Origin: a virus
Direction: 5' to 3' (one strand)
Length of the DNA: 53,905 nucleotides
IMG/VR virus record: IMGVR_UViG_3300009964_000006
Translations under genes and position numbers: made by a program
Notes under the pieces: model-generated
Databases searched by the model: none
What the model was told of the DNA's origin: nothing
What the model saw: the letters and a program-made list of their open reading frames with translations, nothing else
Shown: piece after piece, positions 1 through 53,905 of the stretch
Position numbering within the stretch: position 1 is the first letter of the stretch
Layout of the letters: the number at the start of each line of letters is the position of its first letter

Positions 1-1982
1 CCTTTTTCATCAAGCCAAACACCAAAGCCGTTAATGGTGCGTTCAAATCCCAATGTCTGGATAGCCTTCAGCAAAGCATTGCCCTCGCCATCAATACCAG
101 CCCCATTGTTAAATGCAACACCCTTTATAAACGTAATCAGTTCCTGTGCTGTGTCGGGGGTTAATTTGCTAAGAAAGCGTATATCGGTATAATTCTTTAT
201 AAGTTCAGTTACTTGTGCCGCATTTAAGCCTCCACCACCACTAAAATTGCCCGATAGGATATTGTTTACATCTTCCTTTAATTGCGAGATAGTGCCTTTT
301 ACGGCTTGGTTTCCAACAACTATCTCTTGTATAATCGGATAATCCAGCTTTGTAATGAGCTTTAAAATGCGTGTATTTAATTCATATCCGTTGCCATCGT
401 TGAATATAACCTTTTGTCCTATATACAAATTAGGATTGCTCTTTGCAAACTCTACAGCGTTAGAATGAAAGGAGTAGTTATTGTTGTCCTGTGTACGTCT
501 GTTTATCTCCTTTATGGTGCGTGCCGCCAATTCTTCTTGTGCTGCTTTTGTTTCATTCTCTCCCATAACTATATTGAAGAGAACAACAATATTGCAAGTG
601 TAATCGGGCTTATTCTTACCACGTGGATAAAGACCCTCGTTTTCGTTGGTAGGAATAATAATATCTCCGCTTTGATATTTCACAATCTCATACTCTCCTG
701 AAGATGCTGAAACATCTTTGTGGTATCGCAGTTCAAACCCATCTTGTCCGTTTGGCTGACCTACTAAACTTTGTGTAAGCGCATCGTATTTCCCATCAGT
801 AGTATGAGTATTGACCTTAAAGAAACCTTTTAAAGTGTGTCCTTGCAGTACTTGCTTCTTTACGTCTAACTCGTAGCTATACCAATAGTGAGTAACTATA
901 TTTCCTTGCTCGTCTTTATCGTTAGTGATGTTTACGAGTGTCTTTGTATTGTCTTTTATAGTAGTGGGATAGGCGAGGCTTATATACCAAATAGTATACG
1001 TCTTCTCCTTTCCATTGCTATCCAATTCTACCTTGTTAGTTTGGCTGTTCTTTAATTTCTTTACCACCTGACGGACATTATACACGTATAAATCAATATG
1101 CGGATAAACATCATCAAAGGAGAGAGCCAGCGTTTGCTTAATAGCCTTAGATGCTTCAAACTTTGCTTTAGTGGTTATCTTTCCATTCTCATCAATATAT
1201 ATATGTCCATCGGGGTAAATGGTTTTATCCAATCCTATTCTTGCAAGCGTAGCATAGTTACCCGTTCCAACCAATGCTTTACGAGACATATTCTTTGTTG
1301 AGCCTTGCGGATAGAAACAGTTATAGTAATTCTCTTTACTCTCACTGATAGACGGATATTGTATGTTGTCGTGCGCTTTTAGAATTGGCACATTCTCTCC
1401 CAGATTAATACTTACTTGTCCAAAGTATAATGTTCTATGCTTCCACGATAAATGCCACTCACACGGATTATTCTTACAGCCTTGAGCAATAGAAGAGAGT
1501 ACCGAAAGTATATCATTCGCTGACACAGAGAATGAAACAGACGCATCAACGTTACCGCAAAGAGTATAAGTAAATTTATTCTCCGTTATTCCTAACGCTT
1601 CATTGATTGCATCGCAAGCCTTTTGCAAAGCATTTGTCGTTAATCCATCGTACGACCATTCCTGTTGCTTAATAGGATTCTTATCCGCATCTGTGGTATC
1701 ATAGAGAAATGGCACACGGCTAAGCCACATCAAAGGGTGCTGAAACTCTGGAGTGTATTTGAAAGCCGTTGCATCTTCATTTGGCGTATACGGGTCTAAT
1801 AAGCGATATTTAATACCATCATCAAAAGGAACTATATACGCACCTACTGGCAAAGTAATCTTAATATCACTTTGCCACGATAAACGTATTAAGTTAGATT
1901 TACCTAACTCTTCCTCGTGTTCGGCACTCTCTGTCAAAGATGCTTCAAATATTTTACTATCGTTGATGTCGTATATTACCAT
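1..1982 (-). CDS. Large tail-tip/baseplate (Tal-like) protein, N-terminal 660 codons; continues across the circular junction into 52680..53778 (about 1026 aa in total)
   Basis: My translation of the minus strand from ATG 1982 (MVIYDINDSKIFEASLTESAEHEEELGKSN...) stays open to position 1. It is in frame with track ORF 52680..53852 through the 127-bp overlap ((1982-74) is divisible by 3). It is missing from the ORF track because no stop lies at this window edge. It follows the TMP and Dit-like genes. Confidence 0.85.
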   Translation of the reverse strand, partial: MVIYDINDSKIFEASLTESAEHEEELGKSNLIRLSWQSDIKITLPVGAYIVPFDDGIKYRLLDPYTPNEDATAFKYTPEFQHPLMWLSRVPFLYDTTDADKNPIKQQEWSYDGLTTNALQKACDAINEALGITENKFTYTLCGNVDASVSFSVSANDILSVLSSIAQGCKNNPCEWHLSWKHRTLYFGQVSINLGENVPILKAHDNIQYPSISESKENYYNCFYPQGSTKNMSRKALVGTGNYATLARIGLDKTIYPDGHIYIDENGKITTKAKFEASKAIKQTLALSFDDVYPHIDLYVYNVRQVVKKLKNSQTNKVELDSNGKEKTYTIWYISLAYPTTIKDNTKTLVNITNDKDEQGNIVTHYWYSYELDVKKQVLQGHTLKGFFKVNTHTTDGKYDALTQSLVGQPNGQDGFELRYHKDVSASSGEYEIVKYQSGDIIIPTNENEGLYPRGKNKPDYTCNIVVLFNIVMGENETKAAQEELAARTIKEINRRTQDNNNYSFHSNAVEFAKSNPNLYIGQKVIFNDGNGYELNTRILKLITKLDYPIIQEIVVGNQAVKGTISQLKEDVNNILSGNFSGGGGLNAAQVTELIKNYTDIRFLSKLTPDTAQELITFIKGVAFNNGAGIDGEGNALLKAIQTLGFERTINGFGVWLDEK

Positions 1983-2081
1983 ACGTGCAAAGATAGTAAG
2001 CGAGTGTTTTTATAAAGTATTAGAAAAAAACAGAAAAGCCACAACGTTTAAATTGTGGCTTAATTGTTGGATTGGGTTCGC

Positions 2082-2402
2082 TTACCGAACGAATCCAGGC
2101 ACGCTAACGATGAACCCCTTGTCGTTTCGCTTACACTCTGTGTGTCCTGTTGCGGGGGCAACGCAATCGGTTCTGCCTTGTGCCTTTGCTGCCGTCAGCA
2201 CTAATGCTGACACGATATACAGCGTGTTGTTGGCTGGCTCGGGCAATCCTGTAACTTGCCCAAATTCTTGTTCACACACGCCGTTCTCATCGAACTTGCT
2301 AAATGTTGCGCTAACTCTTGCCAGTCCCTCGCTGGCATACTCTCTACCATCATTCAATGTGATGGTGTGTGGGGTGTAATTCTTAAATGTTGTCATAATC
2401 AT
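2082..2402 (-). CDS. Hypothetical protein (106 aa)
   Basis: Track ORF 2082..2429 trimmed to ATG 2402 (MIMTTFKNYTPHTITLNDGREY...). The first track codons are just the translation of the hairpin at 2412..2428. Confidence 0.6.
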   Translation of the reverse strand: MIMTTFKNYTPHTITLNDGREYASEGLARVSATFSKFDENGVCEQEFGQVTGLPEPANNTLYIVSALVLTAAKAQGRTDCVAPATGHTECKRNDKGFIVSVPGFVR

Positions 2403-2411
2403 TAATTTGTA

Positions 2412-2436
2412 TGGGGTGGTTAGCCCCACGTTACCT
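2412..2436 (-). promoter_or_regulatory. Intercistronic RNA hairpin element, copy 1 (mRNA sense AGGTAACG-TGGGG-CTAACCA-CCCCA)
   Basis: 5-bp stem 2412..2416/2424..2428, 7-nt loop, conserved 8-mer 2429..2436. Same loop and 8-mer as 24246..24273, with a different (covarying) stem. Confidence 0.5.
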
Positions 2437-2881
2437 ATTTTAATTTATTTTCTAAATCTGATATTCTTTTGTAAAAGCCAGCTGTATGTGGTGATGTACC
2501 TAATTTTAGCACTGTGTAATCATAATGATGTAAATACTCGTGCAGTAATGTGGCTGCCATCTGCTTAATTGAAACTACTTGTTTCTTTATAGCAGTGATA
2601 TTATACAATGTTATTACTTGCAATGCAGGCGTATAAGTGCCTAAAGTCTTACGCCTCAACGTACCACGATAACCAGTGCTATGTGGTTGAGCACGATTTA
2701 CTACCCTTACAACTGGTACAGGTACTTTGAATCGTTCAGAAAGATAAGCACAAAGCATTTGTGCTTTCTTTTGGCGGTCTACAATGCTTTCAGTAGCTGA
2801 CAATACCGCCTTATATTCTTTGTGAGAGAGGCGGCTTAATTTTACCGCCTCAATCTTATTTGATTTCTCGTATGCGTTCAT
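2435..2881 (-). CDS. SprT/DUF45-like putative zinc metallopeptidase-motif protein
   Basis: 148-aa ORF with an HExxH motif (LLHEYLHHYD) followed by SPHTAGFYKRI, a pattern typical of SprT/WLM/DUF45-type minimal metalloproteases. Assigned from the motif only. Confidence 0.5.
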   Translation of the reverse strand: MNAYEKSNKIEAVKLSRLSHKEYKAVLSATESIVDRQKKAQMLCAYLSERFKVPVPVVRVVNRAQPHSTGYRGTLRRKTLGTYTPALQVITLYNITAIKKQVVSIKQMAATLLHEYLHHYDYTVLKLGTSPHTAGFYKRISDLENKLK

Positions 2882-2884
2882 AAC

Positions 2885-3211
2885 TTATGCTATTCTAACT
2901 AAGTTCGCTTTTTTGAAACAACGCCATTCGTCTTTTTCAGTGTCAAAGTACACTTGACAAGTGTCTGCTGTCTTTTTCTCGCCCTTTGTTGTAGGTATTC
3001 TATCACTCATAAGAGTGCCGTAGGCTTCACGCAAGCTGCCGTCTACCTTTTGAAAGTAGAACTTTACAACTCGCTTGCTAAGGGCTGCTTTTAGCTTAAT
3101 GTTTGCCCAAGCGCACTTTAACGCTTCTGATAATGTATAACCATTCTTGCGTACGAACTGCCAAGCAAGACTCATTACCTCTCTCATCGTGTTCTTTAAT
3201 GTTGTACTCAT
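2885..3211 (-). CDS. DUF2693-like phage protein
   Basis: 108-aa ORF. The C-terminal pattern FQKVDGSLREAYGTL...YFDTEKDEWRCFKKANL matches my memory of the Bacteroides phage-associated DUF2693 family. Confidence 0.5.
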   Translation of the reverse strand: MSTTLKNTMREVMSLAWQFVRKNGYTLSEALKCAWANIKLKAALSKRVVKFYFQKVDGSLREAYGTLMSDRIPTTKGEKKTADTCQVYFDTEKDEWRCFKKANLVRIA

Positions 3212-3258
3212 AATCTTTATAGTTTAATAGTTTTATACTTTGTTTCTTAATCACAATG

Positions 3259-3266
3259 CAAAGATA
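3259..3266 (-). promoter_or_regulatory. Bacteroidota -7 promoter box (TATCTTTG on the minus strand) for the 3211..2082 genes
   Basis: Plus-strand CAAAGATA is the reverse complement of the TAnnTTTG consensus, 48 nt upstream of ATG 3211. Confidence 0.5.
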
Positions 3267-3275
3267 TACATATTT

Positions 3276-3346
3276 GCGAACACTTACAAGAGGATGACAA
3301 CAAAATATTCGCATATTAGCGAACTTTAACAAATAAAGGTGTTCGC
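3276..3346. promoter_or_regulatory. Candidate operator set: GCGAACAC (3276..3283), GCGAAC (3319..3324), GTGTTCGC (3339..3346)
   Basis: 8-bp inverted repeat plus a third half-site in the divergent intergenic region upstream of the XRE regulator gene. Confidence 0.35.
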
Positions 3347-3410
3347 ATTTATGTATATTAAATGTTGTTAAGATTTGAAACGTATTTTTCGCACCTATGT
3401 ATATATTTTA

Positions 3411-3418
3411 TATATTTG
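3411..3418 (+). promoter_or_regulatory. Bacteroidota -7 promoter box TATATTTG upstream of the XRE gene
   Basis: Exact TAnnTTTG match only 4 nt before ATG 3423. This would give a near-leaderless mRNA, so the assignment is tentative. Confidence 0.35.
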
Positions 3419-3422
3419 TACT

Positions 3423-3695
3423 ATGAAACAAGATATAAGAATAAAAGAAATTTGCAAAGAGAAAGGTATCACATTAGAAGATTTAGCTAAAAGGTTAGGT
3501 ATTCTTCGCACATCGCTTTCTCAAGCGTTATCACGTAATAGCTTCAGCACGGATAAACTAAGTGATATTGCCAATGCTCTCAATGTCCCTATGTGGCAGT
3601 TGTTCGCATCGCCAGAGGAGGTGCAAAAGGAAAACAACAACATTGTTTGTCCCCATTGTGGGAATCCTATCAAAGTAACCATAATAAAGGAATGA
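3423..3695 (+). CDS. XRE-family helix-turn-helix regulator with a C-terminal CxxC tail
   Basis: MKQDIRIKEICKEKGITLEDLAKRLGILRTSLSQALSRN is a classic HTH_3 pattern. The C-terminus carries CPHCG. The stop overlaps the next ATG (ATGA at 3692..3695). Confidence 0.75.
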   Translation: MKQDIRIKEICKEKGITLEDLAKRLGILRTSLSQALSRNSFSTDKLSDIANALNVPMWQLFASPEEVQKENNNIVCPHCGNPIKVTIIKE

Positions 3696-5152
3696 AGTTT
3701 AATCACTACACATGGGACTTGTATAAACAAACCGATGTCGGCAAGAAAGCTATTAGTTTATTTGAAAACGCTGCCCATGATATATCTATATATGAACTTG
3801 TTTCCAAATATAATCCCATGGAGGCAAGGTTTTCAGATAAAGACAGTATGGAAGATTGTTGTGAACTTCTATGGGAACTTGCAATCAAGAAGATGCTATT
3901 GCCAACCAATATAGATGATGCACGAAATCTATACGAGCAAATAATAGATGGAGCGATATTGTTTGATGATGGAGAACCTTTTATAGAAAAAGCGGACTAT
4001 AAAACATATCTCATGGCTAATATGGATATATCTTTCATGTTGTTTTTCAAGGCTCCAGAGTATTTCTTTCCTAATATATTCCGATACCATTTCTTTGACC
4101 TTATAAAAGTATTTGATATATTTGACATAGAATTGCCATTACCACCTAAAAAGAGTAATTATAGGGCACGGTGTATGTATTATTGGGAACTATGCGAGAT
4201 ACTATATTCTTTTCGTAAAGAAAATGGACTATCTCCGTATGAGCTATGCGCTATGCTTTATGACTTTGGTCAAGGGCTTACAAAGAATATTCCAACAGAA
4301 TTGCCGAAACCATCTAAGGCTTGGTTTATTGGCGGTAAGATTATGCCAATAGAAGATTTGGATTTTACATTTTGGCAAGCTAATGAGGATACTATGCGAG
4401 GAGATATTCTCATACACTACGAAACCTCTCCTATATGTGCAATAACATGTATGTGGATAGCCCAAATAGATGGTGTTATAGACCCGTTCTTTTATTACTA
4501 TGCTAACACATACATAGGAAGTAGAATAAAGCTACCACATGTAACTTTGCAGGAATTAAAGAACGATGAATACTTTTCTTCTCATCCACTTGTCAGGAAA
4601 AACTTTCAAGGAGTAAATGGATGGGAAATAAGTAATAGGGATTATCAAGAGTTTTTGCGAATAATACAGACAAAAAAGTACGATACAAGTAAATTACCAG
4701 TCTTATATGCACCTAAAATAGCTTGTACAAATATAAAATTAGAGAAAGATGTAGAAGAACATTTATTAATACCTTTACTTGATAGTATGGGTATGACAGA
4801 CTACATGCGACAAGTTCCATTACGGGCTGGATGCGGTGAAAGAATATATCCTGATTTTGCGGTGCATTGTACAAAAACAGATAATGGCTACATTGCCAAA
4901 GTACTTATAGAAGCAAAACTTTCCATGCGCAACAAAAAAGAAGTGTATGCAGCATTTCAACAAGCTAATTCTTACGCACATTTGTTAGAAGCACCTATTA
5001 TAATTCTCTGTGATAAGGAAATGCTTCTTGTTTATACAAATGAAAATGGATTTAATAGGAATAGATACAAGAGATTCTTTTGGGAGGATATGGAAAATCC
5101 AGATAGTTTTAACGAACTAAGACAAATAATTAAACTGAAATCTCAAATGTAA
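3692..5152 (+). CDS. 486-aa protein with a C-terminal PD-(D/E)xK nuclease module (HSDR_N/Mrr-like) and a possible central PUA/EVE-like module; candidate defence nuclease
   Basis: The ATG at 3692 is translationally coupled to the XRE gene. Motif YPDFAV...(x17)...LIEAK...QQANSYA lies at about 4847..4960. The central segment WFIGGK...RGDILIHYETSPICAITCMWIAQ resembles an EVE/ASCH-type beta-barrel (weak, by eye). Confidence 0.65.
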   Translation: MKFNHYTWDLYKQTDVGKKAISLFENAAHDISIYELVSKYNPMEARFSDKDSMEDCCELLWELAIKKMLLPTNIDDARNLYEQIIDGAILFDDGEPFIEKADYKTYLMANMDISFMLFFKAPEYFFPNIFRYHFFDLIKVFDIFDIELPLPPKKSNYRARCMYYWELCEILYSFRKENGLSPYELCAMLYDFGQGLTKNIPTELPKPSKAWFIGGKIMPIEDLDFTFWQANEDTMRGDILIHYETSPICAITCMWIAQIDGVIDPFFYYYANTYIGSRIKLPHVTLQELKNDEYFSSHPLVRKNFQGVNGWEISNRDYQEFLRIIQTKKYDTSKLPVLYAPKIACTNIKLEKDVEEHLLIPLLDSMGMTDYMRQVPLRAGCGERIYPDFAVHCTKTDNGYIAKVLIEAKLSMRNKKEVYAAFQQANSYAHLLEAPIIILCDKEMLLVYTNENGFNRNRYKRFFWEDMENPDSFNELRQIIKLKSQM

Positions 5153-5366
5153 TCAAATGTTAAAAATCAACATCTTTATAAAGTAGACATTGATATCAGC
5201 ATTAACATCAACATTAACACCTTCCACTTTAATAAATATATTATATAATAAATATAATAATTAATAATTATACATTATAATTTACATTCAAAATACATTT
5301 TTGAATGCTATCTATCTCTTTTAAAACATATTTTTCATTTTTCTTGCCTTTGTCAATGATTATGTT

Positions 5367-5374
5367 TACTTTTG
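5367..5374 (+). promoter_or_regulatory. Bacteroidota -7 promoter box TACTTTTG
   Basis: TAnnTTTG match 30 nt upstream of ATG 5405, after a 250-nt AT-rich spacer. Confidence 0.5.
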
Positions 5375-5404
5375 CAGGAAACAATAATTAAAAACGATAA
5401 AATT

Positions 5405-5956
5405 ATGAAAAAGTATTTTATTGCATTGTTCGTCTTACTTGTATCTATACCATCTTTGTGTCAGGATTATACAGAGTTTATGGGTATAAGTATGAATAAT
5501 AATCGTTTTCCCTTTGTAAAAACACTGGAAAGGTTGGGATTTTTTCTTGACAATCTTGATATTTCTGAACCTAACATAACGGCTGTTATATATAGAGGTA
5601 AATATTTAGGGTTAAATAGTAGTGTTTTTATAAGGGATAATACTGCAAAAAACAAAGTCGAATATATATCCGTTTCAATAGATGTCAAAGCAAACGATAC
5701 AATATCATCAAGACGGAATTATATTAAGGCGTATGAGTTCCTATCAAACAAGTATGATTGGGTAGATGCGCGCTTTTCTAAAGAAATAGGAGAGCCTTTC
5801 TTTGCGTATCAATTAAAGATGTTGTTCGATGATAGAATATTATTGATGTATGTTAAGAATATAAATGAGTTTAATGGAGACGTGAAATATATTCCTACGA
5901 TTATTTTTCGTCCCTTACCGCTTGGAATATCAAGAAGCAAAGAAGATTGTAAATAA
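5405..5956 (+). CDS. Secreted protein or lipoprotein (accessory gene)
   Basis: MKKYFIALFVLLVSIPSLCQ is a signal peptide with a lipobox-like SLC. It has its own promoter box and terminator, and its orientation is opposite to the flanking tail genes. Confidence 0.7.
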   Translation: MKKYFIALFVLLVSIPSLCQDYTEFMGISMNNNRFPFVKTLERLGFFLDNLDISEPNITAVIYRGKYLGLNSSVFIRDNTAKNKVEYISVSIDVKANDTISSRRNYIKAYEFLSNKYDWVDARFSKEIGEPFFAYQLKMLFDDRILLMYVKNINEFNGDVKYIPTIIFRPLPLGISRSKEDCK

Positions 5957-5957
5957 A

Positions 5958-5986
5958 GGGTAGCCGTTAAGCTACCCTATTTTTAT
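5958..5986. terminator. Bidirectional rho-independent terminator
   Basis: Stem GGGTAGC/GCTACCC (5958..5964 / 5971..5977), followed by a T-run on the plus strand and preceded by an A-run. Confidence 0.7.
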
Positions 5987-6399
5987 ATTCTATTTGTCGG
6001 GTTCGGTTCTATGAAAGCAAGTCCGAGTTTTGCAAAGGTTCGCTCCGTGTTCCTTGCAAATGTGCAACTTTTCCCCGTGTATTTCAGATGATACACATCG
6101 GGGCTATCATCGGGAACTTGTATAGATACATCGCCTTTGCGCAATTCTTCTACAAATGCCCTATTTTTTGTGTTGAAGTCGCTTGTATCGCTCCCCTCCA
6201 TAGTGAAATTAAGCGTTAAGTTTCTTTCATTTACTTTAGGTATAACATTAGCATACTGCACGCCATCTTTTAGTCGGTCGTTATTGGTTATATATTCTTT
6301 CAGCGGATAATATCCATTGATGGTGTCCAAAAAGCTATCTCCCATGCGAACGCCCCACGTCCTTAATGCATCTTTTCCGTTTATCAATAAATCTGCCAT
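5983..6399 (-). CDS. Small distal tail protein (Dit-like)
   Basis: 138-aa ORF directly after the tape measure gene (3-nt gap). N-terminus MADLLINGKDALRTWGV is typical of Dit-type proteins. Called from position and motif. Confidence 0.55.
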   Translation of the reverse strand: MADLLINGKDALRTWGVRMGDSFLDTINGYYPLKEYITNNDRLKDGVQYANVIPKVNERNLTLNFTMEGSDTSDFNTKNRAFVEELRKGDVSIQVPDDSPDVYHLKYTGKSCTFARNTERTFAKLGLAFIEPNPTNRI

Positions 6400-6401
6400 A
6401 A

Positions 6402-7966
6402 TTACATATCTTTAATTTTCCTTTTAATGTCTGAAACATCATTACTCATTACTTTTATAAACTTATTCATCGAAGTAGTATCATCGTGAATGCCTTGCAG
6501 TTCCAAATAAGAATTGGCAAGTATCGTCCTCGTTTCGTCAGCGATAGACTTCTGGTCGAAAGATGACAACTGTATCACTTTCATTGATACATCTAAGGAG
6601 CTTAATTTAGATGACAAAATATCTTTTATTTGGTCTCTCGATATATTCCCTGCCGTTGTGAGTGCGATAATGTTAGTTGCCTGCTCATAGGTAATAGACG
6701 AAACTCCGTTTGCTGTGGCTTTCTGTGCGGCATTTTCATCTGAATAGCCCATATAAGATGCGAGGTTGTCTGTTTTCTTTTTAAGTTCCTCCATCTTTTT
6801 AGAATATTCGGACTTGTAAGCCTCATAATCCGACTGCGACATATCGCCATCAGATAGTTTCTTTGCCCATTTGTTCTGAAAATCTTTTAACCACTTGTCA
6901 AAATCATCGTTTAATACACTTCTGTTTACCAAAGACTTAAACAACATCTTTGCAAAATTGTTACTCCAGTCCTCTGCATCAGCATTCATATCCATTAGGG
7001 TATCCAAAAAAGAACTTCTAAGACTGTCGAACGATGTCTGTGTGAGATTGTTCTTTATTTGTTCGGTGAGTTTCTCTGTCTTTCCTGCCTGCTCTACTAC
7101 TGCGTCCCAATATTCTTTCTTATCATACTTACCTACTTCGGTGAGATATTTCCACAAGTTAGGAGCAAAATCTCTTATCGCTTTGAGCTGTTCAGGGGAT
7201 AGACTATAAATGGAACTAAGTCCCGTTATATTTGCGCTGTCCACCCCTGCTGCAGCAAAAGCACGTTGAGCATCTTCATTATAAGACGCTATCTTGCTGT
7301 CGCTTGCGTATGAGTTGTTTGAATGATGTGCGGAATGATAACCCATTTGCTTTTTGAGAATCTCCATACTATTGGCATTTATCTCTTTTTGTGCTTTGAG
7401 TGCCGTTTCGTATGCATTGACAGCCTTATTTCCTGCCGAGTTTCCTATTCTTTCAGAAAGGCTATCTATCCGTTTTCCTAACTCTTCATTAGACTTTGTC
7501 AGCCTTTCGGTTGTCCTTGCGACTTCCTTTTCGTTGCCGCCACCGATGCCAAGCATAGAACCAAAAGACTTAATGGCTGAAATTCCTTTGAGAGCTGCAC
7601 CGATATAATTGCCACTTGCAAAGTCTCCTGCTGCTCCTGCCGCACTGTTGAACGCATCGAGACCTTTGGAAACCTTATCCCCAGCCTTACCAAGACCGAT
7701 TGAGCCGAGTAGGTCGGGAAGTTGGTCTATGCCCTTGTCTTCAATGAACTCTTGCTTGCCATAAAACCAATTAGCAATCTTCTGTGCTGGCTTCTCCTTT
7801 GCTCCGTCTTCTGCCTGCTTCGCTTTGTTCGTTGCCGTTATGGTATTCTTCCTTGCTTCGGCAAGTTTAGCTTCAGCAACAGCCAATTTTTGAAGTATGG
7901 GAGACATAGATTTGAACTTCTCATCTGTAAGGTCAATTTTACCATTTAGCGAAGATGTGGAAATTT
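6402..7966 (-). pseudogene. Tape measure protein, C-terminal fragment (518 codons), separated from its N-terminal part by an IS
   Basis: Track ORF 6402..7907 extends in frame upstream (TSSLNGKIDLTDEKFKS) to the IS junction. It is coiled-coil and Gly-rich. Confidence 0.85.
7959..7966. repeat. Target-site duplication GGAAATTT (left copy)
   Basis: Identical 8-mer at 9088..9095, directly abutting both IS termini. Confidence 0.9.
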
Positions 7967-9087
7967 GGCTTAATGGTCAAATGTACTCCTGAAAGGGGGC
8001 AAAAATGCTCTCTTTTTCATTTAATGGTCAAATGTACTCCTATAATAGTTGAACTCCCTAGTGTTTATCGGGGTTGTAAGCCCCTAATATGTTTCCAATA
8101 AGCAGTTCTCGCTTCTCTTTCGAAAGTCCACGATGAAGACGCAATCTCATCTTCAATACAGAGTTAAGAGATTCAATAGCATTGTTAGTGCGTGGAACTT
8201 GATCGGCAGGGAAATTCTCAAAGGTAAATAGTGCATTTAGATTGCGTTTTAAACTATAAAAAGCACTTCTCATTCTTCTATGAGTGAAGTGACATTTGCC
8301 ATCTTCACTATAAGACTTCTCTTGCAAAAAATATTTCCACTTTTGCTCCCATTTTTCAAGAGATGTCTCAAAGTCTAGACGACTGGATTGTGTAAGTTGA
8401 TGCGCCAATGCCTTGAGTTCTTTGGCCGCAGGTAAGCGAGGATTAGTGGTGAGCAAATGTCTTATTCGCTGAAGCTGATGAAACTGACAATACTGATAAG
8501 GTATTTCAGGAAATGCTTCCTTAATACCTGATAATGCGTCACTTACAATGGCTCTGATTGTAAATCCTTGATCTTGGAGACAGGAAATTCCAGCTTGATA
8601 ATCAGAAATTCTCTCCTTACCACGTAAGAAGCGATAATGCAAGACTTTGTGTGTTGTTGCATTCATAAAAATGACTACTCCAAAGTTTCGCCCCCAATAG
8701 GTGGCATCCATTTGTAGCGTTATAGCAATGGGATGAATTCTGCAAGAAACATCCTGATTTTGGGGTACGTTTTTGAGATATCGTTGTAGGGTAGAAACTG
8801 AAATACCATATTTTTGAGCTGTTTCAAGCAATGTATGGCGCCCTTGTAAATAGAACTCAACAATGGCTGCCTTATTAGGCTTTTCACGACCACTAAAATA
8901 GCATTGACAACTCTTGCAATACCAATACGAGGAACCACGTTTAACTCCTTTGCGGATTACATCATGAGAACCGCATTTCTGGCACTTTTTTTATGATGAT
9001 TTTCCATTATAGCATTATAAACACCTGCAAAGGTATGAAAAAGAGAGCATTTTGCCCCCTTTCAGGAGTACATTTGACCATTAAGCC
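7967..9087 (-). mobile_element. Insertion sequence, 1121 bp, IS1595-family-like (ISPna2-group-like)
   Basis: Terminal inverted repeats of about 53 bp (7967..8020 vs 9035..9087, one 1-nt indel) with termini starting GGCTTAATGG. An extra subterminal copy of TTAATGGTCAAATGTACTCC lies at 8021..8040. 8-bp TSD and a single transposase ORF with an N-terminal zinc ribbon. Confidence 0.9.
8058..9007 (-). CDS. IS transposase (zinc ribbon + DDE-type core); needs a -1 shift or one extra A in the A7 tract at 8986..8992
   Basis: ATG 9007 gives MENHHKK, then A7G. The -1 frame continues KCQKCGSHDVIRKGVKRGSSYWYCKSCQCYF...HTLLETAQKYGISVSTLQRYL...DATYWGRNFGVVIFM... to the stop at 8058. The track ORF 8058..8831 begins at an internal TTG. 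Confidence 0.75.
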
Positions 9088-9095
9088 GGAAATTT
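9088..9095. repeat. Target-site duplication GGAAATTT (right copy)
   Basis: See 7959..7966. Confidence 0.9.
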
Positions 9096-12000
9096 CATCT
9101 AATGACATATTAATGCCAGCCGAAGACAATTGTTTCTGTGCTTCCTGCTTTACTTCGTTAAGCCTCAATGCTTCGGTGGCTTCCTGGTTTCGGGCAACAT
9201 TTAGCCTTTCTTGTGCATCTGCCGCTTCTTTAAGCCTTCTATTATGTTCTCTTGTCTTTTCTCCTATGAAGTTCCAAATACCTTGTTGTTTGCCGAGTTC
9301 TTCGTCGATAGCATTTATTTTTTCAGAAACGACCTGCATTTGGTCGATAGGAAGATTTCCACTGCTTAAAAGGTCCTGTAATTGGTCTCTTAATCCCAGC
9401 AAGTAGTCTTTCGTATGACCCTGCAAATCAGAGAAAATGCCATTCCAATCAATACTTGTGTTTATATTGTCTTCTTTGGCTTTTTCTATCTCCTTATCAC
9501 GCTGCATCTGTAAAGTGGCTTTTTCTCCAACAGATTTAGCGTTTTGCATTTTCTCTTCGTACTCTTTTGTAATAGCAAGTTTCTTTTCCTCGAATGAACC
9601 GTACTCTTTAAGATAACTATTTAATGCATCTACTTCTTCCTGCTGCCATTTTTTGCGCTGTGCGGTATATTCTTTATCCGCCTTACTTATCAACGATTGT
9701 AAGTAACTTTCCTGGTCTGTGGTGAGCTTTATCTCCTTGTAACTCTTTTTACCCTCTTCGGTGTCAGAATAAACTTTTGTTTTGTCAGTGTTTTTATTAT
9801 CCCAATCTCTCTTATTTTCGTCATATTTTGCCTTACGTAGGTCATCAGCTTCCTTGCGTACTTGTCGTATTGTCTTATCATATTGCAGCTGGTAAGCGGC
9901 ACGTTCTTTCTCTCCTGCATCAGTGATTGATGCAATACGTTCTTCTTCTTTTGCTTCAGCTGCTTTTATAGCATCTTCTTCTTCCTTATTTTTTCTTGTT
10001 ACATTAGATTCAAATACATACTCTCTTTTTTTTGCTGCTTCCTCTTCTGCTTTGTTGGCTTCTGTGGCTCGTTTCTTCGCTTCTCTTTCAGCCTGCTTCT
10101 GCTTTCTTTTAGCCTCTGCCTCTGCTTTCTTTTTTTCTTTTTGAGATGTTTTAATCTCTTGCTGTGTAGTACTGCCACTTAGGGATTTGTACGCTTGTTC
10201 CGCATCTTCGTATTTTTTCTTTGCCGTTGCAACATCAGACACCGAACCTCTTTTTTTCGCTTTCTCGTATTCAGCCTTAGCTTCTGCTGCTTTTTTTCTT
10301 GCATCTTTAACCGCCTTAGTCCATTTAATATTATTTTCTTTTTTTGTCGGTTTTATTCCATAAGCTATTTCATTCTTCTCTTCTTTGGAGATGCCATTCA
10401 TAGCGGCAAATTGGTCCAGTGCTTCATCTGCTGATACCTGCGTTTGCCTCATATAATTGGCATCAGAGATACCACTTGTAGAAAAAAACGAACTATGTAT
10501 GGGTCTTATCATACTGCGAACTGTAGTCTTTTTCCCATTGAAGATTATCCGTTGGTCAAGTCCACTCCCTGTTGCAGCATATTGGTTTACAAATCTCATC
10601 AACAGATTAGCTGTTTGTTGCCCATAAGCTCTAGCCAAAGCACCCCAAAGTTCTCCTCTTCTTTTTTGTATATCATCTTGCGCTGCCGCTGTGTTCTTGT
10701 CGTAGAATTGCTTTAACTGTCGTGCGGCTACACTCTTGCGAATTGCAGCTGTCAGTCTGTCGTATGAGGACGTCAATGTACCTGTACGGTCAATCTCGGC
10801 TGCAAGTCTACTGTCATATTGCCCATATTGTTCAATAATAGCATCTTTCGCTGCCTTCCATTGCTTAGTACCTTTCTTTGCCTGTTCTAATTCTGCTCTT
10901 AAGCCATTAAGCTTGTTTATTTCAATTTCAGCTGACCTTGCCACATCTCTATTAGCCTCGTCTAATCTGTCTTGTGCTGCTGAAGTGGCATCAGCCCTCT
11001 TTGAAACTTCCCATACTGCCATTCCAAATGCAGCGATGGCTGCCGCTGCAAGAACATAAGGATTAACAAGCAATGTAGCATTTAAAGATGCTACTTGTTT
11101 TTGTAATATACCCGTAACTACACTTAAAGATGTCGTTCCTGCTATTGATGCTGCACGTGAGATTACCATTGCCTTTTCGAGTGCGATATTCAAGATTAAC
11201 CCTGTGCGATACACTCCGTATGTAAGTATTAGACCTTCGAGTATCTTTCCTATTGTTTCATAGTTTTCTACGAGGAAAGTACCTGCCTGCACGGCTTTCA
11301 TTACGACACCTTCACCTTTCTTTCCTATCTCATTGAACATATTATCAAAGCTCTCCTGCAACATTGAAATCTGCCCGTTGAGCGTCTTTGCGCCCTCTGA
11401 TGACATACCAAAGAACTTACCTCCTGCCGATGTAGCAGATATAAAGGCATCCTGCACCATCTTTGAAGTGATAGCACCTTTCGACATCTCGTTTTTGAGT
11501 TCACCGATAGATTTACCCGTCTTGCGAGCGATTTCCTCAAGCGGGTTGAACCCAGCATTGACCATTTGCATGAGGTCCTGTCCCATCAACTTTCCTGCAC
11601 TACTCATCTGTGAGAAAGCAAGTGCAAGAGAGTTGAATTTACCAGTATCGCCCATAGAAATGTCGCCTATAGCCTTTAGATAGTCTATTGACTTTTCCGC
11701 CTCTATTCCAAAGGAAGTCATCATCTGTACCGCACCGACCATATCCTTTGTATTAAGCGGAGAAGCAAGAGCATACTCTTTAATTTGTCCCATTAAGTTA
11801 TCAAGTCGTTGCTGACTACCACCTAATAAGACCTTAAGAGAAGTCTCCATACTCTCAAACTCACCTCGTACGGAGATTATATGGCTTGCAAGTTCCTTTA
11901 GCCCCATACCGCCTATCACCATGCCGCTAATAGACTTTAATTTGCTTGTCAGCAAATTCATCGTATCTGCAGTTCCTCCGCCCTCTTCTCTAAGTAAAGC

Positions 12001-12492
12001 ATATTCATCACGGAGTCTTTTTACTGATAAACGTGCAGTAGCTTGTTCTTGGGTAAGGTCAAATAAAGCGTACTTCTGCTCTGCAAGTGCATCTTTCGCT
12101 TCTTTCAGCTTTGTAGCTATTGGAGAAATAGAACGCTCATATTTTCCCATTGAGCGATATTGTTCTGTAAGTGTCCTAATCTCTTCTTTGGTGTCTGCGA
12201 TAATCTTCTTTTGCTTTATTATCTCTTCTGCAAAATGATTTACACTTTGCGATGCGTCAAAAATCTTCTTTTTGAAGTCTCCCTCGATAACAGCGGATGC
12301 CTGTGCGATTCTACCCGTTACGCTGTTTAACTCTTTAGAAGTTGTCTGTAGTTTATCGTTGAGATTATTAAAGGAAGTAGGATTCTGAATAGCATCAGTA
12401 TTCTTTATTTCCTGCTTTAACTTATTAATCTCATCTCTTAATTTTTGGACTTTCTCCCAATCTGCTTGTATCTCGAATTTTAACTTTGCCAT
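9088..12492 (-). pseudogene. Tape measure protein, N-terminal fragment (1135 native codons)
   Basis: Track ORF 9007..12492. Its last 26 codons (GLMVKCTPERGQNALFFIPLQVFIML) are read from the IS end. Long coiled-coil, Lys/Glu-rich, with a hydrophobic central segment; lies downstream of the chaperone genes. Confidence 0.85.
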
Positions 12493-12494
12493 AC

Positions 12495-12752
12495 CTATTT
12501 ATTTCGTCTTCTGTTTGCGAGTTCCTTTCCACTTATTTTCCTTACCACATCTCCCACTGCTTCGTGTTGCTTGTCTCGCTGCATAACGACAAGATTTCGG
12601 TATGGAATTTGATTAACCACTTCATCGTATGTTAGATGCAAGCTATCTATAAACGATGCTATTTGCCCTAAAAGGGTCTTATTCCCGACTATTTCGGTGT
12701 TGCTGCCAGTAGGCTTGCGTTCTTCGTCAAACTGACAGCTTTCAAGAAAGGG
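12495..12752 (-). CDS. -1 frameshift extension of the tail assembly chaperone (gpT-like part of a G/GT pair)
   Basis: Slippery heptamer C_CCT_TTC (plus-strand GAAAGGG 12746..12752) lies in the zero frame of the chaperone. The -1 frame is open from there (LESCQFDEERKPTGSNTEIVGNKTLLGQIASFIDSL...RRRNK) to TAG 12495..12497, 2 nt before the TMP ATG. Confidence 0.65.
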   Translation of the reverse strand, partial: PFLESCQFDEERKPTGSNTEIVGNKTLLGQIASFIDSLHLTYDEVVNQIPYRNLVVMQRDKQHEAVGDVVRKISGKELANRRRNK

Positions 12753-13075
12753 TCTATCCCTATCATATCAAATACAGATAAAAGTGCATCTATAACCTCT
12801 GCCATAGTACCTTCAGAGAGTTCCTCTGAAATACTTAAGTCTCCTTTAATAAACCAAGAGAGCGCACGTGAATAGGCTTCTGCATCTTTACCCGATAATA
12901 TCATATCTTTCAACGTCCCATCTTCCTTAAATTCTATATCACTCAAATTTAAAATAGCCCCAGCGATTCGTTTTATAGTGGGAGACGGAACAGGGTATGC
13001 CTTGCCATTTACATACACAATGGCATAATCATTTCCAGTTATTGCACCTGATACTAATTTACTTGCTCTACTCAT
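12689..13075 (-). CDS. Tail assembly chaperone (gpG-like)
   Basis: 128-aa acidic ORF (ATG 13075, MSRASKLVSG...) between the major tail and TMP genes. The track start at 13117 is an upstream alternative start. Confidence 0.7.
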   Translation of the reverse strand: MSRASKLVSGAITGNDYAIVYVNGKAYPVPSPTIKRIAGAILNLSDIEFKEDGTLKDMILSGKDAEAYSRALSWFIKGDLSISEELSEGTMAEVIDALLSVFDMIGIDPFLKAVSLTKNASLLAATPK

Positions 13076-13149
13076 AAATGAAAAATAAAAAAAGGGCGGA
13101 GGTGGTCTTTTTGCCACGTTCCACCCCGATGTTATCCTGAAACCTTACC

Positions 13150-13725
13150 CTATGCCAAAGCCTTAACCTCTGACTCGTCAAAGTTATACTCTGATGATAC
13201 GCCATCAACAATAGGAACCTGAACAAGACCTTTGACTGCAATAGCGATAGCCTTGTCGGTGTTTGCCTCACGTGCTACAATCTGACAGTTAGGGAAGATG
13301 AACCATACATCATCTTCAGTCAGACAGAATAGAGCCTTTTTGATGACAACCTTGTCAGTAGCTCGCTTCCAACCTACAATGTCATCTTTGTCAGCACCTG
13401 CACCGCCTTTCTTGATGACTTCACCACCCATAAGAGCAGCTTTGGCAGCGTAGTCATACTGACCGATTGAGAACTGAGGGGTAATCTCTCCTTGAGTGGT
13501 GTCATAGCGGTATGCTTGACCCGTGAGCTGGTTCTTGTATGGAGTAACGGAAGCCTCGCTCTCTTCAATGTTCCATGTTTCGCCATGCACGTTCAGCACC
13601 TCATTCTTAGCTGTCTTAGCAGCCTTGATGATTATACTTGCACTTGCTGCGGTAAGGTCATTCTTGATTACGGAAATGTCAGCATAAAAAATCTTCTTAA
13701 TGCCGACAGCTGAAATTTTTCCCAT
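13150..13725 (-). CDS. Major tail protein
   Basis: 191-aa ORF immediately upstream of the chaperone/TMP genes, which is the conserved siphovirus order. Confidence 0.65.
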   Translation of the reverse strand: MGKISAVGIKKIFYADISVIKNDLTAASASIIIKAAKTAKNEVLNVHGETWNIEESEASVTPYKNQLTGQAYRYDTTQGEITPQFSIGQYDYAAKAALMGGEVIKKGGAGADKDDIVGWKRATDKVVIKKALFCLTEDDVWFIFPNCQIVAREANTDKAIAIAVKGLVQVPIVDGVSSEYNFDESEVKALA

Positions 13726-13727
13726 AT

Positions 13728-14120
13728 TTACGTTACGTTTAATGCGTTAAACAATATTCTACAATTAATAAAATGGCACTTCAAAGCAGTGTCCGCTTCA
13801 ATGTGGATAGTATCTATCTCATAGTTGTACCTTGTTCCATCAAACTCATCTGTTACGCTTTTGAAGAGTTTCTTTGCCTTTCGCTCCAACTCTTTTAATC
13901 GAAGTGTATTGGCAATTTTCACCCCCAAATCTGGAACACACAGATTGACTTCACAAAAACACTTCTCCCAATACTTGCTCGGGGTCTGTCCTTTCACGTG
14001 GATAGTAATGCGTTCATCTTTCAACTCCCCATTAATGGTTTTGCCGAAAGGAACTATCCCTATCCCAAACGCCTTGCAATCTCGGTAGAGAATATCTGCT
14101 ATGTCAGTAGTTACTATCAT
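13728..14120 (-). CDS. Tail terminator / tail completion protein (positional call)
   Basis: 130-aa ORF between the neck genes and the major tail gene, with tight coupling (4-nt overlap upstream). Confidence 0.5.
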   Translation of the reverse strand: MIVTTDIADILYRDCKAFGIGIVPFGKTINGELKDERITIHVKGQTPSKYWEKCFCEVNLCVPDLGVKIANTLRLKELERKAKKLFKSVTDEFDGTRYNYEIDTIHIEADTALKCHFINCRILFNALNVT

Positions 14121-14413
14121 TCAAACATTTCTTTTAGTTTCTTCTCTGCTCTCAATGCTGAACCGCTTAAAACTTCAAATCCCTTTGCCTCGACATAGGA
14201 GGCGTAAGGAGCGGTATTCTCTAATGTCAGTCCGTCTTTGTCTACATCGTATGTGTTGGACGTTCTCAAAATAAGAGTGTGGTCTTGGTATGTGCCGCTT
14301 TCCTCTGCATCCTTAACGGCTGCATCGCCCACGTCTATCATTCCTTTCTGAACCTCCCATTCTACATCATCAAAGAATTGGTCTACATCAGAGAAATCAC
14401 TATCTATAACCAT
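14117..14413 (-). CDS. HK97 gp10-like neck/tail-completion protein
   Basis: 98 aa. The motif APYASYVEAKGF resembles the YA.YVE.G signature of the HK97 gp10 family; position is consistent. Confidence 0.5.
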   Translation of the reverse strand: MVIDSDFSDVDQFFDDVEWEVQKGMIDVGDAAVKDAEESGTYQDHTLILRTSNTYDVDKDGLTLENTAPYASYVEAKGFEVLSGSALRAEKKLKEMFE

Positions 14414-14727
14414 AATTCAGAGTTATTGAAATAGTTAGCGTTCTTTACAATGTAAACCTTACCTTCTCCTCGTACGCTTTCCCCTTCAAGACATCTTACC
14501 TCTGTACCTGCTTTAATATCGACATTCATCTCACATACTACGTGGAAATTAGGTCTGTATACCTCACCATTAGGAGAGTTAAACTCTTTTGTTGTGTTAT
14601 CATCACAACGGCACTTACAGAGTGTTACCCACTCTTCACCTCCCGTGTTAGGGATTGGGTGTCCGTATTCGTCCTCTTGGAGTGGTGTAAACCTTTTAAC
14701 CTGCAATATGTGGGGTGCAAATATCAT
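14404..14727 (-). CDS. Head closure / head-tail adaptor protein (positional call)
   Basis: 107-aa ORF overlapping both neighbours in the connector block. Confidence 0.5.
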   Translation of the reverse strand: MIFAPHILQVKRFTPLQEDEYGHPIPNTGGEEWVTLCKCRCDDNTTKEFNSPNGEVYRPNFHVVCEMNVDIKAGTEVRCLEGESVRGEGKVYIVKNANYFNNSELWL

Positions 14728-15041
14728 AAGATGCGTATCTTCGGTTTATTGTCGTTGAGTTCGTCCTTCAATCCGTACTTCTTACAAAGGAGAGAATAAT
14801 AGTCCTTTACGCCTTGAGTGTTCCACGACATAGAGAAACCGCTCTCATTGATAGAAGTAGGACGAAGCAAAAGGGAAGGAATAAATCGGGCAATAGCAAC
14901 AGATATGGAATCTACGTTATCACTCATCACATCATCATCTATTGCTACTTTCGCATTGAGAGACATATCTAACAAGTCAGCCTCCGACACTTGTATGCCG
15001 AAAGACAGAAACTTGCTTGATATGTATTCCTTGACGTTCAT
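14724..15041 (-). CDS. Head-tail connector protein (positional call)
   Basis: 105-aa acidic ORF immediately after the major capsid gene (1-nt overlap). Confidence 0.5.
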   Translation of the reverse strand: MNVKEYISSKFLSFGIQVSEADLLDMSLNAKVAIDDDVMSDNVDSISVAIARFIPSLLLRPTSINESGFSMSWNTQGVKDYYSLLCKKYGLKDELNDNKPKIRIL

Positions 15042-16162
15042 TAGCCTAATTTGGAAAGGTCTGCGATAGCCATCTTATTAGGAATATTGATGTCGGGGAT
15101 AGCCTCGAAACCATACTCCATAAAACGCCCCTCGTCAGTTCGTTTAGATGAGATGAAACCTCTGCCATCTTCAATTTCTTGATAGGCACGACCATCATTA
15201 ACCTTGTCGGTCATTTCGTAAGGCTTCTTCCAACGCATAAAGCCAAGTTTGGTATTATCCGCCATCATAGGCAAGAATGAAATCTTGTCATCTGGGACGG
15301 CATTTACCATTTCACTCTCTGATGTTTGGATATACTCATCCTTGATACGGATTCGCCACGGCATGCCTACTGATTCGATAAGGCGGTTTACCATATCGGG
15401 AGTAACGATGCCACCTGTATTGAACTCCATATCACCAAACTTCATCGTAAATTTGCTTTGGAACTCCTTAGACGAAGCGATACGATTATTAAATGTGTGG
15501 CGATTCATTTCGGCTGTTGCGAAAAGCATACCCTTTGAACGTACCTTATCCACGAATTCCGTTTCAAGCCAAGAAAGGATGTTGTCCTTGTCGGCAGAAG
15601 CGGCTGTCTTTGTGTAGATAGGCAATTTTACTGTATCTACTGATACGCCCTGCTTGTTAGCCTTTCCATTTACCTTAGTAGAACCATTGAAACGCAAATC
15701 CCCCAACATAATATCAAGACGTTTCATAGGAGCAAGCATACATTGACGTACGTCATCAACCAAGAAGTTCACAATCTCGTCCATCTTAGCCGAAATAGCA
15801 TCGGTATTGCTCGACTGAATGCTCAACGTGTTATACTCCTCTATAAGCCATGTAAGACGTTCAAGACGAGTATTGTCCATTTGGTAAGCGTCGCCTAAGC
15901 AAGCCACCTCACCAAAACCACGTGTGAGAGCATGGCGTTTTCTGACAGGCTTCCCTGCATATCTGTCAATAACTGTACCTGCGATGACACCCACCTGTGT
16001 ACCCATATAAGTCTTGAAAGAACCATCGGGATTAGTTCTCTCATAAACAAGGTAGTCTTTCCAAAATACCTTGTCAAGTTCGCCCATAGTAACAATAGAA
16101 CGGTCTATCACCGCTTTGAGGAACTTAGGGCTATTCAGTAATGAATCTATTGTTAATAACAT
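15041..16162 (-). CDS. Major capsid protein (lambda gpE-like family by size and position)
   Basis: 373-aa ORF after the scaffold and decoration-like genes. Confidence 0.7.
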   Translation of the reverse strand: MLLTIDSLLNSPKFLKAVIDRSIVTMGELDKVFWKDYLVYERTNPDGSFKTYMGTQVGVIAGTVIDRYAGKPVRKRHALTRGFGEVACLGDAYQMDNTRLERLTWLIEEYNTLSIQSSNTDAISAKMDEIVNFLVDDVRQCMLAPMKRLDIMLGDLRFNGSTKVNGKANKQGVSVDTVKLPIYTKTAASADKDNILSWLETEFVDKVRSKGMLFATAEMNRHTFNNRIASSKEFQSKFTMKFGDMEFNTGGIVTPDMVNRLIESVGMPWRIRIKDEYIQTSESEMVNAVPDDKISFLPMMADNTKLGFMRWKKPYEMTDKVNDGRAYQEIEDGRGFISSKRTDEGRFMEYGFEAIPDINIPNKMAIADLSKLG

Positions 16163-16177
16163 ATATTCCTCTTTTTT

Positions 16178-16771
16178 TTAGATAAACATGAAACGTCCTG
16201 TGAGAGCCGCCTTATCTTCCTCTGTGAAAGGAATGTAAAGGTTGTCCTCAACGATTGAAAATGCACGACCAACCAATGCAACGGTATTCTCTTTTGCCAA
16301 GTTGCGCCAACCGAATGAAGCGAAGTTAGCTACATTCTTAGCCTTAGCGTCAGATGCACTCTTTGCCTCGGGAAGTACCTTACCAACTTCCAAATCAGCC
16401 TTTGTCGCTTCTTTGGTGGTAATTGTATCATAATCCTCATTAGAAGTGTCCACCGACTTTACAGTGATAACATTTGTCCCGTCAGAGAGTAACGTGCCCA
16501 CATTGATGAAGTCCGCAAAAGGACATTTAGCAATCTTGATGGTAGTCGCTCCTGTGGTAGCCTTTTCTACTACCTTGACACGAATGCACACTACCGCCTT
16601 GCGCTCTACCTTATCACGATAGATAGGCGTAAGTTCGGGCAACCATCCCTTATTAGGGAGATTACTCATGTCTAAGTCCATACCACCATCTGTGAGGCGA
16701 TATAGAGATTTCTCGTCGCAAACCTCCCTTTCGATAGGAGGCGTGGATTCAAACTTAATTCCTGCTGCCAT
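16178..16771 (-). CDS. Head decoration-like / capsid accessory protein
   Basis: 197-aa ORF between the scaffold and major capsid genes, the position of lambda gpD. Confidence 0.45.
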   Translation of the reverse strand: MAAGIKFESTPPIEREVCDEKSLYRLTDGGMDLDMSNLPNKGWLPELTPIYRDKVERKAVVCIRVKVVEKATTGATTIKIAKCPFADFINVGTLLSDGTNVITVKSVDTSNEDYDTITTKEATKADLEVGKVLPEAKSASDAKAKNVANFASFGWRNLAKENTVALVGRAFSIVEDNLYIPFTEEDKAALTGRFMFI

Positions 16772-16777
16772 AATGAT

Positions 16778-17437
16778 TTACTTTTTTTCGTTTTCTGTTT
16801 TGATAGCCTCGGTTCGCTTATTGACGCCATCCAAAAGACTATCCATATCGTCTTTGTGTTCGTGGTTTCCCTCTTCGGGAGACTTTGCGAACTGGAATCC
16901 ACCATTCTGCATCTCCTGCTTCACGTCCGTGAAGTACTGATTAAGGTCTACATCATCAGCGATTTGCTTTCCTTTATAGACATATTCAGGGATACCGAAT
17001 GATTTTGCCACTGCTGCAATCTGTTGGTTGCGAATGTTTGCCTTTTCTTTTGCGTCCATTGCAGCTAACTTCTCGCTCAATGTCTTGTTAGAGTCAATAA
17101 GACTTTGCGCCCACGCTGGCACTTGTTCCGTTGGATTTGATTGTGGAGTCGGTGTTGGTAGTGGGTCTTGTGGCTTTGGTTCCTCGATTGGCTTTCCGTC
17201 CTTGATGTTGTGCTTCTTCTCGTAGTTGGAAACTGCGGTTTTCTGCGCACCATCAGCCCGATAGTCGCCATAGCTTGTTAGTACGTCTTGAAAGGAGATA
17301 CCCTCAACGATAGAGTTTACCTTGCTCTCGTCCGTTACTCCTTCAGCTTTCTTGCTTGCAATGCGCTGAAGTGTGGCATCCTCAACCCCTTGAAATTTGG
17401 TTTTAAGTCCTGCCAAAATTTGTTCGTAAATGTTCAT
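16778..17437 (-). CDS. Scaffolding protein
   Basis: 219-aa charged protein with a Pro-rich linker (EEPKPQDPLPTPTPQSNPTEQ), downstream of the portal gene. Confidence 0.6.
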   Translation of the reverse strand: MNIYEQILAGLKTKFQGVEDATLQRIASKKAEGVTDESKVNSIVEGISFQDVLTSYGDYRADGAQKTAVSNYEKKHNIKDGKPIEEPKPQDPLPTPTPQSNPTEQVPAWAQSLIDSNKTLSEKLAAMDAKEKANIRNQQIAAVAKSFGIPEYVYKGKQIADDVDLNQYFTDVKQEMQNGGFQFAKSPEEGNHEHKDDMDSLLDGVNKRTEAIKTENEKK

Positions 17438-17474
17438 ACTTTATAAAGTGTTATCCTGAAACAATCTTTTGCAA

Positions 17475-17482
17475 CAAAGATA
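17475..17482 (-). promoter_or_regulatory. Bacteroidota -7 promoter box (TATCTTTG on the minus strand) ahead of the capsid module
   Basis: Plus-strand CAAAGATA, 38 nt upstream of ATG 17437 and just after a terminator. Confidence 0.5.
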
Positions 17483-17544
17483 CACATTATGAAAGGGAGA
17501 TTTGTGTTTTTCTGTAGCTTAGAAATGACAATAAAACGGTTGTA

Positions 17545-17578
17545 AGAAAAAGCCGCCTATACTCACGTACGGACGGCT
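17545..17578 (-). terminator. Rho-independent terminator after the portal gene
   Basis: Stem AGCCGCC / GG(A)CGGCT (17551..17557 / 17571..17578), with a T-run on the minus strand (plus-strand AAAAA 17546..17550). Confidence 0.55.
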
Positions 17579-17609
17579 GAAATAATACATAAACAGTTAT
17601 ATAATGAAG

Positions 17610-19094
17610 CTATTCTTGCGTTTGCGATGTTGGATGAGTTTCCTTTTTCTCCTCTTTGATTTGTTGTAATTCGTCTTGTAACTCGCCATAGTTTGAACAG
17701 AAACTTACACCGTGTTCCATTGACCACACACCACCACTGACGGCAGCAGCAGCGGTTTCGACCTTATCACGCTCGCTATCAATCATGAAAGGAACAATCT
17801 CTGTTTCGATATTTATCGTCTTACTTGCAGCTTCGAGCGATGTGTTCAGCGTGCCAATAGCAGATGTGAGGAAATTAACTCTTCGTTGGAAAAACTCTCC
17901 CAATTCCTCTGCGTGGTTCTGTACTGCCATGTGAGCAGCCATAAAGACATATCGGAATGCCGTACCGCTAAGTGCATTGCCCGTGCCTTTGAGTTGGTCG
18001 AACGATATGCGAGGGGTGTTCGTTAGTCCGTATATCTGATTAAAGTATGTTTCTATCTCCACCTTGATAGGGTCGGAGGATTGATTCCATGTGAGGTATT
18101 GTGCATTTGCACCGTCCCCCGTTAATTGCATCATTCTGTTTCTTGCATCACCGCTCAAATTGTCGGGTTGCAACTCACCAAAGAGCATAAGGAGAGGAAA
18201 GAAATGATTATCAATACAATCCGCATAGCCACTCAAACACTTCTCTAATCGGACACGTAACTGCTTAATCTTTGCGCATAACGGCTCGGGACGAAAAGCA
18301 TACATAACGGGGAGTTTCTGGAACTGATGCGCAAACGTGCGTTCTACATTCTCTGACCATGTCTTATCAAGTTCCCACTGATACACCTTATCTGCGGTAA
18401 TAGTCATGAATACGGTGTGTTCGTTGCCGTCTAAGTCTTTCTTCTTGTATTCACGGGAGAAAGCTATCATGTTGCCGTTATCGTCAAAGAAAGGATATAA
18501 TGTATCACCGCGGAAAGGCGACCATATTTGCGACCTTAACTGATACTCTGGTACTTTATTTCCAAAGAGGGATGCAATTCTGCGCTTTAGCTGCGCCCAA
18601 AAGCCATCATCTTTGACAACATACCAATACTCCGCCACTTCCTGCTCTGATAACCACGAACGGACTAATTTGCGGTTTTGAAATTTCAGTTTATTCTTCT
18701 TGAATACCTGCTTGATGGTTTTAAACATATTCTTTTCTCCGTCATCTTCGGGATTACAGTCAAGCGTGGGTTCTGTACCTACACAAAAGGCGGTATGGAT
18801 ATTTACTATATCCTGCTCAATAGGGAGTGCAATACGATTAGGCTCTTTCATTTCGTATTGCGCAGGGATATGTGTAGTCTTTTTGCTCTCGGGGTCAAAC
18901 TTATCCTCTTCCATCTTTACAAGGACTTTAATCTTCTTGTAAAGTTCTGGGTTCATGATGTCGTGTTTCTTCATGTCCCAATCAGCAAGGTTTGATGATG
19001 TGTCGGGGAGAGGATTGCGCCTGCCCTTCTTGAGATAGCTAATCTTCTTATCAATGTCCTCAAGTGCGAGGATGTCATCTAATGTCTTTATCAT
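17610..19094 (-). CDS. Portal protein
   Basis: 494-aa ORF directly downstream of the terminase large subunit region; size and order are typical. Confidence 0.75.
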   Translation of the reverse strand: MIKTLDDILALEDIDKKISYLKKGRRNPLPDTSSNLADWDMKKHDIMNPELYKKIKVLVKMEEDKFDPESKKTTHIPAQYEMKEPNRIALPIEQDIVNIHTAFCVGTEPTLDCNPEDDGEKNMFKTIKQVFKKNKLKFQNRKLVRSWLSEQEVAEYWYVVKDDGFWAQLKRRIASLFGNKVPEYQLRSQIWSPFRGDTLYPFFDDNGNMIAFSREYKKKDLDGNEHTVFMTITADKVYQWELDKTWSENVERTFAHQFQKLPVMYAFRPEPLCAKIKQLRVRLEKCLSGYADCIDNHFFPLLMLFGELQPDNLSGDARNRMMQLTGDGANAQYLTWNQSSDPIKVEIETYFNQIYGLTNTPRISFDQLKGTGNALSGTAFRYVFMAAHMAVQNHAEELGEFFQRRVNFLTSAIGTLNTSLEAASKTINIETEIVPFMIDSERDKVETAAAAVSGGVWSMEHGVSFCSNYGELQDELQQIKEEKKETHPTSQTQE

Positions 19095-19098
19095 ATTG

Positions 19099-19221
19099 TT
19101 ATCCTTTCTTATTAGGTGGGAACACTTTTCTAATATTTACTGCATAGTCTTTCATATTTGCTGCGGCATCTTTGAAAGTACATGCCATATTTTCTCCTGT
19201 ACGTAAAACAAGGTTATCCAT
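19099..19221 (-). CDS. Small hypothetical protein (40 aa)
   Basis: Hand-found ORF MDNLVLRTGENMACTFKDAAANMKDYAVNIRKVFPPNKKG. It ends 5 nt before the portal ATG and is below the track cutoff. Confidence 0.35.
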   Translation of the reverse strand: MDNLVLRTGENMACTFKDAAANMKDYAVNIRKVFPPNKKG

Positions 19222-19227
19222 ACGCTA

Positions 19228-19362
19228 CTATTGTTTTATAATTCTAAACACCTTCCCGTGATGTTTTTCCAACCCTTTCATATACTCAAAGGCTACATGT
19301 GGGTGGTTTGATGCAAAAACATCACGGAAATTGAATAAATCTTTTGTCTGAACTATATACAT
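19228..19362 (-). CDS. Small hypothetical protein (44 aa)
   Basis: Hand-found ORF MYIVQTKDLFNFRDVFASNHPHVAFEYMKGLEKHHGKVFRIIKQ between the terL and portal genes. Confidence 0.35.
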   Translation of the reverse strand: MYIVQTKDLFNFRDVFASNHPHVAFEYMKGLEKHHGKVFRIIKQ

Positions 19363-19375
19363 ATCGTTATCCTAT

Positions 19376-20668
19376 TTATCGAGCGAAAGCTGCTGCCATG
19401 TCGCCCTTTGGTTTCAAAATCTTTCCTAATAGTTGCCCAAGGACATAATAGCGAACCGCATCTATGCCGTGGTTATACTTGTCTATTGGTTGGTTGATAT
19501 AATTGCCGTCCTTATCAGTGTCCCATACATACTTTCTGAACTCTGTACGGAGGTTATATGACCGCTCTGTAACAAATATATGGTCAAAGGATAGCATCTT
19601 GTCTATTCCTGCTATGATAGAGTTACCACTCTTATCTACGGGATATATTTTTATACCTGCATTGTGTATCTCTTGTATCAGTCGGGGGTCTGCACTCTCG
19701 GAGAACACCTTTAATCCGCCATAGCGTTTGAGTTCCTTTGCAATATCAGATGACAACATACCCGTGCGATAGAAGATTTCATCAAGATACAAGTCGTTAT
19801 CGATGATACCACATAGTATTCCTGCGCTCGGGTCATGGGTAAATCCAAAGTCATCACCGATAGCAACCTTCTTGCACCATTTCGGGAACTCCTTAACAAC
19901 TCCGATTTTCTTAAATACTGCACCTTCTGCCACGTCTGCCCACCTGCCCATAGCGATATGGGCGTACTTCTCGGGGTCGTTCTTCTTTAACTCCTCCATT
20001 TCTCTCAAGAACTCGGGAGAAAGATTTGGAAGATTATCCAAATATGTCGTATGGATATGCAACACGTTCGGGTGGGTGCTTATCTGAACAGGCACACCAT
20101 CATACATCACCTCCTTATGGGTATTCTCTAAAAATCGCTTATAAACCCAATGGTTATTGTCCGTAGGGTTCATAATGATGATAATTCTGTTCTGTATTCC
20201 TTTCTGACGAATAGAGAGCATAATTGTTTCAAACTCTCGCTCTGATACCCACTCCTCCGCCTCGTCTACTACAAAGGTTGTAACGCCGTGAATAGATTTC
20301 AACTTTGCCGTTTGATTTCCGCTTGATGTCTTAATACCCCTAAACATCACTGCACCACCACTGCGGAGGTTCTTTACATCTGTTTTAGTGTGCGTGTACC
20401 ATTTCGAGTTTCCATCAAGTTCCACCTTCTCCATAAACTCGGGGATAACAGATATTGAAGCCGATACCATAGTGTAACGAGTATAGAGTATCTGATGAAC
20501 TATCCGCTTTGCTGGAGTAGGATGTTTTACCTCAAACAACAGACGCTCAATGAAAGTGGAAACATTGAAACTCTTTCCACTTCCTCTACCCCCTGTAACA
20601 AGAATGATAAACTTGTCCTTGTTATGGTATAACGGAGCATATATCTGTTGAGGGGTTATTCTATTCAT
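19376..20668 (-). CDS. terL: Terminase large subunit
   Basis: Walker A VTGGRGSGKS near the N-terminus, 430 aa, overlaps terS by 8 nt. Confidence 0.85.
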   Translation of the reverse strand: MNRITPQQIYAPLYHNKDKFIILVTGGRGSGKSFNVSTFIERLLFEVKHPTPAKRIVHQILYTRYTMVSASISVIPEFMEKVELDGNSKWYTHTKTDVKNLRSGGAVMFRGIKTSSGNQTAKLKSIHGVTTFVVDEAEEWVSEREFETIMLSIRQKGIQNRIIIIMNPTDNNHWVYKRFLENTHKEVMYDGVPVQISTHPNVLHIHTTYLDNLPNLSPEFLREMEELKKNDPEKYAHIAMGRWADVAEGAVFKKIGVVKEFPKWCKKVAIGDDFGFTHDPSAGILCGIIDNDLYLDEIFYRTGMLSSDIAKELKRYGGLKVFSESADPRLIQEIHNAGIKIYPVDKSGNSIIAGIDKMLSFDHIFVTERSYNLRTEFRKYVWDTDKDGNYINQPIDKYNHGIDAVRYYVLGQLLGKILKPKGDMAAAFAR

Positions 20669-21224
20669 TTGTATTGTCGGTCATCCATTTGTCAATGTCG
20701 ATACCATTCTCGGAGTACAAAGCATCTTCATCGTCTTGTTTCTTCTCCATCTTACGCCATGTCGGGTCATGATGATAGAGTAGGGTTGCGATAGCCTGCA
20801 TATTAGGAGGTAACTCTATTTCGGACTCTTGCACCACTGCTTTATCCGTCAGCGTTACCCAGCCTGTACCACCGCAATAGGGGCATTTCTTATCTGCCCC
20901 CATACACTCGCACTTATCTTGTACGAACTTAACTATCCTTGATTTTGTCTTCTTGCCACCTATCGCACCTTTGATGTATGTACCACGAAGCAAAGCTACA
21001 ATTCTTGTCCGTCCATGTGTTAAGACCCTATTGATTTCTGTCCCTCTGCGCTTGTTTTCCTCATCGTTCCAACATTGATAGTTACCGTTCTTCATAGAGC
21101 CAAACACATCTGCGGATAGGTTGAGTTCATTCGCAATCTCGCTATCCGTGTATCCGTTCATTGCAAGCTGCTCTATGCGCTTGTAGAAGTCTGGGCTGTC
21201 ATAGTCGTGTTTTGGTTTTGCCAT
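20661..21224 (-). CDS. terS: Terminase small subunit with HTH and a Cys4 zinc ribbon
   Basis: NGYTDSEIANELNLS is HTH-like. CECMGADKKCPYCGGTGW is a zinc ribbon. It lies immediately upstream of terL. Confidence 0.65.
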   Translation of the reverse strand: MAKPKHDYDSPDFYKRIEQLAMNGYTDSEIANELNLSADVFGSMKNGNYQCWNDEENKRRGTEINRVLTHGRTRIVALLRGTYIKGAIGGKKTKSRIVKFVQDKCECMGADKKCPYCGGTGWVTLTDKAVVQESEIELPPNMQAIATLLYHHDPTWRKMEKKQDDEDALYSENGIDIDKWMTDNTNE

Positions 21225-21325
21225 ATCTTTTAACGATTATAATTTGCTTTTATCGAATATTCTCTTTACCTTTGCAATGTAAAGTCGTTGAAATGAGAGA
21301 GTAGCACCGTAATCGGGTTAGCAAA

Positions 21326-21802
21326 TCATTTTGGCGGCTTTGTTTTATGCACATTCTTTATCTCCACATCGAATGTATTCTGGTCTATTATTGCATAAGG
21401 TTTAAATTTGCCAGTGCTTTTTATTTTCCTCATACACAGATAACTATTTGCACCAAGGCTTCTGTTATAATATGCAAAGAAAGCAGTTTCTGGGTGTTTG
21501 CCCTCTATAACATTTCTCCACCCTACAAATTTGGATTTTCGGATGTAGCTTACTATGTCCATCGCCAAAGCATTTTTGATTGCATTGAATTTGTTATCTG
21601 CCGTATTCTTGCTGACGATAGTTTTCAAGTCAGACTTTGTGATTTCGACATCCATTTTTATACCTTTGGTTATCGTGAATAATTTAGGACGCCCCACAAG
21701 TTTATCAGCCAACTCCATAACTCTGTTGCGCAATCTTTTACTTTCTTTGTAATAATCCCTTTTATTGCCTATGCCATATATGTCTATTCCCTCACCATTC
21801 AT
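21326..21802 (-). CDS. Hypothetical protein (158 aa), possibly a polyvalent-protein-type nuclease-like domain
   Basis: ORF coupled to the ParB-like gene (4-nt overlap). No motif I can name with confidence. Confidence 0.5.
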   Translation of the reverse strand: MNGEGIDIYGIGNKRDYYKESKRLRNRVMELADKLVGRPKLFTITKGIKMDVEITKSDLKTIVSKNTADNKFNAIKNALAMDIVSYIRKSKFVGWRNVIEGKHPETAFFAYYNRSLGANSYLCMRKIKSTGKFKPYAIIDQNTFDVEIKNVHKTKPPK

Positions 21803-22554
21803 TCTGTTAAGAGTGTTTCTATCTTCTCTGAGAACACTTCCCCTTTGAGGAACTTCTCTTCGGGGTTAAAGCCGAACTTCTCACAAAATTCCGCCTTTGC
21901 CTCCCAATTGTCGAATGATAGCATAAGGTAAGCGTTCATATTTGCAGCTGCCTTTGTAGCGGCTTGTTTCACTTCTTCTTTTACTTGCTTCATGTGAGCA
22001 ACCTTTTCCGCTCTCTCGGCTTGCCGTTGTGCTACTTCTGCTTGATGCTGTTCTTGCACGGGTTCCATAAGGTCGCCTAACTCACCTACGATGTTATTTT
22101 CTTCCTCTGTTTGAAAGTTGAAATCCACACCGATAATATCGAGGTCTTGTTCTGATAGTCCTGCATCTTTGTAGTCAATATCAGGAATAAGCTCACGGAT
22201 AGTATCGTAATTCCACTCGCCCTGGGCTGATGGGTTGTTGAGAAGTATAAGAAGCTCTTTCTCTTCTTTCTCCTCAACATCTATCAAGTCCACTCGGATA
22301 GGATAGTTATTATCCTTTGTTTCGGGATTGTACTTTTGGAGTTCGTCCATGACCGAAAGCCGTTGATGTCCGCTTACAAGTGTATATCCTGTTCGCTTGT
22401 TCACCACAATGCCTCCGACCATGCCGAACTTCTTTATACCACGTTTGAGAGCCTTGCGGTTCTCTTCAGGAATAGTACGAGGGTTCTGCTCGTGAAGTTT
22501 AATTTGCGAGCGTAGAAGTTCCACGCTCTCTGATGTGAAGTATTTGTTATCCAT
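21799..22554 (-). CDS. ParB/Srx-fold N-terminal-domain protein (IbrB-like)
   Basis: The motif IVVNKRTGYTLVSGHQRL is the ParB-N GxxR box. It has an acidic, coiled C-terminal half and is adjacent to the PAPS-reductase-like gene. Confidence 0.7.
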   Translation of the reverse strand: MDNKYFTSESVELLRSQIKLHEQNPRTIPEENRKALKRGIKKFGMVGGIVVNKRTGYTLVSGHQRLSVMDELQKYNPETKDNNYPIRVDLIDVEEKEEKELLILLNNPSAQGEWNYDTIRELIPDIDYKDAGLSEQDLDIIGVDFNFQTEEENNIVGELGDLMEPVQEQHQAEVAQRQAERAEKVAHMKQVKEEVKQAATKAAANMNAYLMLSFDNWEAKAEFCEKFGFNPEEKFLKGEVFSEKIETLLTE

Positions 22555-22575
22555 CTGACTTGTCTCTTTTACTTG

Positions 22576-22809
22576 TTATCCTGTTACATTGCCTTTTGAA
22601 CGAGTTTTATTAGACAGCATATTATTTCTCGCTGATATAATTCTATTATAATTCCTAATAAAACTATCATAGCTTTGTTGTCTGTTTACATTTCTCCTTA
22701 TCAACGAACCTGCACGGTTTATAATTCCACTATATTGTCCTGCCTGTGTACTGTTAGGACTTATCGATGAATTATAATCTAAAGTTCTTCTTGAAACGCG
22801 TCTTGCCAT
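22576..22809 (-). CDS. Small Arg/Asn-rich basic protein (paralog A)
   Basis: Starts MARRVSRRTLDYN. Shares its start and composition with 23499..23714. Confidence 0.5.
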   Translation of the reverse strand: MARRVSRRTLDYNSSISPNSTQAGQYSGIINRAGSLIRRNVNRQQSYDSFIRNYNRIISARNNMLSNKTRSKGNVTG

Positions 22810-22811
22810 AA

Positions 22812-23495
22812 TTATTCTTTGTTATCCTGTTTATAATTTTCTTCAAATAAAATTCTCTCGCTCATTGGAAACACTTTGTATATCTTCTCTAAGTCCTGCG
22901 GATAGTGCTCGTTAAGCCATGTGAAGCAATCTATGTTAAAGCCAATTCCATTGCTTGCCTTGTTACCGTATAAAACTGGTTGTGGTAAACGCTTCATACG
23001 CATATATGCTTTAACGTCTTTCTGCGTCCACGATGCAAGCGGATAGACTAAGCCGTTATTCTCATACTCGTTAGCTTCATAGCCTTTAAGCATAAGGTTT
23101 CGGTTCATGCCGTCCGCTTTCTTCATGCCTAAGAATGTATAATACGCCCCTGTCTTTAACCTCACCGCCTTAATCACATCAGCGAGTTTCAGTAGCTTTA
23201 CTTTCGGATTAGGAACGCAATACAGACCGCCACGAAGAATATAAGTTAAATTCCAATGAGGAACTTGTATAAACTCTACCTTTGGATATTTCTTCTTCAC
23301 CCACCTTATCCAACCATTAATGTGGTCTAAGTCCTTAACGAAGTACATAAACACACATACAACTCTTTCAAAGCGTGGATAGACTAAATCCAAAGTAACG
23401 AGCGAATCCTTGCCAAGAGAACACATAACGATGCAAGATGACTGCTTTTCAGCCACCCTGCATATTACGTTATGTGCTTCTTGTAACTTGTTCAT
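22812..23495 (-). CDS. Phosphoadenosine phosphosulfate (PAPS) reductase-family protein (IbrA/DndC-like PP-loop)
   Basis: N-terminal PP-loop variant VMCSLGKDSLVTLD, 227 aa. Confidence 0.7.
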   Translation of the reverse strand: MNKLQEAHNVICRVAEKQSSCIVMCSLGKDSLVTLDLVYPRFERVVCVFMYFVKDLDHINGWIRWVKKKYPKVEFIQVPHWNLTYILRGGLYCVPNPKVKLLKLADVIKAVRLKTGAYYTFLGMKKADGMNRNLMLKGYEANEYENNGLVYPLASWTQKDVKAYMRMKRLPQPVLYGNKASNGIGFNIDCFTWLNEHYPQDLEKIYKVFPMSERILFEENYKQDNKE

Positions 23496-23498
23496 ACA

Positions 23499-23714
23499 CT
23501 AGCCGTTACTCATTCCAAACGCAGCTCTCACATCTCTGTATCGCTGATTTCTCGTACCGAATTTACTTGCCGTTTTCTTTGCGGCACGCATTTCTGATGA
23601 ATTGCGGTAGTTGCCTTTGTAGCCTCGTGCAAATTTGCCATCTGTGCCACGTACAGATACGGTACGCACATTGCGATTAATTCCGACACGATTTTTGCTT
23701 ACTCTTCTTGCCAT
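23499..23714 (-). CDS. Small Arg-rich basic protein (paralog B)
   Basis: Starts MARRVSKNRVGIN and is 71 aa, strongly basic. Confidence 0.5.
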   Translation of the reverse strand: MARRVSKNRVGINRNVRTVSVRGTDGKFARGYKGNYRNSSEMRAAKKTASKFGTRNQRYRDVRAAFGMSNG

Positions 23715-23733
23715 AATCTAATACCTATTGAGA

Positions 23734-24135
23734 TTACACTTTCTTCGACTTGTCTCTTATATTGTGTGAAAGTACTTTACCCAAATCAAACACTACTTGC
23801 TCGGCTACCCATACAAGTGGATTGCCATCTTTGTCCCTGCCATGTTCGTAAGTGATAGGCTCGTTATTCTCATCTACGAATATCTCGCAATGAGCACCCA
23901 CAACCTCTACAAGTGCATTATCTCTGTCTTTGTTGTAGCCAACATAGAACTGAATGGCATCATACTTGATAGGCTGCGCATTGCCGTCTGCATCTTCTAC
24001 TTCGTAGCCGTCTTCATCAAGCTGTAATAGCTTTTTGATAGTTGTAGGGCGAACCTCACGAAATTCTTGCACTTTACGACCTGCAAGGATTGCATCGAAA
24101 TACTTTTGTTTGATGATAAGATTTAATACTTTCAT
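23734..24135 (-). CDS. ASCH (PUA-fold) domain protein
   Basis: MKVLNLIIKQKYFDAILAGRKVQEFREVRP matches the ASCH N-terminal pattern (K..YFD.I..G.K..E.R). Confidence 0.6.
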   Translation of the reverse strand: MKVLNLIIKQKYFDAILAGRKVQEFREVRPTTIKKLLQLDEDGYEVEDADGNAQPIKYDAIQFYVGYNKDRDNALVEVVGAHCEIFVDENNEPITYEHGRDKDGNPLVWVAEQVVFDLGKVLSHNIRDKSKKV

Positions 24136-24245
24136 ACGACTTTTCTCTTTTTTAATGTATCACAAAGATACTGTTTAACATTATTATATTTAGAAATAAT
24201 CCGTCCATTAAAGCCACAACGGGCGGATTGTTGCAAAATCATTGT

Positions 24246-24273
24246 GAGGCGGTGGTTAGCCGCCTCGTTACCT
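24246..24273 (-). promoter_or_regulatory. Intercistronic RNA hairpin element, copy 2 (mRNA sense AGGTAACG-AGGCGG-CTAACCA-CCGCCTC)
   Basis: 7-bp stem 24246..24252 / 24260..24266 with the same 7-nt loop and the same flanking 8-mer as copy 1. It starts right after stop codon 24274..24276. Confidence 0.5.
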
Positions 24274-24453
24274 TTATAGATTCATGAATTTTTCTCTACC
24301 CGTAACCTCTTTAAGGTTGAAGAAATCGGCCTTAGCAACTCTTCTTCTGCGTGCTCTATTTCTCTCTATGTCTTCGATAGAAGATTGGTTCAAAGCCTTG
24401 CTAAATGCTGCGAGAACATCTGCGTCTGTGAAAGCGTCTGCATTCATAATCAT
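24274..24453 (-). CDS. Small hypothetical protein (59 aa), first gene of the late transcript
   Basis: Hand-found ORF MIMNADAFTDADVLAAFSKALNQSSIEDIERNRARRRRVAKADFFNLKEVTGREKFMNL, 39 nt downstream of a -7 box. Confidence 0.45.
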   Translation of the reverse strand: MIMNADAFTDADVLAAFSKALNQSSIEDIERNRARRRRVAKADFFNLKEVTGREKFMNL

Positions 24454-24491
24454 ATATTTAATTGTTATTACTTTGTTTTTTAATCACGTTG

Positions 24492-24499
24492 CAAAGATA
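24492..24499 (-). promoter_or_regulatory. Bacteroidota -7 promoter box (TATCTTTG on the minus strand), candidate late promoter
   Basis: Plus-strand CAAAGATA in the divergent intergenic region 24454..24689. Confidence 0.5.
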
Positions 24500-24621
24500 T
24501 TACTTTTATTTGATAAAGTATATACTAAATAGGGTTTTAACAAAAGATTAACGTTTGAATAAGTATATACTAAAAAGCGTTAAACAAAAGTCATATATTT
24601 GCTTTTGAAAAAACATATACC

Positions 24622-24629
24622 TAACTTTG
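24622..24629 (+). promoter_or_regulatory. Bacteroidota -7 promoter box TAACTTTG
   Basis: TAnnTTTG match 61 nt upstream of ATG 24690. Confidence 0.5.
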
Positions 24630-24689
24630 CAACATCAAACAAAACAAATAAAAGAAAGGTGAGACACACCAAAAAACTGTAACAATAAA

Positions 24690-25103
24690 ATGAAAAATTT
24701 AACTCTAAATACTTTCAAACTTAAATATACAAAAACAGTAGGTAAACAAGGACACGAAAGAACAAAGAAAAACACAAAGTATCGCAGAACTTTCGGTAAT
24801 ATGCCAGTAGTGCAGGCATACGCACAATATAAGGCTGAACACGATGCAAGAATGGCTAAATATGATGAGTTAGAAAAAAAGATTTCTAACTTTGAGAAAT
24901 ATCTTATTTCTCAAAACGCACGCTTCACACAAAGCAATAAGAGCGAAAGCCGCTACTATTATTATAACGGCAAAAAATATCGCTTTAGTGCGCATGTTTA
25001 CCCAACAGGCTCAATGACAAATGAATTGTTGGGCGTGGTTGATTTGTGCGCCGATAAGGAATTGATAAACGAAATAGAAAAAGAATTAAATATAACATTA
25101 TAA
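24690..25103 (+). CDS. Hypothetical basic protein (137 aa)
   Basis: Track ORF. Lys-rich N-terminus, and a SRYYYYNGKKYRFSAHVYPTGSM segment with no recognised motif. Confidence 0.55.
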   Translation: MKNLTLNTFKLKYTKTVGKQGHERTKKNTKYRRTFGNMPVVQAYAQYKAEHDARMAKYDELEKKISNFEKYLISQNARFTQSNKSESRYYYYNGKKYRFSAHVYPTGSMTNELLGVVDLCADKELINEIEKELNITL

Positions 25104-25106
25104 AAT

Positions 25107-25484
25107 ATGGATAAATACATTATACAACAAAGCAGTACCCACCCTAACAAGTGGGTACTCACCGACACCACAAACAAAATTGTGGTTACGTTTGAAGATG
25201 GTGCTTTTAATAGCACGCAAAAGGTTACAATGTTAGATGATACCCACCTAACAGCTAACGAACTCGCAAAAGTAATGCGAGAGTTAGGCGAATGGGTGAT
25301 ACGCTACCATAGTAGCAAGTGCTTTAATTCGCCATACGGCATAGAGTATAGCGAAGATGATGCAAAGATGTATTTGTATCGTCGCAAGTCTCCAAAGTGG
25401 CGTTTAGAAATACAAGACAACATAGACAAAAAAGAACTTGCCGACAGCTTGAAGAAAGCAGCTGAATGGCTTAAAAAACGGTAG
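25107..25484 (+). CDS. Hypothetical protein (125 aa)
   Basis: Track ORF, 3 nt after the previous stop. Confidence 0.55.
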   Translation: MDKYIIQQSSTHPNKWVLTDTTNKIVVTFEDGAFNSTQKVTMLDDTHLTANELAKVMRELGEWVIRYHSSKCFNSPYGIEYSEDDAKMYLYRRKSPKWRLEIQDNIDKKELADSLKKAAEWLKKR

Positions 25485-25486
25485 AT

Positions 25487-25672
25487 ATGGCAGGAGCAAA
25501 AGGTAAAAGCGGAGGAAAGAGAATAGGTGCAGGGCGACCTGCGATTACTGGCAAAGCATATAATTATAAGGCTGATAAAGATTTAATACCTATTCTTGAT
25601 AAACAGGAGAATAGAAACAGATTCATTAATGATGCTGTAAGAGAAAAGTCCGAAAAGGAAGGACTACTCTAA
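25487..25672 (+). CDS. Small ribbon-helix-helix-like DNA-binding protein (tentative)
   Basis: 61 aa with a Gly/Lys-rich N-terminus, then YNYKADKDLIPILDKQENRNRFINDAVREK, which resembles a beta-strand/helix/helix RHH layout. Confidence 0.45.
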   Translation: MAGAKGKSGGKRIGAGRPAITGKAYNYKADKDLIPILDKQENRNRFINDAVREKSEKEGLL

Positions 25673-26065
25673 TATTTTATTGACCTTTAGGATTAGTTCG
25701 TCCACGCCTTGACGAAAATCTGAATAGGTGGTGTAAAGTACCATTAACTCTGTACAGGTCGCTGAAATAACGCTTGCGCAGGTTACTTTGGTAGCTTTGG
25801 TTATGGCACGTCTAAGCCCCTGCGGCATCTTACCACCAAAGAATTTATTAGGAGAGTAAAGGTAAATGACAACGAATATAAACTCTTTGCGGTCGTTTAC
25901 CTTTATTTCTTTGCCCTTTAATTCCTCGAATACTTTGTAAATCTTTGGAATGAGATTTAAGTCTTTCAATTTAGGAGATGTGGCAATCTCATTATCTACT
26001 ATGGCTTGACGGAGAGTCGTGCGTGCCTTTTCTATCCTCTTGATTGTTTCTATTATATTTTCCAT
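25664..26065 (-). CDS. Hypothetical protein (133 aa)
   Basis: Track ORF 25664..26092 trimmed to ATG 26065 (MENIIETIKRIEK...). A TATTTTTG -7 box on the minus strand (plus 26079..26086) lies just upstream. Confidence 0.55.
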   Translation of the reverse strand: MENIIETIKRIEKARTTLRQAIVDNEIATSPKLKDLNLIPKIYKVFEELKGKEIKVNDRKEFIFVVIYLYSPNKFFGGKMPQGLRRAITKATKVTCASVISATCTELMVLYTTYSDFRQGVDELILKVNKILE

Positions 26066-26155
26066 TTTTACTTTTCTACAAAAATAATACAAAGAATACG
26101 CTTCAGGGAATAACTATTACGTAACAATTCGAGGAATAAAATAATAAAAGCCAAA

Positions 26156-26227
26156 TTCAGTGTGTTGTTCAGTGTGTTGTTCAGTGTGTTGTTCAGTGTG
26201 TTGTTCAGTGTGTTGTTCAGTGTGTTG
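26156..26227. repeat. Six perfect tandem copies of the 12-mer TTCAGTGTGTTG
   Basis: Copies start at 26156, 26168, 26180, 26192, 26204 and 26216. Confidence 0.95.
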
Positions 26228-26239
26228 CTTTTAATTTTT

Positions 26240-26280
26240 CACCTTTGTAAAAATCTAATATAAAGACAATTACAAAGGTG
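26240..26280. repeat. Perfect 11-bp inverted repeat CACCTTTGTAA / TTACAAAGGTG with a 19-nt AT-rich spacer
   Basis: 26240..26250 and 26270..26280. Each arm contains CACCTTTG, one mismatch from the TAnnTTTG -7 box. Confidence 0.9.
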
Positions 26281-26316
26281 TTCAGTGTGTTGTTCAGTGT
26301 GTTGTTCAGTGTGTTG
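26281..26316. repeat. Three more tandem copies of TTCAGTGTGTTG
   Basis: Copies start at 26281, 26293 and 26305, and end at the integrase stop codon (26317..26319). Confidence 0.95.
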
Positions 26317-27516
26317 CTATACTTTTAGAACGTAATCTAAAAGTTTTACATTAGCATCGTTTATGTGGCTAAAATCCTTTTTAATGTATAGTTCCGTTAT
26401 CTTCAATGATTGGTCAGTGTGGTTTAGCATATCATTCACTATATACTTGCTTATTTTCACGTCATTTACGGCAATCGTAGCCATAGAATGCCTGGCAGCA
26501 TAGAATTGTAGACGCTCAATGCCAATTTCTTTACCTATATCCTTTAGTCCAATGTTTATCGCACGGTTGAAACTCTCCATAGTTGCAAACCTCTCATAGA
26601 AGTTAAATACACGCTCTTTACCCTTGTATTTCTCAATTAGCGGTTTGATATAATCTGTTATTTTCACTTGTATTTCAGCCTTATCTCTCCGCCTATCTTT
26701 TGTTTTCATGCGGTCATATACTATTGTATTCCCATCGATTTCGGTGGCATTAAAGAGGTCAGCAGAGTTCATTCCCATAAGGCAGAATGAAAGACGAAAA
26801 CAATCTAATGCTAAATCATGACGGCTGGACTTTCCTTTTACCTTGATATTGTCATAGGGTAGGGCGAATATTCTCCGTATTGTTTCTACGTCTAATGCTC
26901 GTTTTTCAGCTATGTTCTGCTCTACTGGTTTATATCTGTCTAAGGAGTGCTTAATTCGGATAATATCATTATCTTCATCATTATAATACTCCCTTGCAGC
27001 GTTGAATATTGTTTTGATGCAGTTAGGGTATAGAGATTGCGCCCTTTGACGGTCTTTTAATGTGTTCTCAAAGGCTTTCATTGTCTTAACGTTGATTTCC
27101 TCACAGAGGATATTATCACGCCCTACAAAGGAACACAAAGCATTCAGAGCCGTTTTGTAGTTCTTTATGCCTTTAATGGTTGATTCCTCAATCCATTTTG
27201 CTGCAAATTCCGTGAATGATACCCCTTTATTTTCTTTCTTTTGTCGGATATAGGAAACGATGGTATCGATGTCTATGTCGTTAAATTCAAGGCTTAATTC
27301 GCTTAATCTATTCCTATATTCTTTTATTATATCATTGCACCTATCGAGTATATTTGCATTTTTTATCTTGAATGAAGCTGTAATATCCTTTTTAGTGATA
27401 TACATCGTGGTAGGAATGTATCTTGTTTTATTAGTGTGAGTAAACCGAATGTGTACACTCCACGTTTTATCGCTTCGCATTCGGTTTTTAAATATAGTTG
27501 GTTTGAAAGTTGCCAT
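26317..27516 (-). CDS. int: Tyrosine site-specific integrase (Bacteroides phage/CTn type)
   Basis: 399 aa from ATG 27516 (MATFKPTIFKNRMRSDKTWSVHIRFTH...). C-terminal catalytic-region pattern ...FYAARHSMATIA...LNHTD...YI. The track's extra 66 N-terminal codons read through the attP/tRNA fragment and are rejected. Confidence 0.85.
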   Translation of the reverse strand: MATFKPTIFKNRMRSDKTWSVHIRFTHTNKTRYIPTTMYITKKDITASFKIKNANILDRCNDIIKEYRNRLSELSLEFNDIDIDTIVSYIRQKKENKGVSFTEFAAKWIEESTIKGIKNYKTALNALCSFVGRDNILCEEINVKTMKAFENTLKDRQRAQSLYPNCIKTIFNAAREYYNDEDNDIIRIKHSLDRYKPVEQNIAEKRALDVETIRRIFALPYDNIKVKGKSSRHDLALDCFRLSFCLMGMNSADLFNATEIDGNTIVYDRMKTKDRRRDKAEIQVKITDYIKPLIEKYKGKERVFNFYERFATMESFNRAINIGLKDIGKEIGIERLQFYAARHSMATIAVNDVKISKYIVNDMLNHTDQSLKITELYIKKDFSHINDANVKLLDYVLKV

Positions 27517-27653
27517 ATCTGCTAAAAGTCTGCTAAATGTTTTTGTTATTACTTGTGAGGAATATATACTACTTGTAATATTCTTATATTGTAGAATTAG
27601 TGTATAAAAAAAGCGAAAATCCTTTTTTTTATTGGATTTCCGCTTGTTTTTTA

Positions 27654-27698
27654 TGGGGTGGAAGGTGGGACTCGAACCCACGACATTCAGAACCACAA
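27654..27698 (-). other. attP core: 45-nt copy of the 3' part of a tRNA-His(GTG) gene (anticodon loop to CCA)
   Basis: Minus strand reads TTGTGGTTCTGAATGTCGTGGGTTCGAGTCCCACCTTCCACCCCA, with T-arm GTGGG-TTCGAGT-CCCAC, acceptor 3' strand and CCA. No matching 5' half is present. It is flanked by the 10-bp inverted repeat TTCCGCTTGT / ACAAGCGGAA (27638..27647, 27695..27704) and lies 138 nt upstream of int. Confidence 0.75.
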
Positions 27699-27871
27699 GC
27701 GGAATATTTTGCACGTGTAATATGTTGATGTATAGCGATTTTGTTATTTGTTGCTTATGTTCTGTTAAATATATGCTAAAGTTTCTTTATGCAACCAATC
27801 CTTGTCCTCTAAAAGCATTCCTTTAAGTCCCTGCGCTTTCTTTGCACTAACTTTTTGTACTTCCCCATATT

Positions 27872-28558
27872 TTACACAATTCTTTGGCTGACTATTCGAA
27901 TAGCTTTCCACATTCCTCTTATCTCTGTACGACCTACTTCCATTTGCCCATATAATGGATTATCTGATTTTAAAGTAATAATGTTGTTGATAAATAAACT
28001 GTTTTTAAGAATCCGCTTTATAACGAACATTTTGCCATACACCACAAAAACCACGCCCGATAATTCCTCCCATCTTTCTTCGGGTATTCGCATTGCAAGG
28101 ACTTTTGCCTTGTCTGGGATTGTGGGAACCATACTTTCTCCTACAACTTTAAACACCACATATTCTCCACTATTCAAATCTTCTCCTTCTTCTTGCATTA
28201 CTCCGTACTTATCAACGTTATAGTGCTGGTCGTACATATTTTCTATGAACGTAGCAGCAGCATCAGCGTCCACTATCGGCACTTCTATCAATTCATCATT
28301 GATGTATGTCTTTATCGGCTGTGCATTGCTCGGTTCTGTAAGGAACATAGAACCTTCGCCATTTACAAGCCATTTATACGAAACATTAAGATTATCACAT
28401 ATAGCATTTATTAATTTCGGTGCTACATTCCTATCTCCGTTGAGTATTTTAGACAAATTAGACTGATTGAAATCAATCATCTTTGCAAACTTAGATGGAG
28501 ATACATTCTCGTGTTCAATGAGTATTTTAATCCTCATTACAATATTCTTATTCTCCAT
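27872..28558 (-). CDS. CI/LexA-like repressor (XRE HTH + S24 peptidase domain)
   Basis: N-terminal HTH (SPSKFAKMIDFNQSNLSKILNG). C-terminal S24 motifs GESMVPTI (Ser nucleophile) and FVIKRIL (Lys). Confidence 0.85.
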   Translation of the reverse strand: MENKNIVMRIKILIEHENVSPSKFAKMIDFNQSNLSKILNGDRNVAPKLINAICDNLNVSYKWLVNGEGSMFLTEPSNAQPIKTYINDELIEVPIVDADAAATFIENMYDQHYNVDKYGVMQEEGEDLNSGEYVVFKVVGESMVPTIPDKAKVLAMRIPEERWEELSGVVFVVYGKMFVIKRILKNSLFINNIITLKSDNPLYGQMEVGRTEIRGMWKAIRIVSQRIV

Positions 28559-28576
28559 GTTTAAATGTTTTTATTT

Positions 28577-28638
28577 GTTAAAAGAACTATTTTTGTCTTA
28601 CTATTCCTTGTTTAGTAAGTTCAAAAGAACTACCTTTG
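28577..28638 (+). promoter_or_regulatory. Promoter/operator module A: GTTAAAAGAACTATTT ... TTAGTAAGTTCAAAAGAACTACCTTTG
   Basis: Two AAAAGAACTA boxes (28577..28592, 28612..28638). The second ends in the -7 box TACCTTTG (28631..28638). Divergent from the repressor gene and duplicated at 29794..29854. Confidence 0.6.
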
Positions 28639-28644
28639 TAATCG

Positions 28645-28742
28645 CATTTGGTCAAGAAATGCGACTGACATCGCTAAATTTTCCTATTTTGGAGTTTAGA
28701 TATTTCACCTCTGTAAGGCTTGACCACTTGCAGAGGTTTTTG
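28645..28742 (+). ncRNA. Candidate small RNA of about 100 nt transcribed from promoter A
   Basis: Lies between the -7 box and a terminator. Hairpins CGCATTT/AAATGCG and CTAAA/TTTAG plus a terminator stem. The only ORF here (43 aa, MRLTSLNFPILEF...) runs through the terminator and looks non-coding. Confidence 0.35.
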
Positions 28743-28745
28743 TTT
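28707..28745 (+). terminator. Rho-independent terminator
   Basis: Stem ACCTCTG/CAGAGGT (28707..28713 / 28731..28737) followed by TTTTTGTTT. Confidence 0.65.
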
Positions 28746-29152
28746 ATATACAACCGACCTCTCTATTCCACGTTTGACGGCTAAATACACCTTGGCGTGG
28801 TCTTATTTACTTTCTCAAAAGGGTGCATGGAGAAAGACGCAGGACTTGAGTATGGATGCGTGCAGGCGGTGATAATACCGAAAAGCCATACGACACTTAC
28901 AGAGATTATTCCTTTGAAGTGTGCCGAGCGACCGACTGATAACGTTCAGCAGAGAAAAGGCAAGTCCCCGACACCAATCGTAAATAGTTGGTGGGTAAGG
29001 GGAAACTCTGCCTTACTCCCTCCCTCCTCCATTAGCAGTTTATTTATTATTATTATAGTTTTGGCGCAATTTTATTACGATTAGTATGAGAAAGAAAAGT
29101 ATAATCAATCCAATTCCGAAGGAGGCAGCTAATTATATGGCAAGTTTCTTAA

Positions 29153-29740
29153 CTAACTCTCTTCTCCAAGATTTGAAACGAGAGAGAGGACGTCGCTATA
29201 CTTATCAATATTGCCTATCCCATGAATGCCCAGGACAAGTTTCAATAAATCTTCTTTCCTTTTCTTGTTTACTTTTATTTTTGGCGGTTCTTTTATTGTT
29301 GATAATAGCATTTCTACAAGTGCATTACACTCTTTGTATTTAGCTATCTCGGAATATTTTAATATAGCATTTAGAGTATGGTTTATATACCAAAAACCAA
29401 GTCCAAATGGCTCGTTATGAGTAAGGAGATATGCGTATAAATATGCAAAATAGAACTCTAATGCAGCCGAGTCGGCAGTTGTGTTATTGTTTACACGCAA
29501 TATCAAATCACTCAGTACTGCTTCGTTTTTTGACAATTCCTCTTTTTTCTTGTTGAAGTCTATTACTGTGTATATATTCCATCCTATCAATATAGTAACG
29601 AGCAATGTCAATATAGCAACTATCACACCTATGTAGTCTAACCCACTTGTGCGAGGTAGCGACTTGCATAGCGATACAATGCTAAATGTGAACGAAAGTG
29701 CTATGGCGACATATAAAATACATCTTTCTGTTTTGCTCAT
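29153..29740 (-). CDS. Two-TM membrane protein with a helical C-terminal domain (lysogeny-region accessory gene; candidate superinfection-exclusion/Abi-type protein)
   Basis: Track ORF trimmed to ATG 29740 (MSKTERCILYVAIALSFTFSIVSLC...GVIVAILTLLVTILIGW...). Same orientation as the repressor and integrase. Confidence 0.6.
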   Translation of the reverse strand: MSKTERCILYVAIALSFTFSIVSLCKSLPRTSGLDYIGVIVAILTLLVTILIGWNIYTVIDFNKKKEELSKNEAVLSDLILRVNNNTTADSAALEFYFAYLYAYLLTHNEPFGLGFWYINHTLNAILKYSEIAKYKECNALVEMLLSTIKEPPKIKVNKKRKEDLLKLVLGIHGIGNIDKYSDVLSLVSNLGEES

Positions 29741-29793
29741 ATTCTTTATATAAGGTATATTTGTAAACAAACCTTTCTTAGTCTTAAATATTA

Positions 29794-29854
29794 GTTAAAA
29801 GAACTATTTATTTAGTTCAAAATTTGGTTAGTAAGTTCAAAAGAACTACCTTTG
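29794..29854 (+). promoter_or_regulatory. Promoter/operator module B (duplicate of A), candidate early promoter
   Basis: 16-nt (29794..29809) and 27-nt (29828..29854) blocks are identical to module A. -7 box TACCTTTG at 29847..29854, with an extra partial box AGTTCAAAA between them. Confidence 0.6.
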
Positions 29855-30236
29855 CAAACGTAAATATAACACGTAAAACTATTACGTTGCAAATATAAAC
29901 ATTTACTTGTTTTGATGCAAATATTTTCGGTGTTTTTTGACCTACTGAAACAAAATTTAAAGCTGAAAGGTGCTATGAGTAGCAGAGATGCCGTAATCTC
30001 ATAGTGGACTGAATAGGCGGCAATATATGTTAAATGAATATGTAGCGATAGTGCGTACAGTCCATTAAACGCAGTGAGTAAACTTTGGGTGGGCGTCAAA
30101 GGTCGCTAAGCTATATATACGATATAACCCCTACTGTACAAAAGGTACTGCAATCGAATTGGGTAGGGGTACTTTAATGTTTCATTATGGTGGTTCGATA
30201 CGACAAACCATAATTTCTATTTATTTCTTTTTTATT

Positions 30237-30527
30237 ATGAAAGATAAAATTTTAACAGATTTAGAAGAGCAAATAGTAGATGTAGTTTGCTCTTCTATAA
30301 CAAGTGGAGAAAATACTCTCTCTGAAGAAATTCAGAGAGAAGATGGTATTTATGTAGACATTAGGGGTTCTTATGAACTTTGCGAAGTCTACGACAAGGA
30401 CACTGATTATAATGATATTATAGGGGCTTCAGTGTCGTTAGACATCGAGGCTTTCGATAAAGATGAAAATAAAATAGAAATCAACACCTCTGCTATTGAG
30501 ATAGAGGTAGAAAAATATTTTGACTAA
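30237..30527 (+). CDS. Strongly acidic 96-aa early protein (candidate DNA-mimic/anti-restriction type)
   Basis: ATG 30237 (MKDKILTDLEEQIVD...). I count 27 D+E against 8 K+R. It is the first ORF of the early operon. Confidence 0.55.
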   Translation: MKDKILTDLEEQIVDVVCSSITSGENTLSEEIQREDGIYVDIRGSYELCEVYDKDTDYNDIIGASVSLDIEAFDKDENKIEINTSAIEIEVEKYFD

Positions 30528-30661
30528 TGATAATACAGATTCTTATGGCAGCAGGTGCGATAGCTTGCACAGCTGCCGTTGCCAAATTCATTTGGCAAGA
30601 AAAAAGTTGCATAAATGAAGTCTTTAAACAAATAAAAGAAGAAATATATGGAGAAAGATAA
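30527..30661 (+). CDS. Small membrane protein (44 aa)
   Basis: Hand-found ORF MIIQILMAAGAIACTAAVAKFIWQEKSC..., with TAATG overlap to the previous gene. Confidence 0.4.
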   Translation: MIIQILMAAGAIACTAAVAKFIWQEKSCINEVFKQIKEEIYGER

Positions 30662-30767
30662 ATCGATAATGGATATTCTTTCAGACTTGAAAAGATATCA
30701 AAAAGAAAACGAAAAACAAAAAAATAATTTCAGTGTATCGGATATCTTTGATACGCTAAAATTTTAA
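30648..30767 (+). CDS. Small hypothetical protein (39 aa)
   Basis: Hand-found ORF MEKDKSIMDILSDLKRYQKENEKQKNNFSVSDIFDTLKF. Confidence 0.3.
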   Translation: MEKDKSIMDILSDLKRYQKENEKQKNNFSVSDIFDTLKF

Positions 30768-30770
30768 AAG

Positions 30771-30995
30771 ATGGAAAAAATATTAAATAAAAAAGAATGG
30801 TCTTACAATGGATTATTCCAGCACGTAGGACGAAAGAATAAATTACACGTATCGTTGGAATTTTATTCTGCTTCAATGATAAGGAAAACGTGTTCGTATC
30901 AAAACAGGATTTGTGGTTGCGACCCTATGAATAACAAGTTTGCGACCACAGAAAAGGAAAAGGTAGGGTATATAACTATTATTCAAAGATATTAA
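30771..30995 (+). CDS. Hypothetical protein (74 aa)
   Basis: Track ORF in the tightly packed early operon. Confidence 0.5.
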   Translation: MEKILNKKEWSYNGLFQHVGRKNKLHVSLEFYSASMIRKTCSYQNRICGCDPMNNKFATTEKEKVGYITIIQRY

Positions 30996-30996
30996 T

Positions 30997-31203
30997 ATGG
31001 ACTTTATAGATGAGTTTGCAACACCGACCTACAAAGTAGGCGATGTTGTTTGGGGTTGTACTTTCACAGGCGAGGTTTGTCGAAGGTTTACAATTATCAA
31101 AATAGAAAATGGCTTTGCCAGTGATAACTTTGCCCGTAAATACAGGCTGCAATCCTTATTTAGGACAAAGGGCGAGTTAATACGGTACTTGTTCAATGCT
31201 TGA
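30997..31203 (+). CDS. Hypothetical protein (68 aa)
   Basis: Track ORF, 1 nt after the previous stop. Confidence 0.5.
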   Translation: MDFIDEFATPTYKVGDVVWGCTFTGEVCRRFTIIKIENGFASDNFARKYRLQSLFRTKGELIRYLFNA

Positions 31204-31516
31204 TATTATAGACATTGGAGGCATCATATCTGATTTTGTCCGTGTGGGTTATAACGCAGCCGTTAAAGACTATGACCCACCGCAAGATAGATTAAGGCTG
31301 TCAGAGGTAAAGAAATGGCTTAAATTCAGAAGGGTTGATTTTAAGACGTTTCAAGAATTAGAAAAACAAGGTTTAATCCATACTCGCAAAGGTAATGCGG
31401 TAAACTCTCCTTTATATTACTCAAAGGTAGAGATACAGAAAGCATTTGCGACTATGCGATTAAATCGATTAATAATAACTAAAGAACTAAGTGATTATGA
31501 AAGAAGAAAAGAATAA
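31196..31516 (+). CDS. Possible HTH_17/excisionase-like DNA-binding protein
   Basis: LSEVKKWLKFRRVDFKTFQELEKQGLIHTRKGNAVNSPLYYSKVEIQKAF resembles the MerR-like excisionase pattern. Weak call. Confidence 0.4.
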   Translation: MLDIIDIGGIISDFVRVGYNAAVKDYDPPQDRLRLSEVKKWLKFRRVDFKTFQELEKQGLIHTRKGNAVNSPLYYSKVEIQKAFATMRLNRLIITKELSDYERRKE

Positions 31517-32156
31517 TGACTTTATGGATAATCCTAATTTATCCATATTCAATAAGGTTCGCAAAGTACCTGATAATGCGTTAAAGCAGATAAACGCAGG
31601 TAGGTTAAAGGGTATGTCTGACGTTAATCCCGTATGGCGTATTCTTGCAATGACTGATACATTTGGCGTTTGCGGTGTTGGTTGGAAATACGAGATAACC
31701 AAGCAATGGACAGAAACATACGGCAACGAAATCAAAGGGTTTTGTAACATCAATCTGTTTATAAAGGTTGATGGCGAGTGGAGCGATGCTATCCCTGGCA
31801 CGGGTGGGGCTTCATTCGTGGCTATGGAAAGAAATGGCGCATACGTTTCTGACGAAGTATACAAGATGGCTCTAACTGATGCGCTTTCTGTTGCTATGAA
31901 ATCTATCGGTGTGGCTGCTGACATTTATTTCTCAAAAGGTGCAGACCTCGGCACAAAGTACGCTATTAATGAACAAGCGGCAAATGGAGCACTCCCTACA
32001 CAACCAACAGACCCTAACTTAGAATTAATTCTTGCTAACATCAAGGTAGCAGGGAATACAGATGAGTTAAAACGTATTTGGGACGAATGCTATGCGTACC
32101 AAAGTAACCCAATATTCAAAGGCGCAATGAGCGCACGCAAAAAAGAACTGAAATGA
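31497..32156 (+). CDS. Single-strand annealing protein (Rad52/Sak-like)
   Basis: ALKQINAGRLKGMSDVNPVWRILAMTDTFGVCGVGWKYEI resembles the Rad52-family core (.fG..GW). Followed by an exonuclease and an SSB. Confidence 0.55.
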   Translation: MKEEKNNDFMDNPNLSIFNKVRKVPDNALKQINAGRLKGMSDVNPVWRILAMTDTFGVCGVGWKYEITKQWTETYGNEIKGFCNINLFIKVDGEWSDAIPGTGGASFVAMERNGAYVSDEVYKMALTDALSVAMKSIGVAADIYFSKGADLGTKYAINEQAANGALPTQPTDPNLELILANIKVAGNTDELKRIWDECYAYQSNPIFKGAMSARKKELK

Positions 32157-33043
32157 TAAAATTAGTAGAGAGCCAAGTGGCATTCAATCAAGAAGAGCAC
32201 ACGTATTCACTGAATGGGATAGCATTAAAGGGGATAACTGGGATGATTAAGTCCCAGCTATTCCCCGACATGTACAAGGATATTCCGCAGTGGATTCTTG
32301 ACAGAGCCGCCGAACGTGGTACGATGGTGCATGAGAGTATCGAGTTGTTCGATGCAGGTTTTGAACCAAAGGACACCACTCCCGAGCTTGAGAGTTATAA
32401 GCGTATCAAGCGAGAGAATGAACTAACAACGCTTGCAAATGAGTATATCGTAACGGATAAGGAGCATTTTGCAAGCGCAATAGACCTCGTGTTATGCAAG
32501 GGTGAAGATATTTTCTTAACTGACATCAAGACCACTTATACGCTTGACAAAGAGTACGTGCGATGGCAGTTAAGCATATACGCCTATCTCTTTGAGTTGC
32601 AAAACCCCGAGTTAAAGGTAAGCAAGCTCTATGCGCTTTGGTTACGTGATGATAAGTCAGAGTTCGCAGAATTAAAACGTGTCGAATCCGACACCATTAA
32701 CGACTTACTGCAATGCGAGGTTGAGGGGCGCAAATTCAACACCCCAGCAGGCAGGGCGGACAGTATGCCGTCTGAAATCAAGCAGGCAGAAAAGGCGGTA
32801 TATACGCTCGTACAGCAGATAAAAGAGCTTAATGCACAGAAAGAGAAACTTTCAAAGGGACTATTAAAACTCATGCAAGATAACGAGGTGAAGACATACA
32901 AGGGTGAATACATCACGCTATCACGCAAGGCAGCAAGCACCCGTGAGGATATAGATAAGGCGAAGCTAAAAAAAGAATATCCCGAAGCGTATGCAGCTTG
33001 TATGAAGATAACAAATATTAAAGAATCATTACAAATAAGATAA
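32153..33043 (+). CDS. PD-(D/E)xK exonuclease (RecB/Cas4-like)
   Basis: Motifs GTMVHESIE, AIDLVL and FLTDIKTTYTL (D...D-x-K); coupled to the annealase gene. Confidence 0.65.
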   Translation: MIKLVESQVAFNQEEHTYSLNGIALKGITGMIKSQLFPDMYKDIPQWILDRAAERGTMVHESIELFDAGFEPKDTTPELESYKRIKRENELTTLANEYIVTDKEHFASAIDLVLCKGEDIFLTDIKTTYTLDKEYVRWQLSIYAYLFELQNPELKVSKLYALWLRDDKSEFAELKRVESDTINDLLQCEVEGRKFNTPAGRADSMPSEIKQAEKAVYTLVQQIKELNAQKEKLSKGLLKLMQDNEVKTYKGEYITLSRKAASTREDIDKAKLKKEYPEAYAACMKITNIKESLQIR

Positions 33044-33047
33044 GACA

Positions 33048-33440
33048 ATGGCAAATACTAAGTCAGGTGTAGTCCTCGCAGTGGGGCAGCCACAACAATT
33101 AAAATCAAAAGAGGGGAAAGTCTTTAACAAACGCTCACTTTACGTGGACTGTACGACTTTTGACCCATATACAGGGCAACGCTCTCAATACGAGAACAAA
33201 ATCCTTTTTGATTTTATGGAGAGTAAAACGTCTTTACTTGATAATATCCAAGTAGGGCAGGTTGTTACTGTTTATTTTGACTTGCAGGGTACAGAACTTA
33301 CAGAGCAAGATGGACGAAAGAAGTTCTATACACACGTCCGCCCTTATAAGATAGATGTTAGGCAGGTTCAGCCATCAAATCAACAACCGCAGCAGCCTAC
33401 CTATCAACCTCCACAAGTAGAAGATGATACCCCATTCTAA
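33048..33440 (+). CDS. ssb: Single-stranded DNA-binding protein (DUF3127-like OB fold with an SSB C-terminal tip)
   Basis: Gln/Pro-rich linker ending in EDDTPF, the canonical acidic SSB tail. Confidence 0.65.
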   Translation: MANTKSGVVLAVGQPQQLKSKEGKVFNKRSLYVDCTTFDPYTGQRSQYENKILFDFMESKTSLLDNIQVGQVVTVYFDLQGTELTEQDGRKKFYTHVRPYKIDVRQVQPSNQQPQQPTYQPPQVEDDTPF

Positions 33441-33877
33441 TGATTTATAACACATCCAACCCACTCGATAAGGCTAACTTCCTACTTCGTACTAAGAAGT
33501 TAGCCGAGAGTGGAAAAATAGTAGAACTGACCGAGAAAAAGCCAAGAAGAAGTTTACCACAGAATAAGTATTTGCACGTTATCCTTGCTTATTTTGGTAC
33601 GCAGACAGGTAATACACTTGAATGGGTTAAGCAGCAGTATTATAAGAAACTTGTAAACCCTGACTTGTTTATCCGTGAAAAGGAAGATAAGTACTTAGGT
33701 AAGATAAAAGTGCTTAGAAGCAGTGCCGACCTCGATACGGCAGAAATGAGTTTGTCAATAGAAAGGTTTAGGAATTGGGCTGCGCAAGAAGCTGGCATAT
33801 ACATACCATCGGCAGATGAAGCAATACTCATTCAGCAGATGGAGATAGAAATAGAAAGGAGTAAGGAATTTTTGTAA
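33440..33877 (+). CDS. NinB/Orf-like recombination mediator
   Basis: PRRSLPQNKYLHVILAYFG parallels the lambda NinB RSLDQNRKLWACLG motif. Confidence 0.5.
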   Translation: MIYNTSNPLDKANFLLRTKKLAESGKIVELTEKKPRRSLPQNKYLHVILAYFGTQTGNTLEWVKQQYYKKLVNPDLFIREKEDKYLGKIKVLRSSADLDTAEMSLSIERFRNWAAQEAGIYIPSADEAILIQQMEIEIERSKEFL

Positions 33878-33930
33878 CTCATCTTAATATGTTTTAATAG
33901 TTTAGAACGTGGGGAAGCGTCCCCACACTT

Positions 33931-34135
33931 GCTTTGGTGGCGGAATTGGTAGACGCTAAACTTAAGTCGGTGAGAAAGGGATATGGACGAGACCATTAGA
34001 ACAGAAGCCGTGTAAGCACCTCTAACATGGTATATCCCTATAAGTCAAGTGAAAATATTAAGACTTGTGCAACGCTTAGTTGGTAACGGCTAACACTTGA
34101 TATAATTCATGTAGGTTCGAATCCTGCCCAAAGCA
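33931..34135 (+). tRNA. Interrupted tRNA-like gene (type II/Leu-like arms) with an internal structured insertion of about 140 nt
   Basis: Acceptor GCTTTGG (33931..33937) pairs 7/7 with CCAAAGC (34128..34134). The D arm GCGGAATTGGTAGACGC is Leu-like. T arm GTAGG-TTCGAAT-CCTGC at 34111..34127. A possible anticodon loop CTTAAGT (UAA) lies at 33961..33967, but no 3' anticodon-stem strand follows. The insert contains an 8-bp stem (33977..33984 / 34032..34039) and others. Confidence 0.5.
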
Positions 34136-34235
34136 CGAATCTTAGTGATTCATACCAGCGCACGGAAGGATAGACGTGTGGAACGAGCTGGACACGTAAG
34201 TTTCGTAGTTCTGACTATCGGGAAAGACCGATAAA

Positions 34236-34306
34236 CGATGTATAGTGTAATGGTAGCACAACAGATTTTGGTTCTGTCAGTGGTGGTTCGAGTCCGCCTA
34301 CATTGA
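34236..34306 (+). tRNA. tRNA-Gln (anticodon TTG)
   Basis: Hand-folded cloverleaf: acceptor CGATGTA/TACATTG, D stem GTGT/GCAC, anticodon stem ACAGA/TCTGT with loop TTTTGGT, T arm GGTGG-TTCGAGT-CCGCC. 71 nt with no encoded CCA. Confidence 0.8.
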
Positions 34307-34321
34307 CTTAAATTTATAATT

Positions 34322-34774
34322 ATGGAAAGAATAACATCAGCAACTATTTTTAAAGCATTTGACGGAACAATTTTTGAATCGGAAATAAAATGCAAAGAAT
34401 ACGAGAAGAAGAGGAAAGAGTTTTTGAATAGGATAAAATTCTTTTTGGTAAAACATTCTCCTGATTTGACGGAAACAGGACTTTTTACAAATGGTTTGCT
34501 TGTAGCCGTTTATTCAATAGAGGGATTGCATCGAGAGATAGTGAACAACTATTGCATCAAAAGATTTGGATATTTAGGAGAATCTGTGCAAGGGTATAGA
34601 TTTCAGACCTATTTCAGTGTTTCATCGATAGACTTTGAAACATATATGAGCGGTGTAATTGTGGAATGGAGAGGTAAACGACGTTGCGATAAAATCCTCC
34701 TTAGTCCAAATGAGCTTGACGAGTTCAAAGGCATAGAAAGGTTTGATTATATGAAAGAATGGGGATTTAAATAA
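34322..34774 (+). CDS. Hypothetical protein (150 aa)
   Basis: Track ORF with ATGA-type coupling to the next gene. Confidence 0.55.
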   Translation: MERITSATIFKAFDGTIFESEIKCKEYEKKRKEFLNRIKFFLVKHSPDLTETGLFTNGLLVAVYSIEGLHREIVNNYCIKRFGYLGESVQGYRFQTYFSVSSIDFETYMSGVIVEWRGKRRCDKILLSPNELDEFKGIERFDYMKEWGFK

Positions 34775-35229
34775 TGCCATACTATATCAAGAAAATGAAA
34801 ACAGACAAACCAAAGAAACGGCAAGCAAGCCAAGCTACTTTGGTAAAGAAGCTGGATAAGGTCTTTGGTCAGTATATAAGGCTTAGGGACGCTTTTCCTA
34901 ATGAGACGTTTCGCTGCATATCGTGTGGAAAGATAAAGCCATACGAGCAATCCGATTGTGGGCATTTTCATTCGAGAAGACACATGTCTACTCGCTTCGA
35001 TGAGGAGAATTGCAATAGTGAATGTCGTTTCTGCAACAGGTTTTCAGCCGACCACCTCATCGGTTATCGTGAGAACCTTATCCGAAAGATAGGAATGCAG
35101 CGATTTCAATTATTAGAAGTCAAGGCACGCAGCACAAAGAAGTGGTCGTGTTGGGAATTAGAGGAACTTATTAAATACTACTCAATATTAGTTAAGAAAT
35201 TGAGTGATGAGAAAGGTATAAGGATATGA
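34774..35229 (+). CDS. ninG: NinG/Rap-like recombination endonuclease
   Basis: FRCISCGKIKPYEQSDCGHFHSRRHMSTRFDEENCNSECRFCN matches the NinG Cys/His signature. Confidence 0.7.
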   Translation: MPYYIKKMKTDKPKKRQASQATLVKKLDKVFGQYIRLRDAFPNETFRCISCGKIKPYEQSDCGHFHSRRHMSTRFDEENCNSECRFCNRFSADHLIGYRENLIRKIGMQRFQLLEVKARSTKKWSCWELEELIKYYSILVKKLSDEKGIRI

Positions 35230-36398
35230 TGTATAAACTTCGTGATTATCAACAAAAGGCTTCCGATACAGCGGTAGCCTTTTTTAATGATAAGAAAGCA
35301 AAGTATAACGCTATTATGGTGATGCCTACGGGTTGTGGGAAATCATTGGTGATAGCTGACATTGCAAATAGACTGCAAGGACATACGCTTGTCTTTCAGC
35401 CGTCAAAGGAAATCCTGGAACAAAACTACAAGAAACTATGCTCCTATGGGATAATTGATTGTGGTGTGTATTCAGCATCATTTAATTCAAGAAATATCAA
35501 CCGAATAACCTTTGCAACAATAGGAAGCGTAATAAGACATATAGATGACTTTCAGCATTTCAATAACGTAATCATAGACGAATGTCACTTTGTTAATGCA
35601 AAGGGTGGTATGTATGAAGAATTTATCCACGCTACGGGGTGCAAGGTGTTAGGGCTTACCGCCACTCCTTACAGGCTAAGCTCAAGCAGCTTTGGCGCAA
35701 TGCTAAAGTTCCTTACTCGTACCCGTCCAATGATATTTTCAAAGGTTATCTATCAAGTGCAAATATCGACATTACTCGATATGGACTTTCTTTCAAAGAT
35801 AGATTACTTCCAAATGAACCCATTAGGGTGGGACGAGAATAACCTGCAAAAAAAATCAACGGGTGCTGACTATACGGATAAATCAGTAGAAGCAGAGTAT
35901 AATAGAATTGACTTCTACGGCTATTTAGTCAGCATCGTGAAACGACTACTTTGCCCAAAGCGTGGCGGAGCAAGGAAAGGCATATTAGTCTTTACTCGCT
36001 TTCTGAAAGAGGCTGAACGACTGACACAAAGCATTGATTGCTGCGAAATGGTATCGGGAACAACGCCAAAGGCAGAACGTGAACGCATATTAAACGACTT
36101 TAAGAACGGTAAGATAAAGGTTGTTGTGAATGTAGGAGTATTGACAACAGGCTTTGATTACCCTGAACTTGATACGGTGGTTATGGCACGCCCTACGATG
36201 TCGCTTGCCATGTACTATCAGATAGTAGGTAGGGAGATTCGACCATATAAGGATAAACAAGCGTGGTTTGTAGACCTTTGCGGAAATATTAACCGATTTG
36301 GCAAGGTTGAGGACTTGAAGCTCATTGACACCAATGATAAAGGCAAATGGGCGGTGTTCAGTAATGGTAAACAATTAACAAATGTGATATTTCAATAA
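35226..36398 (+). CDS. SF2 DEAD/DEAH-box DNA helicase
   Basis: Walker A MPTGCGKS, DEAH-type box IIDECHF, motif III LGLTATP. Confidence 0.8.
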   Translation: MMYKLRDYQQKASDTAVAFFNDKKAKYNAIMVMPTGCGKSLVIADIANRLQGHTLVFQPSKEILEQNYKKLCSYGIIDCGVYSASFNSRNINRITFATIGSVIRHIDDFQHFNNVIIDECHFVNAKGGMYEEFIHATGCKVLGLTATPYRLSSSSFGAMLKFLTRTRPMIFSKVIYQVQISTLLDMDFLSKIDYFQMNPLGWDENNLQKKSTGADYTDKSVEAEYNRIDFYGYLVSIVKRLLCPKRGGARKGILVFTRFLKEAERLTQSIDCCEMVSGTTPKAERERILNDFKNGKIKVVVNVGVLTTGFDYPELDTVVMARPTMSLAMYYQIVGREIRPYKDKQAWFVDLCGNINRFGKVEDLKLIDTNDKGKWAVFSNGKQLTNVIFQ

Positions 36399-37153
36399 TG
36401 AAAGATATAGAGATTTACAATGATAGCTTCCAAAACTATAAATCGTATCAGATACCAAAGGCGCAACTAATACTTACAGATGTTCCTTACAATCTCGGCA
36501 ATAACGCCTATGCGAGCAACCCTACTTGGTACGAAGGTGGCAATAATAAGAATGGAGAAAGTGAGAAAGCTGGCAAGAAATTCTTTTCTTCGGAGAATGA
36601 ATTTAGACCTGCCGAATTTATGCACTTCTGTTCAAAAATGCTGATAAAAGAGCCAAAAGAAGCAGGGAAAGCACCTTGTATGATATTGTTTTGCGAATAT
36701 GAACAACAATTCCAATTTATTGAATTAGGAAAGAAATATGGACTTATGCACTATATTCCTTTGGTCTTTCGCAAGAACTATTCGCCACAGGTATTAAAGG
36801 CGAATATGAAGATTGTAGGTAATTGCGAATATGGACTACTTCTTTATCGTGATAAATTGCCAAAATTCAACAATAATGGACAGATGATTTTTAACTGCAT
36901 GGAATATCCGCGAGATACAAGTACTCTAAGAGTGCACCCTACACAGAAGAGCGTACCACTACTTGAAAGGTTAATCGAAATATTCACAGATAAAGGAGAT
37001 GTAGTTATAGATCCTTGTGCAGGCAGTGGAACGACCTTGTTAGCTGCGGCTAATCTTGAAAGAAAGGCATATGGCTTTGAAGTGAATAGACAATTCTGCA
37101 AAGACGCAGAAACCAAAGTTCTAAGACGGATACAGAAAAAAATATTTATCTAA
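36398..37153 (+). CDS. DNA methyltransferase (beta-class N6A/N4C type)
   Basis: Motif IV-like TDVPYN near the N-terminus and motif I VIDPCAGSGTT near the C-terminus. Confidence 0.75.
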   Translation: MKDIEIYNDSFQNYKSYQIPKAQLILTDVPYNLGNNAYASNPTWYEGGNNKNGESEKAGKKFFSSENEFRPAEFMHFCSKMLIKEPKEAGKAPCMILFCEYEQQFQFIELGKKYGLMHYIPLVFRKNYSPQVLKANMKIVGNCEYGLLLYRDKLPKFNNNGQMIFNCMEYPRDTSTLRVHPTQKSVPLLERLIEIFTDKGDVVIDPCAGSGTTLLAAANLERKAYGFEVNRQFCKDAETKVLRRIQKKIFI

Positions 37154-37732
37154 ATGATAAAACTTGATGACAAGTTTACAATTCGATATTCCCCCCACGA
37201 GCAGCTTGTAATGTTACGGCTAATCGTGGGGGCTGACGATGACGGCATTTCACGCACAAGTTATCGAAATCTTGCAAATGATTGCGGATTGTCCCTACAA
37301 ACTTGTAGGAATGTTTTATCCTCACTTGCTAATAAAGGAGATATAGACACGATTGCCAACAAAAAAGGGACATTCTTTGTCGTGAATAGGTGTGATGATT
37401 ATCGCTTTGGTAAGAAGAAAGCCAACGAGCAATCAAAGCAGGTTTTAACGTCTTTACAAGCAAAATGTAATGACCGAGAGAAAGCGTTTGAAAAGAGCCT
37501 TATCCCTTTTGTTTTTCCACGTGGTGGCACTTATGAGCCTACGATGATACGTGCTTTCTTTAACTATTGGACAGAAAGAAACAAATCAGGAACCAAGATG
37601 CGCTTTGAACTTGAAAAGACGTGGGAAACGTCAAAGAGGTTACAAACGTGGGCAAGCAGGGAGAAAGTACCAAAGAGTACCACCGCCCTCAAATCATCTG
37701 AAATGAATTACGATAAAGATAGTGATTGGTAA
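37154..37732 (+). CDS. Winged-HTH replication-associated protein (possible replisome organiser)
   Basis: SYRNLANDCGLSLQTCRNVLSSLANKGDI is wHTH-like. It lies immediately upstream of the DnaC-like ATPase. Confidence 0.5.
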   Translation: MIKLDDKFTIRYSPHEQLVMLRLIVGADDDGISRTSYRNLANDCGLSLQTCRNVLSSLANKGDIDTIANKKGTFFVVNRCDDYRFGKKKANEQSKQVLTSLQAKCNDREKAFEKSLIPFVFPRGGTYEPTMIRAFFNYWTERNKSGTKMRFELEKTWETSKRLQTWASREKVPKSTTALKSSEMNYDKDSDW

Positions 37733-38317
37733 ATGGAACAAATAAATTTTAAAGCAACCATAGATAGGTTGCGAGATACAACGTATAAGCCGCTACCTGA
37801 CAAAGTGCAAATCAGTATACCAAATGCAGGAACGCACCTTAAAGGAGGATTAAAATACTTCTGTGGTGATGGTGTAAAGTGGAATACTGACTATGAAAAG
37901 ATAGTCCAGTGGCTCACTGACAACAAAGGAAAAGGCTTAATGCTCGTTGGGAGTTGTGGTGTGGGTAAGACATTAATAGGTATGAGAATCATTCCTTTAC
38001 TTCTTAACCACTATTGCAGAAAGGTGGTAACAATCTGCACGGCAAACGAACTCAACAAGTCTCCCGATGAGATTATTAAATACCACATTATCTATATTGA
38101 CGATGTGGGGACAGAGGATATTTCTAATATCTACGGAAACAAGCGTGTGCCATTTGCAGAGTTGGTTGATATGGCTGAACGTGATGGCAAGTTACTGATG
38201 TTCTCCACCAACTTAGATGAAGACCATTTAAAAGCTAAATATGGTGATAGGGTGATTGATAGGCTTCACGCTATCACAAGAAGAGTAACAATAACTGGTA
38301 AAACAAACAGAAAATAA
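37733..38317 (+). CDS. DnaC/IstB-like AAA+ ATPase (helicase loader)
   Basis: Walker A LVGSCGVGKT and Walker B IIYIDDVG. Confidence 0.7.
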   Translation: MEQINFKATIDRLRDTTYKPLPDKVQISIPNAGTHLKGGLKYFCGDGVKWNTDYEKIVQWLTDNKGKGLMLVGSCGVGKTLIGMRIIPLLLNHYCRKVVTICTANELNKSPDEIIKYHIIYIDDVGTEDISNIYGNKRVPFAELVDMAERDGKLLMFSTNLDEDHLKAKYGDRVIDRLHAITRRVTITGKTNRK

Positions 38318-38327
38318 AAGCAAAGTT

Positions 38328-38678
38328 ATGAAAACAAAAACTATAAACAAATTATGCGCCTCTTATATGGAGGATGCAAGAGGACTTAAGAGAAATTTTC
38401 CTAATAGGGAACTTGTTTTGTGTCTAATTGAAAATGCTTATAGAGCAGGTATAGAAGATGCCTGCAAAGGTATAAAGCCGTTAGACTGGACGGTTAAAAG
38501 GTATGAAATGTCGGCTTGCACGTTTGTAGGTCTATTTATAATCCGTCCGATTTTAAAAGGAGGATTTGATGTAGAGTGCAACGGCAGAACTTTGTGTACT
38601 CGTCTTACATTATCAAAGGCGAAAGCGTTTGCGAATAAGATTTATAAACAGAAAATTAGGGAAAGGTTGGGACTATGA
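38328..38678 (+). CDS. Hypothetical protein (116 aa)
   Basis: Track ORF. Confidence 0.5.
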   Translation: MKTKTINKLCASYMEDARGLKRNFPNRELVLCLIENAYRAGIEDACKGIKPLDWTVKRYEMSACTFVGLFIIRPILKGGFDVECNGRTLCTRLTLSKAKAFANKIYKQKIRERLGL

Positions 38679-39064
38679 AGCAGAAAGATTTAGCCGATGA
38701 GTATGCAGAGAAAGAGTACAAACGGGTAAACGGAGATAGTGCTCCCATCTTTACAGATGAGACCTGTTTTACTTTTGACGACATCAAAGCAGCTTTTAGT
38801 GCAGGGCGTGAGAGCGTGGTGGAGAAAGCGTCAGAATTAGAGTGGGAGGATATTGGCATATACGGAGAAAAAGCAAGGTATATTAATGTATGCAGAGCGC
38901 ATAAACCATTAGAAGAGTACCTAATTCAAGAATGGTTTTGTCCTAAAAATATAAAGCTACACTGTAATGATTTTACAAAGAATGGTTTTAAGAATATCGA
39001 AGAAGCAAAAGCGTATGCAAAGGAGGCGTATAAACGAAGAATTGAACAAGTATTAGAATTATGA
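38675..39064 (+). CDS. Hypothetical protein (129 aa)
   Basis: Track ORF with ATGA overlaps on both sides. Confidence 0.55.
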   Translation: MKQKDLADEYAEKEYKRVNGDSAPIFTDETCFTFDDIKAAFSAGRESVVEKASELEWEDIGIYGEKARYINVCRAHKPLEEYLIQEWFCPKNIKLHCNDFTKNGFKNIEEAKAYAKEAYKRRIEQVLEL

Positions 39065-39237
39065 CAATATTAGAGTTACAAAAGGAACTTCAAGAAATGT
39101 ACGAAAAGTACGGAAATGTCGAAGTGGTTACTGAAGATACAGATTGGACTGGTGTTGAAAGATACTATGATGAAATCTTTATAGTAAAAAATGTAAAGTA
39201 CAACAGCAGCATAGCTGTTGCGCTGGCAAACAGTTAA
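39061..39237 (+). CDS. Small hypothetical protein (58 aa)
   Basis: Hand-found ORF MTILELQKELQEMYEKYGNVEVVTEDTDW..., with ATGA overlap to the previous gene. Confidence 0.45.
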   Translation: MTILELQKELQEMYEKYGNVEVVTEDTDWTGVERYYDEIFIVKNVKYNSSIAVALANS

Positions 39238-39240
39238 GAT

Positions 39241-39393
39241 ATGATAAAAGAATTATCGCTACTATTTGGCGTTTGCTTTTGTAAATTGGGATATAATGTG
39301 GGTAGCATACGTTGGTGTGATTGCGAGATTGCTTTTTATATTGCTTTTTGTGGCATTCTTTCTTATGTTCTCAGCGGTTTATTTAGAGATTAA
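39241..39393 (+). CDS. Small Cys-rich/hydrophobic protein (50 aa)
   Basis: Hand-found ORF MIKELSLLFGVCFCKLGYNVGSIRWCDCEIAFYIAFCGILSYVLSGLFRD. Confidence 0.35.
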   Translation: MIKELSLLFGVCFCKLGYNVGSIRWCDCEIAFYIAFCGILSYVLSGLFRD

Positions 39394-39419
39394 AGATAAA
39401 TCTTAAAGATTAAAACAGT

Positions 39420-39662
39420 ATGGTATCAATATCAGACATTCAAAATGGTTCGTATCATTGGGGAACGGAAGTTTCTCACGCTAATAATATAGAAAGTGCA
39501 TACGATTTTATAGAAAATGAGTTACCGCAAAATGTAGATGTTTATTTCCAAGATGAAAACTATTTGGTATTTATATTTGAAGATGGTAAGTATTATTCTG
39601 TAACCATATTCGGTGATGGTGATTTTACTCACCATCAAGCTAATTTTGAATTTATAAAATAA
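39420..39662 (+). CDS. Hypothetical protein (80 aa)
   Basis: Track ORF. Confidence 0.5.
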   Translation: MVSISDIQNGSYHWGTEVSHANNIESAYDFIENELPQNVDVYFQDENYLVFIFEDGKYYSVTIFGDGDFTHHQANFEFIK

Positions 39663-39668
39663 ATAGTT

Positions 39669-39851
39669 ATGAACGGAATAACAATTAACGATAAGCAGTA
39701 TATATTCACAACTGAAAGCAAAGACTGTAAAGACTGTGTATTCTATGAAAAAGATTATTGCGGAATAATTTGCGACGGAATGGAAAAACTTTCTTTCGGT
39801 CCTAATGGTGGTAAGAGTGGAGTGTTTAAAGAACTAAAAATAGAAAAGTAA
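39669..39851 (+). CDS. Hypothetical Cys-containing protein (60 aa)
   Basis: Track ORF with CKDCVFYEKDYCGIIC. Confidence 0.45.
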   Translation: MNGITINDKQYIFTTESKDCKDCVFYEKDYCGIICDGMEKLSFGPNGGKSGVFKELKIEK

Positions 39852-39852
39852 T

Positions 39853-40362
39853 ATGATTGTAAGAAAAATAAAAGCGTATTTTGAGGAACGCAAAGAGAGA
39901 AAGCGCATATCAGAACAATATGCGTTGGAAAAGAAATGTGTGGAATATTTTGATAAATCCGTCCCCCGATGGACGGGGAGTTTGGAAGAATTGATAGGCA
40001 GCACACCATTGCCCGAAAAAGAGATATACTTGCTTGGGAAATTTAAGAAAGATAGTTTTCCATTGCAGGCAGTAAGGCTTCATCGTTCTTGGTGGAATGA
40101 ACGACCAATGTTATCTTACGGAGATTACTCTTGCCATTCTACGTATGAATGGCTGACATCAGTTGAGAATTTTCCTAATGAACTGTGGTTTTCTACTGAA
40201 GATTATCCACGTCCAACACGTCCCACGTTGCTTTTATGCGAGTATAACTCTGGACATTACGAGGTGGTCGAGTATACAGATAAAACGTGGGTAACAGAGT
40301 TATGTTTCCCTGTAAAGCCTACACGCTACTTTGTCCTTGATTTCTTAGCTGAAAATAAATAA
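39853..40362 (+). CDS. Hypothetical protein (169 aa)
   Basis: Track ORF. Confidence 0.55.
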   Translation: MIVRKIKAYFEERKERKRISEQYALEKKCVEYFDKSVPRWTGSLEELIGSTPLPEKEIYLLGKFKKDSFPLQAVRLHRSWWNERPMLSYGDYSCHSTYEWLTSVENFPNELWFSTEDYPRPTRPTLLLCEYNSGHYEVVEYTDKTWVTELCFPVKPTRYFVLDFLAENK

Positions 40363-40380
40363 CTAAAACATAAAAGTAAT

Positions 40381-40701
40381 ATGAAGAAACTAATTTTATT
40401 ATCAGTATTAGCATTTGTAGTCAGTTCTTGTGGCTATGAGATTAGAAAGAAGCCAGAGCCTCCTAAGCCAAAGCTGACAAAGGAGCAGATACGAAAGCTG
40501 GAATATGAACAACGATTGAAAGACTACGAAGTACAGTTCTTATTTGAGTGTAATGGAGTAAAGGTTTATCGGTTTATAGACGGCAGAGAAGTGATTTATT
40601 TCACAGATGCAAATGGAATGACACGCTATCAATACACCACGAGAGCTGGTCTAGTTGGTTATCAAACACATAGGGTACAATCTATTAACACAAGGAGGTA
40701 G
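40381..40701 (+). CDS. Lipoprotein
   Basis: MKKLILLSVLAFVVSSCGYE is a signal peptide with lipobox VSSC. Confidence 0.6.
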   Translation: MKKLILLSVLAFVVSSCGYEIRKKPEPPKPKLTKEQIRKLEYEQRLKDYEVQFLFECNGVKVYRFIDGREVIYFTDANGMTRYQYTTRAGLVGYQTHRVQSINTRR

Positions 40702-40704
40702 ATT

Positions 40705-40992
40705 ATGATAGTATATATTAATTTATTTATCGCTTTGGCTTTTTCGTTTGTTTGTTTAGGTCTTTCAAAAATAATTACAGAGTATATAAAGCTAAACAAG
40801 CGGATAGATAATTTGTTTGCTAATCAACGAATGATGTATAAATATCAACTGTTTTCGTTGTTGGCGAATATGAGAAATTTAAAGACATTGGCTATTATAC
40901 AGGAGGAATACGAGATTGCAAATAGCATACAAGAGAATATAAAAGGAATAGAGGAAGTGTTGAAAGAGTATGAACAGAGAAATAATATTTAG
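40705..40992 (+). CDS. Single-TM membrane protein (95 aa)
   Basis: N-terminal hydrophobic segment MIVYINLFIALAFSFVCLGL. Confidence 0.5.
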   Translation: MIVYINLFIALAFSFVCLGLSKIITEYIKLNKRIDNLFANQRMMYKYQLFSLLANMRNLKTLAIIQEEYEIANSIQENIKGIEEVLKEYEQRNNI

Positions 40993-41371
40993 AGGTAAGG
41001 ACTTTTTGAAAGAAGAGTGGGTGTATGGAGATTTAGTTAAGACTAAAAACTTCGTTGCAATTAAGAGAACTAATGGTGATTATTTTCACCCAACTCAAGT
41101 ATCACCCAACACTGTGGGACAATACACAGGACTGAAAGACAAGGACGGCAGGGAAATTTACGAGGGGGATATACTCCAATATATTGGGAAAAGAAGAGAT
41201 AATATGAATAAAGTATATCGTCGAAAGGTTGTCTTTCATGAGGGAATGTTTGCCTTGCTATCGAAAGAATTACAGGCATATTCTGCATTAAAGCACCACT
41301 GTATGGAAGATGGCAGGTTCGCATGGCGTGTGATTGGTAATGTCCACGATAACCCCGAGCTAATGAAATAA
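40970..41371 (+). CDS. YopX-family protein
   Basis: IIFRGK...WVYGDLV...TVGQYTGLKDKDGREIYEGDIL is the YopX signature. Confidence 0.65.
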   Translation: MNREIIFRGKDFLKEEWVYGDLVKTKNFVAIKRTNGDYFHPTQVSPNTVGQYTGLKDKDGREIYEGDILQYIGKRRDNMNKVYRRKVVFHEGMFALLSKELQAYSALKHHCMEDGRFAWRVIGNVHDNPELMK

Positions 41372-41376
41372 AGCGT

Positions 41377-41517
41377 ATGAAAAGACTAATCCCTAAGAAT
41401 TGCACCCACCCTATTTGCCATTGTGCAGATGGGGTGGATACGATAGACTGCTGGACGTTCCTTAATGAAAGATTTGAGGAGTGTCCAAATATTAATTGTG
41501 AATGTTATAAAAAATAA
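41377..41517 (+). CDS. Small Cys-rich protein (46 aa)
   Basis: Hand-found ORF MKRLIPKNCTHPICHCADGVDTIDCWTFLNERFEECPNINCECYKK. Confidence 0.4.
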   Translation: MKRLIPKNCTHPICHCADGVDTIDCWTFLNERFEECPNINCECYKK

Positions 41518-41520
41518 TAT

Positions 41521-41667
41521 ATGGACGAATTAAGAAGAGAATATATCATTCCTGTGCATTTAAATCATGTAGAAATGATTGATTGCAGTTATCTACCCAA
41601 CAAAAAGAGTAAATCACGTGCAGGGTCAGCACCTTACGCAAGTAAGAGAAAAAAACGTAAAAAGTAA
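41521..41667 (+). CDS. Small basic-tailed protein (48 aa)
   Basis: Hand-found ORF MDELRREYIIPVHLNHVEMIDCSYLPNKKSKSRAGSAPYASKRKKRKK. Confidence 0.35.
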   Translation: MDELRREYIIPVHLNHVEMIDCSYLPNKKSKSRAGSAPYASKRKKRKK

Positions 41668-41672
41668 ATATT

Positions 41673-42344
41673 ATGAAGATAAATAATGAAGCGGAACTGC
41701 TAAATAAGTTCTGCAATAAAAGCAATTCTAACAATTTGCGCCCCTATCCATTTCTCAATACGAGGTACAACGAGGTATGGAGTACTGATGGGTATACTCT
41801 CATTAGGATAAACCCCGAAATTCTTGTTGGTGAATATATTAAAGAGCGTTTGCCAATGCCTAACTTAGAATATCCTTGTGAAAAGACTATCACCATTAAG
41901 GCATTAAGCAAAGCATTAGAGGCGTGTCCTTTGGTTGATGAAGAAGTTGTAATACAAGACGATGTAAAATGTGAGGAATGCGATGGTACAGGAGAGGTGT
42001 ATTGGGAATACAAGGACAATCACTTGAACACTCACGAGCGCTTGATGGATTGCCCTATATGCGATGGCACAGGCGAAATGGAACACGAGAAGACGAAGAA
42101 AACGGGTAAGAAAATTATTGCAGACGATGCCGTCATTGAAGTGGGAGATGCTTATATCTTTGCTAAGTATCTTCAAACTCTAAAGCAGGCAATGGATTTT
42201 CTTAACATTGCGTCTGTTAAGATAACACACAACTCACCTAAAGGTGCAAATGAGTTTGTTGTAAATGACGATATACGCATCGTTATTGCGAGTATGCTCT
42301 TTGACTATTCAAATGAATGCAATGCAGAATTAGAATTAAGATAA
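41673..42344 (+). CDS. Protein with a DnaJ-type CxxCxGxG zinc-finger insert and beta-clamp-like flanking segments (tentative)
   Basis: CEECDGTGE and CPICDGTGE repeats. WSTDGYTLIRI and IEVGDAYIFAKYLQTLKQAMDFL...IRIVIASM resemble sliding-clamp domain motifs. By eye only. Confidence 0.5.
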   Translation: MKINNEAELLNKFCNKSNSNNLRPYPFLNTRYNEVWSTDGYTLIRINPEILVGEYIKERLPMPNLEYPCEKTITIKALSKALEACPLVDEEVVIQDDVKCEECDGTGEVYWEYKDNHLNTHERLMDCPICDGTGEMEHEKTKKTGKKIIADDAVIEVGDAYIFAKYLQTLKQAMDFLNIASVKITHNSPKGANEFVVNDDIRIVIASMLFDYSNECNAELELR

Positions 42345-42369
42345 TAACAATTAAAAGAAAAGTAAAAAT

Positions 42370-42558
42370 ATGGAAAGAAAAATTATTGAAAATGGAACAA
42401 CTTTTAGGTGGCACAATTCGAAAGAGGAGCTTCCAAACCTTAAGAACGAAAACGACACACTTACTTGTGTTGTCAAACGTAATGGGGCCTGTCTCTTAGT
42501 GTATGGAACCAATATTACCAAGTATGGGACGATGAATTTGGCGACGATTGCGAAATGA
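42370..42558 (+). CDS. Hypothetical protein (62 aa)
   Basis: Track ORF. Confidence 0.45.
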   Translation: MERKIIENGTTFRWHNSKEELPNLKNENDTLTCVVKRNGACLLVYGTNITKYGTMNLATIAK

Positions 42559-42657
42559 GCAAGGAAACAGAACTTGAATGGTTTTCTCTTGATACGATGG
42601 AGGAAAGTGAAATTATTAAATTATAAGCAGGAGGGAATATATTAAAATTAAGAATTG

Positions 42658-42846
42658 ATGGGATACTTAATAGATTTTATATCAACACTATTGTCGTTAT
42701 TTGCATGCTATTACGCTGGTAAATATAAAGCGTACAGCGATATTTACGAGAAAGTTCTAAACGAACACGTAAAAAGACATTTTGAAGAAGAATTTAAAGA
42801 CGATATTAAAAACAAAATAAATAAAGGACAAAACAAATGGAAGTAA
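42658..42846 (+). CDS. Small membrane protein (62 aa)
   Basis: Track ORF trimmed to the ATG; MGYLIDFISTLLSLFACYYAG is a TM segment. Confidence 0.45.
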   Translation: MGYLIDFISTLLSLFACYYAGKYKAYSDIYEKVLNEHVKRHFEEEFKDDIKNKINKGQNKWK

Positions 42847-43403
42847 AATTCAACGCAGGGGATATGTGCGTTATCCCCGATGGTTGCAAGGCAACCGTTA
42901 AGGACGGGAACGTGGTGTTTGAGAAAGAAGAAATAGAGAAAGTACAAGAGTTCGAGGACGGAGACGTGCTTGTAAATAATAATGTAATATTTATATATCG
43001 AAAGCAAGAAACACAAAAAGCAACATACTATGCGTGTGTTTATGCAGAAGAGATAAACTATGGTAAGTCTACAATTAATCACTACGCTGGATACATCGAA
43101 GAAGCTCGCCACGCCACCGAAGAGGAAAAACAGTTACTCTTTGATAAGATGAAAGAGCAAGGACTAAAATGGAATGCCGAAGAGAAAAGAGTAGAGAAAG
43201 TGCGATGGAGAGCATCTTTTGACGAAAGATACTACTATATAAATCACCTTTTAGATTGTCATTCGGATATAGAAGATTCTCATATCTTTAATAAAGAAAG
43301 GTGGAAGATGGGCAACTACTTTAAAAACAAAGAGCAAGCCGAAGAGGCTGCTAAACGTGTAAAGGAGACATTAAGAAACTACCACGAAGAAATAGGAGAA
43401 TGA
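42837..43403 (+). CDS. Hypothetical protein (188 aa)
   Basis: Track ORF. Confidence 0.55.
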   Translation: MEVKFNAGDMCVIPDGCKATVKDGNVVFEKEEIEKVQEFEDGDVLVNNNVIFIYRKQETQKATYYACVYAEEINYGKSTINHYAGYIEEARHATEEEKQLLFDKMKEQGLKWNAEEKRVEKVRWRASFDERYYYINHLLDCHSDIEDSHIFNKERWKMGNYFKNKEQAEEAAKRVKETLRNYHEEIGE

Positions 43404-43735
43404 AGATAACTGAACTAAGAATTGGCGACCGTGTGCAGGAAAAACACACACGGTTTCCAATGACCGTTGTAGGCTTATACTCCACGCTCGACGACCTTAA
43501 ATCAGGCATGGTGGACCTCGATTTCGAGGGCAACGAGGGCGATGTGTGGATACACAAACCCGAAGAACTGGAGAGAGCAGATAGCCAGTCTACAGATTGG
43601 GATAAAGTAAGAATTAACGCTGCCATTGTCAATATGCAAACACTGATGGCACAGTCGTGGCAAATGGAAGCAGACGAAGTGGCAAAGGTAGCTGTAAAGT
43701 ATGCCGATGCGCTAATAAAAGAACTACAGAAATGA
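43400..43735 (+). CDS. Hypothetical protein (111 aa)
   Basis: Track ORF with ATGA overlap upstream. Confidence 0.55.
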   Translation: MKITELRIGDRVQEKHTRFPMTVVGLYSTLDDLKSGMVDLDFEGNEGDVWIHKPEELERADSQSTDWDKVRINAAIVNMQTLMAQSWQMEADEVAKVAVKYADALIKELQK

Positions 43736-43911
43736 ATAGAACAAGATTTAACTTTTGGCTATGGACATTCATAACCATTATGTGGGAAGTTACCCTAATG
43801 GGTGCAATATCGCACCATCATTATAAAGACGTTTATCTTCCTTTTATAGGTATGATAATCAGCCTGATACCCACGATTATTAATTTCTTAGCATTAGAAA
43901 GGAAGAGATGA
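43732..43911 (+). CDS. Two-TM small membrane protein (59 aa)
   Basis: ATG 43732 (MNRTRFNFWLWTFITIMWEVTLMGAIS...FIGMIISLIPTIINFLAL). Track ORF 43657..43911 trimmed. Confidence 0.5.
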   Translation: MNRTRFNFWLWTFITIMWEVTLMGAISHHHYKDVYLPFIGMIISLIPTIINFLALERKR

Positions 43912-44141
43912 AGTTTAAACAAGCAATAGCCTTTGATGGGCGAAACCTTAACGACATTTTTCGCCTACCGTGTGTTGAAAGTATTGACAAAGGCGAAAAT
44001 GGAAAGCCATACGTTAAGCTGTATCGTAGCTGTACGGAGGGCAGACTGATTGCCACCGTAGGCACCGTGCTGGTGCAGTTCAGTGGCGGCACGTGGCAAG
44101 TGTTCGGCAAGGAGGCGTGGGAAAGAGCCACCAAAGAATAG
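43908..44141 (+). CDS. Hypothetical protein (77 aa)
   Basis: Track ORF. Confidence 0.5.
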   Translation: MKFKQAIAFDGRNLNDIFRLPCVESIDKGENGKPYVKLYRSCTEGRLIATVGTVLVQFSGGTWQVFGKEAWERATKE

Positions 44142-44151
44142 GCACGCAACC

Positions 44152-44239
44152 GTATATCCATAGATATACAAGCGTATATCCATAGATGTACAAGCGTATA
44201 TCCATAGATGTACAAGCGTATATCCATAGATGTAAAAAC
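44152..44239 (+). repeat. Four tandem 22-bp repeats GTATATCCATAGAT(A/G)TACAAGC (array 1)
   Basis: Copies start at 44152, 44174, 44196 and 44218. Copy 1 contains the perfect palindrome GTATATC-CATA-GATATAC. Related array at 51552..51617. Confidence 0.95.
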
Positions 44240-44349
44240 ACAGAACAATATGACAATAGAGCAATACACTTATTTAGTAGCCAAATATGGCGAGGAAACT
44301 GTCTACCGATTCTTCAGACGTTCGGTGGACGCATTAAGAAGAAAATATA

Positions 44350-45264
44350 ATGAACGTATTTAAACAACAAAAACCATTCGCTGGAATAAAGCAAACCGAT
44401 TTAGCGCAAGTGTGGCAACAGAATCGTGAAACGCTAAACCATATTTCCGCCCTATTCCACGTAATAATAGGCGGAGCAAACAGCGTGGCGCAAACTGTTA
44501 TGCTCGACACCATAGCCTTGCTTTCCAAAACAAACCAATACAAAGGAAAGGCAAAGCACAACGCACATTTGGCGGTGAAGAGATATAACGATTTCGACCG
44601 TCAGAATATGGAAGATATGCGCAATAAACAGCTGGACAAACGTCAGTTCTATATGGACTACCTTGACGATTTGGAGGAACGGCTGAAACCCGATGTCTTT
44701 CGTTTCAGACTTGCCATTAAACAAGTGTTGGACAAAAGAAAGATAGCCGACAGCGAACTGAAATCGTACATTCTATGTACCTACGAAATGCTGCACTACT
44801 GCGTTACGCTGTTCGATAGATTCATAAAAGAATTGCCGTCTATTCCGCCTATTAACTTTAAAGAAACATACAGAGCCGCCCGATTAGACGGAGTGTTTAC
44901 AGCGTGGGACAACCTTACAGCTGCACTTTGCAGAGACTGTGCCGATATCAGATTAGACGACGACCCCAACTGTCGCCTTGCCCTGAACATTATAGAAACA
45001 AAAATAGTGTCGGAGCAAAGCATAAACCAAAGTGGCAAAGAGGCTCTAAGCCTCAACCCCACCATACAGTTGGAAGCCGACCGTGCCGAAATGAACCACC
45101 ATCGCAAACCGTTCCAACCATTGCAATTCACAGATGCACAAATGGAATATCTAAAAAGCAGCTACTCAACCACACGAAACATAGACCTTGCCAAAACGTT
45201 AGGCATCAGCCTATCGAAACTTAACAAACTCGCAAAAGAACTCAATTTAACGAAGCAGAACTAA
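44350..45264 (+). CDS. Putative transcription regulator with a C-terminal HTH (last early gene; candidate late-gene activator)
   Basis: 304 aa. The C-terminal TRNIDLAKTLGISLSKLNKLAKELNL is HTH-like. Preceded by the 22-bp repeat array and followed by a strong terminator. Confidence 0.55.
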   Translation: MNVFKQQKPFAGIKQTDLAQVWQQNRETLNHISALFHVIIGGANSVAQTVMLDTIALLSKTNQYKGKAKHNAHLAVKRYNDFDRQNMEDMRNKQLDKRQFYMDYLDDLEERLKPDVFRFRLAIKQVLDKRKIADSELKSYILCTYEMLHYCVTLFDRFIKELPSIPPINFKETYRAARLDGVFTAWDNLTAALCRDCADIRLDDDPNCRLALNIIETKIVSEQSINQSGKEALSLNPTIQLEADRAEMNHHRKPFQPLQFTDAQMEYLKSSYSTTRNIDLAKTLGISLSKLNKLAKELNLTKQN

Positions 45265-45342
45265 AATAGTCCAAAAATAGTCCAATTCTTGGACAGATAT
45301 TGGACAGAAATTATACTCTTTTCAATTCATAATTATGTAGTA

Positions 45343-45378
45343 AGCCCCACCGTCCGTGATGGATAGTGGGGCTTTTTG
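45343..45378. terminator. Rho-independent terminator between the convergent early and lysis genes
   Basis: Stem AGCCCCAC/GTGGGGCT (45343..45350 / 45366..45373) followed by TTTTTG. Confidence 0.75.
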
Positions 45379-45395
45379 CGTTTATACCATTACGG

Positions 45396-46037
45396 CTATT
45401 TCCTTACTCTATCTCTTATTCTTTGCACCACATTTCGCACGCTTGGCACTCGCTTGTAAAGGTAGTATAATGCTATGGCGATGGCAAATAGAATGCTTAC
45501 ACCTATTACGAGCTGCCAAAAGTTAAAAGGCTTCGACACGGCTATCTGCTCTACGTGCTTTTGCTTCTGCTTGTGCTGCTCGGTGGCGTGTACTTTCGTT
45601 CTTACCACTTTATTTGCTGTGCTGTCTTTCTGCACTGACACGCCTTTTCTATCACTCTTACGGCTTATCTTCGTTTCTTTGATACTCCTTAAGCCGTGAT
45701 GTATTATGACGCTGCCATCGCCTTTATATTCTACCATTGGCGAATTAACATTCGTGTCGTGAGTAAGACAGCTTTCCTTGCCATAATAAGGCGTGTCGAA
45801 TATATACTCTCTTATAAGCGTGGTATATTCGTCTACACGTGATGTGTCCACGAGTGAGTATTTCACGCTTGCCTGTTCCTTTACTGTTTGTACGCTGTCA
45901 TACGTATGCCTTACGCTCTCCGCCTGCATGGCTTTCTTGGTCTTGCAACTGCAAAGGGTTATCAGTGCACATATCAGCACGCCCCATATTGCTCCTATTA
46001 ATCTATTCATAGTCTTTATACTTTTAGTTTGAAACAT
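45396..46037 (-). CDS. Candidate unimolecular spanin (N-terminal lipoprotein signal + C-terminal TM)
   Basis: MNRLIGAIWGVLICALITLCSCKTKK (lipobox-like LCSC; ATG 46010 is likely) and a C-terminal TM FNFWQLVIGVSILFAIAIALYYLY. Last gene of the lysis cassette. Confidence 0.5.
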   Translation of the reverse strand: MFQTKSIKTMNRLIGAIWGVLICALITLCSCKTKKAMQAESVRHTYDSVQTVKEQASVKYSLVDTSRVDEYTTLIREYIFDTPYYGKESCLTHDTNVNSPMVEYKGDGSVIIHHGLRSIKETKISRKSDRKGVSVQKDSTANKVVRTKVHATEQHKQKQKHVEQIAVSKPFNFWQLVIGVSILFAIAIALYYLYKRVPSVRNVVQRIRDRVRK

Positions 46038-46468
46038 TGTCTCCTTTGGCTGCCGTCGGGCTTCTTGTAACCCACGTGCACCCAGCGTGTGTACTTGTTC
46101 TTTTCAATTATGATTTGGTCGTATAGATAGCCACGCTTGCTAAAACTATATGCCATAAAACGTTCGAACACGTCCTGCTTTCCATTAGCTGGAACAATGT
46201 CAGCTGCATATCCAGCAACGTGCGCACTATTCTTTACGCCACCTACAGCCTTGTTCAGCGCAGGCGAACGGTACCCACTCGACACTATTAAAGACGGTGT
46301 ACCCAAATTGTACTGCTCGCAATATTTTGCCCATTCGGCACGTATAGCTTCCAGTAGCGTTATAGTTTCCGTCAGATGCACCCTAACCACTGCCGGGGGT
46401 GTGTTGTCTATTCCTTTCTCTTGTGCCACCTTTGAGGTGCACAACTCTCCTATTGTAAAGTTTGCCAT
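46016..46468 (-). CDS. Endolysin, peptidase M15 (VanY/L-Ala-D-Glu peptidase type)
   Basis: SGYRSPALNKAVGGVKNSAHVAGYAADI ... WVHV is the M15 zinc-binding H/D/H signature. Confidence 0.8.
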   Translation of the reverse strand: MANFTIGELCTSKVAQEKGIDNTPPAVVRVHLTETITLLEAIRAEWAKYCEQYNLGTPSLIVSSGYRSPALNKAVGGVKNSAHVAGYAADIVPANGKQDVFERFMAYSFSKRGYLYDQIIIEKNKYTRWVHVGYKKPDGSQRRQCFKLKV

Positions 46469-46469
46469 A

Positions 46470-46727
46470 TTATATCATTAATATTAACATTACCACACCA
46501 CCCATTACGCCAAAGAGTGCGTCCGTTAAATCGAAGTTCTCCTTGCGCACGAAGTGGTCTACGCATTCTTTTGCTATCATTACTATTGTTACAAATATCA
46601 ATGCAGCTAATGCTCCAACGTGTAAGCGCATAATGGCTGCCACCATCATACCCACAATGAAATGTAGATACTTGTCGCTCCCAATGTCTGCTAAGCGTTC
46701 AAATAATTTGTATATCCTTTCTATCAT
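46470..46727 (-). CDS. Holin (small multi-TM protein)
   Basis: 85 aa with 2-3 hydrophobic segments; ends 2 nt before the endolysin start. Confidence 0.6.
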   Translation of the reverse strand: MIERIYKLFERLADIGSDKYLHFIVGMMVAAIMRLHVGALAALIFVTIVMIAKECVDHFVRKENFDLTDALFGVMGGVVMLILMI

Positions 46728-46778
46728 ACTCTTTAAGTATAGGTATTCGACCTTGTTAAGCCGAATACCCCATTTACA

Positions 46779-47981
46779 TTACAACACCTTATTCTCTCCC
46801 TCGTAGAACTCTACTGATGGGTAGCCTTTGGCGAGTATCTTCTGCTTTAACTCTTCGTTTACTGTGCCAACCACATTCCTAAATATTAGCTTTGGTTTGT
46901 GTTCGTCTTGCGATACATCGGGTAGTATCTTTTCAGCAACGATGTTAATATCTAAGGCGTGTTCTTTATTATTTTCCTCGAACTCAAAACACTCCACCTT
47001 GCTATCTTTAATAGTTGCTAAATAATAGTAAACGTTTTTGTTTGATTGCACATTCTTGGTAATTCTTACTTTTTTAGCAACGCAACCTACGAATAATTTA
47101 CTTACGTTTTGGAGAATCTCATCTTGATTGTTGTAAGATATATATCCAGCAAAATATCCTTGCGCAGTTATAGTTAAAGTGTTTACTATGGTATCATTAA
47201 ATGAATTTGATATATCGCATTGTCCCATAGAAAATAAATCTAAGTCTAAATGTGGAGCATTCATACCCTCAAAGCAGCTTATTCCCGTATTTGTTAAATA
47301 AAAACTACTAAAGCAAACCTTTGCAAGTTCTAACTTCTCGTTAAAATCTGGGTCTGTTTCATTTACTCCTCTCATATAATCACCCTGAAAAGTTGTCATC
47401 AAACTACCTATATCGGTTATATTCTTTAAGAAGTAATCCAGAATCAAAGAATATGAAGGGTCTCCGCTTGTGTCTAACCCTGCCGCCCACGCTGCTGCTT
47501 TCTTCTGTAGGTCGGTGTAGTGGTCGGTTTCTTTCTCAACAATCTTTTCTACCACTTTCTCAACCACACGAGGCTCGGGTAATTGTAGTTGCAGTGCATC
47601 GCCATTGTCCTCCACAAGCTCTATGTTGGTTGTGGTGGTTAGGTTCTCTTGTCTGATACCGTCTTCGGTGTAGTCGGCATCGGGGTGATTAATAACGGCT
47701 GACACAATCAACCTGCCTTTGGCAAGTCCGTGATTGTCGAAGAACATAATCAGACGTTCTCCGTCTCGCTTGCAATGGCTATATACGCCTGCTTTGCGTT
47801 CTGCTTTATACACGGTGAAGCCTCCCTCTGTCTTTGCCGTTAATGTAAAATCGGCATCAGGAAAGTTCTCTACTACGCCATTTCTAACTACTTTCACTTC
47901 GAGAGGAAAGTCGCTTTTGTAATTGATGCGGACTACTCCTTCTTGGTGTTCTCCGCCTTGTCCTAATAATACTGTTTCCAT
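46779..47981 (-). CDS. Hypothetical 400-aa protein (Ig-like N-terminus, repeat-like C-terminus)
   Basis: Track ORF located between the tail-fibre and lysis genes. Contains the repeat VVEKVVEKIVEKE. No confident motif. Confidence 0.55.
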   Translation of the reverse strand: METVLLGQGGEHQEGVVRINYKSDFPLEVKVVRNGVVENFPDADFTLTAKTEGGFTVYKAERKAGVYSHCKRDGERLIMFFDNHGLAKGRLIVSAVINHPDADYTEDGIRQENLTTTTNIELVEDNGDALQLQLPEPRVVEKVVEKIVEKETDHYTDLQKKAAAWAAGLDTSGDPSYSLILDYFLKNITDIGSLMTTFQGDYMRGVNETDPDFNEKLELAKVCFSSFYLTNTGISCFEGMNAPHLDLDLFSMGQCDISNSFNDTIVNTLTITAQGYFAGYISYNNQDEILQNVSKLFVGCVAKKVRITKNVQSNKNVYYYLATIKDSKVECFEFEENNKEHALDINIVAEKILPDVSQDEHKPKLIFRNVVGTVNEELKQKILAKGYPSVEFYEGENKVL

Positions 47982-48089
47982 TGTGTTTGTGTGTTAAAAT
48001 GGCGTGCCTATTCCTCTCGAACCAACAGCAGCCTGAAATAAAACAATAAATAAATAAAAACTAAAAACTAATTATACAAAACAATAAAA

Positions 48090-48353
48090 TTATGAAAGTA
48101 AAAGACCTAATATAGTGCCTACAATACCGCCTGATAGCCATAGCACGATGCGTGTCCACTGCCAACGTGCGCACTCCTTAATGAGTAGACGAAACGCTTC
48201 TACCATAAAGCTGACAACGCTCACTACTATTAAAGAATAGACGCATACATTTATGGTTGGTGCGTCTGCTTTTGAAGAACTAATCGTTATAAAGAACGAT
48301 ATAAGTAAGCCTACTAAGGCTAATAAGATGTTACTACTGCTGAATGTTTTCAT
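48090..48353 (-). CDS. Small three-TM membrane protein
   Basis: 87 aa, almost entirely hydrophobic. Confidence 0.5.
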   Translation of the reverse strand: MKTFSSSNILLALVGLLISFFITISSSKADAPTINVCVYSLIVVSVVSFMVEAFRLLIKECARWQWTRIVLWLSGGIVGTILGLLLS

Positions 48354-48383
48354 TTTTATTTTCTTCTTTTTTTTATTATGAAA

Positions 48384-48875
48384 CTATAAAATATCTGCTT
48401 TGTCGCTATCTGCCTTGCTGTTGGTACTTTTTAAATACTCGTTCAGGAAAGGTATTTTATCAATCACCTTTAGGGTTAATACGTAGTAGACGAAGCCTGC
48501 CACCTTCCACATCGTGGTATTCTCAATGAGCATCATACGCCAATTTCTGACGATATTTGTAGCGTAGAACCAAATAGCTACACCACAAAGAGCCTTTACA
48601 ACACCCAATGTTTCTGCGCCAGCATGCAAGAAATAGCCTGTAAGAAATATTGATGCTGTCATCACAAAAAAGACAGCACAATGGTAAAAGAATACCATTG
48701 ATTTCTTCAAATCCCATCTTTCGCCATGCTTAAGACCTGCAACCACACCAAATATGTAATTCAGTGTGAATACTATCAACATAGCGTACATAAAGTCCCT
48801 AATAGGAAAGAATAGACTTAGCATACCACTGATGATAGAACAGATAACATATTTGAATTGTTCTAAATAATTCAT
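48384..48875 (-). CDS. Holin-like four-TM protein (phage_holin_4_1-like pattern)
   Basis: MLIVFTLNYIFGVVAGLKHGERWDLKKSMVFFYHCAVFFVM resembles the ..D..tG...a...g...S.k family pattern. Weak call. Confidence 0.45.
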   Translation of the reverse strand: MNYLEQFKYVICSIISGMLSLFFPIRDFMYAMLIVFTLNYIFGVVAGLKHGERWDLKKSMVFFYHCAVFFVMTASIFLTGYFLHAGAETLGVVKALCGVAIWFYATNIVRNWRMMLIENTTMWKVAGFVYYVLTLKVIDKIPFLNEYLKSTNSKADSDKADIL

Positions 48876-48899
48876 ACTTCCTCCTTTCTTGTTTGATGG

Positions 48900-49232
48900 T
48901 TATTGTATTCCCATTTTTCCTTGTTCTATCATACCAAATATGGCTATTACGCCTTTGTAGGCTGTTTGACCGCCATCGTCGGGTAGGGTTTCCCACTGTC
49001 CACCAGAGAAGTGCTCTGTGTTGTGGGTATAGGTGGCTTGCCTGTGGGGGTCTAACACGTACGATGGGGATTCGCCTTGTGTTATAAGTGCTACGTGGTC
49101 GGTGAATTGTAGCACTTTTGCTATTGTGTTCGTGGTGTCGGCTTGATAAGACACGGTGTGCAGATAGCCGTCTATGACTACTTCGCAGGTTACTAATTCC
49201 TGCTTGCTTAAGATTTTTGTTTGAATGTTCAT
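48900..49232 (-). CDS. Hypothetical protein (110 aa), tail-fibre-associated
   Basis: Track ORF directly downstream of the 585-aa fibre gene. Confidence 0.5.
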   Translation of the reverse strand: MNIQTKILSKQELVTCEVVIDGYLHTVSYQADTTNTIAKVLQFTDHVALITQGESPSYVLDPHRQATYTHNTEHFSGGQWETLPDDGGQTAYKGVIAIFGMIEQGKMGIQ

Positions 49233-49244
49233 ATTGCGTAATGT

Positions 49245-51002
49245 TTAAAGATTTCTTTCTCTTTGGAGTTGGGTGGTTGATATGCGCCCATCTCTGAATA
49301 TGTATATGGTTATGATGCAGAACTCTTTCTCTACGTCGGTTGCTCTCCCGTCGGCTCCTATTCTGGCATTGTTTCGCAGCTTCGCTTGTGGTGCGCAAGC
49401 TGCGTATACGCCATTTACGGGGTTGTTGCTTGCTACTGCCCTATCTCGTTGAAAGTATCTATAGTTGTTTTCTTCTACTTGTTGTTGTGTCCAGTCGCCA
49501 TCGGCTATGTAGCGGTCTTGCATTCGGGCTGCTGTGTAGAGATATACCGATGTTCCTATGGGTTTTCTATCGGTGAAGAATGGGTTGAATATGGAGTGTT
49601 CGGCTGGATAGCTGGCTACTTGCATTCCGCCTATGTAGCATACTTCCAGTGGAGAGAAGCTCGCTATGCGTATATTTTCAGCTTTTAGTCCGCTGGGCGA
49701 TAAATTCAGCGTGTTGTTGCCTGCATTATCGTAGAATTTTAACACCGCTTGCCCCTTTTCGTCTAAACCAAAGGCGATGTTGCGTGCTACGGCTCCAAAA
49801 ACCTGCATTAGTGGACCGGTTAGGTCTATGTAGCCTGACCCCGTGTTGCGTGTGCGAAACTTCAGTCCGTCTATGGCTCCTGTTTCGTCTACCGAGGCTA
49901 CGATGTTTCCTTGTTGGTCTATATAGTTGAAGTGTTTGGCACGGGCGTTTATGCTCATGTCGTTTCCATTAAGGTAGATGCCTGCAGCCTGCATACTTTC
50001 AACCACATCGGGGTCTTTCCACGTGGTGGCTTTAGTGCCTTCTTCCAGTTGTATTTCTGATATATAGGCTTCGCCATTGCGTGTGCAGCCTATGAATATT
50101 TGCAGATAGTTGTAGCCTTCTTCTATGTCGAAGGTGTGGGTGTATTGCTTCCACACTCCGTAAGATGATGGTATGTTGGGGTAGCTTGTTTTTGGTGCGC
50201 TCATATCTTTCGACTTACTGCGCTTTATTTCTATGTATGGCTGGTCGCTACCGTATATTCGCACAAACATTGATAGCGTGTAGGTGCGTCCGCCCATAGC
50301 TTTTATTACGGGGAATTTGCAGCCATTCCATTCGTCTAGTGTGGCTCCGTGGCGAGAGATGGATAGATATGGATTATCGAAGTGGGCAACGCTGGGATAC
50401 TTTACGATGGTTACGTATTGCGCACGTTGCAGACTTAGCAGATTGAGTGGGCGCAGACTTGCTCCTTTCAGTAGGTTTACTCCGCTGAAGGTTTGCTTAC
50501 TGACTTCCAAGCGAATATTCTCTGCATCTTGCTTTATGGTAGATATTTTCTGCTCCAGCCCCTGTTTGTCGGCTTTGTTTTGTGCTATTATGCTTTGGAA
50601 CTGCTTCTGATTGGCTTCAAACTTTGCCTCGTTCCACTTTTGCGCACTCACCATAAATTCTACCTTTGCTGTGCGAGTTTGCCCCTTATATGTGGCTGTT
50701 ATGGCTATGTGTCCGCTCCATTGGTTGGGACTTATGCCGTCTACCACGATGTTTTGCTCCACCAGTCGAGCGTAGCAGTTGTAGGGTGTTACGGTTGTTG
50801 ATGTGGGGGTTACGGCTGTTTGCCCCTCGTATAGCACTACTTGCACTTTGCGCTGCGTGGTGTTTTCTATTTCGCCCTCTCGGTTTGTCTCGAACGTTAG
50901 GCTGGTAGGTGTGCATACCAGCGTTAGGGCGTTGTCGCCTGTGTCGCCTTTTTGTCCGTCCGAAACGTTGGCTATGGTTATGTATGCTCGTGCTATTATC
51001 AT
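49245..51002 (-). CDS. Tail fibre / receptor-binding protein with a jelly-roll (CBM-like) segment
   Basis: 585 aa. The N-terminal MIIARAYITIANVSDGQKGDTGD is typical of fibre N-termini. YISEIQLEEGTKATTWKD resembles a CBM_4_9-type strand. Confidence 0.6.
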   Translation of the reverse strand: MIIARAYITIANVSDGQKGDTGDNALTLVCTPTSLTFETNREGEIENTTQRKVQVVLYEGQTAVTPTSTTVTPYNCYARLVEQNIVVDGISPNQWSGHIAITATYKGQTRTAKVEFMVSAQKWNEAKFEANQKQFQSIIAQNKADKQGLEQKISTIKQDAENIRLEVSKQTFSGVNLLKGASLRPLNLLSLQRAQYVTIVKYPSVAHFDNPYLSISRHGATLDEWNGCKFPVIKAMGGRTYTLSMFVRIYGSDQPYIEIKRSKSKDMSAPKTSYPNIPSSYGVWKQYTHTFDIEEGYNYLQIFIGCTRNGEAYISEIQLEEGTKATTWKDPDVVESMQAAGIYLNGNDMSINARAKHFNYIDQQGNIVASVDETGAIDGLKFRTRNTGSGYIDLTGPLMQVFGAVARNIAFGLDEKGQAVLKFYDNAGNNTLNLSPSGLKAENIRIASFSPLEVCYIGGMQVASYPAEHSIFNPFFTDRKPIGTSVYLYTAARMQDRYIADGDWTQQQVEENNYRYFQRDRAVASNNPVNGVYAACAPQAKLRNNARIGADGRATDVEKEFCIITIYIFRDGRISTTQLQRERNL

Positions 51003-51066
51003 CGGTTATATAAGTTTTTTAGATGTAGGGAGGACCGAAATTGCCCTCCCTATTTTCAGAGTGTGT

Positions 51067-51519
51067 TTATGGGTGAGGTTGAGTGCCGCCACCAGCAGGT
51101 TTGCTGCCTTTGGTTTTCTTTGCCTTTGGTTCTACTCGTTCGTAGGTTACGCCTTCGAGTGTGAAGTAGCGAGTAGATGGACGTAGTTTCACCATTGGCT
51201 TCTTTATGTCGCGTGTGGCGTTGAAGTCTTCTATGTGGTCTACGGCTTTCGACTTGAACGATGGCGATAGTGTGCCAATGTCGCCAAAGTCTACGCTTTC
51301 TCCGCTCTCTACGTGCTTCTTCGCCATTTCGGCTGCCAGGCGAAGTACGGCTTCCACTTCGGCACCTGTAAAGGTGGTGGCGTGTGCTACTTCTTCGCAG
51401 AATTGGCGGTGGGTTACTCGTTGTCGGTCGGTGGGGCGTGCTATGTACACCTTTTGCCCTTTCTTCGGACCTACACTCATTTTCTGTTCTCTAATTGTGA
51501 AACTTAAACATTTCGTCAT
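51067..51519 (-). CDS. HU-HIG-like (Bacteroides-type HU family) DNA-binding protein
   Basis: KVYIARPTDRQRVTHRQFCEEVAHATTFTGAEVEAVLRLAAEMAKKHVESGESVDFGDIGTLSPSF matches the Bacteroides HU-like pattern, with a Lys/Gly-rich tail. Confidence 0.6.
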   Translation of the reverse strand: MTKCLSFTIREQKMSVGPKKGQKVYIARPTDRQRVTHRQFCEEVAHATTFTGAEVEAVLRLAAEMAKKHVESGESVDFGDIGTLSPSFKSKAVDHIEDFNATRDIKKPMVKLRPSTRYFTLEGVTYERVEPKAKKTKGSKPAGGGTQPHP

Positions 51520-51551
51520 AGTTGTAAAATTTAAATAGTTGATATGAAAAT

Positions 51552-51617
51552 GTATATCTATGGATCTACGCTTGTATATCCCTGGATCTACGCTTGTATA
51601 TCCATAGATGTAAATTC
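51552..51617 (+). repeat. Three tandem 22-bp repeats related to array 1 (array 2)
   Basis: GTATATCTATGGATCTACGCTT, GTATATCCCTGGATCTACGCTT and GTATATCCATAGATGTAAATTC. The last copy shares GTATATCCATAGATGTAAA with the last copy of array 1. It lies 33 nt upstream of the HU-like gene start. Confidence 0.9.
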
Positions 51618-51621
51618 GTGC

Positions 51622-52650
51622 TTATATACTCACCTCGCAATAGAAGGTGGCTTTTGAGTCAATATCGGTGGCAGACACCACGAGCGGATTGCCTGTTTTC
51701 TGTGCAGAGGTTGTGCCTGCAAAGTTCGATTTTGTGCCGTTCTTGTCGAACTTGGTCCACGTGTAGGTGAACTTCTTTGTAGCGGTGGCTTCGTCCTCAA
51801 TCTTTTCTGTGCCACGATACACTCGGGCGCAAAGCGTGGTTGAGCCTTGCCCGTTCTTTATTTGCAAACCTGTGGGCGAGAATATTTCTACTGAATAGGG
51901 GTCAGTGCGGTCCTCGAAGGTTACGATGGCTTCCGACTTTTCGGTACCGTCTTGCGCTTCACACTTGAAAGTTTGCACGTTCAGCACGTCGCTTGGCTTA
52001 ACCGTTAGGATAGATATTCCGCTTACCGTTTGTATGCCCTGTGAGAGCAGCTCCCACGTTTGCGTTTTAATATTCAGCGAGTACCAGCGAAAGGTAATGC
52101 CGTCAATGTCTTGCACTCCACCACGAAAACACTTAGCTTCTGCCGTAAGCGTATTAACGTTGTTGCTTGCATCGAAGCTGTTGCCTTTCGATTGGGTCAA
52201 TACCACTTGGAACAGCGCACCAGCGTTGGCGGTTTTTGCAACGAAGCCTTGCGTTTCGAGTATGGTGTTTTGCCCGGTTTCGTCGTCGTGGTAAGAAGCC
52301 GTTATTTTAATGGGTAGCGAGCTGCCTGTAATGTTGCCCTTAATAGTGAGGGCACCACCTGCCGATATGGCAGCCGCAGAGTATTGTCCGTTTGTTGTGC
52401 CAGCATTCACCACCGTACCATCAACGTTGTATATCAGTGCGGTGAGTCTGCTCACAAGGTTTGTGCCGTTGCCCGTAACGTAAACCTTTGGAGTAACCAC
52501 GTTGTTGTCGCTGCCAAAGTTGGGCGTGAACACCTTTGTGTCGGGGTTATACATCTGCACGGGATATTTAATATCCATCAGCAGCTGCACTTGTTTTGCA
52601 TCGTTGAGGTCTACTATAGTTACCTGTCCTCTTGCTTTAATTGTTGCCAT
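51622..52650 (-). CDS. Tail fibre protein with Ig-like repeats
   Basis: 342 aa. MATIKARGQVTIVDLNDAKQ is a typical fibre N-terminus, and the rest is Thr/Gly/Asn-rich beta-type sequence. Confidence 0.6.
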   Translation of the reverse strand: MATIKARGQVTIVDLNDAKQVQLLMDIKYPVQMYNPDTKVFTPNFGSDNNVVTPKVYVTGNGTNLVSRLTALIYNVDGTVVNAGTTNGQYSAAAISAGGALTIKGNITGSSLPIKITASYHDDETGQNTILETQGFVAKTANAGALFQVVLTQSKGNSFDASNNVNTLTAEAKCFRGGVQDIDGITFRWYSLNIKTQTWELLSQGIQTVSGISILTVKPSDVLNVQTFKCEAQDGTEKSEAIVTFEDRTDPYSVEIFSPTGLQIKNGQGSTTLCARVYRGTEKIEDEATATKKFTYTWTKFDKNGTKSNFAGTTSAQKTGNPLVVSATDIDSKATFYCEVSI

Positions 52651-52679
52651 TGCGTTTTGAATTTAATGTGTTATGAAAG

Positions 52680-53905
52680 TTATTCTATGTTTACTATACA
52701 GTCAATTTGTGCCTTCAGGTTCACCTCTTCGGCACTAATGGTTGTTCGGTTGCCAATTGCCTCGTGTCGGGCGTTCCATGCCGTATCGAAGTCGGTATTG
52801 CCTGATTGTATCACCCACGAGAATTGGTTCGGCAGAAGCGAGGCTGTAATGTCCTGCTCGCCATGCAGCACGGTAGCCACCAGCACAATTTGCCCCTGCC
52901 CATTGTGTATAATGTTGCCACCACTCTCCGACAGAATTTGCACCGTGTAGGGCGATGTGCCGTCTTCACCTTTGGTTGCGTAATGCTTCCACTTAGGCGA
53001 CTGTTCTGTGGGTTCGTCGGTGTTACCATCTTCGAGCGATAGCCACGTGCCACCACCATAATACCACGCTTCGTATCGAGCAGCCACCGTGCCTACGGTC
53101 CAGTCGCCACGATAAATCACGTTAGGAATGCGCTCGCCATCTGCACTTATCCATTCGAAGCGTTGGCTGTTCATATAAATCTTGTCGCTGGAAAGGTGGA
53201 ATATGGCGTTGCCTTTCGAGAGCGAAAAGTCGTGAATGTTGCGATACACCTCGATAGTGCCACCCTCCTCCTTAGAGGTGGTAATCATCGTAACGTTCAT
53301 TCTGTTGCGGTTCAGCGTAGGGTCAATGCCGTTAGCAATATCCCACAGCGTGTTATGCCCACACAGCACAATGTTGTCGCCAGCCATTGGTTCATCGTTC
53401 TCTATGCTTTTATCCCGATAAGCGTCATCAGCCGTAATAACGATATATGCCTTTTCAGTAGCCGATTTCTGTGCCACAGCCGACACACAACGCCAGTAGT
53501 AACGGTTGCTCACATTCTCGTAAACCCCAGCTTTAATATTGAACGTCTGGCACAGTGCTTGGTCGCCAGGCTCCCAATCGTTCGTAATAGCCTTTTCGCC
53601 ATCGTCCGTGTGTAGGTAACATTTCCAGCCACCCGTTACAGGCACAACCTTTTCTATTACGGCATTTGCGCCTGACAGAACGATATTGCCGCCAATATGC
53701 TTATACTCGTCAATCTGTAGCGAACGGAATATAGCCTTGCCAATTACCTCTAAGTAATCAATCTGTCCGTGCGCTCGCCCTTTTTCATCAAGCCAAACAC
53801 CAAAGCCGTTAATGGTGCGTTCAAATCCCAATGTCTGGATAGCCTTCAGCAAAGCATTGCCCTCGCCATCAATACCAGCCCCATTGTTAAATGCAACACC
53901 CTTTA
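52680..53905 (-). CDS. C-terminal part of the large Tal-like tail protein (unique part 52680..53778; joins 1..1982)
   Basis: Track ORF 52680..53852 begins at an internal TTG. The frame is open to the window end and continuous with 1..1982 through the overlap. Confidence 0.85.
   Translation of the reverse strand, partial: KGVAFNNGAGIDGEGNALLKAIQTLGFERTINGFGVWLDEKGRAHGQIDYLEVIGKAIFRSLQIDEYKHIGGNIVLSGANAVIEKVVPVTGGWKCYLHTDDGEKAITNDWEPGDQALCQTFNIKAGVYENVSNRYYWRCVSAVAQKSATEKAYIVITADDAYRDKSIENDEPMAGDNIVLCGHNTLWDIANGIDPTLNRNRMNVTMITTSKEEGGTIEVYRNIHDFSLSKGNAIFHLSSDKIYMNSQRFEWISADGERIPNVIYRGDWTVGTVAARYEAWYYGGGTWLSLEDGNTDEPTEQSPKWKHYATKGEDGTSPYTVQILSESGGNIIHNGQGQIVLVATVLHGEQDITASLLPNQFSWVIQSGNTDFDTAWNARHEAIGNRTTISAEEVNLKAQIDCIVNIE
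53779..53905. repeat. Terminal overlap identical to 1..127 (circular or permuted assembly; unique length 53778 bp)
   Basis: Direct comparison of the first and last lines of the window shows an exact 127-nt match. Confidence 0.95.

Follow-up and report, generated by a model that had tools for sequence, protein, structure and literature searches.

What does a phage gain from a large gene that lies between two tail genes but on the strand opposite to the tail operon? The question was examined for a temperate Bacteroidota phage of a Prevotella-type lineage, represented by 53,905 nucleotides (IMG/VR record IMGVR_UViG_3300009964_000006; this whole stretch is called the window). A preliminary description, made from the letters without database searches, had proposed a modification-sensing nuclease with a small helix-turn-helix (HTH) controller. 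On the evidence set out below, the 486-residue product is probably a type IV-like nuclease that depends on base modification and acts as a single chain, encoded by a prophage accessory (moron) gene that would be expressed in the lysogen.

Gene structure and placement of the island

The ORF coordinates agree with the preliminary description in giving two overlapping plus-strand genes, for 90 and 486 amino acids, the ATG of the second overlapping the stop codon of the XRE gene as ATGA (table 1), and the strings quoted from the longer product (YPDFAV, LIEAK, QQANSYA, WFIGGK and RGDILIHYETSPICAITCMWIAQ) were all found in its translation. The island had been placed between Dit and Tal at 3212–5152; its position stands, and its extent was corrected to approximately 1983–5982. 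This span also contains three minus-strand non-tail genes and a third plus-strand ORF (5372–5956). Its G+C content is 0.23–0.37, against 0.38–0.47 in the flanks. The plus-strand cassette runs opposite to the tail operon and is separated from the convergent Dit-like gene by a hairpin with a T-rich tail on each strand. The opposite strand, the low G+C content and the terminator-like hairpin are features of a moron. Megablast of the island against GenBank phages gave no match.

The WYL_2 protein of the minus-strand arm is 64% identical to a counterpart in the same relative position in an unrelated prophage (L001). Close relatives carry KilA-N/ANT antirepressor-type genes in place of the HExxH and 115-residue genes of the window. 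The 115-residue protein was considered as a truncated form of such an antirepressor, and this was rejected because the sequences have no similarity. On the plus strand, ORF 5372–5956 is signal-peptide/lipoprotein-like, is preceded by a 220-bp stretch of 23% G+C, gave no match in Pfam, PHROGs, PADLOC or NCBIfam, and occupies a slot that holds unrelated genes in close relatives; it may or may not be co-transcribed with the cassette. No methyltransferase was found in the cassette by ORF inspection and Pfam, its genes being those for the XRE protein, the nuclease and the lipoprotein-like product. The phage does encode a methyltransferase of its own, an N6_N4 DNA methylase located elsewhere in the window. 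The phage's canonical repressor-integrase locus (27872–28558 and 26317–27714) holds no copy of the 486-residue gene.

Table 1. Coordinates of the features of the island, its flanks and the phage methylase in the window.
Feature	Position	Strand	Remarks
Tal-position protein	1982 down to 1, across circular junction to 52680		~1,026 aa; other flank of island
115-aa protein	2082–2429	-	divergent arm
HExxH protein (SprT-like, weak)	2435–2881	-	148 aa; divergent arm
WYL_2 (Sm-like SH3 barrel) gene	2885–3211	-	Pfam WYL_2 E 9.3e-23; divergent partner of XRE-nuclease operon
Divergent control region	3212–3422		210 bp, between WYL_2 (-) and XRE (+); operator-like repeats
Bacteroides-type -7 box, TATCTTTG	3266–3259	-	putative promoter; overlapped by first ATATACATANNTGCGAA copy
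Palindrome TTCGCATATTAGCGAA	3308–3323		read from sequence
Bacteroides-type -7 box (TAnnTTTG), TATATTTG	3411–3418	+	read by eye; putative promoter
XRE HTH gene	3423–3695	+	90 aa; ORF list
Large gene	3692–5152	+	486 aa; helical NTD, EVE-like reader, PD-(D/E)xK nuclease
All-helical N-terminal domain (NTD)	3692–4291	+	aa 1–200; family-specific; pLDDT ≥92 in every block
EVE-like PUA-superfamily beta-barrel	4298–4726	+	aa 203–345; putative modified-base reader
HsdR_N/RecB-type PD-(D/E)xK nuclease domain	4739–5149	+	aa 350–486
Downstream cargo ORF	5372–5956	+	194 aa from TTG; likely start MKKYF at 5405
Bidirectional terminator-like hairpin, AGGGTAGCCGTTAAGCTACCCT (+ strand)	5957–5978		22 nt; scored on both strands
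Dit-position tail protein	5983–6399		phrog_6305
Tape-measure C-terminal part	6402–7907		one flank of island, same side as Dit
N6_N4 DNA methylase of phage	36398–37153		31 kb from cassette

The 486-residue protein and its three domains

Because the protein matched phrog_37753 over its full length (E 1e-176) and had at least 700 homologues (704 at E ≤ 1e-3), almost all in Bacteroidota, the gene is taken to be real. At 50% identity the family forms about 320 clusters. Searches of Pfam, NCBIfam and PDB sequences with the single protein and with family profiles gave nothing meaningful, the window protein having no Pfam match at E ≤ 0.1, and a BFVD fold search returned no full-length analogue. PADLOC, a check suggested in the preliminary description, did not flag the protein as defence-related and gave only a weak nuclease-domain match (REase_MTase_IIG, E 6e-4, residues 409–480). 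Among the names that sources give to homologues are 'type I restriction enzyme R protein' and 'type I restriction endonuclease subunit R'. The 'END nucleases' (PMC12191111) were considered as the same family and rejected, since they use an inactive EndoIII sensor.

An AlphaFold (AF2) model was computed from an alignment of 111 sequences (50%-identity representatives, 26–84% identical to the window protein) and reached a pLDDT of 95.8 and a pTM of 0.90. In an earlier AF2 run with 30 close homologues the middle domain was unfolded (pLDDT <50) and Foldseek returned nuclease matches only. Three domains make up the chain. Of 149 representatives, 115 preserve this architecture of 480–540 residues in full; the N-terminal domain accompanies the reader in 115 of 149, and most of the others look like fragments. 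As had been said of the first 200 residues, they match nothing: sequence and fold searches with the N-terminal domain against Pfam, NCBIfam, PDB sequences, PDB folds and BFVD gave no match. An obligatory domain of this kind could change the functional picture of the nuclease.

For the middle region a PUA-superfamily (EVE/ASCH-like) barrel had been suggested, and Foldseek against the PDB points to the EVE type, with matches to 2gbs (TMt 0.67), 1zce (0.61), 2hd9 (0.57) and 2ar1 (0.55), all at a probability of at least 0.99 and with modest E-values (1.6e-3 to 0.12). These four structures we take to be EVE domains (PF01878). Structures of ASCH and YTH domains gave lower TMt values of 0.35–0.49. 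The model accordingly predicts, at the level of the fold, an EVE-type PUA-superfamily reader in the same chain as the nuclease. By Pfam, EVE (PF01878) matched three of 96 relatives, all below threshold; the best match (E 0.0031, 17.9 bits against a gathering threshold of 23 bits, in family member P0170) falls within the barrel. The best 150 matches of a profile search with the middle domain all belonged to the same family, and canonical EVE proteins were not among them. W228 and D238 of the barrel are invariant in the 111 sequences, an aromatic and an acidic residue that would fit a base pocket. EVE-type domains bind RNA or other ligands too, RNA binding being the classical role of EVE and PUA-like domains (PMC6765204).

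The HSDR_N/Mrr-type nuclease module proposed for the C-terminus was to stand or fall with a nuclease fold in an AlphaFold model, and a nuclease fold was found there. Foldseek matched the region to an HsdR fragment (3h1t), Cas4 (4r5q), DrdV (7lo5), BpuSI (3s1s) and 3ijm, and the top BFVD match was a phage protein with an HSDR_N domain. HSDR_N (PF04313) matched 21 of 96 relatives and HSDR_N_2 (PF13588) 13 of 96 (E ≤ 0.01; best 8.9e-6); the window protein gave no match to either, be it at the Pfam gathering thresholds or at E ≤ 0.1. In the 111 sequences D388 is invariant and E407, K409, Q424, S427 and Y428 are conserved in at least 90%, so that the predicted PD-(D/E)xK domain has its catalytic residues intact. 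The motif Q424xxxY428 accompanies D388 and E407-x-K409, a combination of QxxxY and PD-(D/E)xK that is the signature of the RecB family and HsdR, and HsdR_N/RecB-type domains are DNA nucleases (PMC2475608).

Control region, XRE protein and genomic contexts

The 17-bp sequence ATATACATANNTGCGAA occurs in three exact copies in the divergent control region, at 3264–3280 (+), 3342–3358 (-) and 3388–3404 (-), and every other site like it in the window has at least three mismatches. Counting matches with up to three mismatches, 8 were observed against 2.9 ± 1.7 expected, and none of 100 shuffles reached 8. The two -7 boxes were assigned from their sequence and may serve as promoters; a sigma-70 promoter scan showed no enrichment over shuffles, the sigma-70 model being uninformative for Bacteroidota. 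The ATGA overlap, with three exact repeats and a palindrome 5' of the XRE gene, could be that of a C-protein-controlled restriction operon. The XRE protein matched the PADLOC model 'Control_protein' weakly (E 0.0011), and no methyltransferase is present for it to coordinate with.

Pfam matches of the XRE protein to HTH_3 (E 3.6e-9) and HTH_26 (E 1.1e-8) lie above the cut-offs; it also matched Phage_CI_repr (E 2.2e-6) and PHROG families of transcriptional regulators and repressors, and its C-terminal tail carries CPHCG. In L008, an 85-residue HTH protein in the same position is 69% identical to it, with a divergent recognition-helix region and a single difference in the last 26 residues. The operator-like sites of L008 read GTAAATAATATTATTTAC, against ATATACATANNTGCGAA in the window; operators and HTH recognition region have been exchanged together between flanks that are 86–97% identical. 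The XRE protein, product of the first gene of the operon, has the look of a repressor that would control a small, divergent, immunity-like switch. That it is a truncated CI/S24 repressor was considered and rejected, the proteins having no similarity.

Among 28 genomic loci of homologues, a CI-type HTH+S24 repressor, which has no sequence similarity to the XRE protein of the window, lies immediately upstream in 13, a short XRE gene in two and no recognised HTH gene at several. At L017 another gene lies between repressor and nuclease gene. The earlier idea of a dedicated small HTH controller does not hold for the family, since most relatives have the unrelated repressor in that place, or nothing. 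A divergent WYL_2 gene is present at 12 of the 28 loci. Four independent prophage lineages have the CI-type S24 repressor followed by the nuclease gene at the prophage edge, where the pair adjoins integrase or host DNA and diverges from WYL_2 and the early genes. The gene is placed, like a defence gene, beside a repressor, co-directional with it and apart from the lytic operons, a position from which expression in the lysogen would be expected.

Loci L008–L012 share the position between Dit and Tal with the window phage, and at L022 the nuclease gene lies about 2 kb from the integrase. Other loci adjoin RelE-like toxin-antitoxin genes, UvrD-like helicases or WYL-like regulators, and at L044–L046 homologues stand alone among housekeeping genes; the family also occurs outside prophages. 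No methyltransferase adjoins the homologues in the neighbourhoods examined. Replication cores, named beforehand as the contexts that would speak against defence, were not what the survey found; the neighbourhoods are prophage lysogeny modules and islands. Two relatives (P0134 and P0140) keep the N-terminal domain and the reader; they lack the nuclease and have TIR_2 (E 2e-13 and 3e-10) at their N-terminus. Mobility of the cassette, occurrence outside prophages and the exchange of the nuclease for TIR together amount to behaviour typical of accessory defence genes and not of core functions.

Proposed function, alternatives and known systems

As a modification-dependent nuclease, the protein would detect a modified base on nucleic acid entering the cell through the EVE-like barrel with the helical N-terminal domain, probably by flipping the base out, which is the mechanism of the EVE domain in VcaM4I, and its HsdR_N/RecB-type domain would then cleave the DNA. 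The nuclease gene is translationally coupled through ATGA to the Cro/CI-type HTH protein, which probably binds the repeated 17-bp sites. In the lysogen, the repressor operon would supply the nuclease and the divergent WYL_2 arm would stay off, and the resident phage would exclude superinfecting phages that bear the cognate modification. Given the phage's own N6/N4 DNA methylase, the specificity of the reader is assumed to avoid self DNA.

The nearest competitor, which we consider rather unlikely, is an infection-triggered exclusion or abortive-infection nuclease, in which the N-terminal domain and barrel would respond to some phage cue other than DNA base modification (RNA, a nucleotide, a protein of the phage or a modified tRNA) and release a nuclease that attacks DNA or RNA without specificity. 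The RNA binding classical for EVE and PUA-like domains would suit it; the obligatory N-terminal domain suggests a more complex sensor, and the TIR-bearing relatives resemble abortive-infection effectors, which are usually triggered and not substrate-directed. Abortive systems of the rexAB type share the repressor-adjacent position. Against this, the closest structural matches of the barrel are EVE domains, its invariant aromatic and acidic residues fit a base pocket, HsdR_N/RecB-type domains are nucleases of DNA, and 5mC/5hmC in DNA is what the one EVE-nuclease with a detailed study recognises (PMC7897488). A role in the phage's own life cycle (phage DNA processing or recombination, host DNA degradation, or regulation of the lysis-lysogeny switch) is less probable again. 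Tight linkage to the repressor/WYL_2 switch in many prophages speaks for such a role, and the N6_N4 methylase modifies the phage's DNA, so that the reader could act on self DNA; yet this phage lacks the gene at its canonical repressor-integrase locus, the cassette changes its genomic position (Dit/Tal here and in L008–L012, near the integrase in L022), homologues occur outside prophages and the effector is exchanged for TIR.

The order of a small HTH gene, an ATGA overlap and a nuclease gene, behind repeats suited to autoregulation, would also be that of a type II toxin-antitoxin (addiction) module, with an XRE antitoxin and a nuclease toxin stabilising the prophage, and the XRE protein weakly matches models of the antitoxins HigA, HipB and PezA. 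All of these scores are far below the cut-offs, and the partner is not conserved: the unrelated S24 repressor is far commoner upstream than a short XRE gene, several loci have no upstream HTH gene and L017 has a gene in between. We regard such a module as very improbable. Several database names make the protein a fragment of HsdR, the type I restriction enzyme, and the HSDR_N-type similarity might suggest as much. Its domain content refutes this, there being no helicase/translocase domain (ResIII, Helicase_C); the neighbourhoods examined contain neither hsdM nor hsdS, and the three-domain architecture is complete in most representatives.

Little of the defence repertoire of Bacteroidota phages from gut and mouth has been mapped, and here a family of at least 700 members goes unrecognised by Pfam and PADLOC and is misnamed 'type I restriction R subunit' by sources. 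Should its members prove to be modification-dependent nucleases that are produced along with the repressor, they would commonly decide which phages exclude one another in human-associated Bacteroides and Prevotella, base-modified phages would be a significant pressure in these communities, and new pairings of a reader with a nuclease or with TIR would be at hand to study or detect modified bases. The gene also illustrates clearly how a putative defence function can travel in company with a repressor/operator cassette that is itself exchangeable.

The domain combination had been thought perhaps undescribed. EVE-PD(D/E)XK fusions had in fact been set apart computationally as one class and predicted to be type IV enzymes (Bell, Wolf, Koonin et al. 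2020, BMC Biol 18:159; PMC7641849). Since the core architecture is already catalogued there, the window protein is a variant of a known design: the general reader-nuclease plan is known and the present family is uncharacterised. Shared with that class are an EVE-type reader and a PD-(D/E)xK nuclease in one chain, the lack of a cognate methyltransferase, mobile or defence contexts and divergent EVE domains that need sensitive methods. The present family differs from the class as described in its obligatory 200-residue helical domain, in a reader below the Pfam EVE thresholds, in an HsdR_N/RecB-type nuclease with QxxxY and in its habitual place in the repressor operon of Bacteroidota prophages. 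YenY4I (EVE-DUF3427-PD-(D/E)XK), a rare PUA + PD-(D/E)XK fusion (PMC6765204), likewise joins a PUA-type reader to such a nuclease in one chain; its domain order and partner domains differ, and Pfam found no DUF3427 in the present protein.

The EVE-HNH endonucleases VcaM4I and TspA15I share the logic of EVE reader plus nuclease and provide a working model for the present protein. VcaM4I, whose hydrophobic pocket receives the flipped 5mC/5hmC, restricts T4gt (Pastor 2021, PMC7897488), and its linker and reader autoinhibit the nuclease (Lutz 2019, PMC6765204; Pastor 2021, PMC7897488). Unlike the present protein, these enzymes have an HNH nuclease, EVE at the N-terminus and no extra helical domain, and their genes are chromosomal and not repressor-linked prophage genes. 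The nuclease domains of HsdR (EcoR124I; V. vulnificus, 3h1t) and of type IIG enzymes (BpuSI, DrdV) are the best structural matches and share D...ExK...QxxxY; those enzymes differ in having translocase, methyltransferase or target-recognition domains, which the present protein lacks, and its target selection would come from the reader.

Defence genes in prophage immunity regions are familiar from lambda, with rexAB downstream of cI, and from P22, with mnt-arc-ant in immI and sieA in the late region. The proteins are unrelated to those discussed here, and the roles of the window XRE protein as an immunity repressor and of arm genes as antirepressors are putative. The arrangement is alike: most relatives' genes are co-directional with, and directly downstream of, a prophage repressor, as in rexAB, and the window phage has, as in immI, a second divergent switch that lies in the late/tail region and is putatively under repressor control, with KilA-N/ANT antirepressor-type genes in the arm of close relatives. 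It is tentatively proposed, as a conjecture held well below even chances, that the N-terminal domain and EVE-like barrel are together a transferable sensing unit for foreign nucleic acid with modified bases, and that this unit drives a restriction-type nuclease or a TIR effector from the repressor operon (a 'rex locus' of Bacteroidota phages). In the Prevotella-type lineage of the window it might then have moved, with WYL_2 and an exchangeable repressor/operator cassette, into the tail region and become a second immunity region comparable to P22 immI, in which heteroimmunity is tied to the restriction of modified phages.

Setting of the island in the phage genome

Bases 1-127 of the window are identical to bases 53779-53905, so the genome is complete and circularly permuted, its true length being 53,778 bp. 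The order along the minus strand is tape-measure gene, Dit-position gene, an island of ~4 kb and Tal-position gene. The preliminary description had placed an accessory island between Dit and Tal; the position held, but the island is larger than described, by three minus-strand genes and a lipoprotein-like ORF. Its two central genes, for a 90-aa XRE protein and a 486-aa protein, were found exactly as described, with every quoted peptide string present in the translation. G+C in the island falls to 0.23-0.37, and the canonical lysogeny module (integrase and CI-type repressor) lies away from it. The phage's own methyltransferase and PAPS-reductase-like protein were also recovered; the ParB and ASCH genes named with them were not located.

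The lipoprotein-like ORF, preceded by a 220-bp stretch of 23% G+C, had no match in Pfam, PHROGs, PADLOC or NCBIfam, and its slot in close relatives holds unrelated genes (90 aa and 169 aa); it might encode a superinfection-exclusion lipoprotein. The HExxH protein may act as an antirepressor of the protease type. A 1.1-kb IS-like element with perfect 38-bp terminal inverted repeats interrupts the tape-measure gene, which is uninterrupted in relatives (1498-1808 aa), and the phage may be defective.

Features of the island and of the wider phage genome
Feature	Position	Strand	Remarks
Tal-position gene	1982 down to 1, across junction to 52680	-	phrog_17422; N-terminal part 3-1982, C-terminal part 52680-53849
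115-aa protein	2082-2429	-	divergent arm
148-aa HExxH protein	2435-2881	-	divergent arm; SprT-like, weak
WYL_2 gene	2885-3211	-	E 9e-23
-7 box (TAnnTTTG)	3266-3259	-	overlapped by first ATATACATANNTGCGAA repeat
ATATACATANNTGCGAA, three exact copies	3264 (+), 3342 (-), 3388 (-)		210-bp divergent region
Palindrome TTCGCATATTAGCGAA	3308-3323		
-7 box (TAnnTTTG)	3411-3418	+	just ahead of XRE start
XRE gene	3423-3695	+	90 aa; plus arm
486-aa gene	3692-5152	+	ATG overlaps XRE stop (ATGA); plus arm
Lipoprotein-like ORF	5372-5956	+	likely start MKKYFIALFVLLVSIPSLCQ at 5405; plus arm
Bidirectional hairpin	5957-5978		closes plus-strand arm
Dit-position tail protein	5983-6399	-	phrog_6305; after tape-measure gene
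Tape-measure gene, two parts	9007-12492 and 6402-7907	-	
IS-like element	7967-9087		inverted repeats 7967-8004 and 9050-9087
Mutator/IS256-type transposase ORF	8058-8831	-	short, 257 aa
PAPS-reductase-like protein	22812-23495		phrog_424
Integrase	26317-27714		lysogeny module
CI-type HTH+S24 repressor	27872-28558		lysogeny module
tRNA-Gln(ttg)	34236-34307		
N6_N4 DNA methylase	36398-37153		E 1e-25
Protein at nSTAND3 NTPase threshold	37733-38317		just at threshold

Domain architecture of the 486-aa protein

The XRE protein exceeded the Pfam cut-offs of HTH_3, HTH_26 and Phage_CI_repr. For the 486-aa protein, searches of Pfam, NCBIfam and PDB sequences were all negative; its 704 homologues and an end-to-end match to PHROG 37753 ('unknown function', E 1e-176) establish the ORF as a real gene. 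In a first AlphaFold model, built with 30 close homologues, the most conserved region was left unfolded. A profile of this region was searched against 1.84 billion representatives, giving 322 clusters, nearly all of which share a 480-540-aa architecture; the model refolded with an alignment of 111 sequences (26-84% identity to the query) had a mean pLDDT of 95.8 and a pTM of 0.90.

Foldseek comparison with the PDB gave two independent sets of matches, small PUA-superfamily barrels and PD-(D/E)xK nuclease domains, as had been proposed for the middle and C-terminal regions. The barrel was matched best by 2gbs, 1zce, 2hd9 and 2ar1, all EVE-domain structures (target-normalised TM 0.55-0.67, probability at least 0.99, almost the entire target aligned), with ASCH and YTH structures ranking below them at lower TM; W228 and D238 are invariant here. 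The nuclease domain matched HsdR fragment 3h1t, Cas4 and the type IIG enzymes DrdV and BpuSI. Across the 111 sequences D388 is invariant and E407, K409, Q424, S427 and Y428 are at least 90% conserved, corresponding to the D...ExK and QxxxY signature of HsdR/RecB-family nucleases (PMC2475608). A Pfam scan of 96 family members (HSDR_N 21, HSDR_N_2 13, RmuC 4, EVE 3) agrees with both assignments; the EVE matches are weak, and that of P0170 falls within the middle domain. Residues 1-200, for which the preliminary description had recognised no match, form a confidently predicted all-helical domain and had none in PDB or BFVD. The original observation is confirmed and its structural interpretation supported.

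Domain HMMs recovered the order N-domain, reader, nuclease in 115 of the 149 representatives; the others appear mostly to be fragments. Two complete relatives, P0134 (L019 506-2287) and P0140, carry TIR_2 (E 2e-13 and 3e-10), then the N-domain, the EVE-like barrel and a ~85-aa beta-rich C-terminal domain, and lack a PD-(D/E)xK nuclease: the effector is exchanged and the sensor retained, a swap typical of defence proteins.

Repressor linkage and the divergent regulatory region

A survey with one genome per species gave 28 loci, whose neighbours were called with our own HMMs. All but one were from Bacteroidota (27/28), the closest being Prevotella MAGs at 83% and 78% identity. The exception (L048 7998-9493, Moraxella equi) lies among housekeeping genes and is split into two overlapping ORFs, and so is probably a frameshifted pseudogene. 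An S24 repressor gene stands immediately upstream on the same strand in 13 of the 28 loci, a short XRE gene in two (the closest relatives), and a divergent WYL_2 gene is present in 12. In four unrelated Bacteroides-type prophage lineages the CI-type HTH+S24 repressor gene is directly followed by the 486-aa-family gene at the prophage edge, adjoining integrase or host genes and divergent from WYL_2 and an early operon (AAA_24, DUF3127, NinG). Among the other loci are prophage-like regions that hold HTH genes of other kinds, sites adjoining a RelE-like toxin, UvrD-like helicases or WYL-like regulators, and a small number of copies that stand alone. A 634-641-aa subfamily on Prevotellaceae chromosomes (L038, L040, L043, L047; also P0124) has an extra ~150-aa N-terminal domain without Pfam match and adjoins UvrD-like helicases, a conserved 900-aa protein and WYL-like regulators, a neighbourhood that looks like a defence island.

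The cassette lies between Dit-like and Tal-like genes in L008-L012 (84% identity), as in the window, and ~2 kb from an integrase in L022; it therefore moves as a unit. In L008-L012 the divergent arm (3900-6400) carries KilA-N/ANT antirepressor-type genes in place of the HExxH and 115-aa genes.

Eight ATATACATANNTGCGAA-type sites with at most three mismatches were observed where 2.9 were expected, and none of the shuffles gave as many. The two Bacteroides-type -7 boxes, read from the sequence, would act as promoters. Between the window and L008, identity is 86-92% in the WYL_2 gene and 92-97% across the XRE 3' end and the nuclease gene start, but only 28-54% in the operator region and the XRE 5' half; the palindromes of L008 (GTAAATAATATTATTTAC, twice) and its recognition-helix region also differ. 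Since repressor specificity and operators are replaced together, as in heteroimmune phage immunity regions, the comparison argues that XRE binds these putative operators. The mosaic boundary falls inside the XRE gene (window 3336-3700, L008 6640-7010); the conserved tail, its last 26 codons with a lone CPHCG motif, might be a nuclease contact or a mere recombination joint.

Predicted function and known systems

The 486-aa protein is probably a lysogen-expressed, single-chain, modification-dependent nuclease. The N-domain and EVE-like barrel would recognise a modified base, probably by flipping it out as VcaM4I does (PMC7897488), and the HsdR_N-type domain would then cleave. The gene would ride on the repressor operon, in most prophages that of the main CI repressor; the short XRE of the window seems also to control the divergent WYL_2 arm. 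Because the phage encodes an N6/N4 methylase, the reader is presumably blind to its mark. An exclusion or abortive-infection nuclease triggered by something other than DNA modification is an unlikely alternative, and a role in the phage's own life cycle is more doubtful still. A toxin-antitoxin pair is very improbable, the upstream partner not being conserved among the homologue loci. A type I HsdR fragment is refuted by the domain content.

Prophage defence genes adjoining the repressor are a familiar theme (rexAB; sieA/immI of P22), and in layout the island resembles the immI secondary immunity region of P22. The domain combination, once thought possibly undescribed, is already known: 'EVE-PD(D/E)XK' is a core architecture among putative type IV restriction enzymes (Bell et al. 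2020, PMC7641849), and Lutz et al. 2019 (PMC6765204) characterised EVE-HNH enzymes and described PUA fusions with PD-(D/E)XK as rare (YenY4I). No paper on the 486-aa family was found in a literature search; the family is a variant of this architecture with a predicted function. It differs in its obligatory N-domain without known match, in a reader and nuclease that both fall below Pfam thresholds, so that members carry either no annotation or the wrong name 'type I R subunit', in systematic repressor linkage in Bacteroidota prophages, in its TIR-swapped relatives and, in the window lineage, in relocation of the entire switch into the tail region.

Follow-up and report, generated by a model that had tools for sequence, protein, structure and literature searches.

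Recent insertion of an IS256-family element, with a putatively slippage-dependent transposase, into the tape measure gene of a temperate phage of oral Prevotella-like bacteria

Introduction

The viral contig IMGVR_UViG_3300009964_000006 (53,905 nt; this whole stretch is called the window below) contains a mobile element lying between two open reading frames (ORFs) that look like the halves of a single tail gene. The locus raises three questions: whether an insertion sequence (IS) really entered this phage gene and how long ago, what kind of IS it is and how it makes its transposase, and what the insertion means for the phage. Inactivation of a phage gene by a mobile element is an ordinary kind of event, and it is well documented here. 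Taken as a whole, the evidence makes it very probable that an active IS256-family IS inserted recently into the tape measure gene of the resident phage, with a predicted loss of the tail and a transposase whose synthesis would depend on slippage.

Results

The phage and its interrupted gene

The phage is a temperate siphophage of oral Prevotella-like bacteria, circularly assembled, with genes for terminase, portal, head, tail, a CI-like repressor, and an integrase, as well as an attP (Table 1). A reading made earlier from the letters of the DNA alone (the sequence-only reading) had described the contig as closing into a circle with an intact attP. Both points held, since the first 127 nt equal the last 127 nt, and the 3′ 44-45 nt of a tRNA-His gene adjoin the tyrosine integrase, while related prophages (contigs L135, L136, L140, L143, and L148) hold the whole tRNA-His gene at the attP point. 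A longer integrase ORF, opening with GTG from 27714, crosses the attP tRNA fragment. By portal protein, the closest isolate was Bacteroides phage BS-TP2 (57% identity), and Porphyromonas gingivalis phages were at 32%. No isolated phage similar at the nucleotide level was found, and the close relatives came from human-associated metagenomes only.

The split gene is the phage tail tape measure gene, as evident from its TMP domain, its position after the tail chaperone and ahead of the distal tail protein, and the single long ORF in relatives. Pfam TMP_3 matched the N-terminal part with 97 bits, which bears out the earlier placement of the IS inside this gene; the neighbors are phrog_13669 upstream and the tail protein phrog_6305 downstream. 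As sequenced, the 5′ part reads 26 codons into the IS (GLMVKCTPERGQNALFFIPLQVFIML) and stops at 9007, and an exact look-up of the resulting 1161-aa TMP-IS fusion ORF found it not on record. When 7967..9094 was deleted in silico, ...SLDEIS (residue 1135) was joined to TSSLNGKIDLTDEKFKSMSPILQKL..., giving one 1653-codon ORF with no internal stop.

The dimensions reported earlier for the element, 1121 bp at 7967..9087 with inverted repeats of ∼53 bp and a perfect 8-bp direct repeat, were all confirmed on the sequence. The direct repeat, GGAAATTT, is perfect and has no extension on either side; because such an 8-nt flank match is expected by chance in about 1 in 65,000 cases at a given site pair, it is not a chance match. 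At the ends of the element, 38 nt (7967-8004 versus 9050-9087) form a 100% complementary inverted repeat, which continues to 54 nt on one side (7967-8020) and 53 nt on the other (9035-9087) with one 1-nt indel (A5 versus A4). The stretch 7967..8020 repeats the other end in inverted orientation, 30 nt of subterminal sequence included. The transposase and the tape measure gene run in the same direction. No passenger genes are carried in the 1121-bp element, and its coding strand showed no terminator-like site.

A doubled end, absent from the sequence-only reading, was also observed. The 1071-bp single-ended variants L081 and L084 are without the 51 nt that separate the two direct TTAATGGTCAAATGTACTCCT copies.

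Table 1. Coordinates of the features discussed, numbered from the first nucleotide of the window
Feature	Coordinates	Strand	Remarks
Terminal overlap	1..127		Identical to 53779-53905; sign of a circular assembly path
Tape measure gene 3′ part, codons 1136-1653	6402..7958	-	First in-frame ATG 7907 (501-aa ORF)
Left target-site duplication copy, GGAAATTT	7959..7966		Present once in IS-free alleles L001, L118, L121
Insertion sequence	7967..9087	-	1121 bp, IS256 family (zinc-binding variant, IS1249-like)
Outer terminal inverted repeat, 54 nt	7967..8020		Transposase-downstream end; abutted by target duplication
Inner second copy of 21-nt end motif, TTAATGGTCAAATGTACTCCT	8021..8041		Makes the doubled end
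Transposase coding region	8058..9007	-	ATG 9007, zero frame through A tract, then -1 frame to stop 8058-8060
A7 slippage tract (T7 on + strand), candidate	8986..8992	-	Context T-AAAAAAA-G
TAATG overlap	9005..9009	-	Stop of truncated TMP-IS fusion ORF overlaps transposase leader ATG; read directly from the sequence
Sigma-70-like promoter match, TTTTCA-16-TATAAT	9014..9041	-	10/12; within inverted repeat, upstream of transposase ATG; consensus match only, Bacteroidota promoters differ
Terminal inverted repeat, 53 nt, begins GGCTTAATGG	9035..9087		Transposase-proximal end
Right target-site duplication copy, GGAAATTT	9088..9095		Perfect match to left copy
Tape measure gene 5′ part, codons 1-1135	9088..12492	-	Pfam TMP_3 at residues 204-390
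Tyrosine integrase	26317..27516	-	Likely true start ATG 27516
attP core, 3′ 44-45 nt of tRNA-His gene	27654..27698	-	Complete tRNA-His in related prophage contigs

IS-free alleles and the age of the insertion

The gene is uninterrupted (1653 aa) in L118 and L121, two metagenome contigs of the same phage; it shows no differences (0/4962 nt) from the repaired gene, and the adjacent 5946 nt are likewise 100% identical to the window. Two others, L119 and L120, show 1 difference from the repaired gene. Alignments to the IS-free alleles end precisely at 7966/9088 and overlap there by 8 nt. The empty site is also present in an IMG/VR phage that is 95 to 96% identical, and in more than 20 more distant relatives the tape measure gene is one ORF matching residues 1 to 1653 (the single ORFs of relatives are 1653 to 1655 aa long). 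The 1653-codon ORF proposed earlier by removing the element and one repeat copy therefore exists as a natural IS-free allele of 1653 aa, 100% identical at the nucleotide level, and a single ORF was seen in all relatives examined when the reconstructed gene was compared to related phages. Because the flanking gene shows no substitution relative to the IS-free phage in other samples, the insertion is, by this measure of divergence, very recent, in agreement with what had been suggested from the perfect duplication.

Could the junctions be an assembly chimera, a multi-copy host IS threaded by the assembler into the phage contig but absent from every phage molecule? The IS is indeed multi-copy in host genomes, and many contigs break at it; four short metagenome contigs with mismatched flanks (L124, L125, L129, and L130) show such misjoins around it. 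However, a misjoin cannot create a perfect 8-bp target duplication, nor a gene that is in frame after removal of the element, and the two junctions fall on a single point of the IS-free allele. Furthermore, contig L122 from an independent Logan assembly (SRR3657276, k=31) starts with 30 nt of the IS end followed by AAATTTCC and the tape measure gene, is 100% identical to the window, and does not break at the duplication. A chimera is thus very improbable.

The element belongs to the IS256 family

The sequence-only reading had called the element IS1595-like, and this label did not survive the comparison with protein models. First, the NCBIfam model NF048019, “IS256 family transposase, variant Zn-binding type,” matched residues 11 to 308 of the 316-residue transposase with 306.7 bits (cutoff, 150), and Pfam PF00872 Transposase_mut was also passed (26.9 bits; cutoff, 21). 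Second, the catalytic region aligned to a solved IS256-family structure (PDB 6xg8, “Mutator family transposase”; E = 9e-6) in a segment around the second D and C-x2-H. Third, D101, D157, C174-x2-H177, and E279 (the last in a T-N-N-x-x-E motif) do not vary among relatives with identities as low as 35%, so a Mutator-type D...D...C-x2-H...E signature is present. The closest known group, the IS1249-like zinc-binding variant of the IS256 family, has Mutator-type DDE transposases (p-MULT 1 of Guerillot et al. 2014, PMC3942029). The IS1249 model NF033544 gave 138.1 bits against a cutoff of 300, and judged by these scores the element is related to IS1249 but is not a member of the IS1249 subgroup.

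That the element is an IS1595-family IS has next to no probability. It has a C-x2-C...C-x2-C N-terminal zinc finger and an 8-bp duplication, both of which fit IS1595, and the NCBIfam “IS1/IS1595 family N-terminal zinc-binding domain” scored 23.6 bits, below its cutoff of 28. Yet these two features do not discriminate because the IS256 zinc variant and IS1 share both. Only this small N-terminal zinc-binding module, which is common to several IS families, resembles IS1/IS1595. For the IS1595/ISXO2 DDE catalytic domain, there was no Pfam or NCBIfam match at E values up to 0.1.

Other copies of the element and its activity

The same 1121-bp element was found between differing perfect 8-bp duplications in L087 (AACTTTCA), L088 (TTCCTTTT), and L128 (TCTCTTTT). 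Together with the window, 4 of 4 insertions in reliable contexts have an 8-bp duplication. No target duplication was found in the single-ended copies L081 and L084 or in the short contigs L124, L125, L129, and L130; the latter four are probably chimeric across IS copies and were excluded from this count. Copies of 1121 bp that are 100% identical occur in other metagenomes (L123 and L128), and 94 to 99% identical copies occur in Prevotella aurantiaca, Segatella salivae, and Alloprevotella genomes, with Prevotellaceae metagenome-assembled genomes as further carriers. The identical copies elsewhere and the four duplications out of four are the signs by which the IS is judged to be active. Its distribution points to a Prevotella, Segatella, or Alloprevotella host without discriminating among the three. 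A megablast search of INPHARED phages and PLSDB plasmids gave no match to the IS, an exact search of IMG/VR with its 38-nt and 21-nt end motifs gave no other viral contig, and the left IS junction had no match in JGI metagenome contigs.

The transposase is encoded in two frames

The conceptual transposase (316 aa) has a C-x2-C...C-x2-C zinc finger, a helix-turn-helix, and the catalytic residues described above, and its trans-frame product would include the peptide MENHHKKKCQKC.... The ATG and 5 codons lead into the T-A7-G tract, and the unshifted product from this ATG is a 16-aa peptide. Relative to the ATG, the zinc-finger frame is shifted by -1; it opens directly after a TAA made of the T and the first two A's. 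No alternative start for the zinc-finger frame was found between this TAA and a TTG at 8831. A GTG overlapping the A tract was rejected as a start: it lies in the third frame and opens a short ORF only. This split of the frame at A7 had been absent from the sequence-only reading.

The interrupted layout is widespread. A7G was present in 12 of 14 close copies and also in six further 1121-bp copies; A6G was present in two copies, one a fragment and the other with extra amino acid changes. There was no in-frame A8G copy among the close copies examined and no close full-length transposase among 5.8 billion proteins; in that collection, the closest protein clusters (2024 and 426 members) consisted entirely of a 257-aa truncated call. 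The arrangement of an ATG, 4 to 5 codons, T-A7-G, and a continuation in the -1 frame recurred in lineages at 100 to 93%, 86 to 84%, 69%, and 49% protein identity. In the part of the -1 frame upstream of any in-frame start, third codon positions dominated the substitutions, with counts at codon positions 3/1/2 of 25/10/8 (L113), 15/6/7 (L084), and 6/0/2 (L087), and all four Cys residues were kept. The third-position excess and the kept Cys residues support translation of the -1 frame, which is under purifying selection. Because the layout recurs down to 49% identity and the -1 frame is selected, these patterns argue for programmed slippage over a dead gene. The transposase would then be made only through the addition of one A by RNA polymerase, or a -1 slip of the ribosome, at T-A7-G, and this frame change would keep its expression low.

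The alternative is that the transposase is simply broken, A7 being a fixed frameshift and the copies being either immobile or mobilized in trans by a rare A8G master. This would account for the frame being interrupted in every close copy, for the short A7 without a detected stimulator structure, and for a relative at 56% identity (L131/L132) in which the protein is read in one frame with A6G. However, neither an A8G copy nor a close full-length protein turned up in the searches described above, and the freshly inserted copies with perfect duplications are all A7. Independent decay would not yield a layout kept to 49% identity, and the third-position bias and kept Cys residues indicate that the -1 frame is translated upstream of any start. 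We therefore regard a broken gene as unlikely and favor programmed slippage.

How the frame would be changed is suggested by several observations. No stimulatory RNA structure was detected downstream of the A tract, where the fold was no better than shuffles (z = -0.02), and no compensatory base pairs were seen in an alignment of seven copies. Because the ATG frame and the canonical A_AAA_AAG heptamer are out of phase, there is no obvious support for an efficient -1 ribosomal frameshift of the classical type. For transcriptional slippage to be efficient, an A7 tract is short. In lineage L115 the tract is A8 and the opposite correction is required, and L116 (a 52% relative) has A6 followed by TGC. 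Because the A8 of L115 would be tolerable for heterogeneous transcripts but not for a fixed -1 ribosomal shift, transcriptional realignment is the most likely recoding mechanism as far as can be read from these tracts.

Altogether, we lean somewhat toward the view that in this Bacteroidota IS256 subgroup the transposase may be made only via slippage at T-A7-G five codons past the start, most likely by transcriptional realignment. The site would thus be a start-proximal recoding “throttle” with no alternative functional protein. No description of such a throttle was found for the IS256 family. The IS is codirectional with the phage late operon, and because of this orientation and the TAATG overlap, prophage induction could drive a burst of transposase translation.

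Consequences for the phage

In the proposed sequence of events, the IS would have come from an oral Prevotellaceae host chromosome and entered the 1653-codon tape measure gene at codon 1135/1136, by a cut-or-copy-and-paste DDE reaction in which a staggered 8-bp target cleavage would have produced the GGAAATTT duplication. The gene now encodes an N-terminal fragment of 1135 aa that ends in 26 aa supplied by the IS, and for codons 1136 to 1653 the most that could be translated is a separate 501-aa piece starting at ATG 7907. A tape measure protein is one continuous ruler whose C-terminal end seeds tail assembly (e.g., lambda gpH). Therefore, from this general knowledge of tape measure proteins, a loss of tail function is predicted: the IS-bearing genome would give filled heads without normal tails, except where the protein is provided in trans by a wild-type copy. 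The genome would still be able to excise at the tRNA-His attP, circularize, and replicate, which could explain the circular contig.

A different outcome, that the IS-bearing genome is still propagated as a phage, through a co-resident wild-type helper in trans, through two fragments that suffice, or through precise excision of the IS at a rate high enough to be useful, is improbable. It is consistent with a closed circle assembled at a depth sufficient for the main path, with the circulation of nearly identical IS-free phages in the same kind of samples, and with the small size of the addition (1129 bp, only ∼2% of the genome). Since the IS coding strand has no terminator-like site, the downstream tail genes may also still be transcribed. 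However, all relatives examined keep one continuous tape measure ORF, and the zero divergence gives no evidence of long-term persistence. The Logan contig of SRR3657276 has no branch to the empty site, a weak point because low-coverage branches are pruned. Finally, an excised, replicating, tail-less prophage, which is the outcome we prefer, explains the circular contig equally well.

Discussion

The locus is a textbook-quality example of a host IS disabling a resident prophage, and general concepts are unchanged by it. Its value is that both alleles are public at 100% identity, so that the event can be dated as recent and there is no doubt about the breakpoints. The locus also bears on annotation: the split tape measure gene would appear as two unrelated ORFs in a phage rated complete, and the transposase is annotated everywhere in a truncated form of 257 aa. 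The conserved A7 site at the start of an IS256-family transposase is of interest for recoding and for IS regulation.

The phage itself resembles other Bacteroidota temperate siphophages in its gene order (terminase, portal, head, tail, chaperone, and tape measure), its tyrosine integrase with a Bacteroidota-type arm-binding domain, and its CI-like repressor. For the insertion, a comparable case is prophage PhiM247 of Lactobacillus crispatus M247, which has IS-interrupted genes and still excises but could not be induced (PMC10763512). In both, a host IS interrupts a prophage gene. Unlike PhiM247, an exact empty-site allele of the present phage is available at 100% identity, which dates the event as very recent, and its molecule was recovered in an excised, circular form.

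Members of the IS256 family are usually 1.2 to 1.5 kb long with a single transposase ORF (ISfinder/TnPedia figures). The present element is like the zinc-binding variant of this family in its full-length HMM match, catalytic signature, GG-starting inverted repeats, and 8-bp duplication. It differs from a typical IS256 element in being shorter (1121 bp), in its long inverted repeats (53/54 nt) with one end doubled, and in a transposase that is not a single ORF but changes frame at codon 7-8. The length and the split transposase are a departure in detail, not in catalytic type.

A slippery A tract between two frames is known from the transposase genes of the IS1, IS3, IS5, and IS630 families, and IS256 is not among the families listed as using frameshifting in a 2016 review (PMC5009743). 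A -1 frameshift has been described for the Mutator-like ISMich2 group (PMC3942029). As in IS1, IS3, IS5, and IS630, an A tract separates the frames here, the layout is kept in diverged copies, and the transposase level is presumed to be low. Frameshifting in IS1 and IS3 fuses a complete DNA-binding OrfA with the catalytic OrfB and gives two functional products. In contrast, the shift in this element lies five codons past the ATG, ahead of every domain, and because the unshifted product is only the short leader peptide, the A7 site could act only as an attenuator.

Structure and family of the inserted element

The tail tape measure gene (TMP) is split by a 1121-bp element at 7967..9087 whose outer limits are GGCTTAATGG... 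and ...CCATTAAGCC. The 38-nt arms at 7967-8004 and 9050-9087 show perfect complementarity, and the inverted repeat extends to 54 nt versus 53 nt if one 1-nt indel (A5 versus A4) is allowed. The sequence GGAAATTT abuts both ends of the element (7959-7966 and 9088-9095), and this repeat cannot be extended. When the element and one repeat copy were deleted in silico, residue 1135 (...SLDEIS, ORF 9007..12492) was joined in frame to TSSLNGKIDLTDEKFKS-MSPILQKL..., giving a single 1653-codon ORF. The N-terminal part of the split gene matches Pfam TMP_3 (97 bits), and its neighbors, a tail-chaperone-like gene and a tail protein, lie within a block of terminase, portal, head, and tail genes. The element, its repeats, and the 1653-codon reconstruction were all seen exactly as described in an earlier sequence-only reading, the interpretation of which was also correct apart from its assignment of the element to an IS family.

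That reading had called the element IS1595-like. The transposase, encoded on the minus strand and co-directional with TMP, has a conceptual product of 316 aa that scored 306.7 bits (cutoff, 150) against NCBIfam NF048019, "IS256 family transposase, variant Zn-binding type," and 26.9 bits, over the cutoff of 21, against Pfam Transposase_mut; its score against the IS1249 model, 138 bits, was under the cutoff of 300. No IS1595 catalytic domain was detected in it by profile search, and its likeness to IS1/IS1595 was limited to a short N-terminal zinc module, where the match was below cutoff. Around the second catalytic Asp, the protein can be aligned with 6xg8, a solved Mutator-family transposase, and residues D101, D157, C174-x2-H177, and E279 are invariant in relatives down to 35% identity. 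These scores, the alignment, and the invariant residues mean that the element is an IS256-family IS and not IS1595-like. The 8-bp duplication is compatible with either family and was probably the source of the mislabeling.

The end downstream of the transposase gene (window 7967-8041) is doubled, with the 21-nt end motif TTAATGGTCAAATGTACTCCT occurring twice in direct orientation, at 7970 and 8021, at a spacing of 51 nt. Its outermost 54 nt is an inverted copy of the entire opposite end, including 30 nt of subterminal sequence. Two copies of the IS in other genomes (L081 and L084) are 1071-bp variants that lack the 51 nt, a structure exactly as expected from deletion between the direct copies. 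In all copies with intact duplications, the outer end was used.

Empty sites, junctions, and distribution of the IS

When the predicted empty site was searched for by exact match, the hit was IMG/VR contig 3300006262_000289 (L001), which aligns with the window up to 7966 and again from 9088, with an 8-nt overlap and 95-96% identity, and encodes TMP as one ORF of 1655 aa. Stronger evidence comes from four ENA metagenome contigs that belong to what is essentially this phage; they were found by a look-up of the window's major-tail-like protein, and all four carry an uninterrupted 1653-aa TMP. After in silico excision, the window gene shows 0 differences in 4,962 nt from two of these (L118 and L121) and 1 nt from the other two (L119 and L120), and on the opposite side of the insertion the identity is 100% over 5,946 nt. 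Furthermore, residues 1-1653 are matched by one gene in more than 20 more distant IMG/VR relatives. A TMP that is naturally two genes with no IS-free allele had been named in the sequence-only reading as grounds for refutation; the opposite was found, in that IS-free, one-ORF alleles exist. The process is well known, and this insertion is a clean and very recent example of it.

A Logan contig from run SRR3657276 carries the 501-aa ORF that the insertion creates. This contig begins with 30 nt from the end of the IS, followed by AAATTTCC and the 3′ part of TMP, and is 100% identical to window 7996..2958; a second contig from that run matches window 12711..19915 at 100% identity. Judged from these contigs, the junction is not an artifact of a single assembly, and the target duplication could not come from misassembly. 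A search of JGI metagenome contigs did not recover the junction, and the IS end motif was absent from IMG/VR, INPHARED, and PLSDB, so in the data searched the insertion is private to this phage lineage.

The 21-nt end motif is present, often at contig ends, in Alloprevotella spp., Prevotella aurantiaca, Segatella salivae, and Prevotellaceae MAGs. Full IS copies share 86-99% identity with the one in the window, and other metagenomes hold 1121-bp copies at 100% identity (L123 and L128). The copies in L087, L088, and L128 are each flanked by perfect 8-bp duplications, and the targets are AT-rich without an obvious common motif. The occurrence of IS copies in Prevotellaceae points to an oral-type member of this family as the phage host.

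Consequences for the phage and other features

The insertion cuts TMP at residue 1135 of 1653 and adds 26 IS-encoded residues to the N-terminal fragment. From what is generally known of tape measure proteins, a break in the protein together with removal of its C-terminal part should abolish normal tails, and loss of TMP function in the window phage is a reasonable prediction. The truncated TMP-IS fusion ORF ends in a stop codon that shares bases with the ATG of the transposase (TAATG, 9009-9005, minus strand), so late-operon translation could be coupled to the transposase leader. Reading that enters from outside meets stops in all three frames before or at this ATG. No terminator-like site was found on the coding strand within the IS; strong polarity is therefore not predicted.

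The window closes on itself by a 127-nt overlap, and among its genes are those for a tyrosine integrase of the Bacteroidota type and a CI-like S24 repressor. Adjoining the integrase is a tRNA-His fragment (27654-27698) made up of the 3′ 44-45 nt, whereas the full tRNA-His is found at the corresponding position in related prophage contigs, which indicates that the window is the excised attP form and agrees with the circle bearing attP proposed earlier. A defect in the tail still leaves a prophage able to excise, replicate, and be packaged. The IS-bearing form may represent a fixed defective prophage, a helper-dependent variant, or a minority variant. A long GTG-started integrase ORF (26317-27714) crosses the tRNA-His fragment, which is attP; the real start is probably the ATG at 27516 (399 aa).

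Several further features were recorded (see the table). By its layout, the open −1 frame upstream of TMP is a candidate for part of a G/GT-type tail assembly chaperone, the product of which would arise through programmed −1 frameshifting. In L001 (95% identical), a different 441-nt segment replaces window 5423-5950, and the low-GC ORF looks like an exchangeable moron. No Pfam match was found for the 519-aa ORF. The GC-rich segment may be a module of different origin; one of its ORFs, of 585 aa, weakly matches a "minor head protein" PHROG.

Additional features of the window
Feature	Coordinates	Strand	Remarks
519-aa ORF, unknown function	3593-5152	+	phrog_37753; beside HTH repressor-like gene, between tail genes, opposite strand
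Low-GC ORF	5372-5956	+	GC 0.28; signal-peptide/lipoprotein-like N terminus; just after tail protein gene, opposite strand
Open −1 frame	12495-12691	−	From end of 128/142-aa gene upstream of TMP to just before TMP start
tRNA-Gln, anticodon TTG, phage-encoded	34236-34307	+	Far from attachment site
GC-rich segment	49000-53000		GC 0.47-0.49 versus about 0.38-0.43 elsewhere in window

A conserved reading-frame split at the start of the transposase

The sole ATG of the transposase (9007) reads ATG GAA AAT CAT CAT AAA AAA AGT... and is followed by a stop after 16 codons. Five codons past this ATG is a T-A7-G tract (A7 at 8986-8992, minus strand, within 8058-9007), and the zinc finger (KKCQKCGSHD...) lies in the −1 frame, directly after a TAA formed by the T and first two A's of the tract. 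The zinc-finger frame has no start codon ahead of the TTG at 8831, the start that gene callers take everywhere to give a 257-aa product. To be made in full, the transposase needs either a −1 shift in frame or an additional A in its mRNA at T-A7-G. In a collection of 5.8 billion proteins, the nearest clusters (2,024 and 426 member sequences) consist of this truncated 257-aa product, and no close full-length transposase was found in that collection.

Of 14 close copies, 12 have the A7G tract, as do six further copies of 1121 bp, and an in-frame A8G was found in none of the copies. The same arrangement (ATG, four or five codons, T-A7-G, −1 frame) also occurs at 84-86% (L084 and L112), 69% (L113), and 49% (L133) protein identity. 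A 56% relative (L131) has A6G, in frame, and a 51% relative (L115; Logan DRR582342) has A8 then TGC and requires the opposite, +1/−2, correction. A more distant relative (L116; Logan SRR32496767) has A6+TGC before the first Cys codon, without a clear start codon. By these comparisons, the split frame is no lesion peculiar to the window copy. From the tract up to the first possible start, substitutions favor third positions of the −1 frame (counts at positions 3/1/2: 25/10/8, 15/6/7, and 6/0/2), and all four zinc-finger Cys residues are kept. This bias and the retained Cys residues provide evidence for translation of the −1 frame.

Programmed slippage fits these data better than a pseudogene does. 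No structure downstream of the A tract was supported, the phase of the classical A_AAA_AAG heptamer does not agree with the frame set by the ATG, and related lineages differ in tract length and so need different corrections. Together, these observations lean toward transcriptional realignment as the source of the frame change. Since the shift site is ahead of every protein domain, it can only throttle expression and would yield no second functional product. A conserved start-proximal A7 slippage site in this IS256 subgroup is the most interesting by-product of this analysis. [quoted passage not shown] Among Mutator-like elements, a conserved −1 frameshift has been reported for the ISMich2 group (PMC3942029).

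What the first reader, a model, noticed from the sequence alone, without database searches (positions are those of the whole stretch)
28577..29854. A duplicated promoter/operator module brackets a 1.2-kb cassette between the repressor gene and the early operon
A 16-nt block (GTTAAAAGAACTATTT) and a 27-nt block (TTAGTAAGTTCAAAAGAACTACCTTTG, ending in a TAnnTTTG box) occur in the same order and spacing at 28577..28638 and 29794..29854. Copy A is divergent from the CI-like repressor gene. Copy B faces the early genes. The repeated AAAAGAACTA boxes (at least four full copies) are good candidates for CI operators. The DNA between the two copies is not a Cro-like gene. It holds a terminated short transcript, about 400 nt of ORF-free structured sequence, and a minus-strand 2-TM protein gene. 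This looks like a cassette inserted by duplicating the immunity-region promoter, which places new functions under repressor control.
Basis: seen in the sequence. Interest (0 to 1): 0.65.

Follow-up and report, generated by a model that had tools for sequence, protein, structure and literature searches.

The report
Twin repressor-controlled promoters flanking antirepressor-leader RNAs
The repeat is real, but it is the conserved pair of repressor-controlled early promoters of a Prevotella temperate phage, not a recent duplication; the DNA between them is an antirepressor operon that has lost its protein gene but keeps two conserved structured RNAs absent from Rfam, one of which has two hairpin loops that co-vary to stay complementary.

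Summary
Both blocks occur exactly twice (28577/29794 and 28612/29828), and none is expected by chance.

The modules are two early promoters, P_A and P_B. Each has a Bacteroidota -7 box, TACCTTTG, abutted by a perfect 14-bp palindrome, AGTTCAAAAGAACT. At least six heteroimmune relatives carry a different palindrome at the same position. It tracks the repressor's HTH type, and in the five types whose P_B could be read it recurs there too. This is strong comparative evidence for operators.

The idea of a cassette inserted by promoter duplication fails. Every relative with enough sequence has both promoters, each with its own conserved flanks.

P_A drives three things:
- a ~100-nt terminated leader RNA, whose first hairpin loop and terminator loop are 7-8 nt complementary and co-vary in five types;
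- a ~330-nt RNA with 18 compensatory pairs;
- in 32 of 60 loci, a Bro-N/KilAC antirepressor.

The window lacks the antirepressor gene, as do 16 other loci that keep the 330-nt RNA. The 2-TM gene is a convergent, variable accessory gene that P_A does not drive. P_B is followed by a second structured leader. Neither leader in the window matches any Rfam family. How the RNAs work is inferred, not shown.

The parts
27872..28558 (-). CI-like repressor gene (N-terminal HTH, C-terminal S24 LexA-like peptidase with GESMVPT...K motif)
   Evidence: Pfam HTH_19/HTH_3 plus Peptidase_S24; PHROG transcriptional repressor. The N-terminal 74 aa are about 80% identical in all relatives that carry the AGTTCAAAAGAACT operator, even where the C-terminal domain differs.
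28576..28588 (.). Distal imperfect operator of module A (TGTTAAAAGAACT), about 42 bp centre-to-centre from O_A1
   Evidence: Conserved in relatives of the same immunity type.
28618..28631 (.). O_A1: perfect 14-bp palindrome AGTTCAAAAGAACT. It lies between the -33 and -7 elements of P_A and overlaps the first base of the -7 box.
   Evidence: only two perfect copies in the window. The palindrome at this position changes with repressor type in relatives.
28631..28638 (+). P_A -7 box TACCTTTG (Bacteroidota TAnnTTTG type)
   Evidence: Cross-immunity-type conservation of the leader begins directly 3' of this box, as expected for a transcript start near 28643.
28643..28745 (+). Leader sRNA/attenuator, about 100 nt. 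Hairpin 1 is 28643-28663 (loop GGUCAAG 28650-28656). Hairpin 2 is 28674-28699. The intrinsic terminator is 28707-28737 (loop GCUUGACCA 28718-28726) followed by U5GU3.
   Evidence: MFE -33.9 kcal/mol, z = -4.2. Found in 52 distinct sequences and 94 instances. The loop-loop helix is paired in 100% of 38 distinct sequences, with compensatory changes. There are five loop types, and one-sided variants are G.U wobbles on this strand. No Rfam match.
28750..29080 (+). ~330-nt conserved structured RNA (called RNA330 here). It is the 5' leader of ant in most relatives and is retained in the window without ant.
   Evidence: 46 pairs, 98.4% of cells paired against 36-49% with slid partners, 18 pairs with compensatory changes. 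The window keeps all 46 pairs. The 85-aa ORF inside it is frameshifted or stopped in relatives. No Rfam match.
29080..29081 (.). Junction where relatives carry a ~785-bp segment encoding the Bro-N/KilAC antirepressor; the segment is absent here
   Evidence: Window 28341-29080 matches L002 2018-2758 and window 29081-29955 matches L002 3543-4413. Junction sequences are shared with L021. Ant is Bro-N plus ANT/KilAC by Pfam.
29153..29740 (-). 195-aa membrane protein gene: N-terminal two-TM hairpin and C-terminal helical domain. It is a variable accessory gene, convergent with P_A.
   Evidence: ORF. 51 homologues, named at most 'hypothetical protein [Prevotella histicola]'. The TM part is conserved and the C-terminus is swapped. 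No Pfam, PHROG or PADLOC hit. AF2 pLDDT 74, no informative fold match.
29793..29805 (.). Distal imperfect operator of module B (AGTTAAAAGAACT). A further AGTTC half-site lies at 29814-29818.
29834..29847 (.). O_B1: the second perfect palindrome AGTTCAAAAGAACT, in the same position relative to the -7 box as O_A1
   Evidence: Heteroimmune relatives carry their own palindrome at this position of P_B.
29847..29854 (+). P_B -7 box TACCTTTG
29859..30236 (+). ORF-free leader of the early operon. The structured core is about 29917-30205.
   Evidence: ORF-free in all relatives. Homologous family found by nhmmer. 24 predicted pairs, 17 with compensatory changes. No Rfam hit in the window. A relative's copy scores 25 bits against DUF2693 RNA, whose gathering score is 81.
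30237..30527 (+). First early ORF (96 aa, acidic, no HTH); not Cro-like

Best explanation
The two modules are the two early promoters, P_A and P_B, of a Prevotella temperate phage, and both are controlled by its repressor.

Promoter design. Each module is a Bacteroidota-type promoter. A 14-bp palindromic operator, AGTTCAAAAGAACT, fills the spacer and touches the TACCTTTG -7 box. One or two imperfect operators lie 20-43 bp upstream. A dimer of the HTH/S24 repressor bound there would block RNA polymerase at both promoters. This step is inferred from position and from comparative co-variation; binding has not been shown.

Origin of the repeat. The pair is an old, conserved feature that evolves in concert with the repressor, not a recent duplication.

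What P_A transcribes. P_A transcribes an antirepressor operon whose front end is RNA:
- First comes a ~100-nt leader with three hairpins, the last an intrinsic terminator. Most transcripts probably stop there and yield a small RNA. The loop of hairpin 1 is complementary to the terminator loop, and the two co-vary. They could kiss, or they could nucleate a long-range alternative helix (28644-28656 with 28719-28731) that competes with the terminator. Either way, this pairing would set how much transcription reads through. That function is inferred.
- Read-through then gives a ~330-nt structured RNA and, in most relatives, the Bro-N/KilAC antirepressor.

The window. The antirepressor gene is missing here, and the RNA part abuts the 3' end of a convergent membrane-protein accessory gene. 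Because 17 of 60 loci keep the 330-nt RNA without ant, the RNAs probably have a role of their own.

What P_B transcribes. P_B transcribes the early operon through a second, unrelated structured leader.
For: The repeat is exact and non-random. The repressor domains are HTH plus S24.

Operators. At least six immunity types each have their own palindrome abutting the -7 box of P_A. The palindrome tracks the repressor's N-terminal sequence. The same palindrome or its half-sites sit at P_B in the same genome in the five types where P_B was seen.

Architecture. Both promoters are present in every relative that is long enough. Ant in relatives is Bro-N plus KilAC and begins about 350 nt after the terminator. 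The window lacks it cleanly, and L021 shares the same junction. Among 60 distinct loci, 32 have RNA330 plus ant, 17 have RNA330 without ant, and 11 have neither.

Leader sRNA. It folds with z = -4.2. The terminator and hairpin 2 show compensatory or wobble changes. The loop-loop complementarity is 7-8 contiguous Watson-Crick pairs in five loop types, against 2-6 between types and P = 0.00125 for shuffled loops. It is paired in 100% of 38 distinct sequences. One-sided variants are G.U, which fits RNA on the + strand. The alternative helix is the MFE structure of the nascent RNA ending at 28728-28732; the terminator then wins, -33 against -27.4 kcal/mol.

RNA330. 98.4% of cells are paired against 36-49% with slid partners, with 18 compensatory pairs. 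All 46 pairs are intact in the window. The internal ORF is not conserved.

B leader. 17 of 24 pairs are compensatory.
Against: No experimental data exist: transcript ends, repressor binding and read-through are all inferred. The repressor's own promoter was not found; there is no TAnnTTTG on the minus strand between 28494 and 29855.

The covariation rests on few independent lineages: three for RNA330 and four or five loop types for the sRNA. Related sequences inflate the shuffle statistics. RNA330 is no more stable than shuffled sequence when folded alone (z = +0.37). One helix (107-112/145-150) crosses another, so either there is a pseudoknot or one of the two is wrong.

Loops vary more than stems in general, including the apical loop of hairpin 2, so diversifying selection on the two loops is not demonstrated. 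No target of the loops other than each other was found within -1.5 to +4.5 kb. That leaves open whether they act in cis or in trans.
Confidence: 0.7

Rival explanations
1. One reading: a 1.2-kb cassette was captured between the repressor gene and the early operon by duplication of the immunity promoter, bringing new functions under repressor control.
For: The two modules share 16-nt and 27-nt identical blocks in the same order. The content between them varies among relatives.
Against: No single-module relative was seen among about 20 informative loci. The flanks of A and of B are each conserved and differ from each other. Heteroimmune lineages each have their own matched A/B pair. The interval is an ant operon conserved across at least six immunity types. 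The 2-TM gene is on the other strand.
Confidence: 0.05
2. The leader sRNA acts in trans as a type-specific regulator. The terminated ~100-nt RNA made by one phage pairs, through its loops, with the nascent leader of a cognate phage (resident or incoming). This sets termination or read-through into RNA330 and ant. It would form a second, RNA-based specificity layer, independent of the protein repressor.
For: There are five mutually non-cognate loop pairs on an otherwise nearly invariant backbone. Loop type assorts independently of repressor type. The RNA ends in its own terminator, so a free small RNA is expected. Precedents exist: c4 of P1/P7 and sar of P22 control ant (PMC12197685), and short IsrK acts in trans on its own read-through isoform upstream of an anti-repressor-like gene (PMC4825925).
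Against: Both partners lie in the same 100-nt RNA, so pairing in cis is the simpler reading. No other target was found. P_A should be repressed in a lysogen, which would limit the supply of sRNA. Loops in general vary more than stems.
Confidence: 0.25
3. The conserved ~440 nt after P_A encodes one or more small proteins, for example the 85-aa ORF 28830-29084 acting as a Cro substitute, rather than RNA.
For: An 83-90-aa ORF is intact in the window and in L002, L003, L006 and L010; in L004 it is fused in frame to ant.
Against: It is frameshifted in L008, absent in L016, and in a different frame with unrelated sequence in the L005 type. Substitutions are compensatory in RNA helices. No Pfam hit.
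Confidence: 0.04
4. The conserved hairpins are DNA-level elements (a recombination or replication site, or cruciform), or they belong to a minus-strand transcript such as the repressor mRNA's 5' UTR.
For: The repressor's promoter was not located, so a minus-strand transcript across this region cannot be excluded.
Against: G.U pairs are common on the + strand (hairpin 2, terminator 81/97 UG in 28 of 38, loop variants in L230 and L237/L247/L248) and would be A.C mismatches on the other strand. The U-tract follows the hairpin only on the + strand. Conservation starts right after the + strand -7 box.
Confidence: 0.05

Closest known systems
Lambdoid CI/operator switch (lambda OL/PL and OR/PR with an HTH + S24 repressor)
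   Same: The repressor has HTH plus LexA-like S24 domains. The same palindromic operator is repeated at two early promoters and overlaps the polymerase-binding elements. Operator sequence and repressor co-vary among heteroimmune relatives.
   Different: Both promoters lie on the same side of the repressor gene and point the same way. No Cro-like gene follows either promoter; the first product of P_A is an RNA. The promoters are of the Bacteroidota -33/-7 type. There are two or three sites at 20-43 bp spacing rather than three adjacent 17-bp sites. No PRM equivalent was identified.
P1/P7 immI operon (c4 antisense RNA - icd - ant) and P22 sar/ant (own knowledge, plus review PMC12197685)
   Same: The antirepressor gene is preceded in its operon by a small structured RNA. 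Complementary RNA segments presented in loops differ between related phages in a compensatory way.
   Different: There is no sequence or Rfam similarity. The complementary partner is the RNA's own terminator loop, not the ribosome-binding region of a downstream ORF. There is no icd-like ORF. The operon sits next to the repressor gene and carries the repressor's operator. The host is Bacteroidota.
IsrK of Salmonella prophage Gifsy-1 (PMC4825925)
   Same: The layout is promoter, then a small RNA ended by a Rho-independent terminator, then a fraction reading through into an mRNA that carries an anti-repressor-like gene. The same sequence therefore exists as sRNA and as mRNA leader.
   Different: No homology. 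IsrK pairs with a downstream orf45 region to open its RBS. Here the only complementarity found lies within the short RNA itself, and a 330-nt structured RNA rather than a small ORF lies between the terminator and ant.
Terminator/antiterminator attenuators (riboswitch expression platforms, RAT/BglG-type, P4 CI RNA termination control; own knowledge)
   Same: There is an intrinsic terminator soon after the promoter. An upstream segment can pair with the terminator loop and 3' arm. The alternative helix is favoured in the nascent RNA before the 3' arm is complete.
   Different: No aptamer, leader peptide or known protein-binding motif was recognised. What tips the balance is unknown.
Rfam DUF2693 RNA (RF02956), for the P_B leader only
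   Same: A homologous element in relative L030 aligns end to end with the model at 25 bits, and lies in a locus with a WYL_2 (formerly DUF2693) gene.
   Different: The score is far below the gathering score of 81. The window's own copy gives no hit at E <= 10.

Membership tests
Lambdoid CI-type immunity switch | Repressor with an N-terminal HTH and a C-terminal S24 (LexA-like) autoprotease domain | tested here: met
   Pfam HTH_19/HTH_3 and Peptidase_S24 above cut-off; GESMVPT...K motif read in the sequence.
Lambdoid CI-type immunity switch | Palindromic operators overlapping both early promoters, specific to the repressor | tested here: met
   Perfect palindromes at 28618-28631 and 29834-29847 abut the -7 boxes. 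The palindrome co-varies with HTH type in at least six immunity types at P_A, and with P_B in the five types where it was seen. Physical binding was not tested.
Lambdoid CI-type immunity switch | A Cro-type second repressor as the first gene of the rightward promoter | tested here: not met
   No conserved ORF lies after P_A. The first ORF after P_B is a 96-aa acidic protein with no HTH, Pfam or PHROG hit.
Lambdoid CI-type immunity switch | Two early promoters diverging from either side of the repressor gene, with PRM in the right operator | tested here: not met
   P_A and P_B are co-directional, 1.2 kb apart, on one side of the repressor gene. No minus-strand TAnnTTTG was found for the repressor gene.
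P1/P7 immI (c4 RNA - icd - ant) | An antirepressor gene downstream of a small RNA encoded in the leader of the same operon | tested here: inconclusive
   Met in 32 of 60 related loci. Not met in the window, where ant is absent.
P1/P7 immI (c4 RNA - icd - ant) | The RNA is complementary to the ribosome-binding region of a downstream ORF | tested here: not met
   The only conserved complement of either loop within -1.5 to +4.5 kb is the other loop.
P1/P7 immI (c4 RNA - icd - ant) | Homology to c4 (Rfam family) | tested here: not met
   No Rfam family matched 28500-30300 at E <= 10, apart from two spurious hits.
IsrK-type dual sRNA/mRNA leader | A promoter-proximal sRNA with an intrinsic terminator, and read-through into an anti-repressor-like gene | tested here: inconclusive
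   The sequence architecture fits in relatives. Read-through and the two isoforms cannot be tested with these tools.
IsrK-type dual sRNA/mRNA leader | The short isoform pairs in trans with the downstream part of the long isoform to activate translation | not testable with these tools
   No complementarity to the ant start region was seen. Activity needs experiment.
Terminator/antiterminator attenuator | An intrinsic terminator (stem plus U-tract) in the leader | tested here: met
   11-bp stem 28707-28737 followed by U5GU3. The stem has one pair with compensatory changes and two that vary through G.U wobble.
Terminator/antiterminator attenuator | A mutually exclusive alternative helix supported by covariation | tested here: met
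   The helix 28644-28656 with 28719-28731 is the MFE structure of the nascent RNA. Its 7-8-bp loop core co-varies in five types. The same data fit a kissing-loop contact that leaves both hairpins intact.
Terminator/antiterminator attenuator | A defined input (ligand, protein, tRNA, ribosome) that chooses between the folds | not testable with these tools
   None was recognised.
Rfam DUF2693 RNA (RF02956), P_B leader | A score at or above the family's gathering threshold | tested here: not met
   The window gives no hit at E <= 10. Relative L030 scores 25.2 bits against a gathering score of 81.3.

The most novel reading that the evidence does not exclude
The ~100-nt leader RNA next to the repressor gene may be a second, RNA-based specificity determinant of these Prevotella phages. 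Its two co-varying loops would define at least five 'RNA immunity types' that assort independently of the protein repressor type. Cognate RNA-RNA contact, in cis and in trans between co-resident or incoming phages, would decide whether transcription reads through into the 330-nt RNA and the antirepressor. The 330-nt RNA, kept in 17 of 60 loci without any antirepressor gene, would be a functional non-coding RNA in its own right, for example a sensor or decoy in the induction decision.
Probability: 0.25. Interest if true: 0.8.

Novelty: new variant of a known kind. Interest (0 to 1): 0.58.

Why it matters
Lysis-lysogeny control in Bacteroidota phages is almost unstudied. The triggers of induction of the best-known Bacteroides prophage, BV01, remain unknown (PMC8354205).

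This locus offers a concrete operator/repressor code across at least six immunity types that footprinting could test directly. It also shows that the slot where lambdoid phages place cro is occupied by conserved RNAs: a terminated small RNA with co-varying complementary loops, and a 330-nt structured RNA upstream of an antirepressor.

If the loops set read-through, this would be an RNA-gated antirepressor switch. It would be analogous to c4 of P1/P7, sar of P22 or IsrK of Gifsy-1, but apparently unrelated to them and found in a different phylum. It would also add three candidate RNA families to the phage RNA repertoire: two have no Rfam match at all, and the third has only a sub-threshold one.

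For the scan itself, the lesson is that an exact repeat around an immunity region is more likely a matched operator pair than a duplication scar.

Tried and rejected
Searches that found nothing:
- Rfam, on the whole window at gathering thresholds and on 28500-30300 at E <= 10, gave nothing relevant. Five relatives gave only tRNA, tmRNA 3'-end fragments and one weak DUF2693 RNA hit.
- The INPHARED phage collection has no relative by blastn or megablast.
- The BV01/Salyersviridae literature describes a repressor and an anti-repressor but not this layout.
- For the 2-TM protein, Pfam, PHROGs and PADLOC gave no hit. The AlphaFold model (pLDDT 74) gave only weak TPR-like helical matches in PDB and BFVD. 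Its function is unknown. A role in lysogeny, such as superinfection exclusion, is only a guess from its position and orientation.

A wasted scan: the single genome-contig scan went on a 15-mer that was too short. Most hits were chance; only L111, L123 and L138 were useful.

Ideas tested and dropped:
- A coding reading of the leader was rejected.
- An internal promoter for RNA330 was rejected, because no conserved TAnnTTTG was found by reading the alignment.
- An attenuator at the start of the P_B leader was rejected: the first 90 nt do not fold better than shuffles, z = -1.15 and -0.23.
- No additional targets of the two loops were found.
- No extra copies of any of the three RNAs occur in the window.
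- The fifth AAAAGAACTA, at 43717, lies in a coding region and is not palindromic.
- No promoter for the repressor gene or for the 2-TM gene could be assigned. A minus-strand TACGTTTG at 29855-29862 is present in the window but not conserved in relatives that carry the same gene.
Full report
THE OBSERVATION

GTTAAAAGAACTATTT is at 28577 and 29794. TTAGTAAGTTCAAAAGAACTACCTTTG is at 28612 and 29828. No match appeared in 100 dinucleotide-preserving shuffles. The extended repeats are 21 nt at 95% and 37 nt at 92% identity. The internal spacing of the two modules differs by one base. AAAAGAACTA occurs five times exactly. Four copies are in the modules. The fifth, at 43717, lies inside a coding region with no symmetry.

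The box is not the functional unit. It is the spacer plus right half of a perfect 14-bp palindrome, AGTTC-AAAA-GAACT. The only two perfect copies of that palindrome in the window are at 28618-28631 and 29834-29847. Each overlaps by one base the TACCTTTG that matches the Bacteroidota -7 promoter element TAnnTTTG (the consensus is from my own knowledge of Bacteroides promoters).

CONTEXT

- The gene at 27872-28558(-) encodes an HTH_3/HTH_19 plus Peptidase_S24 protein, a CI/LexA-like repressor.
- To its left lie a tyrosine integrase and a fragment resembling the 3' end of a tRNA-like or tmRNA gene, probably attP.
- To the right of module B runs a long + strand block with Erf/RecE-like recombination genes.
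- Homologues of the 2-TM protein are named at most 'hypothetical protein [Prevotella histicola]'. Related loci come from Prevotella or Bacteroidales MAGs and from human-associated metagenomes.
- Nothing similar is in the INPHARED phage collection.

RELATIVES SETTLE THE INTERPRETATION

Pattern scans of IMG/VR and of metagenome contigs, plus a protein-based scan, gave more than 90 related loci.

(i) Both modules are always present. Every locus that extends far enough has both, 1.2-2.0 kb apart, and no single-module relative was seen.

(ii) The two modules have different, individually conserved flanks. Module A always sits between the repressor start codon and a conserved transcribed leader. Module B always follows a conserved backbone (...TTAAATATTAGTTAAA...) and precedes a different conserved leader.

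(iii) The palindrome changes between relatives of other immunity types, while the leader stays nearly identical. The types seen are:
- AGTTCAAAAGAACT
- TATCTAAAAAGATA
- TACAGAATTATGTA
- ACTGA-N6-TCAGT
- TACTACATATTGTAGTA
- at least one more
Each goes with its own repressor N-terminal (HTH) sequence. Within a genome, the same palindrome or its half-sites is found at module B.

This is the pattern expected of operators that co-evolve with their repressor at two promoters, as at OL and OR of lambdoid phages.

WHAT LIES BETWEEN THE MODULES

In 32 of 60 distinct loci, the sequence after module A is about 440 nt without a conserved ORF, followed by a 251-aa gene. That gene's product has Bro-N and KilAC/ANT domains, so it is a phage antirepressor.

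The window lacks this gene cleanly. Window 28341-29080 aligns with L002 2018-2758, and window 29081-29955 aligns with L002 3543-4413. The missing piece is a 785-bp segment that is essentially the ant ORF. The same junction is found in L021, a phage of a different immunity type.

Seventeen of the 60 loci keep the non-coding part without ant. Nine of these, including the window, have it abutting the 3' end of the convergent 2-TM gene.

The 2-TM gene (29153-29740, minus strand) is itself variable. It is absent in many relatives. In others it sits after ant. In L006 it has a swapped C-terminal domain, and in L030 it is duplicated. It has no Pfam, PHROG or PADLOC match, and its AlphaFold model (pLDDT 74) gives no informative fold match. 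Because it is on the opposite strand, module A cannot drive it.

THE LEADER IS RNA, AND IT IS STRUCTURED

The 85-aa ORF inside it is frameshifted, stopped, or in another frame in relatives.

The first ~100 nt (about 28643-28745). This part folds into three hairpins at -33.9 kcal/mol, z = -4.2. The third hairpin is an 11-bp stem followed by U5GU3, an intrinsic terminator. The simple terminator scan missed it, probably because its loop is 9 nt and the scan allows 3-8. This part is the most widely conserved. It is found next to repressor genes of all the immunity types above, even where everything downstream differs.

Its striking feature is that the loop of hairpin 1 (GGUCAAG, 28650-28656) is complementary to the terminator loop (CUUGACC, 28719-28725), and the two change together. 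Five loop pairs were found among 52 distinct sequences:
- GGUCAAG / CUUGACC
- UGUGCAG / CUGCACA
- GUGCAAG / CUUGCAC
- UGUACAG / CUGUACA
- one UGUGCAGA / UCUGCACA variant

Each pair gives 7-8 contiguous Watson-Crick pairs. Non-cognate combinations give 2-6. Shuffled loops reach 7 pairs with probability 0.00125. The one-sided variants (L230, L237/L247/L248) are G.U wobbles on the + strand, which argues for RNA-level pairing on this strand. On a 38-sequence alignment, the six alignment-safe loop-loop pairs are 100% paired, and two of them have compensatory changes (GC 23/UA 14/GU 1 and UA 24/GC 11/AU 3).

Folding of nascent transcripts shows a long-range helix built on this complementarity (28644-28656 with 28719-28731). 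It is the most stable structure when the RNA ends at 28728-28732. It is overtaken by hairpin 1 plus the terminator once the 3' arm is complete (-33 against -27.4 kcal/mol).

The same data fit either a terminator/antiterminator competition or a kissing contact between two intact hairpins. Which one operates, and whether it acts only in cis or also in trans from the released small RNA, cannot be decided here. No other conserved target of the loops exists nearby. Loop type assorts independently of repressor type.

The next ~330 nt (28750-29080). This part exists in three divergent sequence types that keep a common secondary structure. It has 46 pairs. 98.4% of cells are paired, against 36-49% when the partners are slid by 1-3 columns. 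Eighteen pairs have changes on both sides. The window's copy keeps all 46 pairs. There are three caveats. Only three lineages carry the signal. Single-sequence stability is unremarkable (z = +0.37). Two helices cross, so either there is a pseudoknot or one of them is wrong.

MODULE B

Module B is also followed by an ORF-free leader, 320-375 nt in all relatives. Its core (window about 29917-30205) belongs to a family with 17 of 24 predicted pairs showing compensatory changes. A copy in relative L030 scores 25 bits against Rfam DUF2693 RNA, whose gathering score is 81, and lies in a locus with a WYL_2 (formerly DUF2693) gene. The window's own copy gives no Rfam hit. I looked for an attenuator at the start of this leader and found no support.

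MECHANISM PROPOSED

In the lysogen, repressor dimers occupy the palindromes in the spacers of P_A and P_B and silence both. This is inferred. When the repressor is removed (the S24 domain suggests RecA-stimulated self-cleavage), P_B expresses the early operon through its structured leader. P_A produces mainly the ~100-nt terminated RNA. A regulated fraction reads through into the 330-nt RNA and, where present, the antirepressor, which would reinforce or spread derepression. The co-varying loops are the best candidate for the element that sets read-through. In the window the protein output of this operon is gone and only the RNAs remain.

COMPARISON WITH KNOWN SYSTEMS

- Lambdoid switch. There is no Cro, the promoters are co-directional, and no PRM was found.
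- c4 of P1/P7 and sar of P22 (PMC12197685). The RNA part resembles these in that small RNAs control ant.
- IsrK of Gifsy-1 (PMC4825925). This is the closest in architecture. There, a terminated sRNA and its read-through isoform precede an anti-repressor-like gene.
- There is no homology to any of these. The complementary partner is the RNA's own terminator loop rather than a ribosome-binding site.

I therefore rate this a new variant of a known kind. I could not rule out that bulk catalogues of microbiome RNA structures (for example PMC8040213) already list these regions without a function.

OPEN POINTS

- The promoters of the repressor gene and of the 2-TM gene are not identified.
- The function of RNA330 is unknown.
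- Whether the loops act in cis or in trans is unresolved.
- The function of the 2-TM protein is unknown.

Noticed in passing
window 27643-27700 (minus-strand sense), between the integrase gene (26317-~27507, -) and the repressor gene: A fragment resembling the T-arm and acceptor 3' end of a tRNA-like gene. It gives a weak match to positions 346-363 of the tmRNA model. The same match sits next to the integrase in relatives L010, L021 and L030. It is probably the attP core, which would imply integration into the 3' end of ssrA or a tRNA gene.
   Followed up: partly
window 29859-30236 (core 29917-30205): The leader of the early operon after module B is a second conserved structured RNA (17 of 24 pairs compensatory). 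It is unrelated to the module-A leader. It may be distantly related to Rfam DUF2693 RNA, through a 25-bit hit in relative L030 (4416-4640).
   Followed up: partly
window 26156-26227 and 26279-26316: Perfect tandem arrays of a 12-nt unit (TTCAGTGTGTTG x6, then x3.2), just downstream of the 3' end of the integrase gene. They could be iteron-like or protein-binding repeats. They are not explained.
   Followed up: no
window 29847-29862: The -7 box of P_B and a minus-strand TAnnTTTG (TACGTTTG) form a 16-bp palindrome, TACCTTTGCAAACGTA. This may be a back-to-back promoter for the 2-TM gene. The minus-strand box is not conserved in relatives that carry the same gene.
   Followed up: partly
window 29086-29343 (+): An 85-aa ORF starts right at the ant-less junction and overlaps the 3' end of the 2-TM gene in antisense. 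Its start (MRKKSIINP..ANYMAS) is also present after ant in L002 and in diverged form in L030. Whether it is a real small gene or a by-product of nucleotide conservation is unresolved.
   Followed up: partly
L217 3219-6400 (metagenome contig OGJT01000344.1): Two complete immunity modules (repressor, operator/promoter, leader sRNA) of different immunity types lie in tandem, 1.9 kb apart. The first has only a remnant downstream. This looks like a recombinant or nested arrangement.
   Followed up: no
L030 1838-2497 and 2881-3465; L006; window 29153-29740: The 2-TM proteins form a family with an almost invariant N-terminal membrane hairpin (..P..D.YIGVIVGILSLLVTILIGWNIY..DFNKK) fused to unrelated C-terminal domains. 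Two paralogues lie in tandem in L030. This pattern is typical of fast-evolving accessory or defence-type genes.
   Followed up: partly
window 34236-34307 (+): A tRNA-Gln (anticodon UUG) gene lies inside the early/middle + strand gene block.
   Followed up: no

Follow-up and report, generated by a model that had tools for sequence, protein, structure and literature searches.

The question raised by positions 33931-34135 of the phage DNA examined here (the window; 53,905 nucleotides, IMG/VR record IMGVR_UViG_3300009964_000006) is what kind of RNA is encoded by an element on the plus strand that has the acceptor stem, Leu-type D arm and T arm of a tRNA around a middle of 154 nt. The window belongs to a temperate phage of Prevotella-type gut bacteria, without a close relative among GenBank phages. 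From comparison of sequences, the element is probably (at a probability of roughly 0.65) a gene for a non-decoding small RNA scaffolded on a tRNA, of which the tRNA part (the chassis) would be the carrier and the insert (the cargo) an exchangeable effector.

The tRNA parts of the element, which the initial annotation had described as intact, are real. The 5' strand of the acceptor stem (GCTTTGG, 33931-33937) pairs perfectly over 7 bp with CCAAAGC at 34128-34134, and together with the discriminator A73 at 34135 the 3' strand occupies 34128-34135, CCA not being encoded. U8 and G9 are read from the sequence at 33938-33939, followed by a class-II Leu-type D arm, GCGGAATTGGTAGACGC (33940-33956), in which A14, A15, G18 and G19 are present. 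The T arm GUAGG-UUCGAAU-CCUGC (GTAGG-TTCGAAT-CCTGC in the DNA; 34111-34127) has a canonical T loop and one U.G pair in its stem. All of these features are on the plus strand. Among 12 distinct copies of the window element, the D arm is invariant (12/12), all acceptor positions are paired (100%) with compensatory double changes at six of the seven pairs across three chassis variants, and the T-arm stem varies by wobble changes only. Because the acceptor changes are compensatory and all acceptor positions are paired, the tRNA features are beyond chance, and with the invariant D arm and the conserved T arm they point to selection on the chassis. With a normal Leu middle grafted into it, the window chassis is called as tRNA-Leu by ARAGORN, and is a competent tRNA-Leu frame. 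The native element is not called by ARAGORN, intron mode included, or by Rfam, which found no match to a non-tRNA family at E<=10 in 33800-34400; neither program resolves it as a known class. At the place of an anticodon arm, the element has no 5-bp stem carrying a 7-nt loop (U33, anticodon, R37).

The D and T arms are separated by 154 nt (33957-34110) rather than the approximately 140 nt first estimated. This middle begins with a single-stranded linker of 13 nt, UAAACUUAAGUCG (33957-33969), which replaces the anticodon arm and has no closing strand. The motif CTTAAGT had been read as a Leu(UAA)-type anticodon loop for which no closing stem could be found; the stem is indeed absent, and one T of the motif is lost in a subgroup of copies (CTAAGT). 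A tentative closing helix, P0, would be formed by UGAG (GUGAG counting the pair with U48; 33971-33974) and UUCA (34106-34109), with U48 at 34110 (P0 3' strand plus U48, 34106-34110) as the last base before the T stem. Its pairing is kept in the variants GTGAA/TTCAT, GTGAG/CTCGT and GTGAG/TTCGT, and one pair is broken in GCGAG/TTCAT.

Two domains follow. Domain B (33977-34039) is built from the helix AGGGAUAU/AUAUCCCU, a second helix, ACCAU/AUGGU, that contains a bulge of 7 nt, and a GUG/CAC hairpin at the distal end. All of its positions are paired, the changes being a compensatory replacement of G-C by A-U in four sequences and three wobble-preserving ones. The outer helix of domain B, proposed earlier as AGGGATAT/ATATCCCT (33977-33984 / 34032-34039), thus gains support from the double change and from wobbles, and the proposed ACCA/TGGT pairing, now ACCAT/ATGGT, agrees with a U-A to U.G change. 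Domain C (34045-34100) is predicted by minimum free energy as a helix UCAAGUG/CACUUGA around a hairpin UUAG-UUGGUAACGG-CUAA, and is invariant in all 12 distinct copies. The TCAAGTG/CACTTGA and TTAG/CTAA helices of the initial annotation are therefore conserved but uninformative as to covariation, because neither ever varies, whereas its alternative AAGTC/GACTT pairing is contradicted by uncompensated G>A and U>A changes. Covariation inside the window cargo amounts to one double change and several wobbles, most helices being invariant, and the stability of the whole-element fold differs weakly from that of shuffled sequences (z = -1.76). The insert is shown to be a two-domain cargo of 137 nt at the long variable-arm position, after the 13-nt linker and with a tentative closing helix.

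Several possible features of the cargo were considered and rejected. The sole open reading frame in the window cargo (ATGGACGAG...TAA, 10 codons) was rejected as a micro-ORF or tag peptide, being frame-shifted by 1-nt indels in the relatives L150 and L219. The occurrence of GGTAACGGCT in the window cargo and of an 18-nt 16S-like stretch in locus L084 raised the idea that cargos mimic rRNA; when 72 cargos were compared by BLAST with the E. coli rrn operon, nothing rose above shuffled controls. The short motifs GTCGGTRRGAAA and TTGGTAAC are common to the cargos of the window and of L148, for which homology was rejected as the alignment was unconvincing.

Comparison with relatives revealed that the cargo is exchanged independently of its surroundings. 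Where NinB is 85-98% identical to that of the window phage, the same site holds either no element or one of at least 10 unrelated cargos (44-171 nt), which, down to the 44-nt replacement, also come without an anticodon arm. Conversely, the window cargo is found at 92-100% identity on three acceptor stems (GCTTTGG, GGATAGG and GGAGAAA), and at 92-94% identity in contigs whose 3-kb flanks have no detectable DNA similarity to the window. Other cargo families are likewise distributed over two to four different chassis. The high identity of cargos across chassis could be due to recent transfer, not to constraint. In a sister cargo family, two helices each exist in three fully compensated versions, and the TAATCAAG cargo family covaries from CATG/CATG through TATG/CATA to CAAG/CTTG. 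A tRNA-Gln-like cloverleaf, resembling a product of recombination between tRNA genes, is present in one cargo type.

The window element fits a class, proposed here, whose members lack an anticodon arm and combine a class-II Leu-type chassis that is intact with a cargo of 44-175 nt ending 1-3 nt before the T stem; the window element has all of these properties, and its cargo is exchangeable as well. In the phage contigs that were scanned, the class comprises at least 171 distinct elements with at least 74 acceptor stems and at least 122 unrelated cargo families. An anticodon arm is absent from about 98% of the class, only 4 of the 171 elements listed having a weak anticodon-arm-like start. The usual layout is the D arm, a single-stranded linker, and a helix that ends 2 nt before the T stem: a linker of 4-25 nt followed by a helix abutting the T stem was found in 44% of families versus 12-20% of shuffled sequences, and in 43 of 122 families the gap between closing helix and T stem is exactly 2 nt. 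The cargo is therefore located at the class-II variable-arm position, as is helix H2 of tmRNA. Among 104 long tRNA-like elements found without requiring a D arm, 79 have the same D arm as the window element and most others have close variants; a Leu-type D arm is present in approximately 95% of long tRNA-like elements, though all tRNA types occur in the same loci. Immediately before the T stem there is a T in 58/58 cargo elements and in 33/33 normal tRNA-Leu genes, which fits the A15-U48 tertiary pair that belongs to tRNA-Leu. The discriminator is A in 142 of the 171 cargo elements listed (83%), versus 59 of 59 normal tRNA-Leu genes.

The Rfam tRNA model scores 36-47 bits on short-cargo relatives with the same chassis. 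At gathering thresholds and at E<=10, the window, 14 related loci and L084 gave only tRNA matches to the chassis, and no group I intron, tmRNA, Y RNA, ribozyme or riboswitch was detected in them. Taken as sequences, these elements support the existence of a large modular family of tRNA-scaffolded noncoding RNAs. A more far-reaching proposal, which we offer tentatively and as somewhat doubtful, is that phages of Bacteroidota, together with those of other lineages that have large tRNA clusters, may use a tRNA-Leu lacking its anticodon arm as a universal chassis on which well over 100 structured RNA effectors are mounted, expressed and swapped, the invariant D and T arms serving as recombination anchors and the cargos as weapons of conflict. 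If so, the chassis would be a natural RNA 'display vector', and the cargos would be decoys, sponges or inhibitors in phage-host or phage-phage conflict.

The flanks of the element also have features in common with those of its relatives. An AT-rich, promoter-like leader with a TTTTAATAGTTTA motif (33878-33908, plus strand) lies between the NinB stop codon and a GC hairpin, GTGGGGA-AGCG-TCCCCAC (33909-33926, plus strand), that ends 4 nt before position +1 of the element. From its sequence the leader may act as a promoter, sigma-70 scanning being a method that does not cover Bacteroidota promoters. The hairpin and the rest of the approximately 40 nt directly upstream accompany the element into contigs that are unrelated in other respects; in L197 and L211, upstream identity of 92-95% is confined to window positions 33891-33930. 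A GC-rich hairpin ends 3-6 nt upstream in 66 of 122 cargo-family representatives, and also precedes tRNA-Gln in relatives.

Downstream of the element is a structured spacer of 99 nt with three hairpins (34137-34235, plus strand; MFE -28.7 kcal/mol, z = -2.6), which has no Rfam match, is common to L122 and L192, and is not clearly part of the element. An ordinary tRNA-Gln(UUG) follows (34236-34307, plus strand; called by ARAGORN, 61.1 bits with Rfam); the initial annotation was correct in placing the element next to a normal tRNA-Gln in an early operon. The next open reading frame (34322-34774, 150 amino acids) has no family match and does not strictly co-occur with the element: L150 has the element only, and L156 has the open reading frame without a Leu-type element. 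Clustering of 1242 neighbouring open reading frames identified no RNA-related partner protein conserved across lineages; only the NinB/SSB/NinG recombination module recurs. A gene for an HNH homing endonuclease adjoins the element in some relatives.

These observations suggest how the element might function. Transcription would start from a short promoter and leader that belong to the element, and the transcript would be processed as a tRNA, by RNase P cleavage at G33931, 3' trimming after A34135 and addition of CCA; such processing is predicted because the upper half and core of a class-II tRNA-Leu (7-bp acceptor, U8, D arm, U48 and T arm) are fully kept. By its likeness to tRNA, the processed RNA would fold into a stable L-shaped core. 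The chassis would thus supply tRNA-type processing and stability while the cargo does the work, and phages would swap the cargo as a cassette. The cargo would most likely bind or regulate a factor of the host or of a rival phage, or act as a decoy for it, and would belong to the fast-evolving accessory repertoire of temperate phages.

The principle of such an RNA has precedents. Ponchon and Dardel reportedly engineered a tRNA scaffold for recombinant RNA in which a structured RNA takes the place of the anticodon stem-loop. The engineered scaffold likewise relies on a tRNA body for correct processing and nuclease resistance, but it is man-made and carries its cargo on the anticodon stem, whereas in the natural elements the anticodon arm is usually missing and the cargo is attached where a class-II tRNA has its variable arm. 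In phage T4, the stable species 1 RNA (rnaC) and species 2 RNA (rnaD) are encoded in a tRNA gene cluster that adjoins the homing endonuclease gene segB, and their function is still unknown (PMC9697503). The 139-nt rnaC ends in a canonical T arm (CCGGG-UUCGAAU-CCCGG) and an acceptor-like stem; a hairpin lies directly against the T arm, and the interior is about 100 nt of structured RNA. Unlike the window element, rnaC has no recognisable Leu-type D arm and has two U.U mismatches in its acceptor stem; no sequence similarity between the two was seen, and cargo exchange is undescribed for rnaC. The relation is one of analogy, not demonstrated homology, and by that analogy species 1 RNA may be a distant example of the class.

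The initial annotation had suggested, among other possibilities, a tRNA-scaffolded noncoding RNA with a tmRNA-like or Y-RNA-like tRNA mimic. The scaffold and the topology of tmRNA are borne out; membership of the tmRNA family and likeness to Y RNA are not. YrlA is a noncoding RNA, also present in phages, that mimics the D arm, T arm and acceptor of tRNA and is modified and processed by tRNA enzymes (PMC4201824). The two do not correspond, YrlA being a circular permutation of the layout seen in the window element: its 5' and 3' ends form a Ro-binding stem and its 'acceptor' is a closed stem-loop (PMC4201824), whereas the ends of the window element form the acceptor stem. YrlA is also linked to rsr (Ro60). 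No Y-RNA match was found with Rfam, and no TROVE domain (Ro60) among the 19 window open reading frames scanned.

Like the window element, tmRNA (SsrA) has an acceptor stem and T arm, lacks an anticodon arm, and is processed as a tRNA, as is predicted for the window element. Helix H2 of tmRNA, at the position of a long variable arm, carries the rest of the RNA (PMC3968760), and the body of the window element is at the same position, with its closing helix tentative. Differences are numerous: the D loop of tmRNA is degenerate and bound by SmpB, and tmRNA has the G3.U70 identity for alanine, a tag open reading frame and a ring of pseudoknots in 300-400 nt, whereas the window element has a full Leu-type D arm, U-A as pair 3-70, no conserved open reading frame, and a cargo of 154 nt, linker included, that is replaced by unrelated sequences in relatives. 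Neither ARAGORN nor Rfam called the window element as tmRNA. Some phages do encode tmRNA.

One alternative is that the RNA is a mimic charged with leucine, LeuRS being indifferent to the anticodon, and acts through its charged end, whether as a tmRNA-like ligand of the ribosome, as a leucine donor for a non-ribosomal transferase, or as a competitor for LeuRS or EF-Tu. The predominance of the Leu-type D arm (about 95% of long elements, in loci where every tRNA type is found) is in its favour, as are the topology matching tmRNA with the cargo at the H2 position and the retention of A73 (83%), A14, A15-U48 and G18G19. These are identity elements of E. coli LeuRS (reviewed in PMC9976931). The discriminator, though, is G, T or C in 29 of the 171 elements listed, and differs even between near-identical copies of the window element (G in the L205 group and L223, T in L197), which a strict requirement for charging should not tolerate. 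Furthermore, there is no G3.U70, no tmRNA call and no conserved tag, the full D arm fills the place that SmpB takes on tmRNA, and no transferase or SmpB-like gene is linked to the element. Aminoacylation as the mode of action is thus unlikely. The preferences for a Leu chassis and for A73 (83%), which are left unexplained by a chassis that is purely a carrier, nevertheless hint that charging might matter.

Small RNAs such as C4 of P1 and P7 and CI of P4 are matured by RNase P from phage transcripts, and their variable loops set specificity between related phages. An antisense RNA for immunity or exclusion of this kind, acting in trans by pairing of linker or cargo loops with mRNA of the phage itself, a rival phage or the host, would give the hypervariability of the class a meaning as a set of immunity specificities. 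The release of such phage regulators by RNase P, among whose substrates they are listed in reviews, is a precedent, the linker of about 13 nt that replaces the anticodon arm is exposed, and the element is a hypervariable accessory of temperate phages. We nonetheless consider this rather improbable: complementarity of cargo and linker to the 54-kb phage genome was at chance level both by BLAST of the cargo and by pattern search with the linker complement, the phage already encodes a protein repressor of the CI type, and structured cargos of 100-170 nt exceed what an antisense seed needs. The C4 and CI RNAs themselves, unlike the window element, are 70-80 nt and lack a full tRNA core.

It is very unlikely that the element lacks a function of its own, being either a decaying tRNA-Leu pseudogene or neutral debris from recombination between tRNA genes of phages. 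The cloverleaf-bearing cargo, an apparent product of tRNA-gene recombination, is what such a process would leave, the site is a variable 'moron' slot from which the element is missing in some relatives, the discriminator is relaxed (17% non-A versus 0% in real tRNA-Leu), and the thermodynamic score is weak. Decay, which the initial annotation had also considered, is contradicted by the compensated acceptor stem and perfectly kept D and T arms, by one cargo occurring on three chassis and in phages with no other detectable DNA similarity, by changes that keep the pairing of helices in the window cargo and in the sister family, and by a recurrent, non-random architecture with hundreds of instances in which the chassis is intact.

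Although group I introns are established in the anticodon loops of bacterial tRNA-Leu(UAA), the insert starts near a motif resembling such a loop, and the element has an HNH gene beside it in some relatives, it is extremely unlikely that a compact or new intron, self-splicing or protein-dependent, is excised here to leave a decoding tRNA-Leu, as first suggested: no Intron_gpI or other ribozyme match was found at E<=10 in 33800-34400 or in 14 related loci, an exhaustive search of single contiguous excisions gave no solution with a 5-bp anticodon stem and a U33/R37 loop and 4-bp solutions no commoner than in shuffled sequences, the intron mode of ARAGORN was negative, the loop-like motif is one T short in a subgroup, and relatives have another cargo, likewise lacking an anticodon arm, or no element instead of an 'empty site' tRNA-Leu allele. 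The tRNA-Leu(UAA) genes with group I introns of cyanobacteria and plastids, and other bacterial tRNA genes with introns, share with the window element a large insertion between the D and T arms; their introns, however, are at least about 200 nt, match RF00028, interrupt an anticodon loop that is otherwise intact and are spliced out to give a complete tRNA, and the window element has none of these traits.

Noncoding RNAs resembling tRNA (tmRNA, YrlA, viral tRNA-like structures) and engineered tRNA scaffolds are already known; what appears to be new is natural scaffolding on a large scale, of which full-text searches of the literature found no earlier description, the nearest mention being a survey with unspecified 'tRNA-like' candidate RNAs in IMG/VR (PMC10690425). 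The class is missed by standard tRNA callers and by Rfam, apart from tRNA matches to the chassis. If the cargos are effectors, they would constitute a large untapped reservoir of RNA folds, possibly including RNA-based anti-defence or defence factors, and the chassis would offer an expression scaffold for Bacteroidota that is ready-made and naturally optimised. The class also provides a comparative handle on the species 1 and 2 RNAs of T4, whose function has been an open question since the 1970s. Members were found in a prophage of the isolate Hallella bergensis DSM 17361 (NZ_GG704783.1) and in the cultured Bacteroides phage BF1-TP2, two culturable systems that make the class directly testable; the annotation of the cultured phage wrongly gives one copy as a protein gene.

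The window encodes at 33931-34135 (+) a tRNA-Leu-like gene of sequence GCTTTGG-TG-GCGGAATTGGTAGACGC, 154 nt, GTAGG-TTCGAAT-CCTGC-CCAAAGC-A, which has, as the initial annotation recognized, acceptor, D and T arms around an abnormal middle. This chassis consists of a perfect 7-bp acceptor stem, a D arm of the standard class-II Leu type and a canonical T arm containing a single U.G pair; the sequence that separates the D arm from the T arm (33957-34110, +), here termed the cargo, had been put at about 140 nt and is slightly longer, at 154 nt. ARAGORN, run as that annotation had advised, called only the neighbouring tRNA-Gln (34236-34307, +) and rejected the native sequence of the element in intron mode too. 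The Rfam search likewise advised (gathering score and E<=10) found no group I intron, tmRNA, Y RNA or ribozyme in the element, and agreed with ARAGORN apart from a partial tRNA match of 14.9 bits in the 3' part. When the 154 nt were replaced with the middle of an ordinary phage tRNA-Leu, ARAGORN called the graft tRNA-Leu; thus, the frame is competent as a tRNA-Leu body, and the abnormality lies in the middle. The predicted fold of the whole RNA is only modestly better than those of shuffled sequences (z = -1.76).

With a probability of roughly two in three, the element is a natural tRNA-scaffolded noncoding RNA of which the cargo is the effector, a reading already proposed initially and upheld by the intact chassis, the absence of a decoding arm and a structured, exchanged cargo. 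An intron in a decoding tRNA, compact or novel, had also been proposed, and is rejected on sequence grounds: besides the Rfam and ARAGORN results, no "empty-site" tRNA-Leu allele was found among related loci, and when every single contiguous excision of the 154 nt was tried (requiring N26, a 5-bp stem, a 7-nt loop with U33/R37, a 5-bp stem and a variable region), none gave an anticodon arm with a 5-bp stem, and the four solutions with a 4-bp stem were no more than shuffled sequences gave. A weak anticodon-arm-like start was seen in just 4 of the 171 elements listed. In short cargos, the D arm is followed by an unpaired linker, often starting UA, and then by a domain, either a hairpin or branched, with a 3' strand that ends 2 nt short of the T stem, typically as ...C-A/G-U. 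In 43 of 122 family representatives, exactly 2 nt separate the last paired base from the T stem, and 44% of the representatives combine a 4-25-nt linker with a tail of <=3 nt, versus 12-20% of shuffles. The base preceding the T stem is always U, as expected from the pairing of U48 with A15 in tRNA-Leu. A linker and a helix ending near the T stem indicate that the anticodon arm has been deleted and that the cargo occupies the position of the long variable arm of class-II tRNAs, which probably accounts for the use of a class-II frame.

One metagenome scan yielded about 22 further copies of the window's cargo, 92-100% identical in the cargo, yet on three acceptor stems (GCTTTGG/CCAAAGC, GGATAGG/(T)CTATCC and GGAGAAA/TTTCTCC). 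Covariation, a check suggested in the initial annotation, was read from an alignment of the 12 distinct sequences: both sides have changed in six of seven acceptor pairs with 100% pairing, the D arm is invariant, and 99.8% of cells overall are paired; the upper half and core of the tRNA-Leu are under purifying selection, and random decay of the insert is unlikely. Among the helices that had been proposed for the insert, AGGGAUAU/AUAUCCCU gains support from one G-C to A-U double change in four sequences, plus wobble changes, and ACCAU/AUGGU has a U-A to U.G change with which it is consistent; UCAAGUG/CACUUGA and UUAG/CUAA do not vary, and AAGTC/GACTT is contradicted by uncompensated changes. 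CTTAAGT, the proposed anticodon-type loop, has lost a T in one subgroup. A tentative helix closing the cargo, (G)UGAG/UUCA(U), adjoins the T stem, and three of four variants preserve it. In contigs that carry the other two acceptor stems, no nucleotide similarity to the window was detectable within 3 kb on either side, and the element itself is still 92-94% identical there. What two loci (L197 and L211) share with the window is confined to the element and some 40 nt of leader; in another (L209), a Holliday-junction resolvase, a replication initiator and a DnaC-like loader again follow closely downstream of the element. Thus, the gene moves between phages together with its short leader, and is maintained.

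Among 80 IMG/VR loci fetched by the upstream NinB protein, those with NinB 85-98% identical keep the chassis GCTTTGGTGGCGGAATTGGTAGACGC ... GCAGGTTCGAGTCCTGCCCAAAGCA at the same place, and their middles differ entirely in sequence and length (at least 10 types, 44-171 nt); one type is a candidate pseudoknot, another a nested cloverleaf resembling a tRNA, and a third has a conserved 44-nt arm after a short hairpin. In L111, L127, L136 and L140, which are among the closest relatives, such an element is absent and only the tRNA-Gln is present. With middles interchangeable or absent, the site behaves as a cassette-like accessory slot. An HNH/NUMOD homing endonuclease gene has been inserted next to the element in some relatives, may drive cassette exchange and recalls segB of the T4 tRNA cluster; a free-standing example (NUMOD4, HNH_3, NUMOD1) lies between NinB and the element at L141 3913-4653, with similar insertions in L112, L120, L130, L137, L144, L145, L151, L152 and L159, about ten relatives. 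The same phage group has a second cargo-bearing frame (acceptor CGGAGTA/TACTCCG, Gln-like D arm GTGTAATTGGTTAGCAC) with a conserved 74-76-nt middle (..AACAGGGACGATACC..GGCAGGTGAAACGGGATTAAGC..), at L128 3704-3828, L137 5277-5401, L152 5287-5411 and L156 3494-3617, and yet other odd tRNA-like genes occupy the element's site in L113 and L140.

The tRNA-scaffolded reading extends to a widespread, modular and previously unannotated class. Three IMG/VR pattern scans, which looked for a Leu D-arm motif abnormally spaced from a T loop, gave at least 109, 119 and 120 stretches; with a closing 7-bp acceptor stem required, the matches listed include 171 distinct cargo-bearing elements on 74 acceptor stems. 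Their cargos, of bimodal length (44-80 and 100-175 nt), make up at least 122 sequence families (99 singletons), conserved within a type and unrelated between types; none of those tested matched an Rfam family. Several families are found on two to four chassis, among them a sister family (GGCAUA...UGAGAGU...GUAAGUCC) with six variants on four chassis and two helices, each in three fully compensated versions. A motif-free finder run over 1.68 Mb of fetched phage DNA returned 533 normal tRNAs, of every kind, besides 104 long ones; 79 of the latter have the exact Leu D arm and most others close variants, a few being on other frames, e.g. Gln-like. Cultured Bacteroides phage BF1-TP2 (host B. fragilis BL19) has one element between NinB and RusA, and two culturable systems allow functional tests of the class. 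In its record (PQ571263.1), "hypothetical protein gp8" (3787-3951) overlaps the tRNA-Leu-like gene (about 3829-3945) and is probably a mis-annotation.

Individual loci show further variety. One phage (L084 8231-8361, 8492-8622, 8823-8925 and 8960-9035) has three tandem cargo-bearing genes, the second with a different D arm and a cargo containing ACGGGTGAGTAACGCGTA, which we take to be a near-universal 16S rRNA segment; downstream are two T-arm-containing fragments with weak tmRNA-model matches. The TAATCAAGATGTGAGGTG... family (L017, L037, L038, L001, L008, L039; 116-119 nt, four chassis) has covarying helices, a likely pseudoknot GGUG/CACC, a stretch AAGCCGCAAAAA presumably identical to part of E. 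coli tmRNA, and a distal hairpin that in some members is a perfect Leu(UAA) anticodon stem-loop look-alike (CUGA-CUUAAAA-UCAG) and in others has an 8-nt loop. Three genes at L006 5644-6190, in a phage with 19 tRNA genes, have a common acceptor stem AGTCAGG and T arm; ARAGORN calls one tRNA-Leu(CAA), despite a pyrimidine at position 37, and the others have non-anticodon middles of 58 nt and 46 nt, which suggests duplication followed by replacement of the middle. Locus L001 also has a strong Rfam match to DUF2693-FD RNA (791-839, -; 76.5 bits), probably unrelated to its cargo element.

LeuRS does not read the anticodon and could plausibly charge the element, as is hinted at by the Leu bias of the class and 83% A73; a discriminator other than A73 is nevertheless present in 17% of listed elements, near-identical copies of the window's element among them, versus 0 of 59 normal tRNA-Leu at the same loci, so that charging is not strictly required. 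The element could also be an antisense immunity RNA of the P1 C4 or P4 CI kind, but this reading has no target so far, and the cargo has no complementarity to the phage genome. A pseudogene, decayed tRNA or recombination debris is unlikely given the compensatory acceptor changes, the invariant D arm, the recurrent linker-helix layout, conservation across unrelated flanks and the fully compensated sister-family helices.

Of the tmRNA-like and Y-RNA-like mimics first envisaged for a tRNA-scaffolded RNA, the element is a member of neither group: it has a full D arm and lacks G3.U70 and a tag ORF, unlike tmRNA, and YrlA RNA is permuted (PMC4201824). Group I intron-containing tRNAs were likewise rejected. 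The element would work much as an engineered tRNA scaffold does. The closest natural phage precedent found is T4 species 1 RNA (rnaC), a strongly structured (z = -4.6), stable 139-nt RNA encoded next to the segB homing endonuclease within the T4 tRNA cluster. This RNA ends in a canonical T arm, abutted by a hairpin, and an acceptor-like stem; its function is still listed as unknown (PMC9697503). No description of the class was found in the literature, a large survey of structured RNAs in IMG/VR mentioning unspecified tRNA-like candidates and not the class itself (PMC10690425). Following established tRNA biology, the element would be transcribed from its own promoter, cleaved at the 5' end by RNase P and trimmed at the 3' end before CCA addition, and the mature RNA would have tRNA-like stability. 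The cargo showed no mimicry of E. coli rRNA, linked partner protein or conserved ORF (indels break the ORF), and our best guess, from its hypervariable, horizontally mobile accessory behaviour, is a role in phage-host or phage-phage conflict.

The window phage is temperate and lambda-like, with an integrase (26317-27516, -) and a CI/S24-type repressor (27872-28558, -). Between them lies a tRNA 3'-end fragment with no matching 5' half (GTGGG-TTCGAGT-CCCAC-CTTCCAC-C-CCA; 27652-27683, -), probably the attP core, in which case integration would be at the 3' end of a tRNA gene of the host. No close relative was found among GenBank phages; the 5' half of the chassis has exact matches in prophages carried by Hallella bergensis DSM 17361 and by an oral Prevotella MAG, so that the hosts are Prevotellaceae. 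As initially noted, the element adjoins tRNA-Gln in an early operon, the recombination and replication module, in the order exonuclease, RecE-like nuclease, SSB, NinB, element, spacer, tRNA-Gln, unknown ORF, NinG/Rap, helicase, methylase, replication initiator and DnaC-like loader. The 99-nt spacer (34137-34235, +), common to L122 and L192, has three predicted hairpins (z = -2.6) and no Rfam match, and may represent either an independent small RNA or a spacer of the pre-tRNA. A GC-rich leader hairpin (33909-33926) ends upstream of position +1 of the tRNA-like RNA, as one does 3-6 nt before +1 in 66 of 122 cargo families; such hairpins, with recurring forms GTGGGGAAGCGTCCCCAC, GCCCGGAAAGACGGGC and CCCGTCCGTGAGGATAGGGCGG, also lie upstream of tRNA(-like) genes in L110-L159, L229, L231 and many more loci, and precede ordinary tRNA-Gln genes too, and may take part in processing, form a start-site structure or act as terminators.
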